From positions 8,248,001 to 8,312,000 of the forward strand of contig NW_024704742.1 in the NCBI RefSeq assembly GCF_018977255.1: 64,000 bases of DNA. Direction: 5' to 3'. Below, one piece after another: positions 1-64,000 of this stretch. Positions within the stretch are counted from its first letter, which is position 1; the number at the start of each line of letters is the position of its first letter. The DNA is from Callorhinchus milii (taxonomy: Eukaryota). A program made the translations under genes and the position numbers. The notes beneath the pieces are model-generated. The model had not been told where the DNA came from and ran no database searches. It was given only the letters and a program-made list of their open reading frames with translations.

Positions 1-1342
1 TGTGAGAGTGTGTGTGTGAGTGTGTGTGAGTGTGTGAGAGAGTGTGTGTGTGAGAGTGTGAGAGTGTGAGAGAGAGTGTGTGAGAGAGTGAGAGAGAGTG
101 TGTGAGAGAGAGAGTGTGAGAGAGTGTGTGTGAGAGTGAGAGAGTGTGAGAGTGAGAGAGTGTGAGAGAGTGTGTGAGAGTGTGTGAGAGAGTGTGTGTG
201 AGAGAGAGTGTGAGAGTGTGAGAGTGTGTGTGAGAGAGTCTGAGAGAGTGTGTGTGAGAGAGAGTGTGTGTGAGTGTGAGAGTGTGAGAGAGTGTGTGAG
301 AGAGTGAGAGAGTGTGTGTGAGAGAGAGTCTGAGAGAGTGTGTGAGAGAGAGAGTGTGTGTGAGTGTGAGAGTGTGTGAGAGAGTGAGAGAGTGTGTGTG
401 AGAGAGTCTGAGAGAGTGTGAGAGAGTGTGTGTGAGAGTGTGTGTGAGTGTGAGAGAGAGAGTGTGTGTGAGAGAGTGTGTGAGAGAGTCAGAGAGTGTG
501 GGAGAGAGTGTGTGTGTGAGTGTGAGAGAGAGTGTGTGTGTGAGAGAGTGTGTGAGAGAGTCAGAGAGTGTGGGAGAGTGTGTGTGTGAGTGAGAGAGTG
601 TGTGAGAGAGAGTCTGAGAGAGTGTGTGAGAGAGTGTGTGAGAGAGTGTGAGAGAGAGTGTGTAAGAGAGTGTGTGTGAGAGAGAGAGAGAGAAAGAGTG
701 TGTGTATGGGAGAGAGTGTGTGGGAGAGAGTGTGAGAGAGAGAGTGTGTGAGAGTGTGAGAGAGAGTGTGTGTGAGAGAGTGTGTGAGAGAGTCTGAGAG
801 TGTGTGAGAGAGAGTGTGTGTGAGAGAGAGAGAGAGTGTGTGTGTAAGAGAGAGTGTGAGAGAGTGTGTGAGAGAGTGTGAGAGAGTGTGTGAGAGTGCG
901 TGTGTGAGAGAGTGTGTGAGAGAGAGAGTGAGAGAGAGTGTGAGAGAGAGAGTGAGAGAGAGGGTTAAGGTTAGGGAATGGGTGGGTAGAGAGGGAGTGT
1001 GGGGGGAGAGAGGGAGTGTGAAGAGGAGAAAGGGAGAGAGGAAGAGTGAAGAGAGAGGGATTGTGGGGGGAGAGAGGGAGAGTGGGGGAGAGAGGGAGAG
1101 AGGGAGTGTGGGGGGAGAGAGGGAGAGTGGGGGAGAGAGGGAGAGTGAAGAGGAGAGAGGGAGTGTGGGGGGAGAGAGGGAGAGTGAAGAGGAGAGAGGG
1201 AGTGTGGGGGGGAGAGAGGGAGAGTGGGGGAGAGAGGGAGAGTGAAGAGGAGAGAGGGAGTGTGGGGGGAGAGGGAGAGTGGGGGAGAGAGGGAGAGTGA
1301 AGAGGAGAGAGGGAGTGTGGGGGGAGAGAGGGAGAGTGGGGG
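1..1342. repeat. (GA/GT)n compound microsatellite grading into a purine-rich ~46-bp minisatellite; ends at the 25-N gap
   Basis: Direct reading. Confidence 0.95.
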
Positions 1343-1367
1343 NNNNNNNNNNNNNNNNNNNNNNNNN

Positions 1368-2217
1368 CACAGCCTGAGGGTGAGTGTGTCACACACACAC
1401 ACACTCACAACCACAGCCTGAGGGTGAGTGTGTCACACACACACACTCACAACCACAGCCTGAGGGTGAGTGTGTCACACACACACACTCACAACCACAG
1501 CCTGAGGGTGAGTGTGTCACACACACACACACTCACAACCACAGCCTGAGGGTGAGTGTGTCACACACACACACACACACTCACAACCACAGCCTGAGGG
1601 TGAGTGTGTCACACACACACTCACTCACAACCACAGCCTGAGGGTGAGTGTGTCACACACACACACACTCACAACCACAGCCTGAGGGTGAGTGTGTCAC
1701 ACACACACACACACACAACCACAGCCTGAGGGTGAGTGTGACACACACACACTCACAACCACAGCCTGAGGGTGAGTGTGTCACACACACACTCACTCAC
1801 AACCACAGCCTGAGGGTGAGTGTGTCACACACACACTCACTCACAACCACAGCCTGAGGGTGAGTGTGTCACACACACACTCACTCACAACCACAGCCTG
1901 AGGGTGAGTGTGTCACACACACACACTCACTCACAACCACAGCCTGAGGGTGAGTGTGTCACACACACACACACATACACACAACCACAGCCTGAGGGTG
2001 AGTGTGTCACACACACATACACACAACCACAGCCTGAGGGTGAGTGTGTCACACACACACACTCACAACCACAGCCTGAGGGTGAGTGTGTCACACACAA
2101 ACACACACACACACACACACACAACCACAGCCTGAGGGTGAGTGTGTCACACACACACACACACACACTCACAACCACAGCCTGAGGTGCTCACAACCAC
2201 AGCCTGAGGTGGGTGTG

Positions 2218-2258
<41 letters not shown>

Positions 2259-2997
2259 ACCACAGCCTGAGGGTGAGTGTGTCACACACACACACACATA
2301 CAACCACAGCCTGAGGGTGAGTCTGTCACACACACACACACACACACTCACAACCACAGCCTGAGGGTGAGTGTGTCACACACACATACACACTCACAAC
2401 CACAGCCTGAGGGTGAGTGTATCACACACACACACACTCACAACCACAGCCTGAGGGTGAGTGTGTCACACACACACTCACAACCACAGCCTGAGGGTGA
2501 GTGTGTCACACACACACACACTCACAACCACAGCCTGAGGGTGAGTGTGTCACACACACACACACACTCACAACCACAGCCTGAGGGTGAGTGTGTCACA
2601 CACACACACACACACACACTCACAACCACAGCCTGAGGGTGAGTGTGTCACACACTCACTCACAACCACAGCCTGAGGGTGAGTGTGTCACACACACACA
2701 CACTCACTCACAACCACAGCCTGAGGGTGAGTGTGTCACACACACACACTCACAACCACAGCCTGAGGGTGAGTGTGTCACACACACACACACTCACAAC
2801 CACAGCCTGAGGGTGAGTGTGTCACACACACACACTCACAACCACAGCCTGAGGGTGAGTGTGTCACACACACACACATACACACAACCACAGCCTGAGG
2901 GTGAGTGTGTCACACACACACATACACACAACCACAGCCTGAGGGTGAGTGTGTCACACACACACACTCACAACCACAGCCTGAGGGTGAGTGTGTG
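1368..2997. repeat. Minisatellite CACAACCACAGCCTGAGGGTGAGTGTGT(CA)n, roughly 40 units
   Basis: Nearly invariant core with variable CA spacer. Confidence 0.95.
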
Positions 2998-4076
2998 AAA
3001 TGGCAGTGGAAGCCGATTCGATAACAACTTTTAAGAGTGAAGTGGATAGAAATGTGGGGAGGACAAGTTTGCAGGGCTATGGGGAGAGCGAGGGGAGTGG
3101 GATTGAATTGGATATCGCTTTTCGAAGAGCTGGCACAGACACGATGGGCCGAATGGCCTCCTTTTGTATTGCATAATTCTATGAAGGGGTAACATTACTA
3201 AGGTGTAATAGGGGAACAAGTCTATAGTGTAAAAGGGGAAACAATACGATAGTGTAAAAGGGGAAACAATACGATCGTGTAATAGGAGGAACATGACTCT
3301 TCTCTTGGGCATATCCAAGAAACAAAGAACCATGGGGACAATCAAGAGCAACAACAACAACTCACATTTACACAGCGCCTTTCACATCAGGAGAATGTCC
3401 CAAGGCATTGGACAATGAGGGTTTTTTGCACTTGAGCTGAGGGTTGGGATCAGAGAGAGGGGTGGAGGGCAAGCGGGGTGGCGGTGGGAAAATGACCAAA
3501 GTCACGATCAAAAAGGGAAGTCTTGAGATGGCTCTTGAAGCGAGCAAGGCGGAGCGGCCCCAGGATGGAGTTCCAGAAAGGTTGAAGGCCTGATCACTGA
3601 TAGTGGAGCAGACATGGCAGGGATATGGAGCAGGCCGGTGCCTGCCAAGTGGAGGGAGCAGATAGGTTGGTGAAGTTTTAATCAGTCACAGAGGTAGGGA
3701 GGAGCAAAGATGTGGAAAACTTAAAAGGTGAGGACGTGGATTTTGAACTTTGTCCTCTGGGGGATTCGCCAGTGAATGTGGGTGCAGATGGGGTTGATAG
3801 GGTCACAGAGCCAGGTGTAGGACAGTTCAGAGTGCTGGAAACAGCACAGTCTGTTAACTCTCACCCTCCTACAATTAAATAAAACATTACAGCATAGAAA
3901 CGTAGCCCAGCGAGTCTGTGCTGCTGCCTATTCTCCACGCGATGCTTTACCCCTTCTCCCTCTTGTAATAATAATATTCCTTGCATTTGATATCACGTCT
4001 TGGATTGAATGACCAAATATTTTTTTGTTTTAAAAAGGATTATTATCCCCGAAAAAGCGATCTACTAATCAACTAA

Positions 4077-4660
4077 TTTTTTTGTGGGGGGGTCAGCGGG
4101 TGTCTGAAACATGCGGAAACCCATCACCGTGTTTAAGATTAACCAAACCAAACTGAGATTTCCATGTGCCCACCCACACATGGAAATCCCAGAGATAGAT
4201 TGTTGGAATGCAATGTGCATTCTCTCGCTGGAGGGACCATCCTGTTTACCTCATTCCAGACAGTATTAGGTGCAGGTTGGCAAGAGCCAAGGCTTGGGGA
4301 CCCCAGAGTGTGTGTTGGAGTAACTGCTGGAGTCTAACCAGCTAAAACCGCATAGTTTGCCACTGCTATCTGACAAGCTTTCCCGCTGCTTGTCCAGCTG
4401 GGACCACCCTACCCCTTAGGGCTTTGGCTTGCAGGGCTAACAGGAGCTGAGTGGGTGGACTCCCTGCCCCCGGTGATTGGTCTGCCCTCCTGGTCCTGCC
4501 AATGAGCCAGGCTGGGCTGTGCTGTCATCAGCAGTGCTCTGGAATACTATGGACCAGGCTGGCTCAGGAACCGGACTAGAGACTATCACAGAGAGCTGAG
4601 TCGAGTCTGACATTCCTTTTCCAGGCATGTCACCTTGAAGCCAGTTCAGCACCAAGGAGC
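4077..4660 (-). mobile_element. Unclassified poly(A)-ended interspersed repeat (other copies 5840-6290 -, 25640-26007 +, 28070-28210 -, 47635-47825 +)
   Basis: Five mutually alignable copies. Three share a 3' end with an A-run and a conserved hairpin. Confidence 0.7.
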
Positions 4661-5269
4661 CCATGTTTAATCGACTAACAGCTGGGTTTCTACTTACTGC
4701 TAGGTACACAGAGGCATATGGAGTAAGGAAACTTGCCCAATGTTTTGCCCTGCTGGGAATCAAACCCAGGGCTTCTCGATTGCGAGGCGAGTGCTCTCGG
4801 AACCGAGAAAGCCACCAAGCTACAGACCACTAAGCTACAGACTCCACAACTTGTTTAGCAAAGCTTTTGAGACTCATTTATAAAGCAGTTAGGAGGACAG
4901 CAGGGTGGGTGCTGTGGAGGCATAAGATTAGATGGGCCAAAGGGCCTTCATCCAATCCCATCTTGTGATCTTGTGAGATAGAGTCACGTAGTGAGGGCAA
5001 AGTGTGTGAAATGGAATAGAAATGGCTTGAATCAGAGAGAGCGTAGGTGGAATTGTGAGCTGGAGCTAAGTGTGTGCACACCAGGAAACTGATGTTTTGC
5101 CCACCCCAGCTACTGATGGTGCCATCGTTCAGAACTCCACAGCTCGTGTCCTCTCCCGCACCAGGTTCGGTGACCCTATCACCCACACCCTCGCCTGGTT
5201 GCACTGGCTCCCCATCCCCCAGAGGATAGAGTTCAAAATCTTCATCCTCCGTTCAAAGCCCTCCTACCC

Positions 5270-5839
5270 CTGACCTGATAAGTCTGTGTGTGTATAACGG
5301 GGGCACACAGAGTAAGTATGTGAGTATGTGTGTGGGGGTTGGCAGCACAGAATACATCAGTGTGTATGTGTGGCGGGGGTACAGAGTAAGTCTGTGAGTG
5401 TGTGGAGGTGGGGCAGAGCCAGTCTGCGTGTGTGTGGGGCACAAAGTAAGTTTGTGTGTATGTGAGGGGACAGATTAAGTCTGTGCGTGTGGGGGGGCAC
5501 AGAGTAAATCTGTGTGTGTTTGGTGGGGGCACAGAGTGAGTCTGCATATGGGGGAGGTCACAGAGTAAGTCTGTGTGTGTATATATGGTGGGTGACTGAG
5601 TAATTGTGTGTGTTTTTGGGGGAGCACAGATTACATCTGTGTGTTTATGTGGGAGGGCGGCACAGAATAAATCTGTGCGCGTGTGTGTGGAGGCTCAGAG
5701 AGTTTGTTTGTATGCGGGGCTCAGAGTAAGTCTGTGTGTGTGGAAGGGGGCACAGTGTAAGTGTGTGTGTGGGGGGGGATCACAAAGTCTGTGTGTGTGT
5801 GTGTGTGTGTGTGGGGGGGGGGCTCAGAGGAAGTCTGTG
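5270..5839. repeat. Degenerate minisatellite gggcacagagtaagtctgtgtgtg
   Basis: Direct reading. Confidence 0.8.
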
Positions 5840-6897
5840 TTTTTTTTGTCAGCCAGTTGTCAGACACGTGCGGAAATCCATCGCCATGCTTAATATTATC
5901 CAAACCAAGCTGAGCTGAGATTTCCATGCATCCCACCTACACATGGAAATCCCAGAGATGGATTGTTGAAATGGAGTATGCACTCTCTCCCTGGAGGGAT
6001 GCATCCTGTTTACCAAATTCTGGGAAGTGTTAGGTACAGTTTGCAAGAGCCAAGGCATTGGGGTAACAGTTGGGTGTTTAAGCAGCTGAAACCACATAGC
6101 TTGCCATTAATATTGGTGTCTGACAGGCTTTCCCGCTGCTTGTCCAGCTAGGACCACGCTCTTCCTTAGGGCTTTGGCTGCAGGGTTAACAGGAGCTGAG
6201 TGGGATGACTCCCTGCCCCCAGTGACTGGTCTGCTCTTCCAGGTCCTGTCGATGAGTCAGGAAAGTTGTCACCAGCAGTGACCTGGGGTACTACTCCCTG
6301 TGGTTCCCACACCTGGCAGTTAGAAATCACCCACCACTGAACGATTCAGACATACCCTCCGCATATGGTCTCCATAGTCCAGGACTCACTGCCTGCCGTT
6401 CACTGGGACCCAATCACTGGTTCCGCAGCTGCAAATCCCAGTCACTCACATGTGTGGATGAGGTATCGCAGATGCTAGTGGATGGGAAATGGTGTAAGGA
6501 ACTGCAGGAACTAAAAGGGGGAAGAAAATAACAATAATAATCCTTGCATTTGATATGGCGCCTTATCACGTCTTCGAGACATCTCAAAGCGCTTCACAGA
6601 ATATACCGTAAAGTGTTGTGACTATTTTGTGAGCGAATTGCGACAGACAACTGCACACAGCAGTGTCCCACATACGTGGATTGAGTGACCAAATTTTTTG
6701 TTAAGGATTAAATAATCCGATTTACTGCTAGGTAAACAGAGGTGTATGGAGTAAGGAAATTTGTGTAATGTTTCGTCCTGCCCGGGAATCGAACCCGGGT
6801 CTCTTGCTTGCGAGGCGAGAGCTCTAACCACTGAGCTACAGGGCTCCAAAGGTATGTGTAAATATCAGAGTCAGAAGCAGGCGGGTGTTACAGCTAC

Positions 6898-7051
6898 CTG
6901 ACACTAGGATCATTCTCACTGGCTGTGGAATGATTTGACGTGTTGTCATTCATATGATCTCCTTTCTTCAGGAAGAAGATTAACGTCAAAAAGGCCACAA
7001 TCAACAACAGGAGGATGAACACCAGGATTACCATGAGCCAGATGGGGGTAC
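6898..7051 (-). CDS. Transmembrane exon ([32 protein letters not shown]…)
   Basis: Phase-1 entry, 25-aa hydrophobic run followed by KK stop-transfer, tctctgcag acceptor, gtagct donor, phase 2 exit. Confidence 0.85.
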
Positions 7052-8534
7052 CTGCAGAGAGCAGAGTACATACAGACGGGTCACACCAGCAGACATCTAT
7101 CTCATTAATCTACACTGTCATCCAATCAGTCAATTCATCTATAATAATAATAATTTCATTTGATATAGCAACTTATGTCATTGAGACGTCTCAAAGCCCT
7201 TCACAGAATAGATTGTAAAGTGTAGTGACTATATTTTATGGGCTAAATGCAGCAGCCAAGTGCATACTGCAGTGTCTCACAAACAGTCATGGTAGAGTGA
7301 CTACATTTTTTTTGTAGGAATTATTACCCCAGAAAGTGATCCGACAATCGACTAACAACCGGGTTCCTAGTTACTAATTAGGTAAATAGAGGCAGTAAAG
7401 CACAGCCCAGCTCATTGGCAGGCCTTTGAAGGACACAGCACAACACACTACACTTTGACCCTGTCTTTGGCCACACTCCCCTCCCCACCCCCATCCTCTA
7501 CTCCTCGATTGCAACCCCCAACTCAGGTCCTTAACTGCTTTGGGACATCCTTCCGACATGAACAATGCTGTATGAGTGTAATTTGTTGTTGTTCGCTGTA
7601 TTGCCTCCAGCAAACCTAAAATTTTTCCAATGAGGAACCTGAAACTGCACAGTATTCCACCTTTGGCCCGACCATCATATTGAACAGAATCAACATGACA
7701 ACAACATGGGCCAAGCGAAGGTCTGTAAAGAGACTCAACAGTCATAGGTACTTGACACTAAGTATTGCAGACTGCAGACCACAGAATCATAGAATTATAC
7801 AGCACAGAAGGAGGCCATTCGGCCCATTGTGTCTGTCCCGGCTCTTTGAAAAGAGCTATCCAAATCAATTCCACTACCCGCTCTCTCCCTACAAACTATG
7901 TCCTCCACAAACAATTATCTACTGCTCTCTGTTGTTATCAAATCAGCTTCCACCACCTTTTAAGACAATGCATTCCAGACCTGAACAACAGCAACAACAA
8001 AATTACATTTGTATAGCATCTTTCACATCGGGAGGACTAAGTCAGAGTTTTGGACTCGAACTGGGAGTTGGGATCGGGGAGGGTGGAGGGCAGGAGGGGA
8101 AGCAGGGAGATTGACGGCACAATTGAAGAGGAGGGTCTTGAGATGGTTCTTGAAGGAGGTAAAGGAGGGGGCGAGGCGGAGGGACTGTGGGATGGAGTTC
8201 CAGAGGGTGGGTGAAAAAATTCACACTCTCTGCATGCAAAGATTTCTCCTCACCTCTCCTGTTTCTTTTAACAACTATTTTAAAATCGGTGTTCTCGGGT
8301 TACTGACCCACCCGCCAGTGCAAATAGTTTCTCCTTGTTCACCCTATCGAATCCCCTCATGATTTTGAAAACTTGTGGGGGAGCGGCAGCAGGACAGCGC
8401 GGGGAGGAGCCTGGGCCTACTGACCCAGGTACTTAAACTCGACGCCGGAGCGAGTGCAGCTAGGCAGCGAGGGGAGGGGACGGAGCGGGGAACTGCGACG
8501 TCATAGATTAGTTTTCAGGTGAGTGCGCGCGCAC

Positions 8535-8565
<31 letters not shown>

Positions 8566-11500
8566 CCGCGCCCCCCCCCCCCCCCAGGCTCACATCAGAG
8601 CCCACTATGGTCCTGTTGGGTTCGATGCCCCAATCTGCGGGATAATGCCATCCACCTGACCGCTCGCTCCCGGTCCCCGCGTGCGCACTATGGCTGCCGC
8701 TTTGACCCGAGCCCCCTCACCCCCTCCCTCCCGCTCCCCTCCTCTCTCCCCCCAAACCCTCCCCCCTCTCCATCTCTCCCGCTCTCTCCTCCTCTCTCTC
8801 CGTCCCTCTCGTCTTCTATCCCCACTTGACCCTCCCACAACCTCCCTCTGTTCCAGTCTGGGAATCCTCCGCCGGGCTCACCGTGGCACTCGGCGTTGGC
8901 TGTCCAGCAGCAGCCACACCGACTGCCCCATTCCCCACCACACTCGCCAGCCACCCCGGACACAGACCCGGGGAGTCAACCTCTCCTCCCTCATCCCCAT
9001 TCCCCCCACCCCTGCCTCACAACCTGGACCCCCCTCCCCTCCCACACACCCTTCTGTCAACCGCTCCCTCCACATCGGACTGCAAAATGTCCGCTCCCTC
9101 TGCAACAAGGCCCTGGTCATCAACGATCTCATCCTTGATGAGAACGTTGATATCATGGCCTTGACAGAAACCTGGCTCACCCCAGGCGACACCTTCCCCC
9201 TCACGGAGGCCACGCCACCCGGCTACACCTCCCACCACATCCCCCGCCCCAACCGCCGTGGCGGTGGTGTTGCCCTTATCTCAAGGACACCACTTGCCCT
9301 ATCCCCCTACTCCTCTGGCTCTTTCCCCTCCTTCGAGCACCTCACCCTCTCCCACCCCTCATTCCTCTCCCTTAAAATCCTCCTCCTCTACCGGCCCCCT
9401 AAAACCTCTCCCACCTTCATCTCTGACATTTCAACACTCCTCACATCTCTTTGCCTCTCCTCTGATCGCCTCATCATCCTGGGCGACTTTAACCTACACT
9501 TCACCCCCTCCTGCTCCATCTCCACAGACTTCTCTTCCCTGCTCTCCTCACTCAACCTTTCCCTACACATAAACTCCCCCACTCACAGTCACGGCCACCC
9601 ACTCGATTTGGTGATCACCCGGGGCCTCAGTGTCTCGGATGTCACTATTACCGACAAGGCCATCTCCGACCACTACTTCATCTCCTTCACCACCTCCACC
9701 CCCCTCCCCACCTCCACCAGACCCACCACCATCTTCTACCGCCCTTGGAAGAAGTTACCCCCACAATCCCTAACCGATGCCTTGGAGTCCTCTGAACTCC
9801 TCTCCCTCTGGCCTTCAACCCTCACCGACCCCTCTTCTCCTCTCTCCCTCCTCCACAATATCCTCTCCTCCACACTCGATACTCTTGCCCCCATCACTTC
9901 CCGCACTGTCTCCTACTCCCGCTCCTCCCCCTGGTACACCACCCACCTCCGCTCACTGAAATGCCAGGTGCGGGCTGCTGAGCGCACCTTTGTCAAATCC
10001 GGCTTAACGGTCCACCGACAAATCTGGCTGGACCTCCTCAAAATTTACCGCTCCACTCTAGCCTCGGCCAAGTCGTCCTTCTACTCCAGGATAATCCTGG
10101 AGGCGAAGAACAACCCCAGGCTACTGTTTTCCACCACATCCCGACTCCTCCGTCCCCCCCGCCACCCCGCGCAGGTCATCTCCTCCAACCTTCACTGCGA
10201 GGAGATGCTGGATTTCCTTGAATCCAAGATCAAGGGAATCCGCTCCGCGGTCACTTCCCCTCCAACTTCCACCCACCACCCACCCCTTCCCTCCCACACT
10301 CCGACTCCTACCCATCCTCCCCTACACACCTTCGTACCCGTTTCCCCACCCTCTGTCACTGAACTCATCCTATCCCTAAAACCAACCACCTGCTCCCTTG
10401 ACCCCATCCCCACTCCACTCCTTATCTCCCAGCTCCATTTTCTTGCCCCACACATCACTGACATCATAAACCTGTCCCTCTCCTCTGGCTCTGTCCCCAT
10501 TCCATTAAAAACTGCCATCATCACGCCCACCCTGAAAAAACCCTCCCTTGATGCGTCGCAGCTATCAAGCTACCGGCCCATCTCCAACCTCCCCTTTCTC
10601 TCCAAGGTCTTGGAAAGAGTTGTCGCCTCCCAACTGCGCTCTTTCCTCTCCACCCATTCTCTTTTTGAACCCCTTCAGTCAGGTTTCCGTGCTGCTCATA
10701 GCACAGAAACTGCCCTGGTCAAGGTCACCAATGATATCCTGACCATCTGTGACCAGGGCTCCCTCTGTCTCCTCGTCCTCCTCGACCTATCGGCAGCATT
10801 CGATACGGTCGACCACGCTATCCTACTCCACCGCTTGTCCTCCCACCTCAACCTTCAAGGCACTGTCCTTGAATGGTTTAGCTCTTACCTCTCCCACCGT
10901 CTTCACTTCGTCTCAACGAATGGCTTCTCCTCCACCCCCCGTACTGTCTCATGTGGTGTCCCTCAGGGCTCTGTCCTCGGTCCCCTCCTCTTCACCCTCT
11001 ATATGCTCCCCCTCGGTGACATCATCCGCAAACATGGGGTTAACTTCCACATGTATGCGGATGACACCCAACTCTACCTTTCCTCCTCTACTCTCAACTC
11101 CACGACCACCGATGTCCTGACAGCCTGCCTGTCCGACATCGAGTCCTGGACGAGAGACAACTTTCTTCAGCTCAACGTGCGAAAAACCGAGGCCCTCCTG
11201 ATTGGCTCACGTCAGCGCCTCCGCACCTCAGGCGCTGACACCATCAGCATCCAAGGCTGCACTCTCCACCTCTCAAAGCCAGTCAGGAACCTCGGCGTTT
11301 TGTTCGACCCTGAGCTGTCCTTTCTCCCTCACATCCGCACCACAACTGGCACCGCCTTCCATCACCTCCGGAATATCGCCAGATTACGGCACTACCTCAC
11401 CCCTCACGCTGCTGAAACCCTGGTTCACGCCTTTGTCACCTCAAGGCTGGACTATGGGAACTCTCTCCTCGCCGGCCTTCCCGCCACCTCCCTCCACAAG

Positions 11501-14500
11501 CTGCAGGTCATTCAGAACTCTGCAGCTCGTGTACTGTCCCGCACCAGGCTTCGGGACCACATCACTCCCACCCTCGCTCGCCTCCACTGGCTCCCCATCC
11601 CCCAGAGGATTGATTTCAAGATCCTCATCCTCACCTACAAGGCCATTCACGGCCTTGCTCCCTCCTACCTCTCCAACCTACTATCCCCCTACCTACCTGC
11701 CCGTACCCTCCGTTCCTCTGGCTCCGGTCTGCTCCACGTCCCCCGCCCCAACCGCCCTACTATCGGTGGTCGGGCCTTCAGCCTCTCAGCCCCGAGGCTC
11801 TGGAACTCCATCCCCCAGTGCCTTCGCCTTGCTTCCTCCCTTTCCTCCTTCAAGGCCGGTCTCAAAACCTTTCTCTTTGACCGTGCCTTCAGCTCCCCTC
11901 TCGACTCTCTTCCTCCTCCTCGCTCCCTCCCTTCCCTCACCCTGACCATTTCCCCCCTCCTCTCTCCCTCCCTTCCCTCCCCTCACCCTGACCATTTCCC
12001 CCCTGCTCGGGTCATGACCCAACTGTGCAGCGCCTTGGGACGTCCTCCTGACGTGAAAGGCGCTCTATAAATGGAATCTTGTTGTTGTTGTTGTTCTATT
12101 AAGTCTCCTCTTAAGCTTCTCTGTTCCAAGGAGGATAATGCAAATTTCTCTCGCTTCTCCTGATAACTGAAGCCCCTCATTCCTGGTACCATCCTGGTAA
12201 ATCTCCTTTGCACCATCTCCAATGCTTTAACATTCCTTCCTATGTGGTGCCCAGAACTGAACACAGTCTCTAGCTGAGGTTTAACCAGTATTTTATAAAG
12301 GTTCATCATAACTTCCTGATCTCTGCAGTCTATGTCCCTATTTATAAAGCCTAGTATCCCATATGCTTGTTTTTAAAACAGCTTTATCTACCTACTGCCA
12401 CTTTAAAATATTTATATGAACCCCCAGATCTCTCTGTTCCTTCACCTGCTTTAATATTGTACCATCTAGTTTACATTGCCTTTCCTCATTCTTCTTCCTA
12501 AAATGCATCACTTCACAATTCTCCACGTTAAACTTTATCTGCCACGTGTCTGCCCATTTTACATGTCCATGTACAGTCTGTTACTATCCTCCTCAGTGTT
12601 TACTACTTTTCCTAGCTTAGTATCATCTGGATATTGATCTCCCTATACCCAAGTCCAGGTCATTTATAAAGATCAAAAACAGCAGTGCTCCCAATACTGA
12701 CCCTGGGGGACACCACTGCACACTTCCCTCCAGTCAGAAAAACAACCGTTCACCACTCTCTTGTTTTCTGTCTCCCAACCAGTTCTGTATCCGCTGCCAC
12801 TGTCCCTTTAATTCCGTGGGCTTCTATTTTGTTTACAAGTCTCTTATGTGGCACTTTTATCAAATGCCTTTTGAAAATCCATATAAACTACATCAACTGC
12901 ATTACCTTCATCCACCATCTCCGTTACTTCATCAAAAAACTCTGTATCAGTGAAAATTTATTTTGTCCCGGATTATAGTCGCTAGAAGTTTCTCCACGAC
13001 TGACGTTGGGCTGACTGGCCTTAGTTCCCGCGTTTATCCTTCTGCCCCTTTTTTGTACAGGGGAGTAACATTTGCAACCCTCCAGTCCTCTGACACCACC
13101 CTGGTGTCCAAGGAGGTTTGAAAGATTGTGGCCAGAGCCTTGGCTATTTCCACCCTTCCTCCCCACAGTGTTAACTTAGGATGCATCCCATCCGGACCGG
13201 ATAACTTATCTACCTTGAGCACCGTCAACCATTTTAGTACTTTCCCCGGTTTATTTTTATCTTATCAAATTTCTCTATCCTCTCTCCTTTGGGATGTCCT
13301 CCTGAAACGAAAGGCGCTTTACAAATTTAATCTTGCTGTTGTTGATACCATGGCATTGGCTGCACCCTCTTCTTTTGTGAAGACAGGTGCAAAGTACTCA
13401 TTCAGGACGTCAGCCAATCCCTTTGCCTCCACAAGAAGATTTCCTCATTGGTCCCTAATTGGACCCAACTTTGACTAACCTTTTATTCTTTATATGCTTA
13501 TAAAATACCTTAGGGTTCCCTTTTATGTTACCCGCTAATGTTTTCGCTAACAATCTCTTTGACCCTCTTATTTCGTTTTTCATTTCTCCTCTGTACTTTC
13601 TATGTTCTATTTGATTATCTTCTGTATTTTTGACCTAACATTTATCAAAAGCCCTCTTTTTCTGTTTTATTTTAACCCAAATTTCCTTATGCATCCGGAG
13701 AGGTTTGGATGCCCGACCTTTCCCCTTTGGGGGAATGTATTTGTTCTGTCCCCGAACTATCTCCTCCTTGAACACTTCCCATTGCTCATTAGCTGTTTTA
13801 CCTGCCAATCTTTCTTTACAGTCCACCTTGGCTAGGTTCCTTTTTAACTCACTGAAATTAACCCTCTTCAAGTGGAGCATCTTCACCTTTGATTGGTCCT
13901 TGTCCCTTTCCATAAGTACTCTAAACCTAATGATGTTGTGATCACTGTTGTCGAGATGCTCTCCCACTGAAACCTGCTCCACTTCATTACCCAGAACTAG
14001 CTCCAGCACTACTTCCTTCCTTATTGGGCTGGAAACATACTGTTCCAGAAAGTTATCTCCTCCTTGTGGCAAGGAGGAGATGGGGTTATAACCCCATACG
14101 GCAACTTGAGCCTGCAGCTCACCAACCTTATTCATCACACTGCCATGTGACTCGCATTTACATATATGCACTCCAAGACCAACTTATTCTGTTCTGCATT
14201 TCTCCCCCATTAATCTCCCCCTTTTCTGGATAATACTCCTTATTGCATTGCTATTACTACTTGAAATTAGTTTAAACTTTTCCCCACAGAACTAGTTAAC
14301 CTCCCTACAAGGACATTGGACCCACCCCTGTTTAGGTGTGACACATCCACCTTGTACAGGTCCCACCTGTCCCAGAACTGGTCCCAATGTTCCAGAAACC
14401 CAAAGCCCTCCTTTCTGCACCATTCCTCCAGCCATGCATTCATTTGTGTTTCATTCTGCTGCTTTGATACTCACTTTCATAATTCCCTGGGATTAATCCA

Positions 14501-17500
14501 GAGATTACTAAATTTGAGGTCCTACTCTTTAGCTTGTTCCCTAACTTCTAATACTAACCATGTAAGATTTCAGCCCTTTCTTCCCTCTATAGAATTCCCA
14601 ACGTGCTCCACCTCACTCATTTCCCTCCTCACACTACTAGGTTCTCTGCTCAAGTAAGGCTCTTGAACGTCTTCTCCTTTATATAGGACTCAAACAAAAC
14701 CACCCATTTCTTACTGGTCTGCATATTTTTTAATCCCCAACACTTGGCCCATGATTAACTGCTAATTGACTTGTTTGCCTGCTTACATATAAGGTTGCCC
14801 CTCTTCTGCTGAATGACAGAGTTCTCTCTTGCTCTCTGGTATCTCTCTTGCTGAAGAATTCCCTCTCACCAAATTCCTTAACAGAATTCTCTCTCTGTTC
14901 CACCTCACTCAGTTCCCTCCTCATGCTGCTGGGATCGCTTCTCAAGATCATTCAGGACTCTGCAGGTTGTGTTCTTTCCCGCCCCAGTCTCCATGACCCT
15001 ATCACCCTCACTCGGCTCCACTGGTACCCCATTCCCCCAGAGGATAGAGTTCAAAACCCTCGTGCTCACTTTCAAAGCCCTCCAAGGGTCTTCCTCTTCC
15101 CTACTTCTGTAACTTGCTTAAACCTTACAACCTGTCAGCTCCCTCCGTCCGCTCTACAGGCACTGGCCTGCTTCATGTCCCCCATCCTGCTCGCCCGCCC
15201 CACCATCACCGATCGTACCTTCAAGCTTTTTGCTCCCACCGTCTGGAACTCCAACCCTCCTCCTCACTCCCTCCCTTGATTACTGCAAGGCCCGTTTCAA
15301 GACCCTCCTCGTTGACTGTACCTGTGGGCATCCTCAACTCCCCCACTACTTGATTTCCAACCCCCAGCTCAGATGAGAACCTTTAACTGTGCAGCATCTT
15401 GGATTGTCATCCCTACATGCAAGGCACTATGTAGATTAGAATACATTGGAATATACAGCACAGAAACAAGCCATTCAGCCCAACTAGTCTATGCCGGTGT
15501 TTATGCTCCACTCGAGCCTCCTCCTGCCAACCTTCTATTCCTTTCTCCCTCATGTACCTATCTAGCTTTCCCTTAAATACATCTATGCTATTTGCCTCAA
15601 CTCCTCCTTGTGGTAGCATGTTCCACATTCTCACTACTCTCTGTGAAGAAACTTATTCTAACTTCCCTATTTGATTTATTTGTGATTATTTTATATTGAT
15701 GGCCCCTTGTTTTGATCTCCCCCACAAGTGGAAACATCTTCCCTATGTCTACCCTATCAAAACCTTTCATTAAAGATCTCTATCAGGTCACCCCTTACCC
15801 TCCTCTTTTCAAGAGAAAAGAGTCCAAGTGTATTCAGCCTTTCCTGCTAGGTATAACCTCTCAATTCTGGAATCATCCTTGTGAATCTCCTTTGCACCCT
15901 CTCCAGTGCCTCTACACCCCTTCTATAATGTGGGGACCAGAACTTCACATAGTATTCTAAGTGTGGTCTAACCAAGGTTCTATAGCAGTTTACCATAACT
16001 TCCCTGCTTTTCATTTCTATCCCTCAGCAAGTTTATTAACGTCTTGCTGTAATTTGTTGCAGTCCTCCTCTGCATTAACCACTCCCCCAATTTGGTGTCA
16101 TCCGCAAATTTTGAATTGTACTGCTGATTCCTGAGTCCAAATCATTAATGTATATTGTGAACAACAGTGGTCCCAATATCAATCCCTGTGAACACCATTG
16201 CCCACTCCCTGCCAGTCTGAGTAACTACCCTTCACCCCTACTCTCTGTTTTGTAGCCAGCTTGCTATCTTCAAAGAATTCAATGAAGTTGGTCAAGCATG
16301 ACCTTCCTTTTTGAAATCCGTGCTGACTATTCTTTATTATATTTTCCATTTCTAGATGTTTTTCTATTACCTCCTTGAATAAGGATTCCATTAACTTTCC
16401 TACCACCGATGTTAAGCTGACAGGTCTATAGTTCCCTGGGCTTGCTCTATCTCCCTTTTTAAATATAGGTATAACATTAGCTAACCTCCAGTCCTCTGGC
16501 ACTACTCCCTTTTCTAATGAGTTATTATATATGTGTAATAGTGCCTCTGCTATCTATTTGGCTATCGTCTCCTTGATCCCACATCCCCTGACCTTGAGCC
16601 ACAAATTGTTTGTGTGGAACCTCGTCAAAAACCTTCTGAAAATCCCTGCACATCACATCAGCTGCTGTTGTTCCCCTCTTTAAAATGTCTCAAAGCCCTT
16701 CATAGAATTTATTGTAAAGTACAGTGACTATGTATTTTGTGGGTGAAACGTGGCAGCTAATTGGGCACAGCATTGTCCCACAAAGTCATGGATTGAGTGA
16801 CCAAATTATTATTATTTTTTGACGAGATTATTACCCCCAGAAAAGTGATCCGCCAATCAACTAACAACCGGGTTCCTACTTACTGCTAGGTAAACAGAGG
16901 TGTGTGTAGCAAGGAAACTTGCCTAACATTTCGCCCTGCCAGGAACAAAAGTGAAAGTCGGTGTGTAAATGTAAATTTGTTGTTATTGTAAGTAACAGAA
17001 AATCTGCAGTTAGCAGTTACGATGGTCTTCCGTTTCCCACTCTCTCGACTCGTTCAAAAATAAGCTGCTGAAGAGAGGATTGAGGGCACCTACCTGTGTG
17101 GGCACAGGTAACCAACATTCTGTGAGGAACTGCTTTCATCTTTGAGTTATTCTTCAGTGTGGGTGCTGTAGACAATAAGATTCACATCAGGGAGCGGGAG
17201 TAACATGTCACACCGACCATCTCAACCCCCACCATCTCACCTCCACCATCTCACCCCCAACTCCACCATCTCACTCCCAGCCCCCCACTATCTCACCCCC
17301 ACCCCCCACCATCTCACCCCCACCATCTCACCCAACTGGCCTCTGTGTACACAGACTCAGCAAACAATGGAGCTCAGTCTGCTGTTGAGTTGGTGTACCT
17401 GGCTCAGCCGTACTGCTGGCAGACAAACGGTTCGCAAACTTGAACGCTGTGGAAAGGAAAGATGTGAGGTGAGAGGTCAACAGCAGCCACTCTGGTCCTT

Positions 17501-20500
17501 GTTGTGAACCAGTCACATGATGTTTCGCCCACAAACTAGTTACTACACTTTACAGTATATTCTGTGAAGCGCTTTGAGATGTCTCGAAGACATGATAAGG
17601 CGCTATGTTAAATGCAAGGTTTATTATTCATAGTATTTACCATATGTTTCGGTGTCATCCAAATACATATGGAAGTTGACCCCATGTCTGCAGATGATGT
17701 CACCAAGATGGAGTACATAGATACTGAAGAGGGGGGGACCAAGAATAGAGCTCTGAGGAACCCGCACGAGATAGTGCGGGGGCGAGAGGCGAAACCGATT
17801 GTGGAGTTGAAGTGGAGAAGATGTGAGAGATAGGATCTGAACCATTCAAGGACAGAACCATGAAGGTTGAGGTGAGAGAGGCGATGGAGGAGGATAGAGA
17901 GTGGTCAATGGTATCGAAGACAGCAGTGGTCAAGAAGGATGAGGAGGCAGATGGGCAGAATATCATTTGTCACTTTGACCAGGGCTGCTTCTGTGCTGTG
18001 GGCGGCACGGAAACCTGATTGGAGAGGTTTGTGAAGCGTGTGGCGGGAGAGGAAGGAGCAAAGCTGGGAAATGACGACTCATTCCAGGATCATGGAAAGA
18101 AAGGTTGGAGATGAATTACGTACAGCAGTGTCCCACAAACAGTCGTTGATTGAGTGAGCAAATTATTATTTTTAGTTTTTTTTTGAAGGGATTATTACCA
18201 ATAAAAGCAATCGGCCAATTGACTAGGTAAATAGAGGCATGTGGAATAAGGAAACTTGCACAATGTTTCACCCCGCCCAGGAATCAAACCCAGGTCATCT
18301 TGCTTGTGAGGAAAGTGTTCTAACTACTAATCTATAGGACTCCACAAACTGAGCAAACTGACTCTTGGTCTCCACATGAACAAGAACAATACCGTTAAAA
18401 ACGTTGCTTACCTCGGACTAGGCTGGGTGTTGTTTTTTCAAAATGTCCCACAGTTCCTTTGAAAATAACACGAGGTCCAAATGTGGCTGCAGTAAAGACA
18501 AAGCAGATAGAAAAGACAGTGTCGCCAGCCCTGGCTGCTGAGCCAGTTAGCCTACGATTCCTGAAATGTACAGCACTCGAGAGGTAAAAGGTTGAATACA
18601 ACAGGTGCTTACTTATATCTGCAGCAGCAGTTGTCCTGGGATGTTTCCTTACGATCAAATCATGTTCAGAATCTGTTGAAAAGGGAAGATAGGAGCAATT
18701 ATTGCCAGCACTTCCCTCCAATCTCACAGCCAGTCACCATATGTTAACTGCAATCTGCTTTCACTGATAGCGGAGAGCTTGATATCCACACAAACCTGAA
18801 CTGCCCCCATAAGAAAGCAGATCTCTGTGAGTGTGTGCGCGTATGTCTGCCTGTGCGTGTCTGTGCTGTGCTTTGAAGCGTTCTGAGATGCTGCCCTGCT
18901 ATGCAAATTGTTGATGTGTATGTGTATCCATGGAGGACATGTGTTTCCTATTCTTACATCCTATATGTAGGATCTTTGGATTTATCAGTATTAAAAATTG
19001 CCAGTTATCAGCCCATCTACAGTGGAGGACAGTGGAGTCCTGTAGCTCAGTGGTTAGAGCACTCGCTTTGCAAGTGAGAGACCCGAGTTCAATTCCAGGC
19101 AGAGGGCGAAACCTTGGGCAAGTTTCCTTACTCCACACAGAGCCTAATAATAATCCCTCCAAAAACCAAAATAAAAATTGGTCATTTTCAATCTACGACT
19201 GTTTGTGGGACATTGCTGTGCGCAATTGGCTGCCACTTTCGCCCACAAATATAGTCAATTCACTTTACAGTGTGTTCTGTGAAGCGCTTTGGGACGTCCT
19301 CCCGACGTGAAAAGCGCTATATCAAATGCAAGGATTATTATTATTATTATTATCTATGTACCATAACAGGCTCTCTATCCTTTCGGTTTCCTCTGATTCC
19401 AACCTGGCATGCTGGGTCACTTAATGCGCGAGGGGCACTAGAGAAATGCAAGTTGTTGTTCTTGGTATCATCTGAACTGGGTCTGTGATTCCAGGGTCAT
19501 TTATACAAACAATTTCTATTTATATAGCACTCCTCATGCAGGGTAGCATCCCTGAGCACTTAGAAGGAACCAGGCTGTTTGAGAGGATGATAAATGAGGA
19601 AGATTTTGAAGGAGAGGAAGGGATGGTACAGAGTTAAGTGTTTAGGGGGACAGAGTCACCAGGACTCAGCCTGCTTTCTAAACCCAAGGATGTTGATGTG
19701 ATCGTCCAGGATGTCATGGATCGTAAAGATTTTATTGGAGACCCTGAGGCACCCACTTAATACCTCCTCCCCATTGTGACCTACATTTTGCTTCTTTCCC
19801 TTCAGCCAATTCTCAATCCGCTATGTGTTGTCCTTCATACCCAATGACATTGCTTACTTCGGACTAGGCTGGGTGTTGCTTTTTCAAAATGTCATGGTTT
19901 GTGAAGGAACCTTTAGTGAGGTACTTTGTCACACGTCCTTTTGAACATCTTGCGCTAAAGGAAAGTCCTTTATGCAGGGTAGCATGTCGGAGTACTTAAC
20001 AGTGGTCGATTTTGACCTGAGGCAGGAAGGGGGGAAGGTGATGATAGGCATGATCGAACAGAAAGTCTAGAAGTGTGACCTGAAGGTAGGCAAGAGGGGG
20101 CAAGGCTGAGAGATTCAACAACAAATTGCATTTATACAGTGGTCGATCAGAAAGGTCTTGTGGGAGGCGAAGGGATTCCAGGATGGAGGTCCAGAGGGTG
20201 GGGACAGAAAGGCTGAAGGCTTGACTGCCGATGGTAGGGTGGGCAGGGTGGGGTTGTGACAGAGGCTAGTGGCTGTCGAGGTGAGAGCGAAGGAGATGGG
20301 AGTGGGTTGGGTGGCAGGGAGTTGGATGGAGGAGTTTAAAGGAGAAGATTGAGGCAGAATATTGGTAGAGTTTTAGAAGGTCACAAAGGGAGGGTAGAGG
20401 CAAGACCGTGGAGGGATTCTGGGGGATGGGGAGCTAGAGCATCGAGTTCAGGATTCTTGCAGGAGTAGAACCGATAGTTGTGAAGGAAAGTGATGAGGTT

Positions 20501-23500
20501 AGGTGGTGGTGGGAAAAGGGCCAGAGTAGGTGTTCAGATAGCTAGAGGGCACTAGAGAAGGAGTGGTGGGTGATTTATTTTCAGGGATGGAAGGAGATGG
20601 GAGTGGGTTGGGTGGCAGGGAGTCAGATGGAGGAGTTTAGAGAAGAAGATTGAGGTAGAGATGTGTTCAATGGATGGAACTTTGTGGAGTCCTGTAGCTC
20701 AGTGGTTAGAGCACTCGCCTTGCAAGCGAGACACCTGGGTTCAGTTCCAGGCAGGTCAGGGCGAAACCGTGGGCAAGTTTCCTTACTCCACACCCCTAAT
20801 AATAATCCCTCCAAAAAACAAAACAATAACAAATTGGTAATTTTCAATCCACAACTATTTGTGGGACACTGCTGTGCACAATTGGCTGCCTCGTTTCACC
20901 CACAAATATAATACAGTCAATCCACTTTACAGCATATTCTGTGAAGCGCTTTGAGACGTCTAGAAGATGTGAAAAGTGCTATATAAAATGCAAGGATTAT
21001 TATTATTACTATAGAGAATTCCGGAGTATCGGGGTGGAGTGGCTGAAAGCACGGCTGTCCCTGGTGAGCAAATGGAACGAGCGAGGTACAGAAGGACTGA
21101 GCTGCCTGAACTAAGTGGGTGGTGGAGTGGGGGAGTAAGCAGGTTGGAGAAGTAGGGAGGTGCCAGTGAATGAAGCGATTTATATGTGAAGTCTGAGGAT
21201 CTTAAAATCGATCTGTTCTGCAATAAGCCCTTATATTAAAAAGTAATAATAATGTCACTCAATCCATGACTGTTTTTGTGGGACACTGTTGTGCGCAATA
21301 GGCTGCCGTGTTTTGCCCACAAAATATAGTGAATTCACTTCACAGTATATTCTGTGAAGCGCTTTGAGACTGTGATCGGTGGGGGACTGTGATCGATGGG
21401 GGACTATGATCAGTGTGGGACAGTGATCATAGAATCATAGAATTATTAACACAGGAGGCCATTTGGCCCATCATGTCTGTGGCGGCTCTTTGAAGAGCTG
21501 TCCAATTCAATCCCACTTCCCCGCTCTCTCCTCATAGCCCTGCAAACTTGTCCTACCCAAATAATTATCTACTTCTCTCTTAAAAGTTTTTATCGACTCG
21601 GCTTCCACCACCCTTTGAGGCAATGCATTCCAGATCTGAACACAAGCCATCAGTGAGTGGCCGGGATCCATGAGTGGCCGGGATCAGTGTGGGACCGCGA
21701 TCAGTGTGGGACTGCGATCAGTGTGGGACCGCGATCAGTGTGGGACCGCAATCAGTGAGTGACTGCATCAGGTTGGGACTGCGTCAGGGTGGGACTGCGA
21801 TCAGTGAGTGACTGTGATCAGTGTGGGACTGCTATCAGTGAGTGACTATGATGAAAAAATAGTATATATAAATCACAGATTCAAAATAGTATCTAAAAGA
21901 AGCAGAGGGGAGGTGAGAAGAAATGTTTTCACGCAGCGAGCTGTTCGAATCTGGAATGCATTGCCTGAAAGGGTGGTCGAGCCCGATTCGATAACTACTT
22001 TTAAAAACGTGGTGGACAGGTATTTGAGGAGCACAGGTTTGCAGGGTTTCTGAGCTTGAGGAGCTTGAGGAGTCACTACACAGCATATGGGAGGCTGAAG
22101 AGTTCATGGATCGAACGTTTCAGGAGGTGGTCACCCCACAGCCACAGAGGGTTCAGAAGGAGAATGAGTGGGTGACCACCCGACATGGTAAGAAGTGTGG
22201 ACAGCCAGTGCAGAAATCCCGAGAGTGGCACTCACAAACCAGTTTGGTGTACTGAATACACAGAATGTGATGATACCTCTGGGGAGAGGAGTCAAAAGCA
22301 AATGGATGCACAGGGGTACACAGAGAAAAATGTCAATGCAATTGTCATTGGGGACACAATGGTGAAAGGAGTAGACAAGAGTTTTCGCAACCAAAGAAGT
22401 GACTCTCGCATGGTATGTTGCCTTCCTGGTGCCAGGGTTGAAGACATCATGGAATGGGTGCAAAACGTTCTACAGGGGGGAGGGGAACATCCAGCAATCG
22501 TGGTCCATGTTGGGATCCATGACGTAGGGAAAAAATGTGCTGAGATCCTACAAGAATAGTATCAGAAGCTCGGGAAAAAGTTAAAGAAGTAGGACCTCAA
22601 AGGTGGTGATCTTTGGATTACTCCCAGTGTCTTATGTGAGTATCAAAACAGCAGGATCAAACACATGAATGGATGGCTGGAGAAATGGTGCAGAAAGGAG
22701 GGCTTCAGGTTCCTGGAACATTGGGATTAGTTCTGGGGCAGGTGGGACCTGCACAAGGTCGATAGGTTACACCTGAACAAAGCTGGGTCCAGTGTCCTTG
22801 TAGTGGAGGTTAACTAGTGCTGTGCGGAAAGGTTTAAACGTTCGAGTAATAATAGCAATGCAATAAGGAGTATTATCCAGAAAAAGGAGAGATTAAACGG
22901 GGGAGAAATGCAGAGCAGAATAAGTTGGTCTTGGAGTGTGCGTAAATGCACAGAGTATGAAGAATAAGGTTAGTGAGCTGCAGGCTCAAGTTGCCACAGG
23001 AGGTTATAACTCTATCTCCTCCTCTTCACAAGGAAGAGATAACTTTCTGAAATAGTATGTTTCCAGCCCAATGAGGAAGGAAGCAGTGCTGGATCTAGTT
23101 CTGGGGAATGAAGTGGGGCAGGTGGAGCAGGCTTCAGTAGGAGAGCATCTGGACAACAGCGATTACAACATCATTCGGATCAGAGTACTTATGGAAAGGG
23201 ACAAGGAACAATCAAAGGTGAAGATGCTCCACTTGAAGAGGGCTAATTTCAGTGAGTTAAAAAGGAACCTAGCCAAGGTGGACTGTAAAGAAAGATTGGC
23301 AGGTAAAACAGCTAATGAGCAATGGGAAGTGTTCAAGGAGGAGATAGTTCGGGGACAGAACAAATACATTCCCCCAAAGGGGAAAGGTCGGGCATCCAAA
23401 CCTCTCCGGATGCATAAGGAAATTTGGGTTAAAATAAAACAGAAAAAGAGGGCTTTTGATAAATGTCAGGTCAAAAATACAGAAGGTAATCAAATAGAAC

Positions 23501-26500
23501 ATAGAAAGTACAGAGGAGAAATGAAAAACGAAAAAGAGGGTCAAAGAGATTGTATGAGAAAACATTAGCGAGCAACATAAAAGGGAACCCTAAGGTATTT
23601 TATAAGCATATAAAGAATAAAAGGTTAGTCAAAGTTGGGTCCAATTAGGGACCAATGAGGAAATCTTCTTGTGGAGGCAAAGGGATTGGCTGACGTCCTG
23701 AATGAGTACTTTGCACCTGTCTTCACAAAAGAAGAGGGTGCAGCCAATGCCATGGTATCAACAACAGCAAGATTAAATTTGTAAAGCGCCTTTCGTTTCA
23801 GGAGGACATCCCAAAGCGCTGGAGAGAGGATAGAGAAATTGGATAAGATAAAAATAAACCGGGGAAAGTACTAAAACGGTTGACGGTGCTCAAGGTAGAT
23901 AAGTCATCCGGTCCGGATGGGATGCATCCTAAGTTAGCACTGTGGGGAGGAAGGGTGGAAATAGCGGAGGCTCTGGTCACAATCTTTCAAACCTCCTTGG
24001 ACACCGGGGTGGTGTCAGAGGACTGGAGGGTTGCAAATGTTACTCCCCTGTACAAAAAGGGGCAGAAGAATAAACGCAGAAGCTACAGGCCAGTCAGCCC
24101 AACGTCAGTCGTGGAGAAACTTCTAGCGACTATAATCTGGGACAAAATAAATTTTCACTGATAAGTTTTTTTGGTGAAGTAACGGAGATGGTGGATGAAG
24201 ATAATGCAGTTGATGTAGTTTATATGGATTTTCAAAAAATGTTTGATGAAGTGTCACATAAGAGATTTGTAAGCAAAATAGAAGCCCACGGTATTAAAGG
24301 GACAGTGGCAGCGGATACAGAACTGGCTGGGAGACAGAAAACAGAGAGTGGTGGTGAACAGTTATTTTTGTGACCGGAGGGAAGTGTGCAGTGGTGTCCC
24401 CCAGGGTCAGCATTGGGACCACTGCTGTTTTTAATCTATATAAATGACCTGGACGTGGGTATAGGGAGATCAATATCCAAGTTTGCAGATGATACTAAGC
24501 TAGGAACAGTAGTAAATGGTGAGATAGTGGCAGACCGTAAGAAGACATAGACTGACTGGTAACATGGGCAGACACGTGGCAGATGAAGTTTAATGTGGAG
24601 AAATGCGGAGTGATGCATTTGGGGAGGAAGAATGAGGAGAGGCAATATAAGCTGATGGTACAATCTTAAAGGGGGGGAAGGAACAGAAGACCTGGGGTTC
24701 ATATAAGTAAATATTTGAAGGTGGCAGGACAGGTAGATAAAGCTGTTAAAAAAGCATACAGGTGCAAAGGAGATTTACTAGGATGGTACTAGGAATGAGG
24801 GACTTCAGTTATTAGGATAGGCTAGAGAAGCCGGGATTATTCTCCTTGGAGGAGAGGTTAAGAGTGGACTGAATAGAATTTTTTAAAATTATGCAGGGAT
24901 TCGATAGGGTGAAGAAACTATTCAAATTGGGGGTTGGGTCGGTAACCCGAAGACACTGATTTAAAATAGTTGTTAAACGAAACATTGGGGAGATGAGGAG
25001 AAATTTTTTCATACGAGTTGTTCAGATCTGGAATGCATTGTGTGAAAGGGTAGTGGAACCAGATTCGATAACAACTTTTAGGAGAGAATTAGATAATTAT
25101 TTGGGGAGGACACGTTTGCAGGGCTATGGAGAGAGAATGGGGGGGTGGGATTGATTTTGATAGCTCTTTTAAGAGAGCCGGCACAGACACAACAGACCAA
25201 ATGACCTCCTTCTGCGCTGTATAATTCTATGATTCTATGATTAGTGTGTGACTATGATCAGTGTTTAGTTCAGTGATTGTAATGAATGACTAATATGTGG
25301 CAGTAGTGTGTGGCTCAGTGTTAGTGTGTTATTGCTGTGCTGTACCTGAAGTGTTCCCTGTTACAGCTAGCTCTGGTGTAGTTGTGTCAGCTCTCCTGTC
25401 TGTTAAAAAGAGAAGCAGAAATGCCATTGTCTATATGGCTGACAAGAGTCTGAGAGAGAAAATCAGAGGGTGTGGTGGGTGGTTTGTGCCATAGCCAAGC
25501 CCTAACCTAATCTCTCTGGGTGAGAATCAGCTGCTATGCCCAACACAAGCTCTCATGTTTGGTCTACTTACATAATTCCAGTCACATTTACACTGCACCA
25601 CAATTGACACTTATACTGACCACCACTGACATACTAGGAGGCTGAAAGCCAAAGCCATAATGCGTAGGGTGGTCCTAGCTGGATAAGCAGCGGGAAAGCT
25701 TGCCAGACAGCGATATCAATGACAAGCTATGTAGTTTTAACTAGTTAGACTCCAGCAGTTACTACAACGCACTCTGGGGTCCGTCCCCAAGCCTTGGCTC
25801 TTGCCAAACTGCGCCTAATACTCTCCAGGATTCGGTAAGCAGGATGCATCCCTCTACGGAGAGAGTGCCAATTCCATTCCAACAATCTATCTCTGGGATT
25901 TTCATGTGCAGGTGGGATGAATGGAAATCTCAGATTGGTTGGATACTCTTGAGCACGGTGATGAGTTTCTGCATGTGTCAGACATCCAGCTGACTGCAAA
26001 AAAAAATTAAACATTGACATTTATACTGCACCACCATTTGTCCAAAATTATGAGTGTTTTGATAAAGAGTAATAGGGAGAAACTATTTCCTCTGGCGGGT
26101 GGATCGGGGGAATGGGTCGGAATGGATCAGCACAGGCACATGCTGTAAGATTCCATGATTCTATGAATTGACATTTATACATGTGGAAAGCCCTTCTCAG
26201 AGAACTTGAGCTGCTGACTTTGTGCTTTGTCACCGACCACCCCAGCTTCTTTAGCTCCGTCACAGAATGGATCAATGTCAAGTTCCTCACATTCCAACAA
26301 TGCCCTAGGACCTCCCTCATCTGCTTACAATACAGTCCTCAACCTGTCCCCTCCACTCAGCTGGCTCCAGCCGTCTGCATGTGCCCCGATGCCACCGTTC
26401 CACCATCTGGTAACTGCTTTCAGCCACTACGCCCCAAACCTCAGGAACTCCCTGTTTCAATCCCTCCACTAGCCCCCTCTTTACCCGTTTTCAGATCCCA

Positions 26501-29500
26501 CCTGAAGACTCTTTGATGGTTGGGTCACCACGCCTCTCTCCCTGGCTCAGCGTCAAACTCCACCATTGTTTAGCGCTCCAAGATCCTACTCTGCTTGAAG
26601 GGTACTATATCAATCAACTGATTGTATCTCATAACTACATCTTGTAATCACTGACTGCTTTGCCAGTGGGGATAGCTTCTCCCTATTCACTCTGTTAAAC
26701 CCTCACCATTGTGTCCACCTCTATCAGCTCCTTTCAACCTTCTCAGATCCAGTGAAAACAGACCCAACTTCCCTAATCTCTCCTCATCACTAAAGCGTCT
26801 CATCCCTGGGATCATTCTCATTATAGGGTATCAGGAGTTGCATGAAATGTTCGTAAGAATATTATGTCCTATCCTCCATAGGCTGCAGATCATCCAGAAA
26901 GATAATTGGCAAAATAACTAGAGGGGAGATGAAGAAACATTTTTTTACCCAGAGAGTTGTTATGGTCTGGAATGCACTGCCTGAAAGGGGAGTGGAAACA
27001 GATTCAATAACAACTTTCAAAAGGGAATTGGATAGGTACTTAAAAAGAAAATATTTGCAGAATTATAAGGTAAGAGCGGGGCAGTGGGATTAGTTGGATA
27101 GCTCTTTCAAAGAATGGCCTTCTTTCTGTCCTGTAAGATTCTATGATGCTATGCTCACCATCTCCCAGCCTGGTAATGGGTGCTTTATGATTGATTTCTG
27201 TTGTAGCTGATGTTCTGGATATCACTTCTGAAGGATCAGTTCTTAACTCTTCTGCTGTATTAAGAAAGAAATATTAAATAATAAGCCTTGCATTTGGTAT
27301 ATAATAATAATAATCCTTGCATTTGATATAGCGCTTTTCACGTCGGGAGGATGTCCCAAAGCGCTTCACAGAACACACTGTAAAGTGAATTGACTGTATA
27401 TTTGTGGGCGAACGCGGCAGCCAATTGCGCACAGCAATGTCCCACAAACAGTCGTAGATTGAAAATGACCAATTTATTATTGTTTTTGGTTTTGGAGGGA
27501 TTATTATTAGGCTCTGTGTGGAGTAAGGAAACTTGCCCAAGGTTTTGCCCTCTGCCTGGAATTGAACTCAGGTCTCTCACTTGCAAAGTGAGTGCTCTAA
27601 CCACTGAGCTACAGGACTCCAGTGCCTTATTGCATCTTCTAGACGTCTTAAAGCGCTTCACAGAATATACTGTAAAGTGAACTGACTGTGTATGTTTTGT
27701 GGCAGAAACACAGCAGCCAATTGCACACAGCAGTGTCCCACAAACAATCGTGGATTGAGTAACTAGTTTATTATTATTATTGTTTTGAAGGCAAAAGTGA
27801 TCCGTCAATCGACTAACAAGTGGGTTCCTACTTACTACTAGGTAAACAAGAGTTGTGTGGAGTAAGGTGACTTGCCCAACATTATGCCCTGCCCAGGAAT
27901 CAAACCCAGGTCCTCTCGCTTGCAAGGCGAGTGCTCTAACCATTAAACTACAAGACTCCATTAAACAAACCAAATAAGCATGGAATACACACACTCCAGT
28001 TAGCACACCATCTAAAACATTTTGTTTTGATCAGCCTGGTGTCTAGAATGGAATGTACCCTCTCCCCGAAGGAACACACCCTAATTCTGCATAGGTTGGA
28101 AAGAGCTGTCTACAGAATGTGCTGAAATTGAACTAGCTAAAAACCCCAAAGCTTGCCATTGAGAACACAATCTACCAAGTTTTCCCGCTACTTGTCCAGC
28201 TAGGACCGAGTTGTTCATTTGATACCTTAGCATGGGTTTGAGTCTCACGAGGTAGATGGCAGATACCAAGAACTCCCTGTGAGCTTCTGGGGAAACACTC
28301 AGCATGAAATGAGAGGATTGTCACTCGTGGAGCCCTGTAATGTTGTGGTTAGTGCACTTGCCTGGCAAGCGAGAGGACCTGGGTTTGATTCCCGGCAGGG
28401 CGAAACGTTAAGCAAGTTTCCGTAACCTACATGCCTCTGTTTACCTAGCAGTAAGTAGGAACCCAGTTGTCTATTGGCAGATCACTTTTCTGGGGGTAAT
28501 AATCCCTTCAAAACAATAATAATAATAATTTGGCCACTCAATCCGTCCATGGCTGCTGCATTTCGCCCACAAAATATACAGTGAATTCTACTTTACTGTA
28601 TACTGTGTGAAGTGCTTTGAGACGTCTCAAAGACGTGATAAGGCAATATATCAAAGGCAAGGATTATTATTATCTTTTCTACCATACATAACTTTTTTGT
28701 AGATAAATTCAGATTGCTGAATACAGAGGAACCAAAATCAGACTGAACTGAAGAATTGTGAACAATGCAAAGCTGCGCCAGTGACATTCTACCTTACCTG
28801 GCCACTCAGGGAACAGGAACCCATTGCTGCCTGATCCCTCTAAGGTGCAGTTAGGCAGAGCCCAGCCAGGATCACAGTGACACCGGTCATTGTTGTTACA
28901 CACCTAGAATAATAGAATAAAACACAGAGGTCGCTTCATACCCCGGCCATGAAACTCCCAGCTCTACGGAGGAAGAGAGGTCCCTCAGCTCTGCAACAAC
29001 AACAAATTACATTTATGTAGTGCCTGGCCATGAATATAATAATCATCCTTGCATTTCATGTAGCGCCTTATCATGACTTCGAGACATCTCAAACGCTTCA
29101 CAGAAGGTACTGTACCACTGTTGACTGCATATTTGTGAACGAAACGCAGCAGCCAATTGCGCATCAACATTCATGGATTGAGTGCCCACATAAGAATATA
29201 TATTTTTAAAAATTGTTTCTTTTGAAGGGAGTATTACCCCTGGAAAAGCGTTCAGTCAAAGGACTAGCAAACGGGTTCCTAGTCACTGCTAGGTAAAGGG
29301 GGGGGTGGAATGAAAGGGGGGGCAACGGGGAGCAGAGTGTAAGGGGGCGCGGAGTACAAGGGGGGGACAGAGTACAAGGGAGGTATGGAGGGCAAACGGG
29401 GTACGGAGGGCAAAGGGGGTGGAAGACATGGGAAGCGGAGGGCAAGGGGGTGGAGGACAAATAGGGGTAGAGGGCAAGATGGGGCAGAGGGTGAGGGAGT

Positions 29501-32500
29501 GTGGAGGGCAAATGGCGTGGAGGGCAAGATGGGGGAAGGCAAGGTGGGCAGAGGTCAAGAGGGGCGAAGGGCAAGGGAGGCAGAAGACAAGGGGGTTGGA
29601 GGGCATGAATGTAGAAGGCAAGGGTGGGTGGAGGGCAAGGGGGGGTGGAGGGCAAGGGGTGGTGGAGGGCAAGGGGGGTGGAGGGCAAGGGGTGGTGGAG
29701 GTAGGAAGAAGATCGAAGGCTCAGTCGAAGAGGAAGTTCTTGAGAAGAGTTTTCAGGGAAGAAGCAAGGGATAGGGTGAGGTGGAGGATTGCATTACAGA
29801 GGGTGGGGGCACAAAGGCAGAAGGCCTGACCTCTGATGTTGGCGCAGGTAAGGCGGGGGCCATGGAGCAGGCCAGTGGTTGCCCAGTAGGTCAGAGTTAG
29901 GGATGAGCAAGACTGTGGAGGGCTTTAAAGGTGAGGACAAGGATCTTGGAGTGCTGTAGCTCAGTGATTATAGCACTCGCCTGGCAAGTGAGAGACCTGG
30001 GTTCGATTCCCGGCAGGTCAGGGTGAAACCTTGGGCAAGTTTCCTTACTCCACACGCCTGATAATAATCCCTCAAGAAAAAAATAATAAATTGGTCACTT
30101 CAATCCACGACTGTTTGTGGGACACTGCTGTGCGCAAATGGCTGCCACGTTTCGCCCATAAAATAGTCAATTCACTTTACAGAATATTCTGTGAAGCGCT
30201 TTGAGACGTATAGAAGACGTGAAAAGCGCTATATCAAATGCAAGGATTATTATTATTGAACTCTATCCTCTGGGGGATGGGGATCCAGAGAACCGAGCAA
30301 TGATGGGGATGATGGGGTCACGGATCCTGGTGCAGAAGAGGACACAAGCTGCCGAATTCTGAATAATCTGCAGCTTGTGGAGGGAAGAGCTGGGGAGGCC
30401 TAGTTAACATAGTCGAGCCTGAGCGCAATGAAAACATGGATGAGGGTCTTGGAGGCCTGGGGTGAGAGGTAGTGGCAGAGACAGGCAATGTTGTAGAGGT
30501 AGGGAAGGAGAATGGGTCAGGGCATGGATGTGGGGTTTGAATCACAACTGAGGGACTGCTTGACTCGCTGAGATGGAGAGTGCATCCATCCATGGATAGT
30601 GTTGCTGTCAGTGCTTGAGGCGTGGAGCTGCTGACAGGAGCTCAGGTACAAAATCTTGAATGTCCAGCACCTTTGGACCTTCTCCTGATATGAAAGGTGC
30701 TGGATAAACATAATTTGTTGTTGTCGCTCAGCTCTTCAGAGGAAGAGACGTATCTCAGCTCTAGTGCTCAGCTATGTCTCAGTACTCACCCCATGGCCGC
30801 TGCAGTAAGCATGGCACTTGTTCACACTGAACACCCTGACATTGCGACACATACCTTTGAAGCACACCTGAGGAAAGAGATACAGTGATTACAGATTGTG
30901 TGGATTCAGACAGACAAGGTGATTGCATGGAGTATTTACTTAGTGTGTCTCATCAATAGCCTGGCTACAATCAGGAATTTGCCACAAAGGGAAGTTACAA
31001 GAATGTGAGGATCAGCTCATTGCGAAGCCTGAATCTGTAACCGATACAGAACGTTGTCATTACAACTTGCATTTATAGCGACCTTCACGCAGATAGTCCA
31101 GGGAGGTGCAAGGGCAGGAAGGGATTTGAAAATGAGTGAGAGGATCTTGAAATTGATCAGTTCAGTAATTGGGAGGCAGTGGAGCCTGGCGAGGACTGGT
31201 GTGATGGGGGTACGGAGATTTACCTTTGCTGAACCGCAAGGTGTACCAGATGCCACCATATCAATGCCTTCAATGTCGCCCATGAAATAGGTTCCATGGC
31301 ACTGAAAGTTCTTGCCTGTATTAGAAAAACGAGATACCACGGATACTGATCTTCCCCCAAGAATTAGTGATGCTCCTCTTTTACTGCACTGAAGTTTGCC
31401 ACATTTCACATCTCTGCAGGAAAATTGCAAATAATAGGTTTTAATAGAGAAAATATGGAGAAATTGTTTCCACTGGCAGGTGGGTTGGTAACCAGAGGAA
31501 CCAGTTTTAAGATAATTGGCAAAAGAACCAGCGGGGAGATGAGGGGAAATGCAGAGCTCCCGGGTAAGAGCAGGGGAGTGGGACTAGTTGGGGTAAGAAC
31601 AGAGGAGTGTGGCTAGTTGGGGTACGAGTGGGGGAATGGGACTAATTGGGGTAAGTGGGGGGAGAGTGAGCCTAGTTAGGGCAAGAGCCGGGGGAATGGG
31701 ACTAGTTGGTAGTTCTTTCAAAGAGCTAGCACAAGCACGATGGGCTGAATGCCCTCCTTTTGTGCTGTAAGATAATAATCCTTGCATTTGATATAGCGCC
31801 TTATATATTATTATCTTCAACCATGCCTTCCCCTCCCCTCCCTTCTCCCCCTGACCCCAACTCGGGGCTGACACTCTGTCCAGTGCCTTGGGACGTGCTC
31901 CCGACATGAAAGCGCTATGCAAATGCAATCTTGTTGATGTTACCATGTCTTCAAGGTGTCTCAAAGTGCTTCACAGAATATACAGCGTTTACCCTAGACT
32001 ATGCATTTAGGTTAAAAACATGTTCACGATGAGTAGAGTTTCTGAGGATGTGAACAGCACATGTGACATTGATAATTTATACCTTTTCTCCCTTAATTAA
32101 TGTAATTAATGCCCATATTGGTGGTAAGGCAACAACAATTTCCACTCATCGTGGAGTTCTGTAGCTCAGTGGTTAAAGCAGCTTCCCTCACAAGCGAAAG
32201 GACCGGAGTTCGATTCCCGGGCAGGGCGAAATCTTAGGCAAGTTTCCTTACTCCACACTCCTCTGTTTAACTAGCAGTAAATAGGAACCTGATTGTTAGT
32301 CGATTGGCCAATCGCTTTTCCGGGGGTAGCAATCCCTTCCAAAGAAAATATTTTTAAAAATTTGGTCAACTGCTGTGCGCAATTGGCTGCCGTGTTTTGC
32401 CCATAAAATACACAGTGAATTCACTTTATAGTATATTCTGTGAAGCTCGTTGAGATGTCTCGAAGATGTGATAAGGTACTGTATTAAATGCAAAAATTAT

Positions 32501-35500
32501 TATTATATCTACGGTTTACAAAGCCCAATATCTATTCAGTGATGCCACTACAGACGACACCTCTTCTCACACTCACTTTATTGGGCAGCTCACAAAGGAA
32601 CCATCATCCTTTCGCCCACAGTTTCCAAACTTGTTTCCTAATTTGTTCATGTACCAGTAGCAAATGAGGGGACTGGGAGTAGCATCTAAAGAGAGAGAAA
32701 GGAAGTAACTGGAGGAGAAACGAGTTACAGAGCAACATTTATATGGCGTCCTTCATCCCGTGCGCGTGTGCCCCTCAGTGTGCGTGCCCCTGAGTGTGCG
32801 CGCGCGCGCGCCCCTCAGTGCATGTATGTGTCTCTCACTGTGGGTTGGATACTCACTAGGTCCCCAGATATCCCTGCACTGGCTTTGCAGTGTGCGGCAG
32901 GCTCCATTGTAGCAGTAAGCATTTCCGTTGTCGCACGGATAAAAGTTCTTTTTGTACTGGTTGGTGGGACAGTGGGCCGAGGTTCCAGTGCAATACTCGG
33001 GGAAATCACACTCGCTGATTGGCTCCCTGCACACTCTGCGAGCTTTCACAAACTGTAAGCCGGGTTACACACACAATCACTAAATGCCATATTCACATAT
33101 CAACGTGCAATGAGGTAAAACGTGCCTTTTTTACCAGTCCTCGCCAGGCTCCACTGTCATCAAATGTAACGATCTCAAGATCCTCACTCGTTTTCAAATC
33201 ACTTCATGCCCTCGCATCTCCCTACCTCTCCAACCTGCTTACCCCCACTCCACCACCGCTGCCTCCGCCCAACTGGCTCCGGCCTCTTACTTGTCCCTCG
33301 TCCCATTTGCTCCCCACTCAGCGGCCATGCTTTCAGCCGCTATACCCCAAAATTCTGGAACGTGCTCCCTCAATCCCTCCGTCTTGCTCCTTCCCCTCCT
33401 TCTGTAGGGCCAGCAGTGAGGGGTACACAGGGCCAGCAGTGAGGGGTACACAGGGCCAGCAGTCAGGGGTACACAGGGCCAGCAGTCAGGGGTACACAGG
33501 TACAGCAGTGAGCGGTTCACACGGACAGCAGTGAGCGGTACACAGGGACAGCAGTGAACGGTACACAGGGACAGCAGTGAGCGGTACACAGGGACAGCAG
33601 TGAGCGGTACACAGCAATGAGCGGTACACAGAGACAGCAGTGAGGGGTACATAGGGACAGCAGTGAGCAGGGACAGCAGTGAGCGGTACACAGGGACAGC
33701 AGTGAGCAGGGACAGCAGTGAGCGGTACACAGGGACAGCAGTGAGCAGGGACAGCAGTGAGCGGTACACAGAGACGGCAGTGAGCAGGGGCAGCAGTGAG
33801 AGGTACACAGGGACAGCAGTGAGGGGTACATAGGGACAGCAGTGAGCAGGGAGAGCAGTGAGCGGGGAGAGCAGTGAGCGGGGTCTCTGGGCACATGTGT
33901 GTAGCACGGGAGGAGACAGAGAATTGTAAGAAAAGCTTACTTTGCAGTTTTTACAGCACACGTCATTTGAGGCACATTTTGCCCCAGGCCAGAGCTGACA
34001 AATAGCTGCCACACAGCAGGGATCGGTACATTCCTAAGGTATGAGCAGGAGATTGTTAGACACACACACATCCACAGGAACAGCCTTTCAATCAGTACTC
34101 AAAGCATGTGTCATCCTTGCTCACTTGGTAGAGTTCTCTCTCACTTCTGAGTCAGATCAAGATCCTCACTGACCTACAAATCACCTCCCTACCTCCCCAA
34201 CCTGCTTATGGCCATTCCCCTTCGCTCAGCCAGCTCGGGATCACTGGGGGTGCCCACATGCTTCCAGACACTATAATAGTCCTTGCATTTGATATAGCGC
34301 CTTATCACATCTTCGAGACAACAACAACAAATTACATTTGTATAGCGCCGAAAAGACCTCCCAGCGTGCTGGACAGTCAGAGTTTTTTGGACCTGAGCTT
34401 GAGAGTTGGGGCCAGGAGGGTTGGAGGGCAGGCGGGTTGGGGGTAAGAGAGTGGCCAAAGGCACGGTCGAAGAGGAAGGTCTTTAGATGAGACTTGAAGG
34501 AGGCTAGAAAGGCGTTGAGCTGGAGAGATTGCGGGATAGATTTCTAGAGTGTGGGGGAAAAGATGCTGAATGCCTGACCACCGATGGTGGGGTGGGAAGC
34601 GCGGGGGACCTGGAATAGCCTGTCCGCCGAGTGGAGGGAGTGGACAGGCTGATATGGGGTTAGGAGGTCGGATAGGTAGGGGGGAGCAAGACCGGGAAGG
34701 TGAAAACTATAGTTTTGTACTCGATTTTCTGAGGAATAGGGACCCAGTGAATTCGGTGAAGAACGGTGGTGATTGGTTCACAAAGCCTGGTTTGGGGGAG
34801 GACACGAGCTGCAGAGTTCTGAACAATCTGTGAAGGGAACAGTTGGGAAGTCCAGCGAGCAGGCAGTTGGCGTAGTCAAGCTGAGCGTGATGAAAGCAAG
34901 GATCAGGTCTCAGCGGCCTGCGGTGAGAGGCAGTGGTGGGCAATGTTGTGGAGGTGGGGAAAAGCGGAAAGGGAAGTTTTTTTTTAGGGTAGGCTGTCTT
35001 TAGGGGGACGGTACAGTGCCAGTGGACAGGGAGAGGTTAAACAAGGTCTGTTAGTGGGGGAGGGGGGCAAGGAGGTGGAGTTGGGAGGTTAGGAGAGGGA
35101 AGTCATGGAACCAGATGGTGGGTTTCATACGGAAAATGATGGAGGTGAGCGAAGAGGGAGAGACAGGGTCAAAAGTGGGGAGGGAGGGATGGGGTGAACA
35201 AGAGGTGGGAACTGGGTGGCGGTAGAGGGCGTAGAGGCAACAGAGCGCATCGCCTCGTCTTTGGACTCGAGAAAATCCATCGTCTCAAAGTGTTTCACAG
35301 TGCTGAAATCAGAGAGTGACTAATTCCCACAGACACACACCCGGCCTACCTCAGGCTTTCCACAGTCACACTCTTCCCCTGGATCCACATATAAGTTTCC
35401 ACATTTTCCTCGCACCAGCAATTCAGGGTCCGGCAGGTTAAACAGGCACATCCCAACACCTCGAGCCAGGCTGCGCTGCAGACTATCTCTGCTGCAGCTG

Positions 35501-38500
35501 CTGAAAACTTGTGGTGGTTGAAGACTAAAAGAAGGCATTGAGGCAGTTAGAGACAAAGGAGCTGCTCGTGAATGCATTGTTAGCGATGAACTGGTTCCCC
35601 AATGCCAGATGCCCGTGTGGGGCTGTCTGGCCTGGGATGTCCGCCCGAGGTGAAAGGCACTATACAAATGTAATTCACCACCCGCAAACTCACACTGCCC
35701 ACATACTCACCCATATTAAACTCCGTACCCCCATCACAGCAGTTCTATCACTGAATGGGTTGATTTCAAGGTCCTCACATTCATTTTCACATTCCTGGCA
35801 TATCCCTATCTCTCCAAACTGCTTCCCCACCATCCGCTGCCTCTGCTCGACTGGCTCCGACCTCCTGCATATCCCTTGTGACCTCCATTCCACCATTGGT
35901 GGCCGTGGGTTCAGCCACTATGCCAGAAAACTCTGGAACACTCTTAATCTATCCCTCCACCTTTCCCCATAGTTCCCCATCTTCAGATTGCTCCGGAAGA
36001 CTTTCCTCTTTGACCTAACCTACGGTCACCTCCCCCGCCCTCCAGCTCAGTGTTGTGCTCCGTCACTGTCAAGTGCTCTGGGACGCTACACAGCATGAGG
36101 GATGCTTTGTAAATATAAGTTATTGTTGTCATTTGTTGTTGTTTTTGTTGGTCTGGACTTCCATCACAGTGCTCTCTCCTTCTTCCACCCTCAGAGGATA
36201 GTGAAGTCCTGCAGCTGAGTGGTTAGAGCACTCGCCTTGCGAGAGGATACACCAATCAACAACAACAAATTATACTTGTATAGCGCCTTTCACGTAGGAA
36301 AGATTTCCCAGGCCGCTGTATAGTCAGTGGGTTTTCAGACCCAAGATATGAGTTAAGGTCAGGAGAGGTGGAGGTCAGGGGGAGGGGGGATGGGTGGGAG
36401 GATGGCCAAAGGCACGGTTGAAAAGGAACTTCTTTAGATGAGACTTGAAGGAGGCAAGAGATGGGGTGAGGCAGAGAGATTGCGGGATAGAGTTCCAGAG
36501 TGTGAGGCAGAGATGCTGAATGCTTGACCACCAATGGTGGGGCAGGAAGTGCGGGGGACCGGAAGCAGGCGGATGTCGCCGAGCGGAAGGAGCAGACAGG
36601 CTGGTATGTAGTTAGGAGGTCTGAGAAATAGGGGGAGCAAGACCAACGAGGACTTTGATGATGAGTACAAGGGTTTTGTACTCAATTCTCTGAGGCATAG
36701 GGAGCCAGTGAAGCCGGGCAAGAATGGGGATGATAGGGCTTGTGGAGCCTGGTGCGGGAGAGGACACGAGCTGCAGAGTTCTGAATAATCTGCAGAGTTG
36801 AGAAGACCAGCGAGCAGGCGGTTGGCATTGATAACATGACTGTTGACAACAACAGCAATCGACTAAGTTAATTAAGGGTTCCTAGTTATTGCGAGGTAAA
36901 CAGAGTGTGGAGCAAGGAAATTTACCAAAGGTTTTGCCCTGTCCCACCCGGGAATTGAATGCAGATGGGCAAGGAGATGTTGGCAAGAGCCGAGGTGGAT
37001 GGATTCCATCTTGCTCAGCTGATCTGAAGGTTAAGGATCACAAGTATTTTGGCTCTGGTCTACATATAATCAGACAAATGTGGACAATAACTAATTTCTA
37101 CATCTTACTCACCCTTGGATTTCAGCCATGATGCAGCCTGCTTTCCTGTCTGCACAAACACAGAGGGGAGCTGGGGAGTCGTGGCCCATTCCTAAATTGT
37201 GTCCAATTTCATGGGCTAAATTAGAAGCAATCCCTAAACTGTCAGCTGTATTGTCCTAGAAAAAGAAAGTCATTTAGGGAGAAACAATCAAGAAGATAAT
37301 AATTATAACAATGATAATTCTTGCATTTGATATAGCGCCTTATCATGTCTTCTAGACATCTCAAAACGCTTCACAAAATATACCGTAAAGTGAATTGACT
37401 GTATATTTTTTGAGCGATGGGCCAATTAACTAACAACTGGGTTCCCACTTACTGCTAGGTAAACAGAGGCGTGTGGAGTAAGGAAACATGCCTAACATTT
37501 TACCCTGCCTGCGAATCAAACCCAGGCCCTTTTGCTTGTGATGCGAGCGCTCTGACCACTAAGCTACAGCCATATGCACAATGCTATCCACACATAAGAT
37601 GGTTAGTTCTAGGAATATGCACGCAATGTGCAAATAGGTCACTTCTTTAAAGAGTACAACACGTACAAACAATGTGACGCTCACCAAAGCAATACCTCCC
37701 GAGTAATCCGACGAGCACATGGAGCTGAACTGAGCTGGTTGTTCTGTGACATTTCCATATGTATTTCCCCTATGAAACAAACACAATTCACACAATAACA
37801 CAATAACGATGTCAGAGAGCGAGCGGGCTGGGGCTGGGAGCGAGTGGGCCGGGGCCGGGAGCGAGCGGGCCGGGGCCGGGAGCGAGGGTGCGGGCTGGGG
37901 CCGGGAGCGAGGGTGCGGGCTGGGGCCGGGAGCGAGGGTGCGGGCTGGGGCCGGGAGCGAGGGCGGGCTGGGGCCGGGAGCGAGCGAGCGGGCTGGGGCC
38001 GGGAGCGAGCGAGCGGGCTGGGGCCGGGAGCGAGCGAGCGGGCTGGGGCCGGGAGCGAGCGAGCGGGCTGGGGCCGGAGCGAGCGAGCGGGCTGGGGCCG
38101 GGAGCGGCGGGCGGGGGAGGAGCGGAGCGGGGGCAGGGAGCGAGCGAGCGGGCAGGGAGCGAGCGAGCGGGCAGGGAGCGAGCGAGCGGGCAGGGAGCGA
38201 GCGAGCGGGCAGGGAGCGAGCGAGCGAGCGGGCTGGGGCCGGGAGCGAGCGAGCGGGCTGGGGCCGGGAGCGAGCGAGCGGGCTGGGGCCGGGAGCGAGC
38301 GAGCGGGCCGGGAGCGAGCGAGCGGGCAGGGGCAGGGAGCGAGCGGGCAGGGGCAGGGAGCGAGCGGGCGGGCAGGGAGCGAGCGGGCAGGGAGCGAGCG
38401 AGCGGGCAGGGAGCGAGCGAGCGGGCAGGGAGCGAGCGGGCAGGGGCAGGGAGCGAGCGGGCAGGGGCAGGGAGCGAGCGGGCAGGGGCAGGGAGCGAGC

Positions 38501-41500
38501 GGGCGGGGCGGAGCGAGCGGGGCTGGGGCCGGGAGCGAGCGAGCGGGCTGGGGCCGGGAGCGAGCGAGCGGGCTGGGGCCGGGAGCGAGCGAGCGGGCTG
38601 GGGCCGGGAGCGAGCGAGCGGGCTGGGGCCGGGAGCGAGCGAGCGGGCTGGGGCCGGGAGCGAGCGAGCGGGCTGGGGCGGGAGCGAGCGAGCGGGCTGG
38701 GGCCGGGAGCGAGCGAGCGGGCTGGGGCCGGGAGCGAGCGAGCGGGCTGGGGCCGGGAGCGAGCGAGCGGGCTGGGGCCGGGAGCGAGCGAGCGGGCTGG
38801 GGCCGGGAGCGAGCGAGCGGGCTGGGGCCGGGAGCGAGCGAGCGGGCTGGGGCCGGGAGCGAGCGAGCGGGCTGGGGCCGGGAGCGAGCGAGCGGGCTGG
38901 GGCCGGGAGCGAGCGAGCGGGCTGGGGCCGGGAGCGAGCGAGCGGGCTGGGGCCGGGAGCGAGCGAGCGGGCTGGGGCCGGGAGCGAGCGAGCGGGCTGG
39001 GGCCGGGGAGCGAGCGAGCGGGCTGGGGCCGGGAGCGAGCGAGCTAGGGCTGGGACTGGGCTGGGGCCGGGAGCGAGCGAGCGGGCTGGGGCCGGGAGCG
39101 AGCGAGCGGGCTGGGGCCGGGAGCGAGCGAGCGGGCTGGGGCCGGGACGCGAGCGAGCGGGCTGGGGCCGGGAGCGAGCGAGCGGGTGGGGCCGGGAGCG
39201 AGCGAGCGGCTGGGCCGGGAGCGAGCGAGCGGGCTGGGGCAGGGAGCGAGCGAGCGGGCTGGGGCAGGGAGCGAGCGGGGCTGGGGCAGGGAGCGAGCGA
39301 GCGGGCTGGGGCAGGGAGCGAGCGAGCGGGCTGGGGCCGGGAGCGAGCGAGCGGGCTGGGGCCGGAGCGAGCGCCCTGGGGCAGGGAGCGAGCGCCCTGG
39401 GGCAGGGAGCGAGCGCCCTGGGGCAGGGAGCGAGCGCCCTGGGGCAGGGAGCGAGCGGGCTGGGGCAGCGAGCGCGCTGGGACAGGGAGTGAGCGGGCTG
39501 GGGCAGCGAGCGCGCTGTGACAGGGAGTGAGCGGGCTGGGGCTGGGACTGGGAGCGGGCTGGGGGTGGGAGCGAGCGCGCTGGGGGTGGGAGCGGGCTGA
39601 GGCTGGGGGTGGGAGCGAGCGCGCTGGGGGTGGGAGCGAGCGCGCTGGGATGGGGAGCGAGCGGGCTGGGACGGGGAGCGAGCGGGCTGGGACGGGGAGC
39701 GAGAGGGCTGGGACGGGGAGCGAGCGGGTGGGGACGGGGAGCGAGAGGGCTGGGACGGGGAGCGAGCGGGCAGGGACGGGGAGCGAGCGCGCTGGGAAGG
39801 GGAGCGAGCGGGCTGGGACGGGGAGCGAGAGGGCTGGGACGGGGAGCGAGCGGGCGGGGACGGGGAGCGAGAGCGCTGGGACGGGGAGCGAGCGGGCTGG
39901 GACGGGGAGTGGAGCGCTGGGACGGGGAGTGGAGCGCTGGGACGGGGAGTGAGAGCGCTGGGACGGGGAGTGAGCTTGCTGGGGCTGGGGCTGGGAATGA
40001 GAGGGCTGGGCTGGGAGAGGGAGTGAGTGTGCTGAGACGGGGAGAGAAACACGGATTGGGAGAGATGTCCTTACATGACTAGCTGAGCATTGTCGTTGTA
40101 CAGTCTGGGCAGAAGGTTGAACTTTCTCCACTGGAGGAAGCGTTTGAGTATTCCCAGAGCGTTTGTATCAACAGGGATCTGATCTACTGTCCAAACCTCT
40201 ACTCCAATCAGTGCGATTCGGATGGATAGCGGTCTGTAAAACTAGTGAGTCAAGTCACGCTCTACGTCAGGTTGAATGAAGGCAGTTTGGAAGAATACAA
40301 TCTTAGCCCTGATCACCTCCACCATCTTATACAAAGACACATCCACCCCTCACTCCACAATTGAACAGAATCCAGCCTGTCCTCTCGGTGTCACACACAC
40401 ACTCAGCCTCTCGGTGTCACACACACAGCTTCTCACTCACACACACACAGCCTCTCACTGTCACACACACACACAGCCTCTCAGTGTCACACACACACTC
40501 AGCCTCTCGGTGTCACATACAAACATAACCTCTCAGTGTCACACACACACCATCTCACTGTAACATGCACACACCACCATCTCACTGTTACATGTATAAT
40601 TACACACACAGTCTCCATATGCACACACACACACACATATATATATATAAATAAATGACTTGGACGAAGGAATAGTCAACAACAACAAAATTACATTTAT
40701 ATAGCACCTTTCATGTCGGGAGGATGTCCCAAGGTGTTGAAAATAGTTTTATATTGAAATTTGCAGATGACATAAAGTTAGGAGGCACAGTAAATTGTGT
40801 AGATGGGAGCAGGAGGATACAGGGACTTAAGATAGATTGTGAGTGAGCAAAACCATGGCAGATTGAATTCAGTGTGAGGTCATCCCTATGGATCCAAAAA
40901 TAGGAAAACAGATTATTTTCTAAATGGTGAAAAACTGAGAAACTAAGAACTGTGGAGGAGCAAAGGGATTTGGGTGTCCACGTACACACATCACTAAATA
41001 CAAGCTCACAGGTACAAACAATTATCTAAAAGGCTAATGGGAAGTTGGCCTTTATTTCAAGGGGCCTGGAATATAAAGGAGAGAAAATGATGTTTCAACT
41101 ATACAGGGCCCCATTTGGAGTACAGCGTTCAGTTTTGGGCACCGCACCTCAGGAAGGATAAATTGGCTCTGGAGGGGGTGCAGAACAGATTCACCAGAAT
41201 GATACCAGGGCTTAAAGGGTTAAATTATGAGGACAGGTTCCATAAACTTGGTCTGTGTCCCCTTGAGTTTCGAAGGTTGAGGTGTGATCTGATTTGAGAA
41301 GTTTAAAATAATAAAGGGATTTGATAGGGTAGATACAGAAACTATTTCTCTGGTAGGGAATCCAGAACAAGGGGCCAGCCTTTTAAAATTAGTGTTAGGC
41401 CATTTAGGAGTGAAATTAGGAGGCAGTTTTTCACCCAAAGGGAAGTGGAAATCTGGAACTGTCTCCCCTGTGTGGAGAGAGGCTGTGAATGCTGGATCCA

Positions 41501-44500
41501 TTCACATTGTCCAGACTGAGGTGGATAGATATTTATTAGGTCAGGCAGGTAATTGGACTTGAGGTGCAGATCAGCCTTGATGGTGAAACAGACTTGAGGG
41601 GCTCAATGGCCTACAACAACCACAACAAACCTACTCCTGTTTCTATGTCTCACTGTTACATGCACACACACACACACACACACAGTCTCACTGTTATACA
41701 CACATATTCCCTGGGGAATGAAATGGGGCAAGTGGAGCAGGTTTCAGTAGGAGAGCATCTGGACAACAGTGATCACAACATCATCAGGTTTAGTGTAAAA
41801 AAAGGTTAAGTCAAAGGTAGGGTGGGTCCAATTAGGGATCAAAGAGGAAATCTTCTTATGGAGGCAGAGGGCATGGCTGACATACTGAATGAGTTCTTTG
41901 CATCTATCTTCACAAAAGAAGAGGATGCAGCCAATACCACGGTATTGGAGGAGAGGATAGAGAAATTGGATAAGATAAGAATAAACCGAGAGGAGGTATT
42001 AAAAAAGGTTGATAGTACTCAAGATAGATAAGTCACCTAGTCGGTTGGGATGGAAGTAAGGGTAGAAATAATAGAGGCACTGGTCACAATCATCCTTGGA
42101 TATCAGGGGTGGAGCCAGGGAACTGGACGGTTGCAAATGTTACAACTCTGTACAAAAAGGGGTCAGAAGGATAAACCCGGGAACTACAGGCGGGTAGTCA
42201 GTAGTTCCCTACTACTGACTACCCGCCTAACGTCAGTAGTGGGGAAACTTTTAGAGATTATAATCCGGGACAAAATAAATTTTTACTCATAAAATATGGG
42301 TTAATAAAGGACATGCAACATGGATTTGCTAAAGGCAAATCACGTCTAACAAATCAGATAGAGCTTTTTGATGAAGTAACGGAGATGGTGGATGAAGGTA
42401 ATGCAGTTGATATAGTTTATAAGTATTTTCAAAAGGCGTTTGATAAAGTGCCACATAAGAGACTTGAAAGCAAAATAGAGGCCCACGGTATTAAAGGGAC
42501 AGTAGCAGCGGATACAGAACTGGTTGGGAGACAGAAAGCAGAGAGTGGTGGTGAACAGTTGTTTTTCTGACTGGAGGGAAGTGTGCAGTGGTGTCTCCCA
42601 GGGGTCGGTATTCGGACCACTGCTGTTTTTGATCTAAATAAATGACCTGGACTTGGGTATAGGGAGATCAATATCCAAGTTTACAGGTGATACTAAATTA
42701 GGAAAAGTAGTAAACAGTGAGGAGGATAGAGAACATAGACTGACTGGTAACATGGGCAGACACGTGGCAGATGAAGTTTAATGTGGAGAAATGCGGAGTG
42801 ATGCATTTGGGGAGGAAGAATGAGGAGAGGCAATATAAGCTGATGGTACAATCTTAAAGGGGGGGAAGGAACAGAGAGAACTGGGCTTTCAAATAAGCAA
42901 ATCTTTGAAGGTGGCAGGACAGGTAGTTAAAGCTGTAATAAAGCATATGGGATACCAGGCTTTATAAATAGGGGCATAGAATACACAAGTCAGGAATTTA
43001 TGATAAATCTTTACAAAACACTGGTTAGGGCTCAGCGAGAGACTGTGTTCAGTTCTGGGCCCCACACTTTAGGAAGGACGTTAAGGCATTGGAGAAGGTG
43101 CAAAGGAGATTTACCAGGATGGTACCAGGAATGAGGGACTTCAGTTATCAGGAGAGGATAGAGAAGCTGGGATTATTCTCCTTGGAACAAATAAGGTTAA
43201 GAAGAGACTTAATAGAAGTTTTCAGAATTATGAGGGGATTTGATTGGGTGAACAAGGAGAAACTATTTCCACTGGCGGGTGGGTTGATTTAAAATAGGTT
43301 TTAAAAGAAATGGAGGTGAGGAGAAATTTTTTCACACAGTGGTGTGTTTGGATCTGGAATGCATTGCTTGAAAGGGAGGTTGAAGCCAAATCAATAACAA
43401 CGTTTATGAGAGAAATAGATAATTATTTGAGGAGGACAAGTTTGCAGGCGCACGATGGGCCAAATGGCCTCCTTCTGTGCTGAATAATTCTATGATTCAC
43501 ACACACACACAGTCTCAGTGTTACACAAGCACAAACACACCATCTCACGGTTGTACAGATTTTATTATTTCACATCTCTGTGTACTATTCACCACTGCTT
43601 AAAGAGAGAGCAATTTTATGGCCAAATTTGTGACGGCTGATGCCTGGGCCTGCAAAGTGGTTAAAGTCACCTAAAACCTCTCATAGCAGCTCTATCCCCA
43701 TCGTAGCAGCTCTATCCCCATCTATCCAGCAATTTCAGTAAAGCTTTTCAAACTCACCAAATCTACGTAATTAGCAGCATTGACCAAGCGATTGATAACT
43801 TTTCGTTTGCTGTGAAATGCACTGCGATACTGAAATAAGGAATCACATGATATACGGCAATGTGGTCAGCAGATTACATGTTCTCCACCTCTCCTGATCC
43901 AAACCCCCAGCTCAGGTCCTGATCCCTGACTGTCCAGCGCCTTAGGATATCCCCCCTACACACACAGCACACCCCTCCCCACACACACAGCACACTCCTC
44001 CACCCCTCCCCACACACAGCACACCCCTCCCCCCACACATACACAACACACCCATCTCAATTCCACATGCACCCCTTCCAATCCAGCCCACGCAGTATAG
44101 CCCTCCCACTTATGCCCACACCACCCCTGCCCACATTGTATTTGGAAGCAGTGATAGCTTGTGCATTGTATATGGTTTATGTACCTCTGCATTGTCGGCA
44201 ACTAGCACCAGCTCAATGTGCTTCACCTCTGTGCTCAGACTCCTTTTTAGCTGAAAAAAAGTGAATGACTTTAAAGCAGGTTTGGAGTAATATTCACAGG
44301 CATTACATTCACCACATCACGTATATAATGAATGGAATACAAAAGGTTCAGATGTAAAAGGCACTTTAACCAATTTCATCTTGTCCTGCCCAAACACCTA
44401 TCTTAGCCTGGCTGGAAGGGGAAGAAGGAGAGCGGTATCTCAAAGCAACCTTTTAGACTTTGTTTAGTCCTGCAGTTTCGTGGTTAGCATGCTCGCCTTG

Positions 44501-47500
44501 CAAGTGAGAGGACCTGGGTTCGATTCCCAGGCAGGGCGAAACGTTGGGCAATACGATACAAAATTACATTTACACAGCGCCTTTCATGTTGGGAGGACGT
44601 CCTCCTGGGGTAATAATCTCCCCCCCCCCTCCCCCGCATCAAACAATAATAATTTGATCACTGAATCGACTGTTTGTGAGACACTGCTGGGTGCAATATA
44701 CAGTCACTACCATTTACATATTCTGTGAAGCACCTTGTGCCGTCTCAAAGACGTGATTAGGCGCTACATCAAATGCAAGGATTATTTTATTGTTATTAGA
44801 ACATGACAGCTCCTTTCTTTTCAGTGTTTTTCTTTGATTTAACGTTGTTTATGTCCTGTGCTAAATTACATATTGCTGTCACTGTCACCCGATCGATGAC
44901 CTGCAACACAAAGCTCCTCAAACCTACCAATATGCTGTGTCAATCAGACATCAAACGTGATGCTTACCCGATGTGAATGCTCAATAGAGTTTTTGGCCAC
45001 CTCAGGGAATGAGTGTCTGAGGCTACATCTGCGCTCTTTTGATTTGAGTTGTTCAGGTTTATACATCAGGTGGCGCCCTTGTTCATCTTCCTCGAGGTGC
45101 TCAATAACGTAACTCTGGTTTGTGAGCAGAATGAGAGCACTGACAGTGAGACAAGAAAGGCAAAGAAGGTGAAACAGATTTATTTTTGCATCTTTAAGTA
45201 TATTGCAGAGGAGCCTAAAGAGGTTATAAAATTGCTATTTGATTGGAGTCAATGGTGCAGATTACATTACCCTGCGTGAAGGAAACAGAAATATTGTACA
45301 GCCTACTGCTTACAATGGTTTTTCCTCCTTGCACGGTCACTGACGGTATCTCAGAGCTCTATGCTTGGCCCCACTTTATTCTCATCTACATTCTCCCTCT
45401 TAATCTATACTAATAAAACGACAATGTCTGTCTGCGCTTCAAGAAAGATCCCCATAACCGATTGACATAGAGACATGATTTATACTCTTCAGAAAGTTCT
45501 TGATCTGGGAGTGACATGGGCATATTGTTTTTGGATATCTCCTATCATTCATGAGTTATGACCTAAAATGTATTTCAGTTTTGCGTTTTTCGCTGCAGTT
45601 ACACCTGGTGGCCGCCGAATCAAAGCGGTGCTGTGGCATCGTACATCACCACGCACCACGCACCTCCGTCTGTACGCACGCGCACACTGCAGTTACGTCT
45701 TGTGGCTGCACTGGCTGAAAGTGGTACAGAGTACGCACGTAGCCAAGCGGCGGTGGGAACAAAATAAAGAGCACAAGCGAAACTAAGCTCGCGGCAACAA
45801 TAAAATTACAATTATAAAAGCGCCTTTCACGTCGGGATGACATCCCAGTGATTGTAAATTATACATTATATATGCAACAGTATGCCAAAATGAGTTGCCC
45901 ACTCAAAGAACAGCATGGCCAAAATTAATCCTCCCACAGGAGTCCTCCCAGCTGAGTAAAGAGTAAAGATAAAGATGAAATGTCTGTCTGTGTGTCAATC
46001 TACATTCCATATTGGATTCTTTGGTTGCAAGTGAATCTGCAATGGGTACAGCGAGACACCGGGGTTCAATTCCAGGCAAGACGAATCCTTGAGCAAGTTT
46101 CCTTACTCCACACAGAGCCTAATAATAATCCCTCCAAAACAAAACAATAATAAATTGGTCATTTTCAATCCATGACTGTTTGTGGGACACTGCTGTGCGC
46201 AATTGGCTGCTGCGTTTCGCCCACAAATATACAGGCAATTCACTTTACAGTCTATTCTGTGAAGCTCTTTGAAACGTCGAGAAGACGTGAAAAGCGCTAT
46301 ATCAAATCAAGTATTATTATTATATTATAGCTTGTAATATATAATCATCTTTGCATTTGATATAATGCCTTATCACATCTTCAAGATGTCTCAAAGTGCT
46401 TCACAAAATATACTGTAAAGTGAATTGACTGTATATTTTGTGGGTGAAATTCGGCAGCCAATTGCACACAGCAGTGTCCCACAAACAGTCATGGATTGAG
46501 TGACCAAATTATTATTATTTTTTGAAGGAATTATTACCCCCAGAAAGGACTCCCCTTGTTGTTCCAGGTTTACTCAGCACTAGTTGCCAAATCCAGGTCC
46601 TCATGTGAGGGGCCCTGGCAAACAGACATGCCCTCTGTGAAGCCGCTTCCAACTCCAAGTGCTTAGTGACAGATCAGTGTAGGCCAGAGTCCTCCCTCCC
46701 TGCAGCTGCTTCCCGTATTTGCCACAAATTCACCTCACTGCTTATCCTGGACTTTGTAAATGAGCTGGAGGAGATCCCCACTTACCTCCTCCCAAGGAGG
46801 ATAATCACTAGTTAGCCATTTGATATCCGATAAGTACGTGTTTGAGCCCTCAGTAGGTGGATGGCAGGTATCAGGAACTCCCCACAAGCAGTCGTGGATT
46901 AAGTGAACAAATTATTATTTTTTTAAGGGGATTATTTTACCCCCGGAAAAGCGATCCACCAATCAATTAACAACTGGGTTCCTACTTACTGTTAGGTAAA
47001 CAGGTGTGTGGAGTAAGGAAACTTGCCCAACGCTTCGCCCTGCCAGGAATTGAACTCAGGTCCTCTCACTTGCGAGGTGAATGCTCTAAACACTGAGCTA
47101 CAGGATTCCACATTAAGATCCTCACCGTCACCTACAAATCTCTTCACATCCTCTCTGATCTCGGACATCACCCCTCTGTCCCTACACTCAGCTTGCACAT
47201 GTCTGCTGCGCGACCCAACCACTCCTCACTACAATCTGTGGCCGTGCCTTCAACACTAGACTCTGGAACTCCCTGCCTCAATCTGTCGGCTTGCAAGACA
47301 CCTTTTGTCTTTTGTCTCAAGATCCTCCTGTTTGGCCACCCTCTTACCCCCACCCTCCCTGCCCTCTACCCTCCCTGATCCTAACCCCCCAACTGAGGTC
47401 CAAATCCCTGAATATGCAGGGCCTTGGGGCGTCTTCCTGGGGTGTAAATATAACTTTGTATTGTATCATATCTACCTTTAAATCCCATCTGACTACCTCG

Positions 47501-50500
47501 TCATCCACACTAAACCTGTCCCTGTCAAGCACTCTGAGATGTTATCCTACATCTAGGTTGCTTTATAAATGCCAGTTGTTGTAGCTCCTCCACTGTAGCT
47601 GTCTCCTTGGGGAGAGGTAACAGGTGGGGTGAATCAAGCTGGACAAATGACATAAAGCTTGCCAAACAGTGCTATCAATGGCAAGCTATGTGGTTTTAGC
47701 TGGTTAGATTCCAGCAGTTACCCTCTGGGGTCTCCAAGTCTTGGCTCTTGTCAACCTGCGCCTAATAGTCTCCAGAATTAGTTAAACAGGATGCGTAGCT
47801 CCAGGGGGAGAGAGTGAACATTATAATAACCATAATAATAAGCCTTGCGCTTGAGACGCCTCAAAGCACTTCACAGAATATACTGCAAAATTAATTCAAT
47901 GTATATATTATATGGAGGAAACGTAAACGCAAAGCAGTGTCTCACAAACAGTGCTGGATTGTCCGACCAAACAAAAGCTCCAAATCCTAATCCTGTCCTC
48001 TTTCCTGAATGTGTCTGATCTGATCTGTGGAGGTCTGTACCCTCAGAAATGCGACCCGTCAATCGACTAACAACCGGGTTCCTAATTACAACTAGGTGAA
48101 CAGAGCTGTGTGGCATAAGGAAACTTGCCTAACATTTCGCCCTGCTCAGGTATCGAACTCGGGTCCTCTCGTTTGCAAGCGAGGATTCTAACCCGGTTCA
48201 AATCCAACTTAACTGTCCATTGGCAGATCTGGCTGAACCTTATTAAATCTTACAGCTCCACCATCGCCTCCGCTAAATCATTATTCTACTCCAAGACAAT
48301 CTTGGAGGCCAAGGACAACCCAGGCTACTCTTCTCCATCGCCATCTGGCTCCTCCGCCCACCGTCCGACACCTCACCTCCAATGCCAACTGCGAGGAGAT
48401 GCTGGACTTGCTCAAAACCAAAGTTGAGGGGATCTGCTTAGCTGCCTCTGCCCTTCCGTCTGCTACCCGCTCCCCATCTCCCCCTCACAACCTGGCCCCT
48501 ATCCATCCCTCCCTCCGCATCTTCGAACCTGTCTCCCACTCCTCTCTCATCACCATTATAACTCGCATGAAACCGACCACCTGCTCCCTCAACCCCATCC
48601 CTACCCCTCTCCTTACTTCCCAGCTCCACCTCCTTGCCTCTCTACTCACAGACATCATAAACCTCTCCCTATCCACTGGCACCATTCCACCCATCTAAAA
48701 ACGTCCGTCATCATTTCTATTCTAAACTACCACCCCATCTCCAACCTCTCTTTCCAAGGTCCTGGAACGAGTCATTGCCTCCCAGCTTTGCTCCTTCCTC
48801 TCAGATCGTACCTCACATCGTCTCCACTTCATCTCCACAAATGGCTTCTCCTCTAGCACACGTACCATCTCATGCGGTGTTCCTCAGGGCTCTGTCCTTC
48901 GTCCCCTCCTCTTCAATATCCATATGCTCCATCTTGTGACATCATCCGCAGACATGGGGTCAATATCCACATGTATGCAGATGACACCCAACTCTATCTC
49001 TCTGCCGCCACCTTTGACTCCAGGACCACTGCTGTCCTGACAGAATGTCTATCAGACTTCAAGTGCTGGATAGAGCTAACTTTCTTCAGTTGAACGTCAC
49101 CAAGACTGAAGCCCTAATGACTGGCTCCTATCAGAGCCTACAACAACAACAACTTGGATTTATATAACACCCTCCATGCCAGATGGCATCTCAAAGCGCT
49201 TCACAATAACGGATCCCAGGGCAGAGCCAGGGGGAGGGGGAATAGGGTGACCAAAAGCGCGGTCGAAAAGAAAGGTCTTTAGCCGAGACCTGAAAGTAGG
49301 AAAAGAGGGGACGAGGCGAAGGGAGAGAGGAAGGGAGTTCCAGAGCCTCGGGGTGTAGTGGCTAAAGGCACGGCCGCCGACGTTGCGACGGTGGAGCGGA
49401 GGATTCGGGGGACAAGGAGGAGGCCAGACCCGGTGGAGCGAAGGCAACGGTTGTGAGGAGAGAGGAGGTCAGAGAGGTGCAGAGGAGTAGAGGGATTTGA
49501 AGAGTGAGGATCTTGAAATCGATCCACTCTGGGACAGGCAGCCAGTGCAGTCTGGCAAGGACTGGGGTAATCAGGGAGCGGAGTTTAGTTCCGGTAAGAA
49601 TGCGGGCGGCAGAATTCTGGATAACCTGGATTTTATGGATGGTAGTGGAGGGGAGACCGGCGAGGAGGGCATTTGAATAGTCCAGCCGAGAGATGACAAA
49701 GGCATGGACCAGGGTTTCGACGTTATTTGGGGTGAGATATTGGCAGAGACGGGCGATGCGTCGGAGGTGGAAGAAAACGGTGCTGGTGAGAGACCGGATG
49801 TGGGGGAGAAAGGATAATTGGGGGTCGAACCTGACGCCTAGGTTGTGTACAGGTTCGGAGAGTTTTAGGGGCAGGTCGGGTAGGTGGAGGAGATGAGAAC
49901 TGTGCGATTGAAGACGTTGATGACAGCCAAAAAGTACGACTTTGTCTTATCAATATTTAGCTGAAGAAACCTCAGGCACTGACAGTATCACCATCCAAGG
50001 ATGCACACTTCATCTTATTGAGTCAGTCCGGAACCTTGGCATCTTGTTTGAGGCTCAACTATCCTTTCTACCCCACAACTGTGCCATGTCCTGCTCTGCC
50101 TTCCCCTACCTCCACAACATCACCCGGCTCCGCCAGACTCACACTGTAGGCCACCGAAACCCTCATACTCGCATTCATAACATCGAGGCTCCACTCCATA
50201 GGCTGCAGATCATCAAGAACTCTGCAGACCGTGTCCTTTCCTGCACCAGGCTCCATGACCCCATCACTCCCATCCTCGCCCGACTCCACTGGCTTCCCAT
50301 CACACAAAGGATTCAGTTCAAGATCTTGGTCGTCACCTTCAAAGGCCTCCATGGCTACCTCTGTGACCTCCTTATCCCTTACCAACCTGCCTGCTTCACT
50401 CCCCTGCCTCGCCCGTCCCACCAATGGTGGACGGGCCTTCAGCCACTCTCATCCCACCCTCTGGAACTCCATCCTGCAGTCCCTCCGCCTCACCCCGTCC

Positions 50501-53500
50501 CTTGTCTCCTTCAAGAGCCATTCAACACTCTCCTCTTCGACCGTGCCTTCGATCACCATCCTGCCAACCGTGCCCTCCACCCTCTCTGATCCCAACCCCC
50601 ATCTTGGATCTGAAACACCCAAGTCCAGCTCCCTGGGAGACCTGTAGCCAAAGCTATTGCTGCAGGATATTGCAATGCACATATTGGGTACCACATTCAC
50701 CTACAAAATACACAGTAACTCCACTTTATAGCCTGTGAATGACTTTGCAAAGTCCTCCCGACATGAAAGGCACTATGTCAACTGTAAGGATTATATTACC
50801 CTTCTCCTCCTCTGCGTGAACATCTTGCTGCATGCATGTTAAAAACACAAAAATATAATCCTTGCATATAGTGCCTTATCATGTCTTTGAGACAACAACA
50901 GCAACAACAAAATTATATTTGTGTAGCACCTTTCACGAGACATCTCAAAGCGCTTCACAGAATATATTGAAAGTCAATTCAATGTATATTTTGAAACATG
51001 GGAGCCAATTGCGCATAGCAATGCCTCACAAACAGTCATGGATTGTGTGACCAAACACAAGAAAGGTTATAATAATAATCCTTGCATTTGATATAGCGCT
51101 TTTCACGTCTTCTAGACGTCTCAAAGCGCTTCACAGAATACACTGTAAAGTGAATTGGCAGTATCTTTGTATATATACGTTTTAAAACAAATGCAGCAGA
51201 ATACAATTGGTGTGTGCACACATCTTACCTGAGTCCTACACATGTACTTGCAGCAACCCGGGATCCAAGAATTCCTCTTACTGTTCCTTCGTAGTAACAA
51301 TTACTCTACAGAAAGAGTGTTCAAAACATTTTAATAATCTGCATACTTGGAGCAGTGATGGCTGCTAAGACCAGATCTGGACATCTACCTTACAGTAGGA
51401 ACAAATATATTTCCACTATTTCCTTATCTGCTGTGAACTTAATGCTCCTATCCTGACTTTAACCATCCTTTTATTGCTAACATGCCGATAGAACATCTTG
51501 CTTTCTCTTTTTATATTTTTATTATGCTCTCCTCGTGGTCCTATTTGCCTTGCTAATCGTCTTTTTAACTTCTTTCCCAAATTTGCTGTATTCACTCCTG
51601 CTTTCCTCTCCGTCGATTTCAAGTTCCTCTCACTCGTTTTCAAACCCCTTCATGCTCTTGCACCTCCCTATCTATACAATCTGCTTACTCCCAGCCCACC
51701 TGCTACCTCCCTCAGCTGGCTCCGGCATCCTGTTTGTCCTCGTGCCCTCCATTCCGCCACTCTGGAATTCTCTCCCTCAATCACTCAGCTTTGTCCCCTC
51801 CTTCCCCACCTTCAAATCCCATCTAAAGACCTTCCTTTTATATTGTGCATACGGTTAACTCCCCCCTCCCTTTCCTCCTGGCTCAGTATTAGACTCCGCC
51901 ACTTTCGAGCACTCCAGGACACTACCCCGTGTGAAGGCACAATTTAAATGGAAGTTGTTGCTGTTATCTATACTGTACTTTTCAAGTGCCTTTTCGCTTA
52001 ACTGCAGTTTTGTCGTCACTGCCCATCCCATTGCTGGTTAATATATCCCTCCAGGTCTTACCTGTACCACTGCAACCTCCTCAAACCCTACCAACATGGC
52101 CCCTTCCTCCGCCCAGCGGGCACTGGCCTGCTTCACATTCCTCGGTCCACTCGCCCTAATGTCAGCAGTCGAACTTTGAGGTATCCTTACCCCCCAGCTC
52201 CAACTCTTGCCCCCCTACTCACAGACATCATAAACGTCTCCCTGTCCATTGGCACCAGTCCCACTGCTCTAAAAACGTGTCATCACTCCTTGCCTTAAAA
52301 AACTCTCCCTGGACCCATCCCTGCTCTCAAACTACTGCCCCATCTCCAACCTCCCTTTCCTATTCAACGTCTTGGAACAAGTTGTTGCTTCGCTCCTTCC
52401 TCTCCCACCATTCCCTTCACGAACCCTTCCAATCGGGTTTCCGTGATACCCACAGCACAGAAACAGTCTGGACAAAGTAACAAATGACATTCTGTCCATC
52501 TGCGACCAGGACTCCCTCTGCCTCCCGTCAGCTCCTTCACAGCTCAGGCACTGACAGCATCACCATCCAAGGATGCATTCTCCAACCTTATTGAGCCAGT
52601 CTGGACTACCTTGGCATCTCGTTTGACACTCAACTATCCTTTCTACCCCACATCTGTGCCATGTCCTGCTCTGCCTTCCCCCACCTCCGCAACACTGCCC
52701 GGCTCCACCAGTGTCTCACACTGCAGCCCGCCGAGACTCTCATACACACATTCATAATATCCAGGCTCGACTACACAAACTCCCCGCTTGTCGGCCTCCC
52801 CAACTCCTCCCTCCACAGGCTGCAGATCATCCACAACCCTGCATCCCGTGTCCTCTCCCGCTCCAGGTTCCGTGACCCTATTACCCCCATCCTCACCCGA
52901 CTCCACTGGCTTCCCATCACACAAAGGATACAGGTCAAGATCCTGGTCCTCACCCATGGCCTTGTTTCCCCCTACCTCTGTGACCTCCTAACCCCTTACC
53001 AACCTGCCTGCCCTCTGGATCTCCATCCCAAAGTCCCCTCCCTTGCCTCCTTCAAGATCTGTCCTAAGACCCTCCTCTTCGACCGTGCCTTCGGTCACCC
53101 TCCTTCTCCCGCTGCCCTCCACCCTCCCAGATCCCGATGCCCAGCTCAGGTCCAAAACACTGACTGTCCAGCGCGTGGGACGTCCTCCCGACGTTTTGTT
53201 GTATCCATCCCCACTCTGGAAATCGATCCCAAGAGCCTTCAGCTCGACCCTACGCTTCCTTCAATGTCTTCCTCAAGATCTTCCTCTTTGACTGCCCTTG
53301 GCTGTCGAGCGCTTTGGGATGTCCTCCTGACATGAAAGCTTCTATGTAAATGTAAGTTTGTATTGTATAGTCTGCAGCTTGAGAAGGAACGCTGGCAGGC
53401 AGAGTAGTATATGACAAGCCTGGATGTTGTGAACGTGGGGATAAGGATCTCGGCAACCTGGGGGTAGAGGCCGTGGTGGGGACAGGCAATGTTTCATAGG

Positions 53501-56500
53501 TGAGGCAAAGCTGAGTGGGTAAAAGCATGGGGATATGAAGGGCAGCTCGGAGTCAAATAAGAAACCAAGGTTCCACACTGTGTCCATGATGAAGGGAGAC
53601 GGTTGAGTAAAACGTGAAGTGCTTAATAATAATAACAACAATCCTTGCATTAGATTTAGCACGTTATCAAGTCGATGAAATGTCTCAAAGTGCTTCATAG
53701 AATATACTGGGTATTTTGTGGGTGAAACACAGCAGCCAATTAAACAAGCGGAAGGAAATAGATGTAAGGGAACAGATTAATTAGGCAAGATGTTGGGATA
53801 AGGTTCTGGAAGGATGACAATAAATGGGCCAAAGAGCCGTCTTAATCCAAACCATACCTGTGACCTTGCGTTACTGGAGCTAACCAAGAGTTACTTTACC
53901 TTTATGCTCGAAAAAAAGTCACGACACCAAGTAATTTATCAGTAAATATTACTTTACCTGTCCACCAGGCTGCTTCCACAGTGACTTGTAATTGAGGTGT
54001 CAATGGGCATGTGGCAACGCTTCATAATAATAATAATCCTTGCATTTGATAAAGCGCCTTATCATGTATTTCATACCATAAAACCATAGAATTATACAGC
54101 ACAGAAGAAGGCCATTCGGCCCATCGTCTGTGCCGGCTCTTTGAAATGAGCTATCCAAATCAATCCCACTCCCCGCTCTCTCGCCATAGCCCTGCAAACT
54201 TGTTCTCCCCAAATAATTATCTATTTTTCTCTTCAAAATTTTATCTAATCGGCTTCCACCACCCTTTCAAGTAATGCATTCCAGATCCGAACAACTCGCT
54301 GAATGAAAAGATTTTTCCTCACCTCCCGTTTTTTTTAAAACAACAATTTTAAATCGGTGTCCTCGGGTTACTGACACACCTGCCAGTGGAAATAATTTCT
54401 CCTTGTTCACCCTATCGAATTCCTTCATAATTTTGAAAACTTCTATTAAGGAGAATAATCCTAGCTTCTCTCACCTCTCCTGATAACTGAAGTCCCTCAT
54501 TCCTGGTACCTTACTGGCAAATCTTCTTTGCACCTTCTTCAATGCCTTGACATCCTTCCTAATTGTGGTGCCCAGAACTGAACACAGTCTCTAGCTGAGG
54601 CCTAACCAGTGTTTTATAAAGGTTCATCATAACTTCTTGACCTCTGTATTCTATGCCCTTATTTATAAAGCCTAGTATCCCAAATGCTTTTTTTTAAAAA
54701 CAGCTTTATCTACCTATCCTGCCACCTTCAAAGATTTACTTATGTGAACCCCCAGGTCTCTCTGTTTCTTCACCCCTTTTAAGATTGTACCATCAAAACG
54801 CTTCACAGAATACACTGCAAAATGAATTGACTGTATATATTTTGTGGGCGAAATGCGGCAACCAATTGCGCAGAAACAGTCGTGGAATGAGTATCTAAAT
54901 TCTTCTTCTTTTAAAATGTATTTATTTATTACATCCCCCCCAGGAAAGCAATCTGCCAATCAACTATTTGTTGCTAGGTAAACAGAGGCACGTGGAGTAA
55001 GGAAACTTGCCTAAGGTTTTAGCCTGCCCAGGAATCAAACCCATATATTTGCACTCTCCACCTCCGAGCCAGTACGGAACCTTGGTGTTCTGCTCCACTC
55101 ACAACTATCCTTTAAACCCTGCCATAATCTGTTCTGCCTTCCCCTGGTCTGCAACAATGCCCAGCTCCGCCACTGTCTCTCATCTCAGGATGCCGAGACC
55201 CTCATTCTAACTCCCTGCTCGACGGATATCCCAACTCTTCTTTCCACAGGCTGAAGATTACTTGAAACTCTGCACCTCCAATCCTCCCCCATACCAAACT
55301 CCGTGAACTGATTATCAGCATCCTCCGCTGGCTCCCCAACCCTCAGAGGAGAGTTTAAAATCCTAATCCTCACTTTGAAAGCCCTCCACTGCCTTGTTCC
55401 TTCCTATCTCTGCGACCTATTACCACTATAACAACCTTGGTCTGCTCTCCGCTCGGCGGGCACTGGCCTGCTTCATGTCCCTTGACCTGCCCGCTCTACC
55501 ATTGATGGTTGGGCCTTCAGCCTCTCTACCCCCACCCTCTGGAACTCCTTCCCACAATCACACCGCCTCGCCCCCTCTCTTGCCTCCTTCAAGACCCTCC
55601 TCTTTGATCAAGTTTTTGGCCACCTTCCAAACCCCTGCCCAGGTGCAACACCTTCACTGACCATCGCCTTGGGACGTCCTTCTGACCTGAAAGGCGCTGT
55701 GTAAATGTCACTTTGTTGTTAATTTCCAGCATCCTGGCCTGAACTGCCTTTCCTGATGATTAAAGAGCAATCGAGGCTGGAATAAAATAGTTGGTGCTTC
55801 TAGAATTGTTTTAAACTAGCACTCTCAAATCTCTCCCGAGTGTGAGCAGAGAACACAAACCACAAAAGGCTGCGTAAATCAGCATTCTGTCTCTCACCAG
55901 GTCACTGCTCTGTTCTGTCAGTAAAGTTCCATTTGAATCATAATACGACACTTGAAAGCCTTTTGATATGAGGATTCTGTAAAGTTACAGAAAAGAACAA
56001 GAATCAAATACTACCAAGGAAAGCACATTTGAATAAATCAACTCAACAATAATAATAATCTTTCCATTTGATATACTGCCTTATCACGTCCATGGGACGT
56101 CTCAAAGCGCTTCACAGAATATACTGTAAAGTGAATTTACTATGTATTGTGTAAACGAAACAACAGCAGCCAATTGCAGCATTCCACAAACAGTCATGGA
56201 TTGAGTGACCAAATTTTTTTTTTTAGGGATTATTATCCATGAAAAAGCAATGCACCAATCGACTAATAAGCAGGTTCCTACTTACTGCTAGAAACACTGC
56301 GCAATGGCTGCTGCGTTTCGCCCCAAGATATAAAGTCAATTTTCTTTATACTATATTCTGTGAAGCGCTTTGAGACGTTTCAAAGATATAAGGCGCTATA
56401 TCAAATGCAAGGATTATTATTATTAGTAATAGTAGTAGAGGCATGTACAGAAGACAATGGCTATTAAGCTTTACTCACTCGTTTCTTCTGAGCTCCAGGA

Positions 56501-58659
56501 TTAGCTGCTTTTCTTCTGTTTCCACAGAAACCAGAAGCTCACCAGCACTGCCATTCTACTCAACAAAGAGGAACTTTTATTAACTGAACTGAAAAGAACA
56601 AGTTAAGCTTGGAAAGCAAGTGCAGTCAGAATACAACAACAACAAATTACATTTACACAGCATCGTTCATGGCGGGAAGACATCCCAAGGTGCTGGACAG
56701 TCAGCGATTTGGACCCAAGCTGGAGGTTGGGATCGGGGGGCTTTGGAGGGCAGGGATAGGAGGGGGGGCCGAAGGCGTGGTCCAAGTGGAGCTTCTTGAG
56801 ACAGACCTTGAAGGAAGCAATGTAGGGAGCAAGGCAAAGGGACAATGGGATGGAGTTCGAACGGGTGGGGGCAGAGAAGCTGAAGGCTCGACCGCCAATG
56901 GTGGAGTGGGCCGGGCAGGAGACCTGGAGCAGGCTGGATCCTGCTGAGCGGAGAGAACAGCCAGGTTGATATGGTTTTAGCAGGTCACAGAGGTAGGAAG
57001 GAGCAAGGCCATGGAGGGCTTTGAAGGCCAGGACGATGATACAACAACAACTTGTTCTTACATAGCGCCTTTCACGCAGGGTAGTGTCTCAGAGCACTTA
57101 ACAGTGGCGGAGCCTGCCAAAAATATATAACGGGTACGAAGGAAAGACAAGAACAACTTGCATTTAAATAGCACCCATCATGTGGAGTAGTGTTTTGGCG
57201 TGGTTCCCCAGACAGGGAAAGGGGATTCAAAGCTTTGTTCTATCCTAAATACGACCGAGATAAAATTTGTCATTCACTTCATAAGTGTTGTGGCACATTG
57301 CTGTCTGCACACTGGCTGCTGCGTTCGCCAAAAAATTCACGATCACTATATTTTTCTGTAAAATCTTTTGAGATGTCTTAACGTGATAAGGCAATGTATA
57401 AAAATAGAACAATAATTATTAATTGAATAATCAAGACTCTCTGCTGACTGACATGGAACATTTAGATTCTTGCCCTTACATTTGCTCACCTGTTCAAGGT
57501 CACTTCTTCACCCTCCCCCTGGCTATTTTGAGCATTTTAGGATCACCTCACTCTGGCTAGATTACAGTATACCAATGAGTTTGGGATTAGTTCAGATTTG
57601 AACTATCTTAAATAGTCAGATTAGCTAGGTTCACAGCAAGGGGGTGTGGAATAGTTGTGCACTGCCTTGGAAACTTCCTTCAGATCTTTTTAGGATTTTA
57701 ACAGCATCATTAACTGCAATCTCATTCTACGGTGCACTTGTTACCTGCTGTAACAGGTGCATGCTCCACTTTTGTTTCCTGGTTATGATGGATGGGAATA
57801 TGACTCCATGATACCGATGCAGTTCTCTGAGCCACTGGAAACCATCTCCTGTTTGTGTGGGAAGGAGGAAAAGGTCAATCTGAACCCACTGATTATTTTA
57901 ATAATAAATAATAATAATAATCCTCGCATTTGATCCAGTGCTTTTCACGCCTTCTCGACGTCTCAAAGCGCTTCACAGAATATACTGCAAAGTGTATATT
58001 TGTGGGCAAAATGCGGCAGCCAATCGCGCACAGCGGCGTCCCACAAACAGCCGCGGACTGAGTGACCAAATAAGGGATTATTACTCCTTATTATTACTAT
58101 GAACTGACTAACCACCAGGTTCCTACTTACTGTTAATGAACCAGAGATGAGAGGTGTAAGGAAACCTGCCTAACGTTTCGCACTGCGGGGGGGGGGGGGA
58201 GAGTGAGGGGACTCCAGGATGGCGGTCTGTTGAATCATAGAGAATAAGGCAGTTCAGCCCCTCGGTCCTGTCCTGTAAAGACATCGCCCTGAAGACAGAT
58301 GTCTATCAAATATCTGACTGAAGAGTCTGGGCCTGTGAACACACCTCATACAGAGACCCTTCTCCCCCACACAGTGTGGGCTGTGGGGGGGGGGGCACAG
58401 GGGCTGGTGTTGGTGGCGGTGGTCCAGGTGAGGTCCGGCCCATGGGGTTGAAGCGCCCGTCACGTGTCACGGCGTCGGCTGTGCGCGGCTGATTACCCGC
58501 TGAGAGCCGGTGGCGGGTGGAATGGCCGCTGTCTGTCTCCAAAACCGGATGGACGACGGCGGTGGGGGAAGGCCAAAGGGCGCCGCCCAAACCCGCCCCC
58601 GGAGCCCTGACCCCCGGCCACACAACGGCGACAAAAACTAACACGCCATAAGCCAACAT
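6898..58659 (-). CDS. ADAM15: ADAM15-like disintegrin and metalloproteinase, spliced CDS of 25 exons, 3'-incomplete: 58659-58497, 57848-57745, 56555-56479, 55976-55898, 51305-51229, 45139-44968, 44250-44185, 43829-43758, 40241-40075, 37769-37685, 37255-37113, 35524-35350, 34033-33941, 33052-32857, 32685-32577, 31413-31224, 30867-30790, 28903-28798, 27254-27159, 25399-25346, 18672-18613, 18486-18412, 17446-17399, 17165-17094, 7051-6898
   Basis: All exons have AG/GT boundaries with compatible phases and no stop. Domain order: signal peptide, prodomain, RLKR furin site, [12 protein letters not shown] plus CIM Met-turn, disintegrin, Cys-rich, EGF-like, stalk, TM. ADAM family membership is secure. 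ADAM15 affinity rests on recalled motifs (LLPRL, LGIAS before [10 protein letters not shown] spacing), so it may be a paralogue. Confidence 0.85.
7781..8374 (-). mobile_element. CR1 LINE 3' end, interrupted by a short L2 fragment at about 7985-8212
   Basis: ATTCTATG-type tail repeats. Continues at 12096 after the full-length L2. Confidence 0.8.
8375..12093 (+). mobile_element. Apparently full-length L2-clade LINE, single ORF, inserted in a CR1 fragment
   Basis: GC-rich 5' UTR, intact ORF, 3' stem-loop and (TTG)n tail. Flanks rejoin as gaaaactt/ctattaag, as in the uninterrupted CR1 copy near 61258. Confidence 0.93.
8690..12070 (+). CDS. L2 APE endonuclease-reverse transcriptase (1126 aa from first ATG)
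   Basis: NVRSL, LTETWL, GGGVA, GDFN and SDH endonuclease motifs; [35 protein letters not shown] and YADDTQ RT motifs; LHWLP; no stops. Confidence 0.95.
12096..14555 (-). mobile_element. CR1 LINE, internally deleted and frameshifted (left arm of inverted pair)
   Basis: [22 protein letters not shown] and SDHN motifs. Near-identical to the 22555-24900 region. Confidence 0.88.
15440..16560 (-). mobile_element. CR1 LINE fragment (different subfamily)
   Basis: [16 protein letters not shown]…[13 protein letters not shown]…QHGF. Confidence 0.85.
17094..17165 (-). CDS. Predicted stalk exon S6 ([24 protein letters not shown])
   Basis: 72 nt, phase 1-1, tcttattgtctacag acceptor, CAG/gtaggt donor. Confidence 0.65.
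17399..17446 (-). CDS. Predicted stalk exon S5 ([16 protein letters not shown])
   Basis: 48 nt, phase 1-1, ctttcctttccacag acceptor, CAG/gtacac donor. Confidence 0.6.
18412..18486 (-). CDS. Predicted stalk exon S4 ([25 protein letters not shown])
   Basis: 75 nt, phase 1-1, tttgtctttactgcag acceptor, GAG/gtaagc donor. Confidence 0.7.
18613..18672 (-). CDS. Predicted stalk exon S3 ([20 protein letters not shown])
   Basis: 60 nt, phase 1-1, cttcccttttcaacag acceptor, gtaagc donor. Confidence 0.65.
19033..19352 (+). mobile_element. tRNA(Ala-TGC)-headed SINE with Deu-like core and L2 tail, short subfamily
   Basis: A box TAGCTCAGTGG, B box GTTCAATTCC, core gtgggacattgctgtgcgcaattggctgcc, L2-type stem-loop, (TTA)n tail. 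Confidence 0.9.
19858..19954 (-). pseudogene. Decayed or poison duplicate of stalk exon S4
   Basis: 19850-19893 matches 18404-18447 at 42/44 nt including the donor. It has a ttcctttag acceptor, is 97 nt long and carries an in-frame TGA. Confidence 0.55.
21368..21852. repeat. ~19-bp minisatellite gatcagtgtgggac, split by a CR1 3' fragment (about 21428-21640)
   Basis: Direct reading. Confidence 0.75.
22050..25240 (+). mobile_element. CR1 LINE with ORF1 SGNH-esterase remnant and deleted ORF2 (right arm of inverted pair)
   Basis: VIGDTMVKG…[10 protein letters not shown]…VVHVG ORF1 motifs (22185-22559), RT motifs, attctatgattctatga tail. Confidence 0.9.
25346..25399 (-). CDS. Predicted stalk exon S2 ([18 protein letters not shown])
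   Basis: 54 nt, phase 1-1, cttctctttttaacag acceptor, CAG/gtacag donor. Confidence 0.65.
27159..27254 (-). CDS. Predicted stalk exon S1 ([32 protein letters not shown])
   Basis: 96 nt, phase 1-1, tttcttaatacag (NAGNAG) acceptor, gtgagc donor, unique sequence between repeats. Confidence 0.7.
27300..27960 (-). mobile_element. Two adjacent SINE copies (short subfamily at 27300-27620 abutting the tail of a long-subfamily copy)
   Basis: Reverse-complement match to 19033-19352. The second copy retains the internal gtttacctagtagtaagtaggaaccc segment. Confidence 0.88.
28328..28672 (+). mobile_element. SINE, long subfamily (further SINE copies or fragments of either subfamily at about 6533-6848, 7141-7395, 16680-16945, 18120-18343, 20686-21010, 29948-30257, 32152-32506, 37310-37568, 44465-44796, 46040-46545, 46880-47109, 47830-48185, 56048-56425, 57900-58185, 59107-59318, 62135-62440)
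   Basis: Shared head, core and tail sequences read directly. Confidence 0.85.
28798..28903 (-). CDS. ADAM15: ADAM15-like exon 18, EGF-like ([19 protein letters not shown]…)
   Basis: VCNN-x-x-x-CHC-x-x-GW motif, gtaagg donor, ends phase 1. Confidence 0.95.
29296..29700. repeat. Degenerate G-rich repeat ggagggcaagggggt
   Basis: Direct reading. Confidence 0.75.
30790..30867 (-). CDS. ADAM15: ADAM15-like exon 17 ([26 protein letters not shown])
   Basis: 78 nt, C-x-x-x-C-x-GHG motif, gtgagt donor. Confidence 0.95.
31224..31413 (-). CDS. ADAM15: ADAM15-like exon 16, Cys-rich/hypervariable (DVKCGKLQC…[12 protein letters not shown])
   Basis: D-x-x-CGKLQC and V-x-x-GT-x-CG motifs. Confidence 0.96.
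32577..32685 (-). CDS. ADAM15: ADAM15-like exon 15, Cys-rich (…[27 protein letters not shown]…)
   Basis: N-x-x-G-x-x-x-GNCG motif. Confidence 0.96.
32857..33052 (-). CDS. ADAM15: ADAM15-like exon 14, disintegrin loop ([16 protein letters not shown]…CYNGAC…QCRDIWGP)
   Basis: ECD-x-PE-x-C loop and start of Cys-rich domain. Confidence 0.97.
33405..33880. repeat. Minisatellite cagcagtgagcggtacacaggga (23 bp) alternating with a shorter variant
   Basis: Direct reading. Confidence 0.9.
33941..34033 (-). CDS. ADAM15: ADAM15-like exon 13, disintegrin ([31 protein letters not shown])
   Basis: Disintegrin cysteine pattern, gtaagc donor. Confidence 0.97.
34320..35280 (-). mobile_element. Decayed L2 fragment (others at about 3345-3830, 14940-15430, 17640-18110, 29710-30620, 36257-36830, 55050-55720, 56633-57040)
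   Basis: LDYAN/LLAGLP similarity to the intact L2 ORF and (TTG)n tail. Confidence 0.75.
35350..35524 (-). CDS. ADAM15: ADAM15-like exon 12 ([11 protein letters not shown]…CLFNLP…[18 protein letters not shown])
   Basis: FSSCS, CL-x-N-x-P and CGN...GEECDCG motifs. Confidence 0.97.
37113..37255 (-). CDS. ADAM15: ADAM15-like exon 11, zinc-binding site (…[37 protein letters not shown]…)
   Basis: HExxHxxGxxHD and CIM Met-turn intact. Confidence 0.98.
37685..37769 (-). CDS. ADAM15: ADAM15-like exon 10 ([29 protein letters not shown])
   Basis: MC-x-x-x-x-SGG motif, 85 nt, phase 2 to 0. Confidence 0.93.
37817..40020. repeat. GC/CpG-rich minisatellite, main unit GGGCTGGGGCCGGGAGCGAGCGAGC (25 bp)
   Basis: Fills almost the whole intron 37770-40074. 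Confidence 0.95.
40075..40241 (-). CDS. ADAM15: ADAM15-like exon 9 ([18 protein letters not shown]…[21 protein letters not shown])
   Basis: Canonical adamalysin catalytic-domain motifs, gtaagg donor. Confidence 0.96.
40650..43497 (+). mobile_element. Two tandem decayed CR1 fragments (about 40650-41650 and 41705-43497)
   Basis: [24 protein letters not shown] and VQRRFTRM motifs; attctatg tail. Confidence 0.85.
43758..43829 (-). CDS. ADAM15: ADAM15-like exon 8 ([24 protein letters not shown])
   Basis: AN-x-VD motif, atttcag/gtgagt boundaries. Confidence 0.93.
44185..44250 (-). CDS. ADAM15: ADAM15-like exon 7, furin site and start of catalytic domain ([22 protein letters not shown])
   Basis: R/LKR across the junction, [10 protein letters not shown] motif. 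Confidence 0.95.
44968..45139 (-). CDS. ADAM15: ADAM15-like exon 6, prodomain with cysteine-switch Cys (…[32 protein letters not shown]…)
   Basis: SY-x-IE...H-x-x-Y motif, gtaagc donor, phase 2 to 0. Confidence 0.92.
45404..45794 (+). mobile_element. Probable non-autonomous Helitron fragment
   Basis: Starts A|TCTATACTAATAAAA directly after an L2 RT fragment, followed by tgtctgtctg. No clear CTRR 3' end. Confidence 0.45.
48190..50640 (+). mobile_element. Decayed L2 with a different L2 3' fragment nested on the minus strand (about 49140-49920)
   Basis: [18 protein letters not shown] and LHWLP motifs; the nested piece has its own (TTG)n tail. Confidence 0.85.
51229..51305 (-). CDS. ADAM15: ADAM15-like exon 5, prodomain ([25 protein letters not shown])
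   Basis: CYY-x-G-x-V-x-G...STC-x-GL motif, gtaaga donor. Confidence 0.95.
52180..53360 (+). mobile_element. Decayed L2 fragment
   Basis: QSGFR, SRLDY and LHWLP motifs, 3' stem-loop. Confidence 0.8.
54075..54794 (-). mobile_element. CR1 3' fragment inserted in a SINE
   Basis: Same 3' sequence as the other CR1 copies, with SINE halves on both sides. Confidence 0.8.
55898..55976 (-). CDS. ADAM15: ADAM15-like exon 4, prodomain ([27 protein letters not shown])
   Basis: F-x-x-x-x-Y-x-x-x-G-T prodomain motif, tttacag/gtgaga boundaries. Confidence 0.9.
56479..56555 (-). CDS. ADAM15: ADAM15-like exon 3, prodomain ([25 protein letters not shown])
   Basis: ADAM prodomain L-x-L-E-L-x-x-N motif, gtgagt donor, 77 nt. 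Confidence 0.9.
57745..57848 (-). CDS. ADAM15: ADAM15-like exon 2 ([35 protein letters not shown])
   Basis: cag acceptor, CAG/gtaaca donor, phase 1 to 0, open frame. Confidence 0.8.
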
Positions 58660-58920
58660 GGCGGCGCCTCAGCCTCAGCCCCAACTGTCATCGCGCCTCG
58701 TGCCAGAGCCTCCCCCACCCACACAGACCTACCGCGCGTGCGCAGTCCCTCCCCCACATCGCGCGCGCGCGCAGTTCCCCCCACACGCACACACGCCGCG
58801 CGTGCGCAGTTCCCTCCCCACCCACACAGCGCGTGCGCAGTTCCCTCCCTCCCCCTCACCCACACACAGTCCGGCGGCCTGAGCCGCTGTCCTCCCTCTC
58901 GCCGATCCCCTCCCACTCCC
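58430..58920 (-). promoter_or_regulatory. CpG-island promoter/first exon of the ADAM gene with four NRF1-like GCGC motifs
   Basis: CpG-dense. TGCGCACGCGC-type motifs (minus strand) near 58733, 58762, 58797 and 58828, just upstream of the ATG. Confidence 0.65.
58497..58659 (-). CDS. ADAM15: ADAM15-like exon 1 (signal peptide [19 protein letters not shown]...)
   Basis: GCCGCC-ATG Kozak context inside a CpG island, hydrophobic N-terminus, donor G/gtaatc, phase 1 matching the next exon. Confidence 0.8.
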
Positions 58921-59319
58921 TGAGCCCCTCTCCCTCTCCCTCTCCCACAGCAACAACACAATTACACGTGTAAAGCGTCTTTCACGTTGTGAGGACGTCC
59001 CACGGCGCTGGACAGACAGAGCTTCGGACCCGAGCTGAGGGTCGGGGTGTGAGGGAGGGAAGGCACAGTCAGGTGGGTCTTTTGTTGGGGCTCGAAGGAG
59101 ACACATCTAATAATAATCCCTCCAAAACCCAAAACAATAATAAATTGGTCATTTTCAATCTACGACTGTTTGTGGGACATTGCTGTGCGCAATTGGCTGC
59201 CGCGTTCACCCACAAATATACAGTCAATTCACTTTACAGTGTGTTCTGTGAAGCGCTTTGGGACATCCTCTCGACGTGAAAAGCGCTTTATCAAATGCAA
59301 GGATTATTATTATTATTAA

Positions 59320-60500
59320 GGGGTGGGGACGAGGCGGAGGCACTGCAGGATGGAGTTCCAGAGGGTGGGGGCAGAGTGGCTGACGGCCCGCCCGCCAGTG
59401 GTGGGGGTCGAGGCGGGGCCAGAGCCCACTGAGCGGAGAGGTTGGTTGGGGGTTAGGAGGTCGGAGAGGTAGGGGGGAGCAAGATCATGGAGGGCTTTGA
59501 AGGTGAGGACCAGGATCTTGAACTGTATCCTCTGTGTGATGGGAAGCCGGTGGAGTCGGGTGAGGATGGGGGGTCATAGGGTCCCGGAGTCTGGTGCGGG
59601 AGAGGACACGGGCTGCAGAGCTCTGGATGATCTGTAGGGCTGTGGAGGGAGGAGTTGGGAAGCCGACAAGCAGTGAGTTTGCATAGTCGAGCCTCGATGT
59701 TATGAATATATGAGGGTCTCGGCAGCCTACGGTGTGAGACAGAGGTGGAGCCAGGCGATGTTGCGGAGATGGGGGAAGGCAGAATAGCTCTAATCCTAAC
59801 CCTAACCCTAATTGGCACGGATGTGGGGAATAAAGGACAGTTGAGGGTCAAACAAGACCCCAAGGTTCCGGACTGGTTTAGCAGGGTGGAGTGTGCAACC
59901 ATTGATGGTGATGTGGTCGGTGCCTGAGGTGAGGAGGCGCTGACGGGAGCCAATCAGCAGGGCTTCGGTCTTACTGATGTTCAACTGAAGAATGTTAGCT
60001 CTCATCTAGGACTTGAGTTCTGACAGACATTCTGTCAGGATAGCAGTGGTCCTGGAGTCAAGGGTGGTGGCAGAGAGGTACAGTTGGGTGTCATTCACAT
60101 ACATGTGGAAGTTGACCCTATGTCTGCGAATGATGTCACCATGATGGAGCATAGAGATATTGAAGAGGAGGGGACCAAGGACAGAGCCCTGAAGAAAGCC
60201 GCACAAGACGGTGCATGGACTAGAGGAGAAGCCATTTGTGGAGATGAAGTGGAAGCGATGTGAGAGGTACGATCTGAACCAGTCAAGAGCCGTGAAGTTT
60301 GAAGTGAGAGGAGAGGCAGTGGATGAGGATAGAGTGGTCGACGGTGTCGAAAGCAGCAGAGAGGTCAACATGGATAAAATATCATTTGTCACTTTGATCA
60401 AAGCTATTTCTGTGCTGTGGGAGCCATGGAAACCCAATTGACGGGGTTTGTGAAGGGAGTGGCGGGAGAGGAAGCAACGACTTGTTCCAAGACCTTGGTA
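59320..60500 (-). mobile_element. Decayed L2 fragment
   Basis: [17 protein letters not shown] and VRNLGVLFD motifs. Confidence 0.82.
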
Positions 60501-60909
60501 ACAAAACAATTCTGATTACCCACGTCTCCTCTCATTTGCCCATTCTCCCCTCCCCCACCACCTCGGGAACCCCCACCTTCCTTCCCCCACGCTACCCCTT
60601 GATTAGCCCCCTCTCCCCTCATTTGCCCTGGACTGCCCTAATCTCTCACGTTGTCTGAGATGATGAGGATGTGAAGTTTGGTGCTGGCAGACCAGTGAGG
60701 AGTGCATTGGGGCAGGAAGTAATGAAAGCATGGAAGAGTGTTTCGGCTGCATCAAAGGTAAGGTATGATGGGGGCTGGCAATGTGATGAAGGTGGAGATA
60801 AGTGGTCCTGGTCAGGGTCCAGATGTGGGGAAGTAGGACAGCAGTGGGTCGAACCTGATGCCTAGGTTACACACAAATTCAGTAAGTGTGAGGGAAGCTA
60901 CTAGGAGAT

Positions 60910-61865
60910 TCATAGAATCATAGAATTATACTGCACAGAAGGAGGCCATTCGGCCACTCGTGTCTTTGAAAAGAGCTTCCAAATCAATCCCACTCCCCCG
61001 CGCTCTCCCCATAGACCTGCAAACTTGTCCTCCCCAAATAATTATCTACTTCTCTCTTAAAAGTGTTATCCCAATCGGCTTCCACCACCCTTTCCAGCAA
61101 AGCATTCCAGATCCGAACACATCACTGTGTGAAAAAATTTCGCCTCACTTCCGTTTCTTTTAACAACTATTTTAAATCCATGTCCTCGGGTTACCGATGC
61201 AGCCACCAATGGAAATAGTTTCTCCTTGCTCACCCCATCAAATCCCCTCATAATTTTGAAAACTTCTATTAAGTCTCCTCTTAACCTCCTCTGCTCCAAG
61301 GAGAATAATCCCAGCTTCTCCAGCCTCTCCTGATAACTGAAATCCCTCATTCCTGGTACCATCCTGGTCAATCTCCTTTACACCCTCTCCAATGTCTTGA
61401 CATCCTTCCTAAAGTGTGGGGCCCAGAACTGAACACAGTCTCGAGCTGAGGCCTAACCAGTGTTTTATAAAGGTTCAACCATATCCCGTATGCTCCTTTA
61501 ACAGCTTTATCTACCTGTCCTGCCACCTTCAAAGATTTACTTATATGAATCCCAGGTCTCACTGTTCCTTCCCCTTTAAGATTGTACCATCAGCTTATAT
61601 TGCCTCTCCTCATTCTTCCTCCCCAAATACATCACTTTGCATTTCTCCACATTAAACTTCATCTGCAATATATCTGCCCATTTTACCAGTCTGTCTATGT
61701 CCTCTTACAGTCTGTTACTATCCTCCTCACTGTTTACTACTTTTCCTAACATAGTATCATCTGCAAACTTGGAAATTGTACTTCCTATACCCAAGTGGAG
61801 TTCATTTATATAGATCAAAAACAGCTGACCCTGGGGGACACCACTGCACACTTCCCTCCGGTCAG
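60910..61865 (-). mobile_element. CR1 3' fragment
   Basis: [25 protein letters not shown], catagaatcatagaat tail. Confidence 0.85.
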
Positions 61866-62069
61866 CTTGTGAAGGGAAGAGTTGGGAAGGTCATGTTGGT
61901 TAGTGACGTGTTTGTTCTTGTTGCCACTTTGTGGCAGTGTCCAGGCTGAAGTTGGTATCCACCACGACCATAAGGTACCGATAAGAATCAACAATTAGGA
62001 TTGATGCCCCTTTTAACCATAAAAAAAATTCACTGTGGGCACTAATAATTGTCAGGGTTACATATAACC

Positions 62070-62075
62070 TTTATT
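62070..62075 (-). terminator. Candidate ATG12 polyadenylation signal AATAAA
   Basis: AATAAA on the minus strand in non-repeat sequence about 0.9 kb downstream of the ATG12 stop. Confidence 0.35.
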
Positions 62076-62995
62076 TCAGCCTCCAAACTCCAAGCAAGTG
62101 ATGGGATTGTGGTGAGTTGAAGCTCATCTTAAAATATATAATCCTTGCATTTGATATAGCGCCTTATCATCTCTTCGAGACGTCTCAAAGTGCTTCACAG
62201 AATATACTGTAAAGTGAACTGACTGTATATTTTGTGGGCAAATGCGGCAGCCAACTGCGCATAGCAGTGTCACACAGTTGTGGATTGAGTGACCAAATTA
62301 TTATTTTTCTTTTTAATTTTTTTGAAGGGATTATTACCCCAGGAAAAGTGATCTGCCAATCAACTAACAACTGGATTCCTACTTTGCTAGGTGAATAGAG
62401 GTATGTGGAGTTAGGAAACTTGCCTAAGGTTTTGCCGTCTTTCCCCACATTCAGGGCATGTTGTGTTCAGATCAGAAACAGGGGTCAATCTGACTAAACC
62501 AGCTCACAGAATCCTTGAGCCATGTTGGGGAGGGGGAGGCAGTGGACAATTATCCAATGTGGGACTCTAACTGATTTTCCATCCTGCCCAAAACCAAGGC
62601 AAACTAAGGCTCCTACCTGGCTGAGGTTAATAACCAACACACCAGGGTTCCACTAACTTTGTGTGGCTTTGTGCTGCACCTGGTACATCCCACTCTGTGT
62701 GACTGAGTATTGGGTATGGATGCAGTCTGACTGGTGGATGGAGTTACGCAGAGTGAGAGGGACTTGGAGAAACATCAGTACAGATACAAGCAGACACCGT
62801 GAGCTGGCCGAGAGGGAACTGGACATTCATCAGTAGAGGTGAAGTCAGACCCAACAGTGCGCTGTCTGGGAGGAGATACTGAGCCTGACAGTATGAGAAA
62901 CTGAAGAGAACGATGCTGCAAGTGAGAGGTTTCATCTTTAGCAAGAGTTCTGTTGAAGAGTCCTTGGTTTTGCTCAGCCTTGAATTGCAGGATGG

Positions 62996-63055
62996 TCAGC
63001 CCCACGCCTGTGACTTGCAGTAATGTAACACCAGCTTTCCATCGCTTCCGAAACA
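62996..63055 (-). CDS. ATG12: ATG12 (ubiquitin-like autophagy protein), last coding exon CFGSDGKLVLHYCKSQAWG*
   Basis: Peptide matches the recalled vertebrate ATG12 C-terminus with its terminal Gly. Strong acceptor with ctctaac branch point and pyrimidine tract. Upstream exons lie beyond the window. Confidence 0.93.
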   Translation of the reverse strand, partial: CFGSDGKLVLHYCKSQAWG

Positions 63056-63096
63056 CTGGGAGAGAGAACGAGGTTAGAGCTTCCAACATCAGACTC

Positions 63097-63630
63097 ATAG
63101 AATTTTACAGTACAGAAAGAGGCCATTTGCCCACTGTGCCTGGGCCGGCTCTTTGGAAGAGCTATCCAACTAGTCCCAGACTCCCCCTTTTACTCCAAAG
63201 CTCTGCAAATTTTTCATTTTCAAATTCCCTTTTGAAAGCTATTATCGATTCTGCTTGCACCACCCTTTCAGGTAGTGCATTCCAGACCGTAACAACTCTC
63301 TGGATAAAAGTATATCTCCTCATCTCCCCTCTGGTTCTTTTGTCATATTATCTTCAATCTATGTGCCCTGGTTACTGACCCACTGGCCGGAGGAAACAGT
63401 TCCTCTCGATCTACTCTATCAAAACCCCCATGATTGTGAACACCTTTATTAAATTTCCTCTTAACCTTCTCTGCTTTAAGGAGAATAATCCAATCTTCTC
63501 TAGTCTCTCCATACAAGTGTAGTCCCTCATCTCTGGTATCATTCTTGAAAATCTTCTCTGCACCCTCTCCAAGGTCCTTTCTGAAGTGTGGTGCCCAGAT
63601 TTGGACACAATACTCCAGCTGAGGCCTAAC
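63097..63630 (-). mobile_element. CR1 3' fragment in ATG12 intron
   Basis: RPQLEYCVQIWAPH…LERVQRRF. Confidence 0.8.
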
Positions 63631-63669
63631 ATCACACAGACAAATCCGAAACCCAAGCACATTATATTA

Positions 63670-63945
63670 CAATAAGAAGAAGTCCTGCATTTTATTTCAA
63701 CATGAAAATGTTTCAAAGAGCATTGGGGAGAGTTACTGTTGTGTAGTAATTGCATCACTAGGCAAACGTTACAGCAATTTTGCACACAACAATGTCCCCT
63801 TCAAAGAGGCATGCATTGAATAACCAAGTTATCTGGGGGATTGCTTCCCACACACTGGGAAAAATTCTCATCTCTTTCCCACAATGTCGCAGGAATGCCA
63901 ACATGAGCAGGTGCAGATCTGCTCACCTGAAAGACAGCAACTCCG
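63670..63945 (-). mobile_element. Old diverged Deu-type SINE remnant
   Basis: Reverse strand gggacattgttgtgtgcaaaattgctg core plus a degenerate L2-type tail. Confidence 0.45.
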
Positions 63946-64000
63946 TAATAATAATTCCTGCATTTGATATAGTGCCTTATCACGTCTTCAAGGCATCTCA

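What the first reader, a model, noticed from the sequence alone, without database searches (positions are those of the whole stretch)
12096..24900. Near-identical inverted CR1 pair brackets four stalk exons
Seen: CR1 copies at 12096-14555 (-) and 22555-24900 (+) share internal deletions and the same short L2-tail insertion (about 13290-13345 and 23758-23820). They are almost identical over about 13100-13950 versus 23130-24000. A third copy at 41705-43497 lacks the insertion, pointing to local duplication or gene conversion. The arms enclose exons S3-S6 (255 nt, frame-preserving). Known: intronic inverted repeats promote exon skipping, back-splicing and A-to-I editing. Inference: a pre-mRNA duplex could loop out 85 aa of stalk as a block, make a circRNA, or mediate an inversion polymorphism.
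Basis: partly seen in the sequence, partly recalled or inferred. Interest (0 to 1): 0.75.

Follow-up and report, generated by a model that had tools for sequence, protein, structure and literature searches.

The report
Inverted CR1 pair homogenised by gene conversion
Two old retrotransposon copies lying head to head in neighbouring introns of an elephant-shark ADAM12-like gene have copy-corrected each other's middle part, an ordinary process, and nothing yet shows that this changes how the four enclosed exons are spliced.

Summary
An inverted CR1 pair brackets stalk exons S3-S6 (60+75+48+72 = 255 nt) of an ADAM12-like gene on the minus strand.

- Arm A is 12094-14586. A 3.7-kb L2-like LINE (8373-12093) splits off its 3' end, which lies at 8234-8372 and 7780-7989.
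- Arm B is about 22042-25245.

Identity is strongly mosaic. It is about 83% at the 3' end and about 96% over 13000-13985, with perfect runs of 243 and 223 nt. The longest run in 10,000 shuffles was 134 nt.

The arms look like independent insertions:
- Their 5' ends differ.
- Their flanks are unrelated.
- Their 3' parts are not sisters and carry 2 shared-derived sites of 352, against 66 of 1056 in the centre.

The best reading is ectopic gene conversion between two CR1 insertions 8-9 kb apart, not local duplication.

The RNA ideas (block skipping, circRNA, editing) remain untested. All 7 protein models keep S3-S6, and only S2, outside the loop, is optional. The read-laying output was swamped by repeats.

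This is a new example of a known process, of low interest. The scan noted converting inverted repeats before, in two other genomes.

The parts
12094..14586 (-). Arm A, main body: a CR1-type LINE copy, 5'-truncated at 14586, in the intron between S6 and the TM exon
   Evidence: Homology to 12 other genomic copies ends within 25 nt of 14586.
8373..12093 (+). L2-like LINE (3721 nt) inserted into the 3' part of arm A. It has an open 1136-aa frame (8660-12070) with endonuclease and reverse-transcriptase domains and a (TTG)n tail
   Evidence: the frame. (RVT_1 at 2.7e-36, Exo_endo_phos at 2.2e-15). (the CR1 sequence resumes exactly at 8372). (39 other places about 100% identical over 1.5 kb).
7780..8372 (-). 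The 3' remainder of arm A, at 8234-8372 and 7780-7989 with an unrelated 244-nt filler at 7990-8233. It ends in ATTCTATG ATTCTGTG at about 7780-7795
   Evidence: (79.7% and 79.9% to arm B 24877-25012 and 25017-25239)..
22042..25245 (+). Arm B: a CR1-type LINE copy in the intron between S2 and S3. It reaches about 480 nt further 5' than arm A. Its 3' end (ATTCTATG x2) lies about 100 nt from the S2 donor
12612..14299 (.). The gene-conversion mosaic on arm A (its partner on arm B is about 22810-24503). Here the arms are sisters and share derived sites
   Evidence: shared-derived sites 2-9% here, against 0-1% at 12094-12610. (A+B sister with support 0.967, 1.000 and 0.999).
13287..13529 (.). Perfect 243-nt tract, partner 23574-23816. 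It begins at the tail insertion
13638..13860 (.). Perfect 223-nt tract, partner 23244-23466
13285..13345 (+). LINE/SINE tail fragment of about 55-60 nt ending in (TTG)n, inserted in the CR1 core. The partner on arm B is 23758-23821 and is 5 nt longer
14055..14088 (.). Shared deletion junction. The junction itself is a 12-nt palindrome in arm A. The partner on arm B is about 23014-23040. Other copies carry 320-430 more nt here
17094..18672 (-). Enclosed exon block: S3 18613-18672 (60 nt), S4 18412-18486 (75 nt), S5 17399-17446 (48 nt) and S6 17094-17165 (72 nt), together 255 nt
25346..25399 (-). Exon S2 (54 nt), just outside arm B. It is the only stalk exon that is optional in the protein models
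6897..7051 (-). Transmembrane exon, the next exon after arm A
   Evidence: Spliced contigs in X1 and X2 cover 6896-7048.
41705..43497 (+). Third CR1 copy in the window, used for comparison. It lacks the tail insertion

Best explanation
Two CR1-type LINE copies inserted separately, in opposite orientation, into the two introns that bracket stalk exons S3-S6 of an elephant-shark ADAM12-like gene. The arms lie only 8-9 kb apart. Repair of DNA breaks in one arm has repeatedly used the other arm as template, without crossing over (non-allelic gene conversion).

This produced a mosaic:
- Older converted stretches span about 12612-14299. There the arms share derived substitutions, a deletion and a short tail insertion.
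- Two very recent tracts of 243 and 223 nt are still letter-perfect.
- The element ends were never converted and look like any two random family members.

A crossover between inverted arms would invert the S3-S6 block and break the gene. Only non-crossover products are therefore expected to persist. This step is inferred.

In the pre-mRNA, both arms are intronic, and their cores can pair into a near-perfect duplex of about 1 kb that loops out S3-S6. Such a duplex should be a substrate for A-to-I editing and may allow a little back-splicing or block skipping. The main mRNA keeps all four exons. These RNA steps are inferred and not shown.
For: The identity profile is mosaic. It is about 76-86% at 12094-12600, 90-95% at 12612-13000 and 95-100% at 13000-13900, then 80-90% up to 14586.

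The perfect runs are 243 and 223 nt. The arms differ by 238 events over 2314 aligned columns. Placing those events at random 10,000 times gave a longest run of 55 nt on average and 134 nt at most.

The insertions look independent:
- Arm A's homology to 12 of 12 other copies stops within 25 nt of 14586. Arm B runs 73-484 nt further with 12 of 13 copies.
- Sequence beyond the element ends is unrelated, at 36-47% identity.
- With the 3' part of arm A as query, arm B is not among the 40 best genomic matches, which are arm A itself and 39 other copies at 84-86%. The A-B identity there is 82.9%, while A reaches 85.8% and B 89.3% to other copies.

Sites were polarised against other copies. Shared-derived sites are 2 of 352 at 12094-12610 and 66 of 1056 at 13150-14299 (Fisher p = 9e-7). 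Private differences fall to 0 in the two perfect tracts.

Segment trees are incongruent. A and B are not sisters in the 3' segment. They are sisters with support 0.967, 1.000 and 0.999 in the three central segments and 0.848 at the 5' end.

Only the two arms cross the insertion junctions and the deletion junction, among 40 scored of 1972 and 40 scored of 1355 candidates.

The distance fits the literature. Passages of PMC6598467 report raised non-allelic conversion between copies less than 10 kb apart.

For the RNA part, the pair scores 2951 bits against 308 for the next inverted match in the S2-to-TM interval, and duplexfold gives -1849.6 kcal/mol for the cores.
Against: Genome searches score only the 40 best candidates. 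The statement 'private to the pair' is therefore a lower bound, not a census.

The comparison copies were picked as the best matches to arm A, which could bias the polarisation.

One unrelated copy (L033) has a different tail inserted within a few nt of the same site. The site may be an insertion hot spot. The 5-nt length difference between the two arms' inserts could also be read as two separate insertions.

At 13990-14299 the arms share a deletion and 7-9% derived sites, yet each also has 3-8% private changes. This stretch could reflect shared subfamily origin instead of an old conversion.

No second individual or long-read data were examined. Conversion was not seen in action, and an assembly artefact is not formally excluded.

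For the RNA part, 7 of 7 protein models include S3-S6, and no read evidence of any kind was obtained.
Confidence: 0.78

Rival explanations
1. Local inverted duplication. One CR1 copy that already carried the tail insertion and the deletion was duplicated in inverted orientation, and the copies later diverged.
For: The pair shares an insertion and a deletion that were found in no other scored copy. The arms are sisters in the central segments.
Against: Divergence is far from uniform, running from 0% to about 17% along the arms. The 3' parts are not sisters and have 2 shared-derived sites of 352. Arm A stops at 14586 while arm B continues as CR1 for about 480 nt more. Homology ends at the element borders, and no flanking DNA is shared.
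Confidence: 0.07
2. Same rare master copy. Both arms are daughters of one source element that had the insertion and the deletion, and they landed near each other by chance or by local reinsertion.
For: The shared structural markers. A CR1 family with thousands of copies, with 3835-5568 first-look candidates.
Against: LINE daughters keep the 3' end of their source. Yet the 3' 517 nt show no shared-derived signal and are not sisters. No third member of such a subfamily was among the scored candidates. Two perfect tracts of more than 220 nt sit inside arms that are otherwise about 10% diverged, which does not fit one insertion age.
Confidence: 0.07
3. Assembly or polishing artefact. Reads from one arm were used to correct the other, which created false identical tracts.
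For: No direct evidence. Patchy identity is what mis-polishing of repeats can look like.
Against: The arms also share a 55-60-nt insertion, a deletion of more than 300 nt and derived sites over about 1.7 kb, which polishing does not create. A contig of an independent 2013 run matches 14354-14633 without a difference across arm A's 5' border (record 6). That speaks only for that border.
Confidence: 0.04
4. Selected RNA structure. The complementarity is kept because the pre-mRNA stem regulates the stalk, through block skipping of S3-S6, a 255-nt circRNA or editing-dependent control.
For: The pair is the dominant inverted match across the two flanking introns. All six stalk exons are multiples of 3, so any skip keeps the frame. 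Inverted Alu pairs are linked to loop-out skipping in primates (PMC13019027 passages; PMC13019944 and PMC2533698 by search listing).
Against: 7 of 7 protein models keep S3-S6. Gene conversion between close repeats needs no selection (PMC6598467 passages). The loop is 8-9 kb with four exons, while the primate work cited looked within 5 kb of single exons.
Confidence: 0.06

Closest known systems
Non-allelic (ectopic) gene conversion between neighbouring transposable-element copies, as described for Alu pairs (PMC6598467 passages; PMC8230782 search listing)
   Same: Two dispersed-repeat copies less than 10 kb apart. The identity is patchy, the tracts run from hundreds of nt to about 1 kb, and the phylogeny changes along the element.
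   Different: The elements here are CR1 LINEs of about 3 kb in a chimaera, and the pair is inverted and intragenic. The conversion carried a secondary insertion and a deletion from one copy to the other.
Arm-to-arm gene conversion in palindromes and inverted duplicates, such as the human Y-chromosome palindromes (recalled, not read here; Y assemblies appear in the listing)
   Same: Inverted arms are kept alike by non-crossover repair. A crossover would invert the spacer.
   Different: The arms here did not arise by duplication. They are two separate insertions, and only the middle third is homogenised. The arms are about 3 kb long, not tens of kb or more.
Inverted intronic Alu pairs that promote loop-out exon skipping, exon circularisation and A-to-I editing (PMC13019027 passages; PMC13019944, PMC2533698 and PMC11263572 by listing; Zhang et al. 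2014 seen only in a reference list)
   Same: Reverse-complementary repeats lie in the introns on both sides of frame-preserving exons within one pre-mRNA.
   Different: No skipping, back-splice or editing was observed here. The stem would be much longer and more perfect than an Alu pair. The loop holds four exons and 8-9 kb.

Membership tests
CR1-type LINE | The 3' end carries the 8-nt ATTCTRTG repeat (motif recalled from the CR1 literature, not from a call) | tested here: met
   Arm B ends ...ATAATTCTATGATTCTATGATT at about 25222-25245. Arm A ends ...ATTCTATGATTCTGTG at about 7780-7795.
CR1-type LINE | Endonuclease and reverse-transcriptase coding remnants | tested here: inconclusive
Pfam found no family in 5 of 5 open-frame fragments of the arms at E <= 0.01. 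The fragments are short and decayed.
CR1-type LINE | Variable 5' truncation with a complete 3' end | tested here: met
   Arm A is cut at 14586, while arm B and 12 of 13 other copies continue. Both arms reach the 3' repeat.
Non-allelic gene conversion between repeats | Identical tracts longer than chance allows, given the overall divergence | tested here: met
   Runs of 243 and 223 nt, against a maximum of 134 nt in 10,000 shuffles.
Non-allelic gene conversion between repeats | The phylogeny changes along the sequence | tested here: met
   The arms are not sisters at 12094-12610. They are sisters with support 0.967-1.000 at 12612-14299. The shared-derived gradient agrees.
Non-allelic gene conversion between repeats | The copies are of independent origin, so similarity is not simply recent duplication | tested here: met
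   Different 5' ends, unrelated flanks, and 39 other copies closer to A's 3' part than B is.
Non-allelic gene conversion between repeats | The event is seen directly, as tract polymorphism between individuals or species | not testable with these tools
   Only short contigs of other runs were available, and they were swamped by repeats. No related genome is held.
Inverted-repeat loop-out skipping or circRNA locus | Reverse-complementary sequences in the introns on both sides of the exon(s) | tested here: met
   Arm B lies in intron S2-S3 and arm A in intron S6-TM. The pair is the strongest inverted match of the interval.
Inverted-repeat loop-out skipping or circRNA locus | A skipped or back-spliced junction is present in RNA | tested here: inconclusive
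   0 of 7 protein models lack S3-S6. The read-laying run listed only 15 of 3412 joints, all at repeats, and none at the exon borders.
Inverted-repeat loop-out skipping or circRNA locus | A-to-G mismatch clusters in the arms | tested here: inconclusive
   No cluster is listed in the arms, but unique RNA cover of the arms is not shown and all runs are contigs.

The most novel reading that the evidence does not exclude
The two letter-perfect tracts mean that conversion is ongoing. It keeps a stem of more than 200 bp, perfectly double-stranded, inside the pre-mRNA of a gene whose stalk is built from six frame-neutral exons. If that stem is used, this would be a non-mammalian, LINE-based counterpart of Alu-driven loop-out splicing, renewed by concerted evolution rather than by new insertions. 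Possible uses are trimming 85 residues of stalk as a block, making a 255-nt circle, or gating expression through editing.
Probability: 0.07. Interest if true: 0.55.

Novelty: new member of a known kind. Interest (0 to 1): 0.25.

Why it matters
The locus is a clean, well-delimited example of copy-correction between two separately inserted LINE copies in a slowly evolving vertebrate genome. The unconverted ends prove independent origin, the centre shows at least two ages of conversion, and a secondary insertion and a deletion were carried across. That makes it useful as a teaching case, and as a caution for dating repeats by pairwise identity or for calling 'local duplications' from shared indels.

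It would matter more only if the RNA stem turned out to shape splicing of the ADAM stalk. Nothing here shows that.

Tried and rejected
RNA evidence:
- The look-up of sequencing runs on the exon-dense stretch 28700-37300 listed no RNA holder. 12 runs were listed, and 0 are on record as RNA.
- I laid X1, X2, X4 and X5 on 6800-25500. All are contigs. The tables are dominated by repeat copies from elsewhere in the genome.
- Only 15 of 3412 joints and 24 of 6526 loose ends were printed. None lies at an exon border.
- So nothing can be said about 25346-to-7051 skipping, 17094-to-18672 back-splicing or editing.
- The only usable items are two contigs (X1 record 1, 377 nt; X2 record 9, 621 nt) that carry the TM exon 6896-7048 with non-adjacent sequence on both sides, meaning they are spliced. 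Their partner exons were not shown.
- Both tools are capped at one call, so the test could not be repeated on a smaller stretch.
- The joint 8372-to-12094 (X2 2 contigs, X5 3 contigs, side 21 nt, depth far above single-copy) most likely comes from other uninterrupted CR1 copies. I do not read it as an empty-site allele.

An idea dropped: BLAST identities suggested that nearly all A-B differences in the core lie on arm A's branch. Site-by-site polarisation did not bear this out, since A-derived and B-derived counts are similar. No direction of conversion is claimed.

Pfam on five arm fragments gave nothing.

Literature: a search for circRNA plus elephant shark returned 5 papers. None is on this subject by title (listing only). 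No paper on CR1 gene conversion in Callorhinchus surfaced, which were listings.

Inversion polymorphism could not be addressed, because no long DNA reads were available.


Full report
WHERE WE ARE.
The window is C1:8248001-8312000 of a genome of about 991 Mb. One exon-sized open frame (32753-33064, minus strand) found a 913-aa protein, P0001. A source names it 'Disintegrin and metalloproteinase domain-containing protein 12-like', from Callorhinchus. P0001 maps exon by exon onto the minus strand at 100% identity in most exons.

With AG/GT borders that reproduce the protein, the stalk exons are as follows:
- S1 27159-27254 (96 nt)
- S2 25346-25399 (54 nt)
- S3 18613-18672 (60 nt)
- S4 18412-18486 (75 nt)
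- S5 17399-17446 (48 nt)
- S6 17094-17165 (72 nt)

The transmembrane exon follows, starting at 7051. S3-S6 sum to 255 nt. All six stalk exons are multiples of three.

THE OBSERVATION.
The inverted pair exists. A global alignment of 12094-14586 with the reverse complement of 22526-24878 has 2314 aligned columns, 215 substitutions and 90.7% identity. Identity is very uneven:
- about 76-86% at 12094-12600
- 90-95% at 12612-13000
- 95-100% at 13000-13900
- 80-90% from there to 14586
- random beyond both ends

Two runs are letter-perfect: 13287-13529 with 23816-23574 (243 nt), and 13638-13860 with 23466-23244 (223 nt). I placed the 238 difference events at random 10,000 times. The longest run averaged 55 nt and never exceeded 134 nt.

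The shared short insertion is the 3' tail of a LINE/SINE ending in (TTG)n. It sits at about 13285-13345 in A and 23758-23821 in B, and B has 5 more nt at the left edge. The third CR1 copy in the window (41705-43497) lacks it.

At about 14055-14088 both arms lack 320-430 nt that six other genomic copies have.

TRUE EXTENT OF THE ARMS.
Eleven other copies show that the CR1 sequence does not end at 12094. In arm A it resumes, to the letter, at 8372. The 3721 nt between (8373-12093) are an L2-like LINE inserted into arm A. That LINE has an open 1136-aa frame with endonuclease and reverse-transcriptase domains.

Arm A's 3' remainder is at 8234-8372 and 7780-7989. It is about 80% identical to arm B 24877-25239. 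It ends in ATTCTATG ATTCTGTG.

Arm B ends in ATTCTATG ATTCTATG at about 25245, about 100 nt from the S2 donor. This 8-nt repeat is the 3' hallmark of CR1 as I recall it. No repeat library was available to test the family names further, and Pfam saw nothing in the decayed arm fragments.

At the 5' side, arm A's similarity to 12 of 12 other copies stops within 25 nt of 14586. Arm B stays similar to 12 of 13 other copies for 73-484 nt more, to about 22042.

DUPLICATION OR CONVERSION?
Several results point to two separate insertions.
- The 5' ends differ, as above.
- Nothing outside the elements is shared.
- With arm A's 3' 527 nt as query, the 40 scored matches are arm A itself and 39 other copies at 84-86%. 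Arm B is not among them.
- In that segment A-B identity is 82.9%, while A reaches 85.8% and B 89.3% to other copies.

I polarised sites against the majority of at least 5 other copies. Sites where A and B share a derived letter are 2 of 352 at 12094-12610. They are 66 of 1056 at 13150-14299 (Fisher p = 9e-7). They fall again to about 2.5% at 14300-14586. Private changes mirror this: about 7-9% per arm at the 3' end, 0 in the two perfect tracts, and 3-8% elsewhere in the centre.

Segment trees agree:
- no A+B clade at 12094-12610 (18 sequences)
- A+B at 0.967 for 12612-12999 (10 sequences)
- A+B at 1.000 for 13000-13985 (16 sequences)
- A+B at 0.999 for 13990-14299 (18 sequences)
- A+B at 0.848 for 14300-14586 (17 sequences)

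A LINE daughter inherits the 3' end of its source. A common master or a simple duplication would therefore make the 3' parts the most alike, not the least alike. The pattern fits conversion events of different ages, most recent in the centre.

Genome-wide, only the two arms cross both junctions of the insertion (40 scored of 1972 candidates). Only the two arms cross the deletion junction (40 scored of 1355). With the core as query, arm B scores 97%. The next full-length match scores 83%, and partial matches reach 88-90% (40 scored of 3835). These searches score only the best candidates, so they are not a census.

A CAVEAT FOUND ON THE WAY.
One match (C1:130661498) crossed the right junction at 77%. 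Fetched as L033, it is an unrelated CR1 copy, 80.8% identical to arm A. It carries a different and longer tail (about 104 nt, ending in ATT repeats) inserted within a few nt of the same site.

The site may therefore attract such insertions. The 5-nt difference between the inserts of A and B could be read as two separate events. The surrounding perfect identity and the shared derived sites still require conversion.

HOW IT LIKELY WORKS.
- Shown: mosaic identity, incongruent phylogeny and independent origin.
- From the literature: non-allelic conversion between repeats rises with identity and with proximity, with raised rates under 10 kb (passages of PMC6598467). The converted cores here are 9.1 kb apart.
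- Inferred: breaks in one arm are repaired from the other without crossover. A crossover would invert 14587-22041, which holds S3-S6, and break the gene, so it would be removed by selection.

No direction of conversion can be given. An apparent asymmetry disappeared on polarisation.

RNA LEVEL.
Both arms are intronic in the same pre-mRNA. The pair is by far the strongest inverted match between 7052 and 25345, at 2951 bits against 308 for the next. duplexfold gives -1849.6 kcal/mol for the cores and -469 and -431 for the perfect tracts. Pairing is therefore plausible, and by analogy with inverted Alu pairs it could support editing, loop-out skipping or circularisation. The sources for that analogy are PMC13019027 (passages), which studied single exons within 5-kb flanks and notes that multi-exon loops need further work, and PMC13019944 and PMC2533698 (listing only).

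The evidence here is thin, and what there is points the other way. The 90% cluster of P0001 has 7 protein models, and 7 of 7 contain S3-S6 unchanged. The only optional stalk exon is S2, absent in 2 of 7, and S2 lies outside the loop. The sequencing-run search and the read-laying run gave nothing usable (see Tried and rejected).

VERDICT.
The DNA-level reading resolves to gene conversion between two independent CR1 insertions (confidence about 0.78). The RNA-level reading is untested and has no support from the annotated isoforms.

This is a new example of a known process. Similar 'inverted repeats kept alike by conversion' were noted by this scan in two other genomes. The stalk's six symmetric exons were noted separately on this same stretch.

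Noticed in passing
window 8373-12093 (+): An L2-like LINE with an uninterrupted 1136-aa frame (endonuclease plus reverse transcriptase) is inserted cleanly into arm A. A 1.5-kb piece of it has 39 other places in the genome at about 100% identity (40 scored of 4807 candidates). The family has therefore spread very recently, and this insertion is much younger than the CR1 arms.
   Followed up: partly
L033 (G000:C1:130660500-130662600), about 960-1053; window 13285-13345: An unrelated CR1 copy carries a different LINE/SINE tail of about 104 nt, inserted within a few nt of the site where the two arms carry theirs. This may be a preferred target site for these tail-bearing retroposons inside CR1.
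   Followed up: partly
window 25346-25399 (-): Stalk exon S2 (18 aa) is the only stalk exon missing from some protein models (2 of 7). It lies about 100 nt upstream of the 3' end of arm B.
   Followed up: no
window 19856-19908 (-): A short open stretch reads [12 protein letters not shown], which resembles the end of exon S4 ([12 protein letters not shown]). It may be a remnant of a duplicated stalk exon in the S2-S3 intron.
   Followed up: no
window about 37800-40100: A G+C-rich minisatellite of about 2.3 kb (81% G+C in 38001-40000) lies in an intron of the metalloprotease part of the gene. It gives long open frames in several phases.
   Followed up: no
window 1-3000: A long low-complexity tract lies at the window start. 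It includes a run of 25 N at 1343-1367.
   Followed up: no
L027 and L029 (G000:C16:806490-806808 and C16:934286-934604): Two CR1 copies 128 kb apart on contig 16 are nearly identical to each other (tree tips 0.000 and 0.004 in the 14300-14586 segment). This suggests a segmental duplication or another conversion pair.
   Followed up: no
window 21426-21642 and 21874-22046: Two further fragments of the CR1 3' region, in opposite orientations, lie just 5' of arm B. One of them pairs with arm B's own 3' end (21407-21642 with 25019-25260, 81%), giving a competing within-intron inverted match.
   Followed up: no

Follow-up and report, generated by a model that had tools for sequence, protein, structure and literature searches.

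Between the EGF-like exon and the transmembrane exon of an ADAM gene of the elephant shark Callorhinchus milii lie six short islands of sequence, raising the question of whether they are genuine exons and, if so, what kind of stalk they build. We analyzed the whole 64,000-nucleotide stretch of DNA (the window). Scripted threading matches a 935-residue isoform, P0005 (XP_042195639.1), to the window letter for letter in 26 coding exons, with introns that are all GT-AG. Pfam assigns propeptide, reprolysin, disintegrin, ADAM_CR, and EGF domains to the protein, bearing out the earlier identification of the gene as an ADAM. The six islands claimed in a preliminary description of this DNA prove to be real coding exons 19 to 24 of the 26, flanked by GT-AG and all in phase 1-1, at the following minus-strand positions among the features of the gene.

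6414..58659, minus strand: whole ADAM coding region, 26 coding exons, isoform P0005 (threading, tblastn of P0001, Pfam)
37113..37255, minus strand: coding exon 11, with the zinc-binding motif (ORF translation, exon map, motif scan)
28798..28903, minus strand: coding exon 18, EGF-like domain and first 16 linker residues, ending in phase 1 (Pfam EGF match at residues 674-702)
27159..27254, minus strand: stalk exon 1 (coding exon 19), 96 nt, phase 1-1, residues 718-749
25346..25399, minus strand: stalk exon 2 (coding exon 20), 54 nt, phase 1-1, residues 750-767, alternatively spliced cassette
19847..19893, minus strand: degenerate second copy of the 3' part of stalk exon 4, GT donor included, within the intron that separates stalk exons 2 and 3
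18613..18672, minus strand: stalk exon 3 (coding exon 21), 60 nt, phase 1-1, residues 768-787
18412..18486, minus strand: stalk exon 4 (coding exon 22), 75 nt, phase 1-1, residues 788-812
17399..17446, minus strand: stalk exon 5 (coding exon 23), 48 nt, phase 1-1, residues 813-828
17094..17165, minus strand: stalk exon 6 (coding exon 24), 72 nt, phase 1-1, residues 829-852
6898..7051, minus strand: coding exon 25, transmembrane helix (predicted at 856-882) and start of the short cytoplasmic tail, starting in phase 1
6414..6510, minus strand: coding exon 26, C terminus of isoform X1 including the stop codon (exon map)

Exons are numbered below as coding exons. The stalk is present in public C. 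milii gene models, including V9KDR3 and XP_042195639.1; RefSeq names isoforms of the gene ADAM12 or ADAM19. Together the six exons encode 135 residues (718-852), of which 21 are Thr and 10 Ser, a Ser/Thr share of 23% compared with 10.5% in residues 231-717. There are two sequons, NTS at 765 and NNS at 834, so that the length, the count of about 31 Ser/Thr, and the two N-x-S sites reported earlier all stand. At each acceptor a pyrimidine-rich stretch runs up to a CAG, and the donors all start with GT. A scan of the region for stop-free AG...GT segments of the six lengths nonetheless returned 67 candidates (11, 11, 14, 9, 18, and 4), indicating that sequence criteria are insufficient by themselves for calling the six exons. 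What lifts them above chance is the protein match, the spliced contigs, and conservation in other species.

Could the stalk be neutral filler, intronic or repeat-derived sequence that became exonic and is tolerated as a linker whatever its length or sequence? Self-BLAST of the exons, each extended by 60 nt of flanking sequence, finds repeat matches beside exon 19 only, and these stop 3 and 12 nt short of it on its two sides. Within the window, the sole exonic repeat match is the 3' part of exon 22, whose 47-nt duplicate at 19847..19893 is 93.6% identical, carries a 35-nt insertion, and by our own reading in the exon 22 frame reaches a stop after that insertion. Such neighbors, and the lack of any known domain in the stalk, are compatible with an origin of this kind, whereas the exons themselves are unique within the window, much as the preliminary description had them.

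We examined assembled contigs, among them those of runs X1 and X2, which come from two studies, P1 (2013) and P2 (2022); the RNA label of these contigs is a tool's guess, and exons 20, 21, and 23 are placed in them from gap lengths rather than from matched pieces. In X1 record 4 (546 nt), exons 18 and 19 abut at record positions 186/187 and are followed by 114 nt, the combined length of exons 20 and 21 (54 + 60), then by exon 22 and a further 75 nt, giving an unbroken run of exons 18 to 24. Similarly, X2 record 7 (621 nt) contains exon 24, 48 nt corresponding to the length of exon 23, exon 22, and a further 61 nt, an unbroken run of exons 21 to 25. Exon 18 is also covered by X2 record 13 and X3 record 21, and exon 19 by X2 record 10. 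Matched pieces of exon 22 occur in X1 record 4, X2 record 7, and X4 record 22, and of exon 24 in X1 record 1 and X2 record 7; going by length, exon 21 lies within X1 record 4 and makes up the end of X2 record 7. Run X1 and V9KDR3 may derive from the same data, in which case they are not independent. Spliced contigs from two studies join the stalk exons. Splicing includes all six in the mRNA, where they code for a stalk of 135 residues that separates the EGF domain from the membrane.

Because all six are in phase 1-1, any subset could be skipped in frame, as had been pointed out from the exon phases. The public models of this gene show how far that possibility is used: exons 19 and 21 to 24 are retained in all seven, and exon 20 is present in five, being missing from XP_042195644.1 and XP_007910258.1 (P0004 and P0007). 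In X2, contigs stop a single base beyond exon 19 and a single base short of exon 21. A is the first base of exon 20 as well as of exon 21, and G the last base of exon 19 as well as of exon 20, so that each of these single bases is common to both paths and the ends fit an inclusion/skipping bubble at exon 20. The 54-nt exon 20 is therefore an alternative cassette that changes the length of the stalk by 18 residues. No skipping of any other stalk exon is shown by the seven models or the contigs examined. The proposed splice-tunable stalk is thus partly supported, for exon 20 only.

A wider splice rheostat, in which tissue-specific combinations of the six symmetric exons (each a multiple of three) set the length of the stalk and the reach of the protease, is in our judgment improbable. 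X2 record 13 stops precisely where exon 18 does, which points to a second continuation at that junction, be it intron retention or exon 19 skipping, and the isoforms of a Rhinoraja paralogue differ by a 22-residue stalk segment (linkers of 77 and 55 residues). Small juxtamembrane cassettes are also reported to tune shedding in CADM1 (PMC5385562) and ALCAM (PMC5816644). Against this stand the retention of five exons in all seven models, the unbroken contigs, and the splice sites themselves, whose matches (6 to 8 of 9 positions for the donors) fall within the range of the gene's other exons (6 to 8).

To which family does the gene belong? In the careful tree, the focal group is supported at 100/100, as is its union with an elasmobranch paralogue group; the join with the ADAM15-named clade receives 89/88 in that tree and 98 SH-aLRT in the quick tree. 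On this phylogeny, the two groups form a cartilaginous-fish clade sister to bony-vertebrate ADAM15, with moderate support for the join, and ADAM15 is the nearest named bony-vertebrate family. ADAM15 proteins of Amia, Lepisosteus, Chanos, and Xiphophorus share the order of propeptide, reprolysin, disintegrin, ADAM_CR, EGF, and transmembrane segments with the focal protein, are about 50% identical to it over residues 230-720, and likewise have 40 cysteines from the catalytic to the EGF domain. Their tails, unlike the focal tail of 56 residues without PxxP, are long and proline rich, with K-P-L-P-P-D-P runs in the alignment consensus. The linker between EGF domain and membrane is 147 residues in the focal protein and 129 to 162 in its orthogroup, compared with 14 to 29 in 97 of the 110 scorable relatives, the 97 being bony-fish ADAM15-like proteins; the preliminary description had drawn such a contrast with mammalian ADAM15. 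The paralogue group ("ADAM12-like" proteins of Mobula, Hypanus, Rhinoraja, Heterodontus, and Pristiophorus, P0160) has short tails and Ser/Thr-rich linkers of 48 to 77 residues, 48 to 76 among the scorable proteins. Some of these linkers contain Thr/Pro-rich tandem repeats, and their similarity to the focal stalk is not significant (z of 1.9 or less).

Orthologues from Pristiophorus japonicus (P0008), Narcine bancroftii (P0010), and Amblyraja radiata (P0009), all automatic predictions compared as proteins, are 66 to 72% identical to the focal protein. They share its transmembrane start, a similar short tail, and a stalk of 121 to 145 residues with the same segment order, a single Cys, and the N-x-S-K sequon; the Amblyraja model ends after the exon 19 equivalent, which all three models contain. 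The Pristiophorus stalk is identical to the focal stalk at 48 of 130 positions (37%; ectodomain, 73%), with z of 15 over 300 shuffles and 11.5 when the last 10 residues are left out. For Narcine, whose model lacks a stretch of 21 to 24 residues spanning the exon 20 equivalent, the stalk values are 40 of 114 (35%; z of 7.7 against shuffles) and the ectodomain value is 70%. Aligned identities are found in every stalk exon, and the focal, Pristiophorus, and Narcine stalks contain 23%, 25%, and 21% Ser/Thr and exactly one Cys each. These alignments indicate that the chimaera stalk is homologous to those of the sawshark and electric-ray orthologues. Chimaeras and elasmobranchs separated about 400 million years ago. 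Although the stalk has diverged much faster than the ectodomain, as neutral filler would, six exon-sized segments recognizable in the sawshark orthologue and a conserved length, composition, sequon, and cysteine over that interval make filler quite unlikely. The suggestion that the architecture is new to ADAMs is partly undercut, as the stalk is already annotated in C. milii and in elasmobranch orthologue models.

The orthologues further bear on the suggestion that the stalk sets the distance between protease and membrane. The zinc motif is HEIGH in the focal protein and HGIGH in five of five elasmobranch orthologue models, whereas the paralogue group retains the catalytic glutamate. Both of the HGIGH models (of the five) that reach the membrane keep the stalk, which weakens that suggestion and argues against the splice rheostat as well.

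The term "mucin-like" overstates the character of the stalk. Ser/Thr is enriched, but Pro amounts to 7% and the exons are not repeats of one another (0 of 15 pairs score beyond shuffles), a composition remote from that of a classical mucin. Scaled hydropathy is 0.39-0.42 in exons 19 to 21 and 0.46-0.49 in exons 22 to 24; on the charge-hydropathy line, exons 19 to 21 fall on the disordered side, and exons 22 to 24 and the whole stalk on the "folded" side. The best-conserved patches lie in the membrane-proximal half: G-x-R-V-x-F-K (also in the Pristiophorus orthologue), K-F-x-N, the N-x-S-K sequon, and a cysteine-bearing run before G-T-P-(I/V)-W-L-M. Exon 24 carries the conserved sequon and the extra cysteine directly N-terminal of the membrane. 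Added to 40 ectodomain cysteines, this residue is an odd 41st, and a motif and Cys scan found no linker Cys in the paralogue group or in bony-fish ADAM15.

These features raise the possibility that exons 22 to 24 form a specific module, a folded or binding segment, a shedding site, and/or a site of disulfide dimerization via the extra cysteine, leaving exons 19 to 21 as the sole true tether. We regard this as rather unlikely. Narcine identity is low in exons 22 (5/25) and 23 (5/16), no Pfam family covers residues 718-852, an Atlas structure search gave no usable match (TM of 0.27 or less), and no sequence relative of the stalk was found beyond the orthologues. AlphaFold2 predicts residues 693-853 at pLDDT 25-35 without secondary structure and, just beyond them, a helix at 856-882 with good confidence (pLDDT 67-94). 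As the model is poor overall (mean pLDDT of 54.6, pTM of 0.39, and values under 50 across much of the disintegrin domain, whose fold is known) and the alignment covers the stalk with two or three rows only, this low confidence is weak evidence of disorder.

CADM1 (PMC5385562), ALCAM (PMC5816644), and UNC5B (PMC12480741), which are ADAM substrates rather than ADAMs, are reported to have, as here, small in-frame cassettes that separate the final folded module of the ectodomain from the membrane; exon 20 resembles these in exon layout. In CADM1, susceptibility to shedding is reported to be determined by stalk exons that are Thr-rich and O-glycosylated and by a 33-bp alternative exon (PMC5385562). 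ADAM10 and ADAM17 are described as having "a small stalk region" in addition to a membrane-proximal domain (PMC5316459). Compared with these and with a canonical ADAM, the focal EGF-to-membrane gap is about 150 residues and comes from six separate exons. The literature searched yielded no publication on this stalk.

We consider it probable that the six spliced coding exons form a largely unstructured spacer stalk with splicing control limited to exon 20. Such a spacer, probably glycosylated judging by its composition, would hold the metalloprotease/disintegrin/cysteine-rich/EGF head about 150 residues off the membrane. Its membrane-distal half (exons 19 to 21) would act as a hydrophilic, fast-evolving tether, and its membrane-proximal half (exons 22 to 24) would be the more hydrophobic and better-conserved part, with the conserved sequon and the unpaired cysteine beside the membrane. 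The uniform phase 1-1 may have let units be gained, lost, or skipped in frame across evolution, with day-to-day splicing control apparently confined to the 18 residues of exon 20.

The window holds a single large gene, encoded on the minus strand. A search with its disintegrin exon retrieved P0001, a Callorhinchus milii protein of 913 aa whose UniRef name is [quoted passage not shown]; past the EGF-like domain, it carries all six predicted stalk peptides, contiguous and in the expected order. The 90% cluster of P0001 comprises seven entries, each assigned to Callorhinchus milii by its source: V9KDR3, RefSeq isoforms X1 to X4 (935, 917, 852, and 765 aa), an older RefSeq model (895 aa), and a UniProt entry (799 aa). 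Isoform X1 (XP_042195639.1, here P0005) threads letter for letter onto 26 coding exons, and all introns are GT-AG. The positions on which the analysis turns are as follows.

58659 to 6414, minus strand: coding sequence of the focal ADAM, 26 exons
37113-37255, minus strand: exon 11, with the zinc-binding motif
28798, minus strand: end of exon 18 (EGF-like)
19847-19893: decayed partial duplicate of exon 22 (3' part)
18487-18612, minus strand: intron between exons 21 and 22
17094-17165, minus strand: segment encoding the lone juxtamembrane cysteine (residue 849 of P0005)

In the P0005 threading, exon 18 ends in phase 1, the transmembrane exon (exon 25) starts in phase 1, and exons 19 to 24 between them measure 96, 54, 60, 75, 48, and 72 nt, each a multiple of three with phase 1-1. 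The six islands singled out in the preliminary description are real coding exons, and its choice of exons coincides exactly with the annotated gene model. Its counts of 135 aa, 31 Ser/Thr, and two N-x-S sequons were all reproduced. Sequence rules alone do not discriminate among candidates here, as the region contains 67 stop-free AG...GT segments of the six lengths. The stalk exons and one alternative form were present in public annotation beforehand.

Pfam matches on P0005 place PF01562 at residues 80 to 151, PF01421 at 234 to 433, PF00200 at 449 to 522, and PF08516 at 529 to 637, with an EGF model at 674 to 702 scoring slightly below threshold (24.1 versus a cutoff of 24.3 bits). AlphaFold2 predicts a transmembrane helix at residues 856 to 882. 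The order is that of an ADAM (M12B adamalysin): propeptide, reprolysin, disintegrin, cysteine-rich, and EGF-like domains followed by a single transmembrane helix. No Pfam match falls on residues 718 to 852, the stalk encoded by exons 19 to 24. Exon 11 matches the zinc-binding consensus HExxHxxGxxHD; the chimaera protein reads HEIGH and is, judged by this motif, predicted to fit the catalytically competent subset, whereas all five elasmobranch orthologue models (P0008, P0009, P0010, P0012, and P0013) read HGIGH, with Gly in place of the catalytic Glu. The elasmobranch paralogue group, proteins named "ADAM12-like", retains the Glu as HE(L/M)GH. PMC4550289 describes frog and bird ADAM15 in which the catalytic Glu has been lost (E to Q), which sets a precedent for the elasmobranch HGIGH.

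Ser and Thr make up 31 of the 135 stalk residues (23%), a 2.2-fold excess over the rest of the ectodomain. Charged residues account for 34 (25%) and Pro for 9 (7%), and motifs of the T-T-T-P type are present. Mucin-like domains have a Ser/Thr/Pro content of roughly 40% or more, a share that the stalk does not reach. We also found no tandem repeats, as none of the 15 exon-peptide pairs outscored shuffles at the 1% level; for exons 20 and 22, the highest-scoring pair, 14 of 300 shuffles did as well or better. With 23% Ser/Thr, 7% Pro, and no repeats, the stalk is not a classical mucin domain. A charge-hydropathy test put exons 19 to 21 on the disordered side and exons 22 to 24 on the opposite side, and did not class the whole stalk as disordered. 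In an AlphaFold2 model built from a 50-row alignment, residues 693 to 853 have pLDDT values of 25 to 35 and no secondary structure, while the helix at 856 to 882 is confident; the model is poor overall, with much of the disintegrin domain also below 50. Searches of the Atlas by features and by structure returned nothing usable or comparable for the stalk. The stalk is probably a flexible, glycosylated spacer whose membrane-proximal part is more constrained.

Transcript data consisted of four runs, X1 to X4 (contig sources distinct from the RefSeq isoforms of the same labels), with RNA status guessed, which were mapped to 16900-28950 as assembled contigs rather than reads. Splice evidence was taken from the table of contig pieces, in which parts without cover were not counted as evidence. 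Intron-less contigs were found in these runs. In X1, a 546-nt contig (record 4) has exon 18 at 80 to 186 abutting exon 19 at 187 to 282, then a 114-nt gap, exon 22 at 397 to 471, and a further 75 nt; the 114 nt equal exons 20 and 21 (54 + 60), and the 75 nt match exon 23 together with 27 nt of exon 24. In X2, a 621-nt contig (record 7) contains exon 24, a 48-nt gap matching exon 23 in length, exon 22, and a final 61 nt, which by length is exon 21 plus one base. Three stalk exons are thus placed in contigs by gap length only. Run X1 may underlie V9KDR3. No exon junctions appeared among the listed contig joints and loose ends, which are mostly SINE and LINE copies. The preliminary description held that its exons would fall if transcripts always spliced 28798 directly to 7051; since contigs from two separate studies (X1 and X2) carry stalk exons, such constant splicing does not hold.

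Alternative use of the stalk exons was visible at one position. Exon 20 alone is precisely missing from two of the seven public models, P0004 and P0007 (accessions XP_042195644.1 and XP_007910258.1), and none of the seven has lost any other stalk exon. In X2, record 10 ends one base past exon 19 and record 7 one base short of exon 21. The first base is A in both exons 20 and 21, which then differ, and the last base is G in both exons 19 and 20, which differ before it. We infer that the one-base overhangs mark a graph-assembler bubble where exon 20 is either included or skipped. By counts of splice-site matches, no stalk exon, exon 20 included, is distinct from the other exons of the gene. The claim that any subset of the six can be skipped in frame therefore stands as arithmetic, given the phase 1-1 boundaries, but real inclusion and skipping is evidenced, from models and assembled contigs, for exon 20 only, a change of 18 residues.

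Two further observations concern transcript structure. X2 record 13 stops flush at 28798 and record 10 begins 30 nt before exon 19; the flush end implies a second continuation after exon 18 in X2, which intron retention or exon 19 skipping could explain. Exons 21 and 22 are separated by an intron of only 126 nt, in frame and stop-free, so that its retention would add 42 residues within a single open frame from 18733 to 18395; by our arithmetic, chance alone would leave 42 codons free of stops with a probability of about 0.13, and the frame may mean nothing.

The 3' end of the gene also varies. V9KDR3 and XP_007910258.1 end in R-F-F-T-Q..., unlike isoform X1; the Narcine model ends in R-F-F-T-S..., and the ending of the Pristiophorus model is closer to isoform X1. 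From these termini, the focal gene may have two alternative last exons that are old. The exon encoding the R-F-F-T-Q terminus of V9KDR3 was not found within the window and probably lies downstream of 6898 on the minus strand, past the window start.

Beyond Callorhinchus milii, the closest matches are models from five elasmobranchs (Pristiophorus, Amblyraja, Narcine, Chiloscyllium, and Scyliorhinus), with approximately 66 to 72% identity. Two of the five elasmobranch orthologue models extend to the membrane, those of Pristiophorus japonicus (P0008) and Narcine bancroftii (P0010), and both have a long stalk that aligns segment by segment with that of Callorhinchus; a third model ends after its equivalent of exon 19. 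Stalk identity is 48/130 with Pristiophorus (z of 15 over 300 shuffles, falling to 11.5 when the last ten residues are left out) and 40/114 with Narcine (z of 7.7), with ectodomain identities of 73% and 70%, respectively. Aligned identities occur in each stalk exon. The three stalks are 121 to 145 aa long, contain 21 to 25% Ser/Thr, and have in common an N-x-S-K sequon in the exon 24 segment; the Narcine model is without a 21- to 24-aa stretch spanning the exon 20 equivalent. Cys849, the only Cys of the stalk, lies four residues ahead of the G-T-P-(I/V)-W-L-M helix start, has a counterpart as the single stalk Cys of both the Pristiophorus and the Narcine orthologue, and is missing from paralogue and bony-fish linkers. 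As the ectodomain already has 40 Cys, this juxtamembrane residue would be unpaired within the chain. A word-based search with residues 700 to 870 returned only the protein's own cluster, a result uninformative on absence, since homologous stalks exist.

To place this length among ADAMs, we measured the linker from the last EGF Cys to the first strongly hydrophobic 19-residue window in 126 proteins, of which 110 could be scored. The linker is 14 to 29 aa in 97 of the 110, these being bony-fish proteins named ADAM15 or ADAM12; it is 48 to 76 aa in the elasmobranch paralogues and 129 to 162 aa in the focal orthogroup. At 147 aa, the focal protein does not match the short EGF-to-transmembrane linker of the ADAM15 orthogroup. 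ADAM15 has a long proline-rich cytoplasmic tail with an SH3-binding role; the bony-fish consensus tail contains K-P-L-P-P-D-P runs, whereas the focal tail is 56 aa without PxxP.

Sequence relatives in HMMER searches were the elasmobranch "ADAM12-like" proteins (46 to 48% identity), fish ADAM15 (45%), ADAM19 (43%), ADAM33 (42%), and ADAM12 (40%). Trees recover the focal group at 100/100 and the focal group plus the elasmobranch paralogue group at 100/100. This combined clade falls beside the ADAM15-named clade with 98 SH-aLRT in a quick tree (43 rows) and 89/88 in a careful one (25 rows); the set is without mammalian ADAM15, and several clades in it are unnamed, including two rows beside bony-fish ADAM15. 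A separate clade unites ADAM12, ADAM33, and ADAM19. The name ADAM15 used in the preliminary description is thus fair, with moderate support from the trees, for a cartilaginous-fish co-orthologue, but the proline-rich tail and short linker that go with the name are absent.

The stalk exons are unique sequence within the window. Repeat copies flank exon 19, ending 3 and 12 nt away. The 3' part of exon 22, together with its GT donor, has a decayed duplicate 1.4 kb upstream, in a 6.7-kb intron (47 nt at 93.6% identity, with a 35-nt insertion in the duplicate), so the region has been subject to local duplication. Derivation of the six exons from one another by duplication was considered and dropped, there being no sign of it in any of the 15 pairs. 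Nor does the focal stalk have significant similarity to paralogue-group stalks or bony-fish linkers (z of 1.9 or less), and a first impression of homology between exon 19 and the Mobula stalk was given up on that value. The paralogue stalks (P0021, P0059, P0160, P0127, and P0276) are Thr/Pro-rich, some of them with two tandem repeats (Heterodontus and Pristiophorus), and Rhinoraja paralogue isoforms differ by a 22-aa membrane-proximal piece of the stalk. Building long stalks out of exons thus seems habitual in both cartilaginous-fish copies.

Several other features of the window were recorded.

8660-12070, plus strand: non-LTR retrotransposon with an uninterrupted 1136-codon frame and endonuclease and reverse-transcriptase domains (Pfam), in the 10-kb intron between exon 24 and the transmembrane exon
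37817-39989: 2.2-kb intronic array between coding exons 9 and 10, in which a G+C-rich unit of 25 nt recurs approximately 98 times; G+C is 0.81 in the 2-kb bin 38001-40000
33406-33881: intronic minisatellite, period 23/39 nt
29386-29701: intronic minisatellite, period 16 nt
6622-6864, 19000-19200, and 27340-28030, among many copies window-wide: short interspersed repeat with a readable frame and very high contig depth in all four runs
1343-1367: 25 N, the sole gap

A full-text literature search found no paper on a long or spliced ADAM stalk or on the focal gene; the sole paper found with both "ADAM15" and "elephant shark" was PMC4550289, which uses the elephant shark for ADAM9. ADAMs bind or cleave their partners near the membrane; in the textbook layout, described in PMC5316459, the EGF-like domain adjoins the transmembrane helix. 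The nearest described mechanism concerns ADAM substrates, not ADAMs: in CADM1, according to PMC5385562, susceptibility to shedding is set by Thr-rich O-glycosylated stalk exons and by a 33-bp cassette. Exons 19 to 24 match the symmetric, in-frame layout between last ectodomain module and transmembrane segment of CADM1- and ALCAM-type stalks; ALCAM (PMC5816644) and UNC5B (PMC12480741) were compared as alternatively spliced juxtamembrane stalks. A conserved six-exon stalk of approximately 150 residues in a cartilaginous-fish ADAM15-like lineage thus appears to be an undescribed architecture. The preliminary description is confirmed in its observation and borne out in part in its interpretation; the exons themselves were already annotated publicly. 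The practical weight of the finding, which concerns an uncharacterised protein and touches no long-standing open question, is modest.

On a speculative reading that we consider rather improbable, cartilaginous fishes duplicated an ADAM15 ancestor and both copies acquired exon-assembled stalks; the focal stalk of 120 to 160 aa and its Cys would be under selection that has kept them for some 400 million years and outlasted the loss of the Glu in elasmobranchs, the protein serving mainly as a disintegrin/cysteine-rich adhesion molecule or decoy of long reach, possibly linked by disulfides, with splicing of exon 20, and perhaps of more exons, setting its reach or its own shedding. If true, this would be an ADAM serving as a tethered ligand, not a sheddase. 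The gene offers a clean example of a linker made of uniform phase 1-1 mini-exons, at least one of them a cassette, in parallel with the shedding-tuning stalk exons of CADM1 and ALCAM. A stalk of approximately 150 residues alters ADAM geometry: the head could contact partners in the matrix or on other cells, and cleavage of the stalk itself could free the head. The chimaera HEIGH versus the elasmobranch HGIGH, with the stalk kept in the two membrane-reaching models, provides a natural comparison between possible roles of stalk length in proteolysis and in adhesion.
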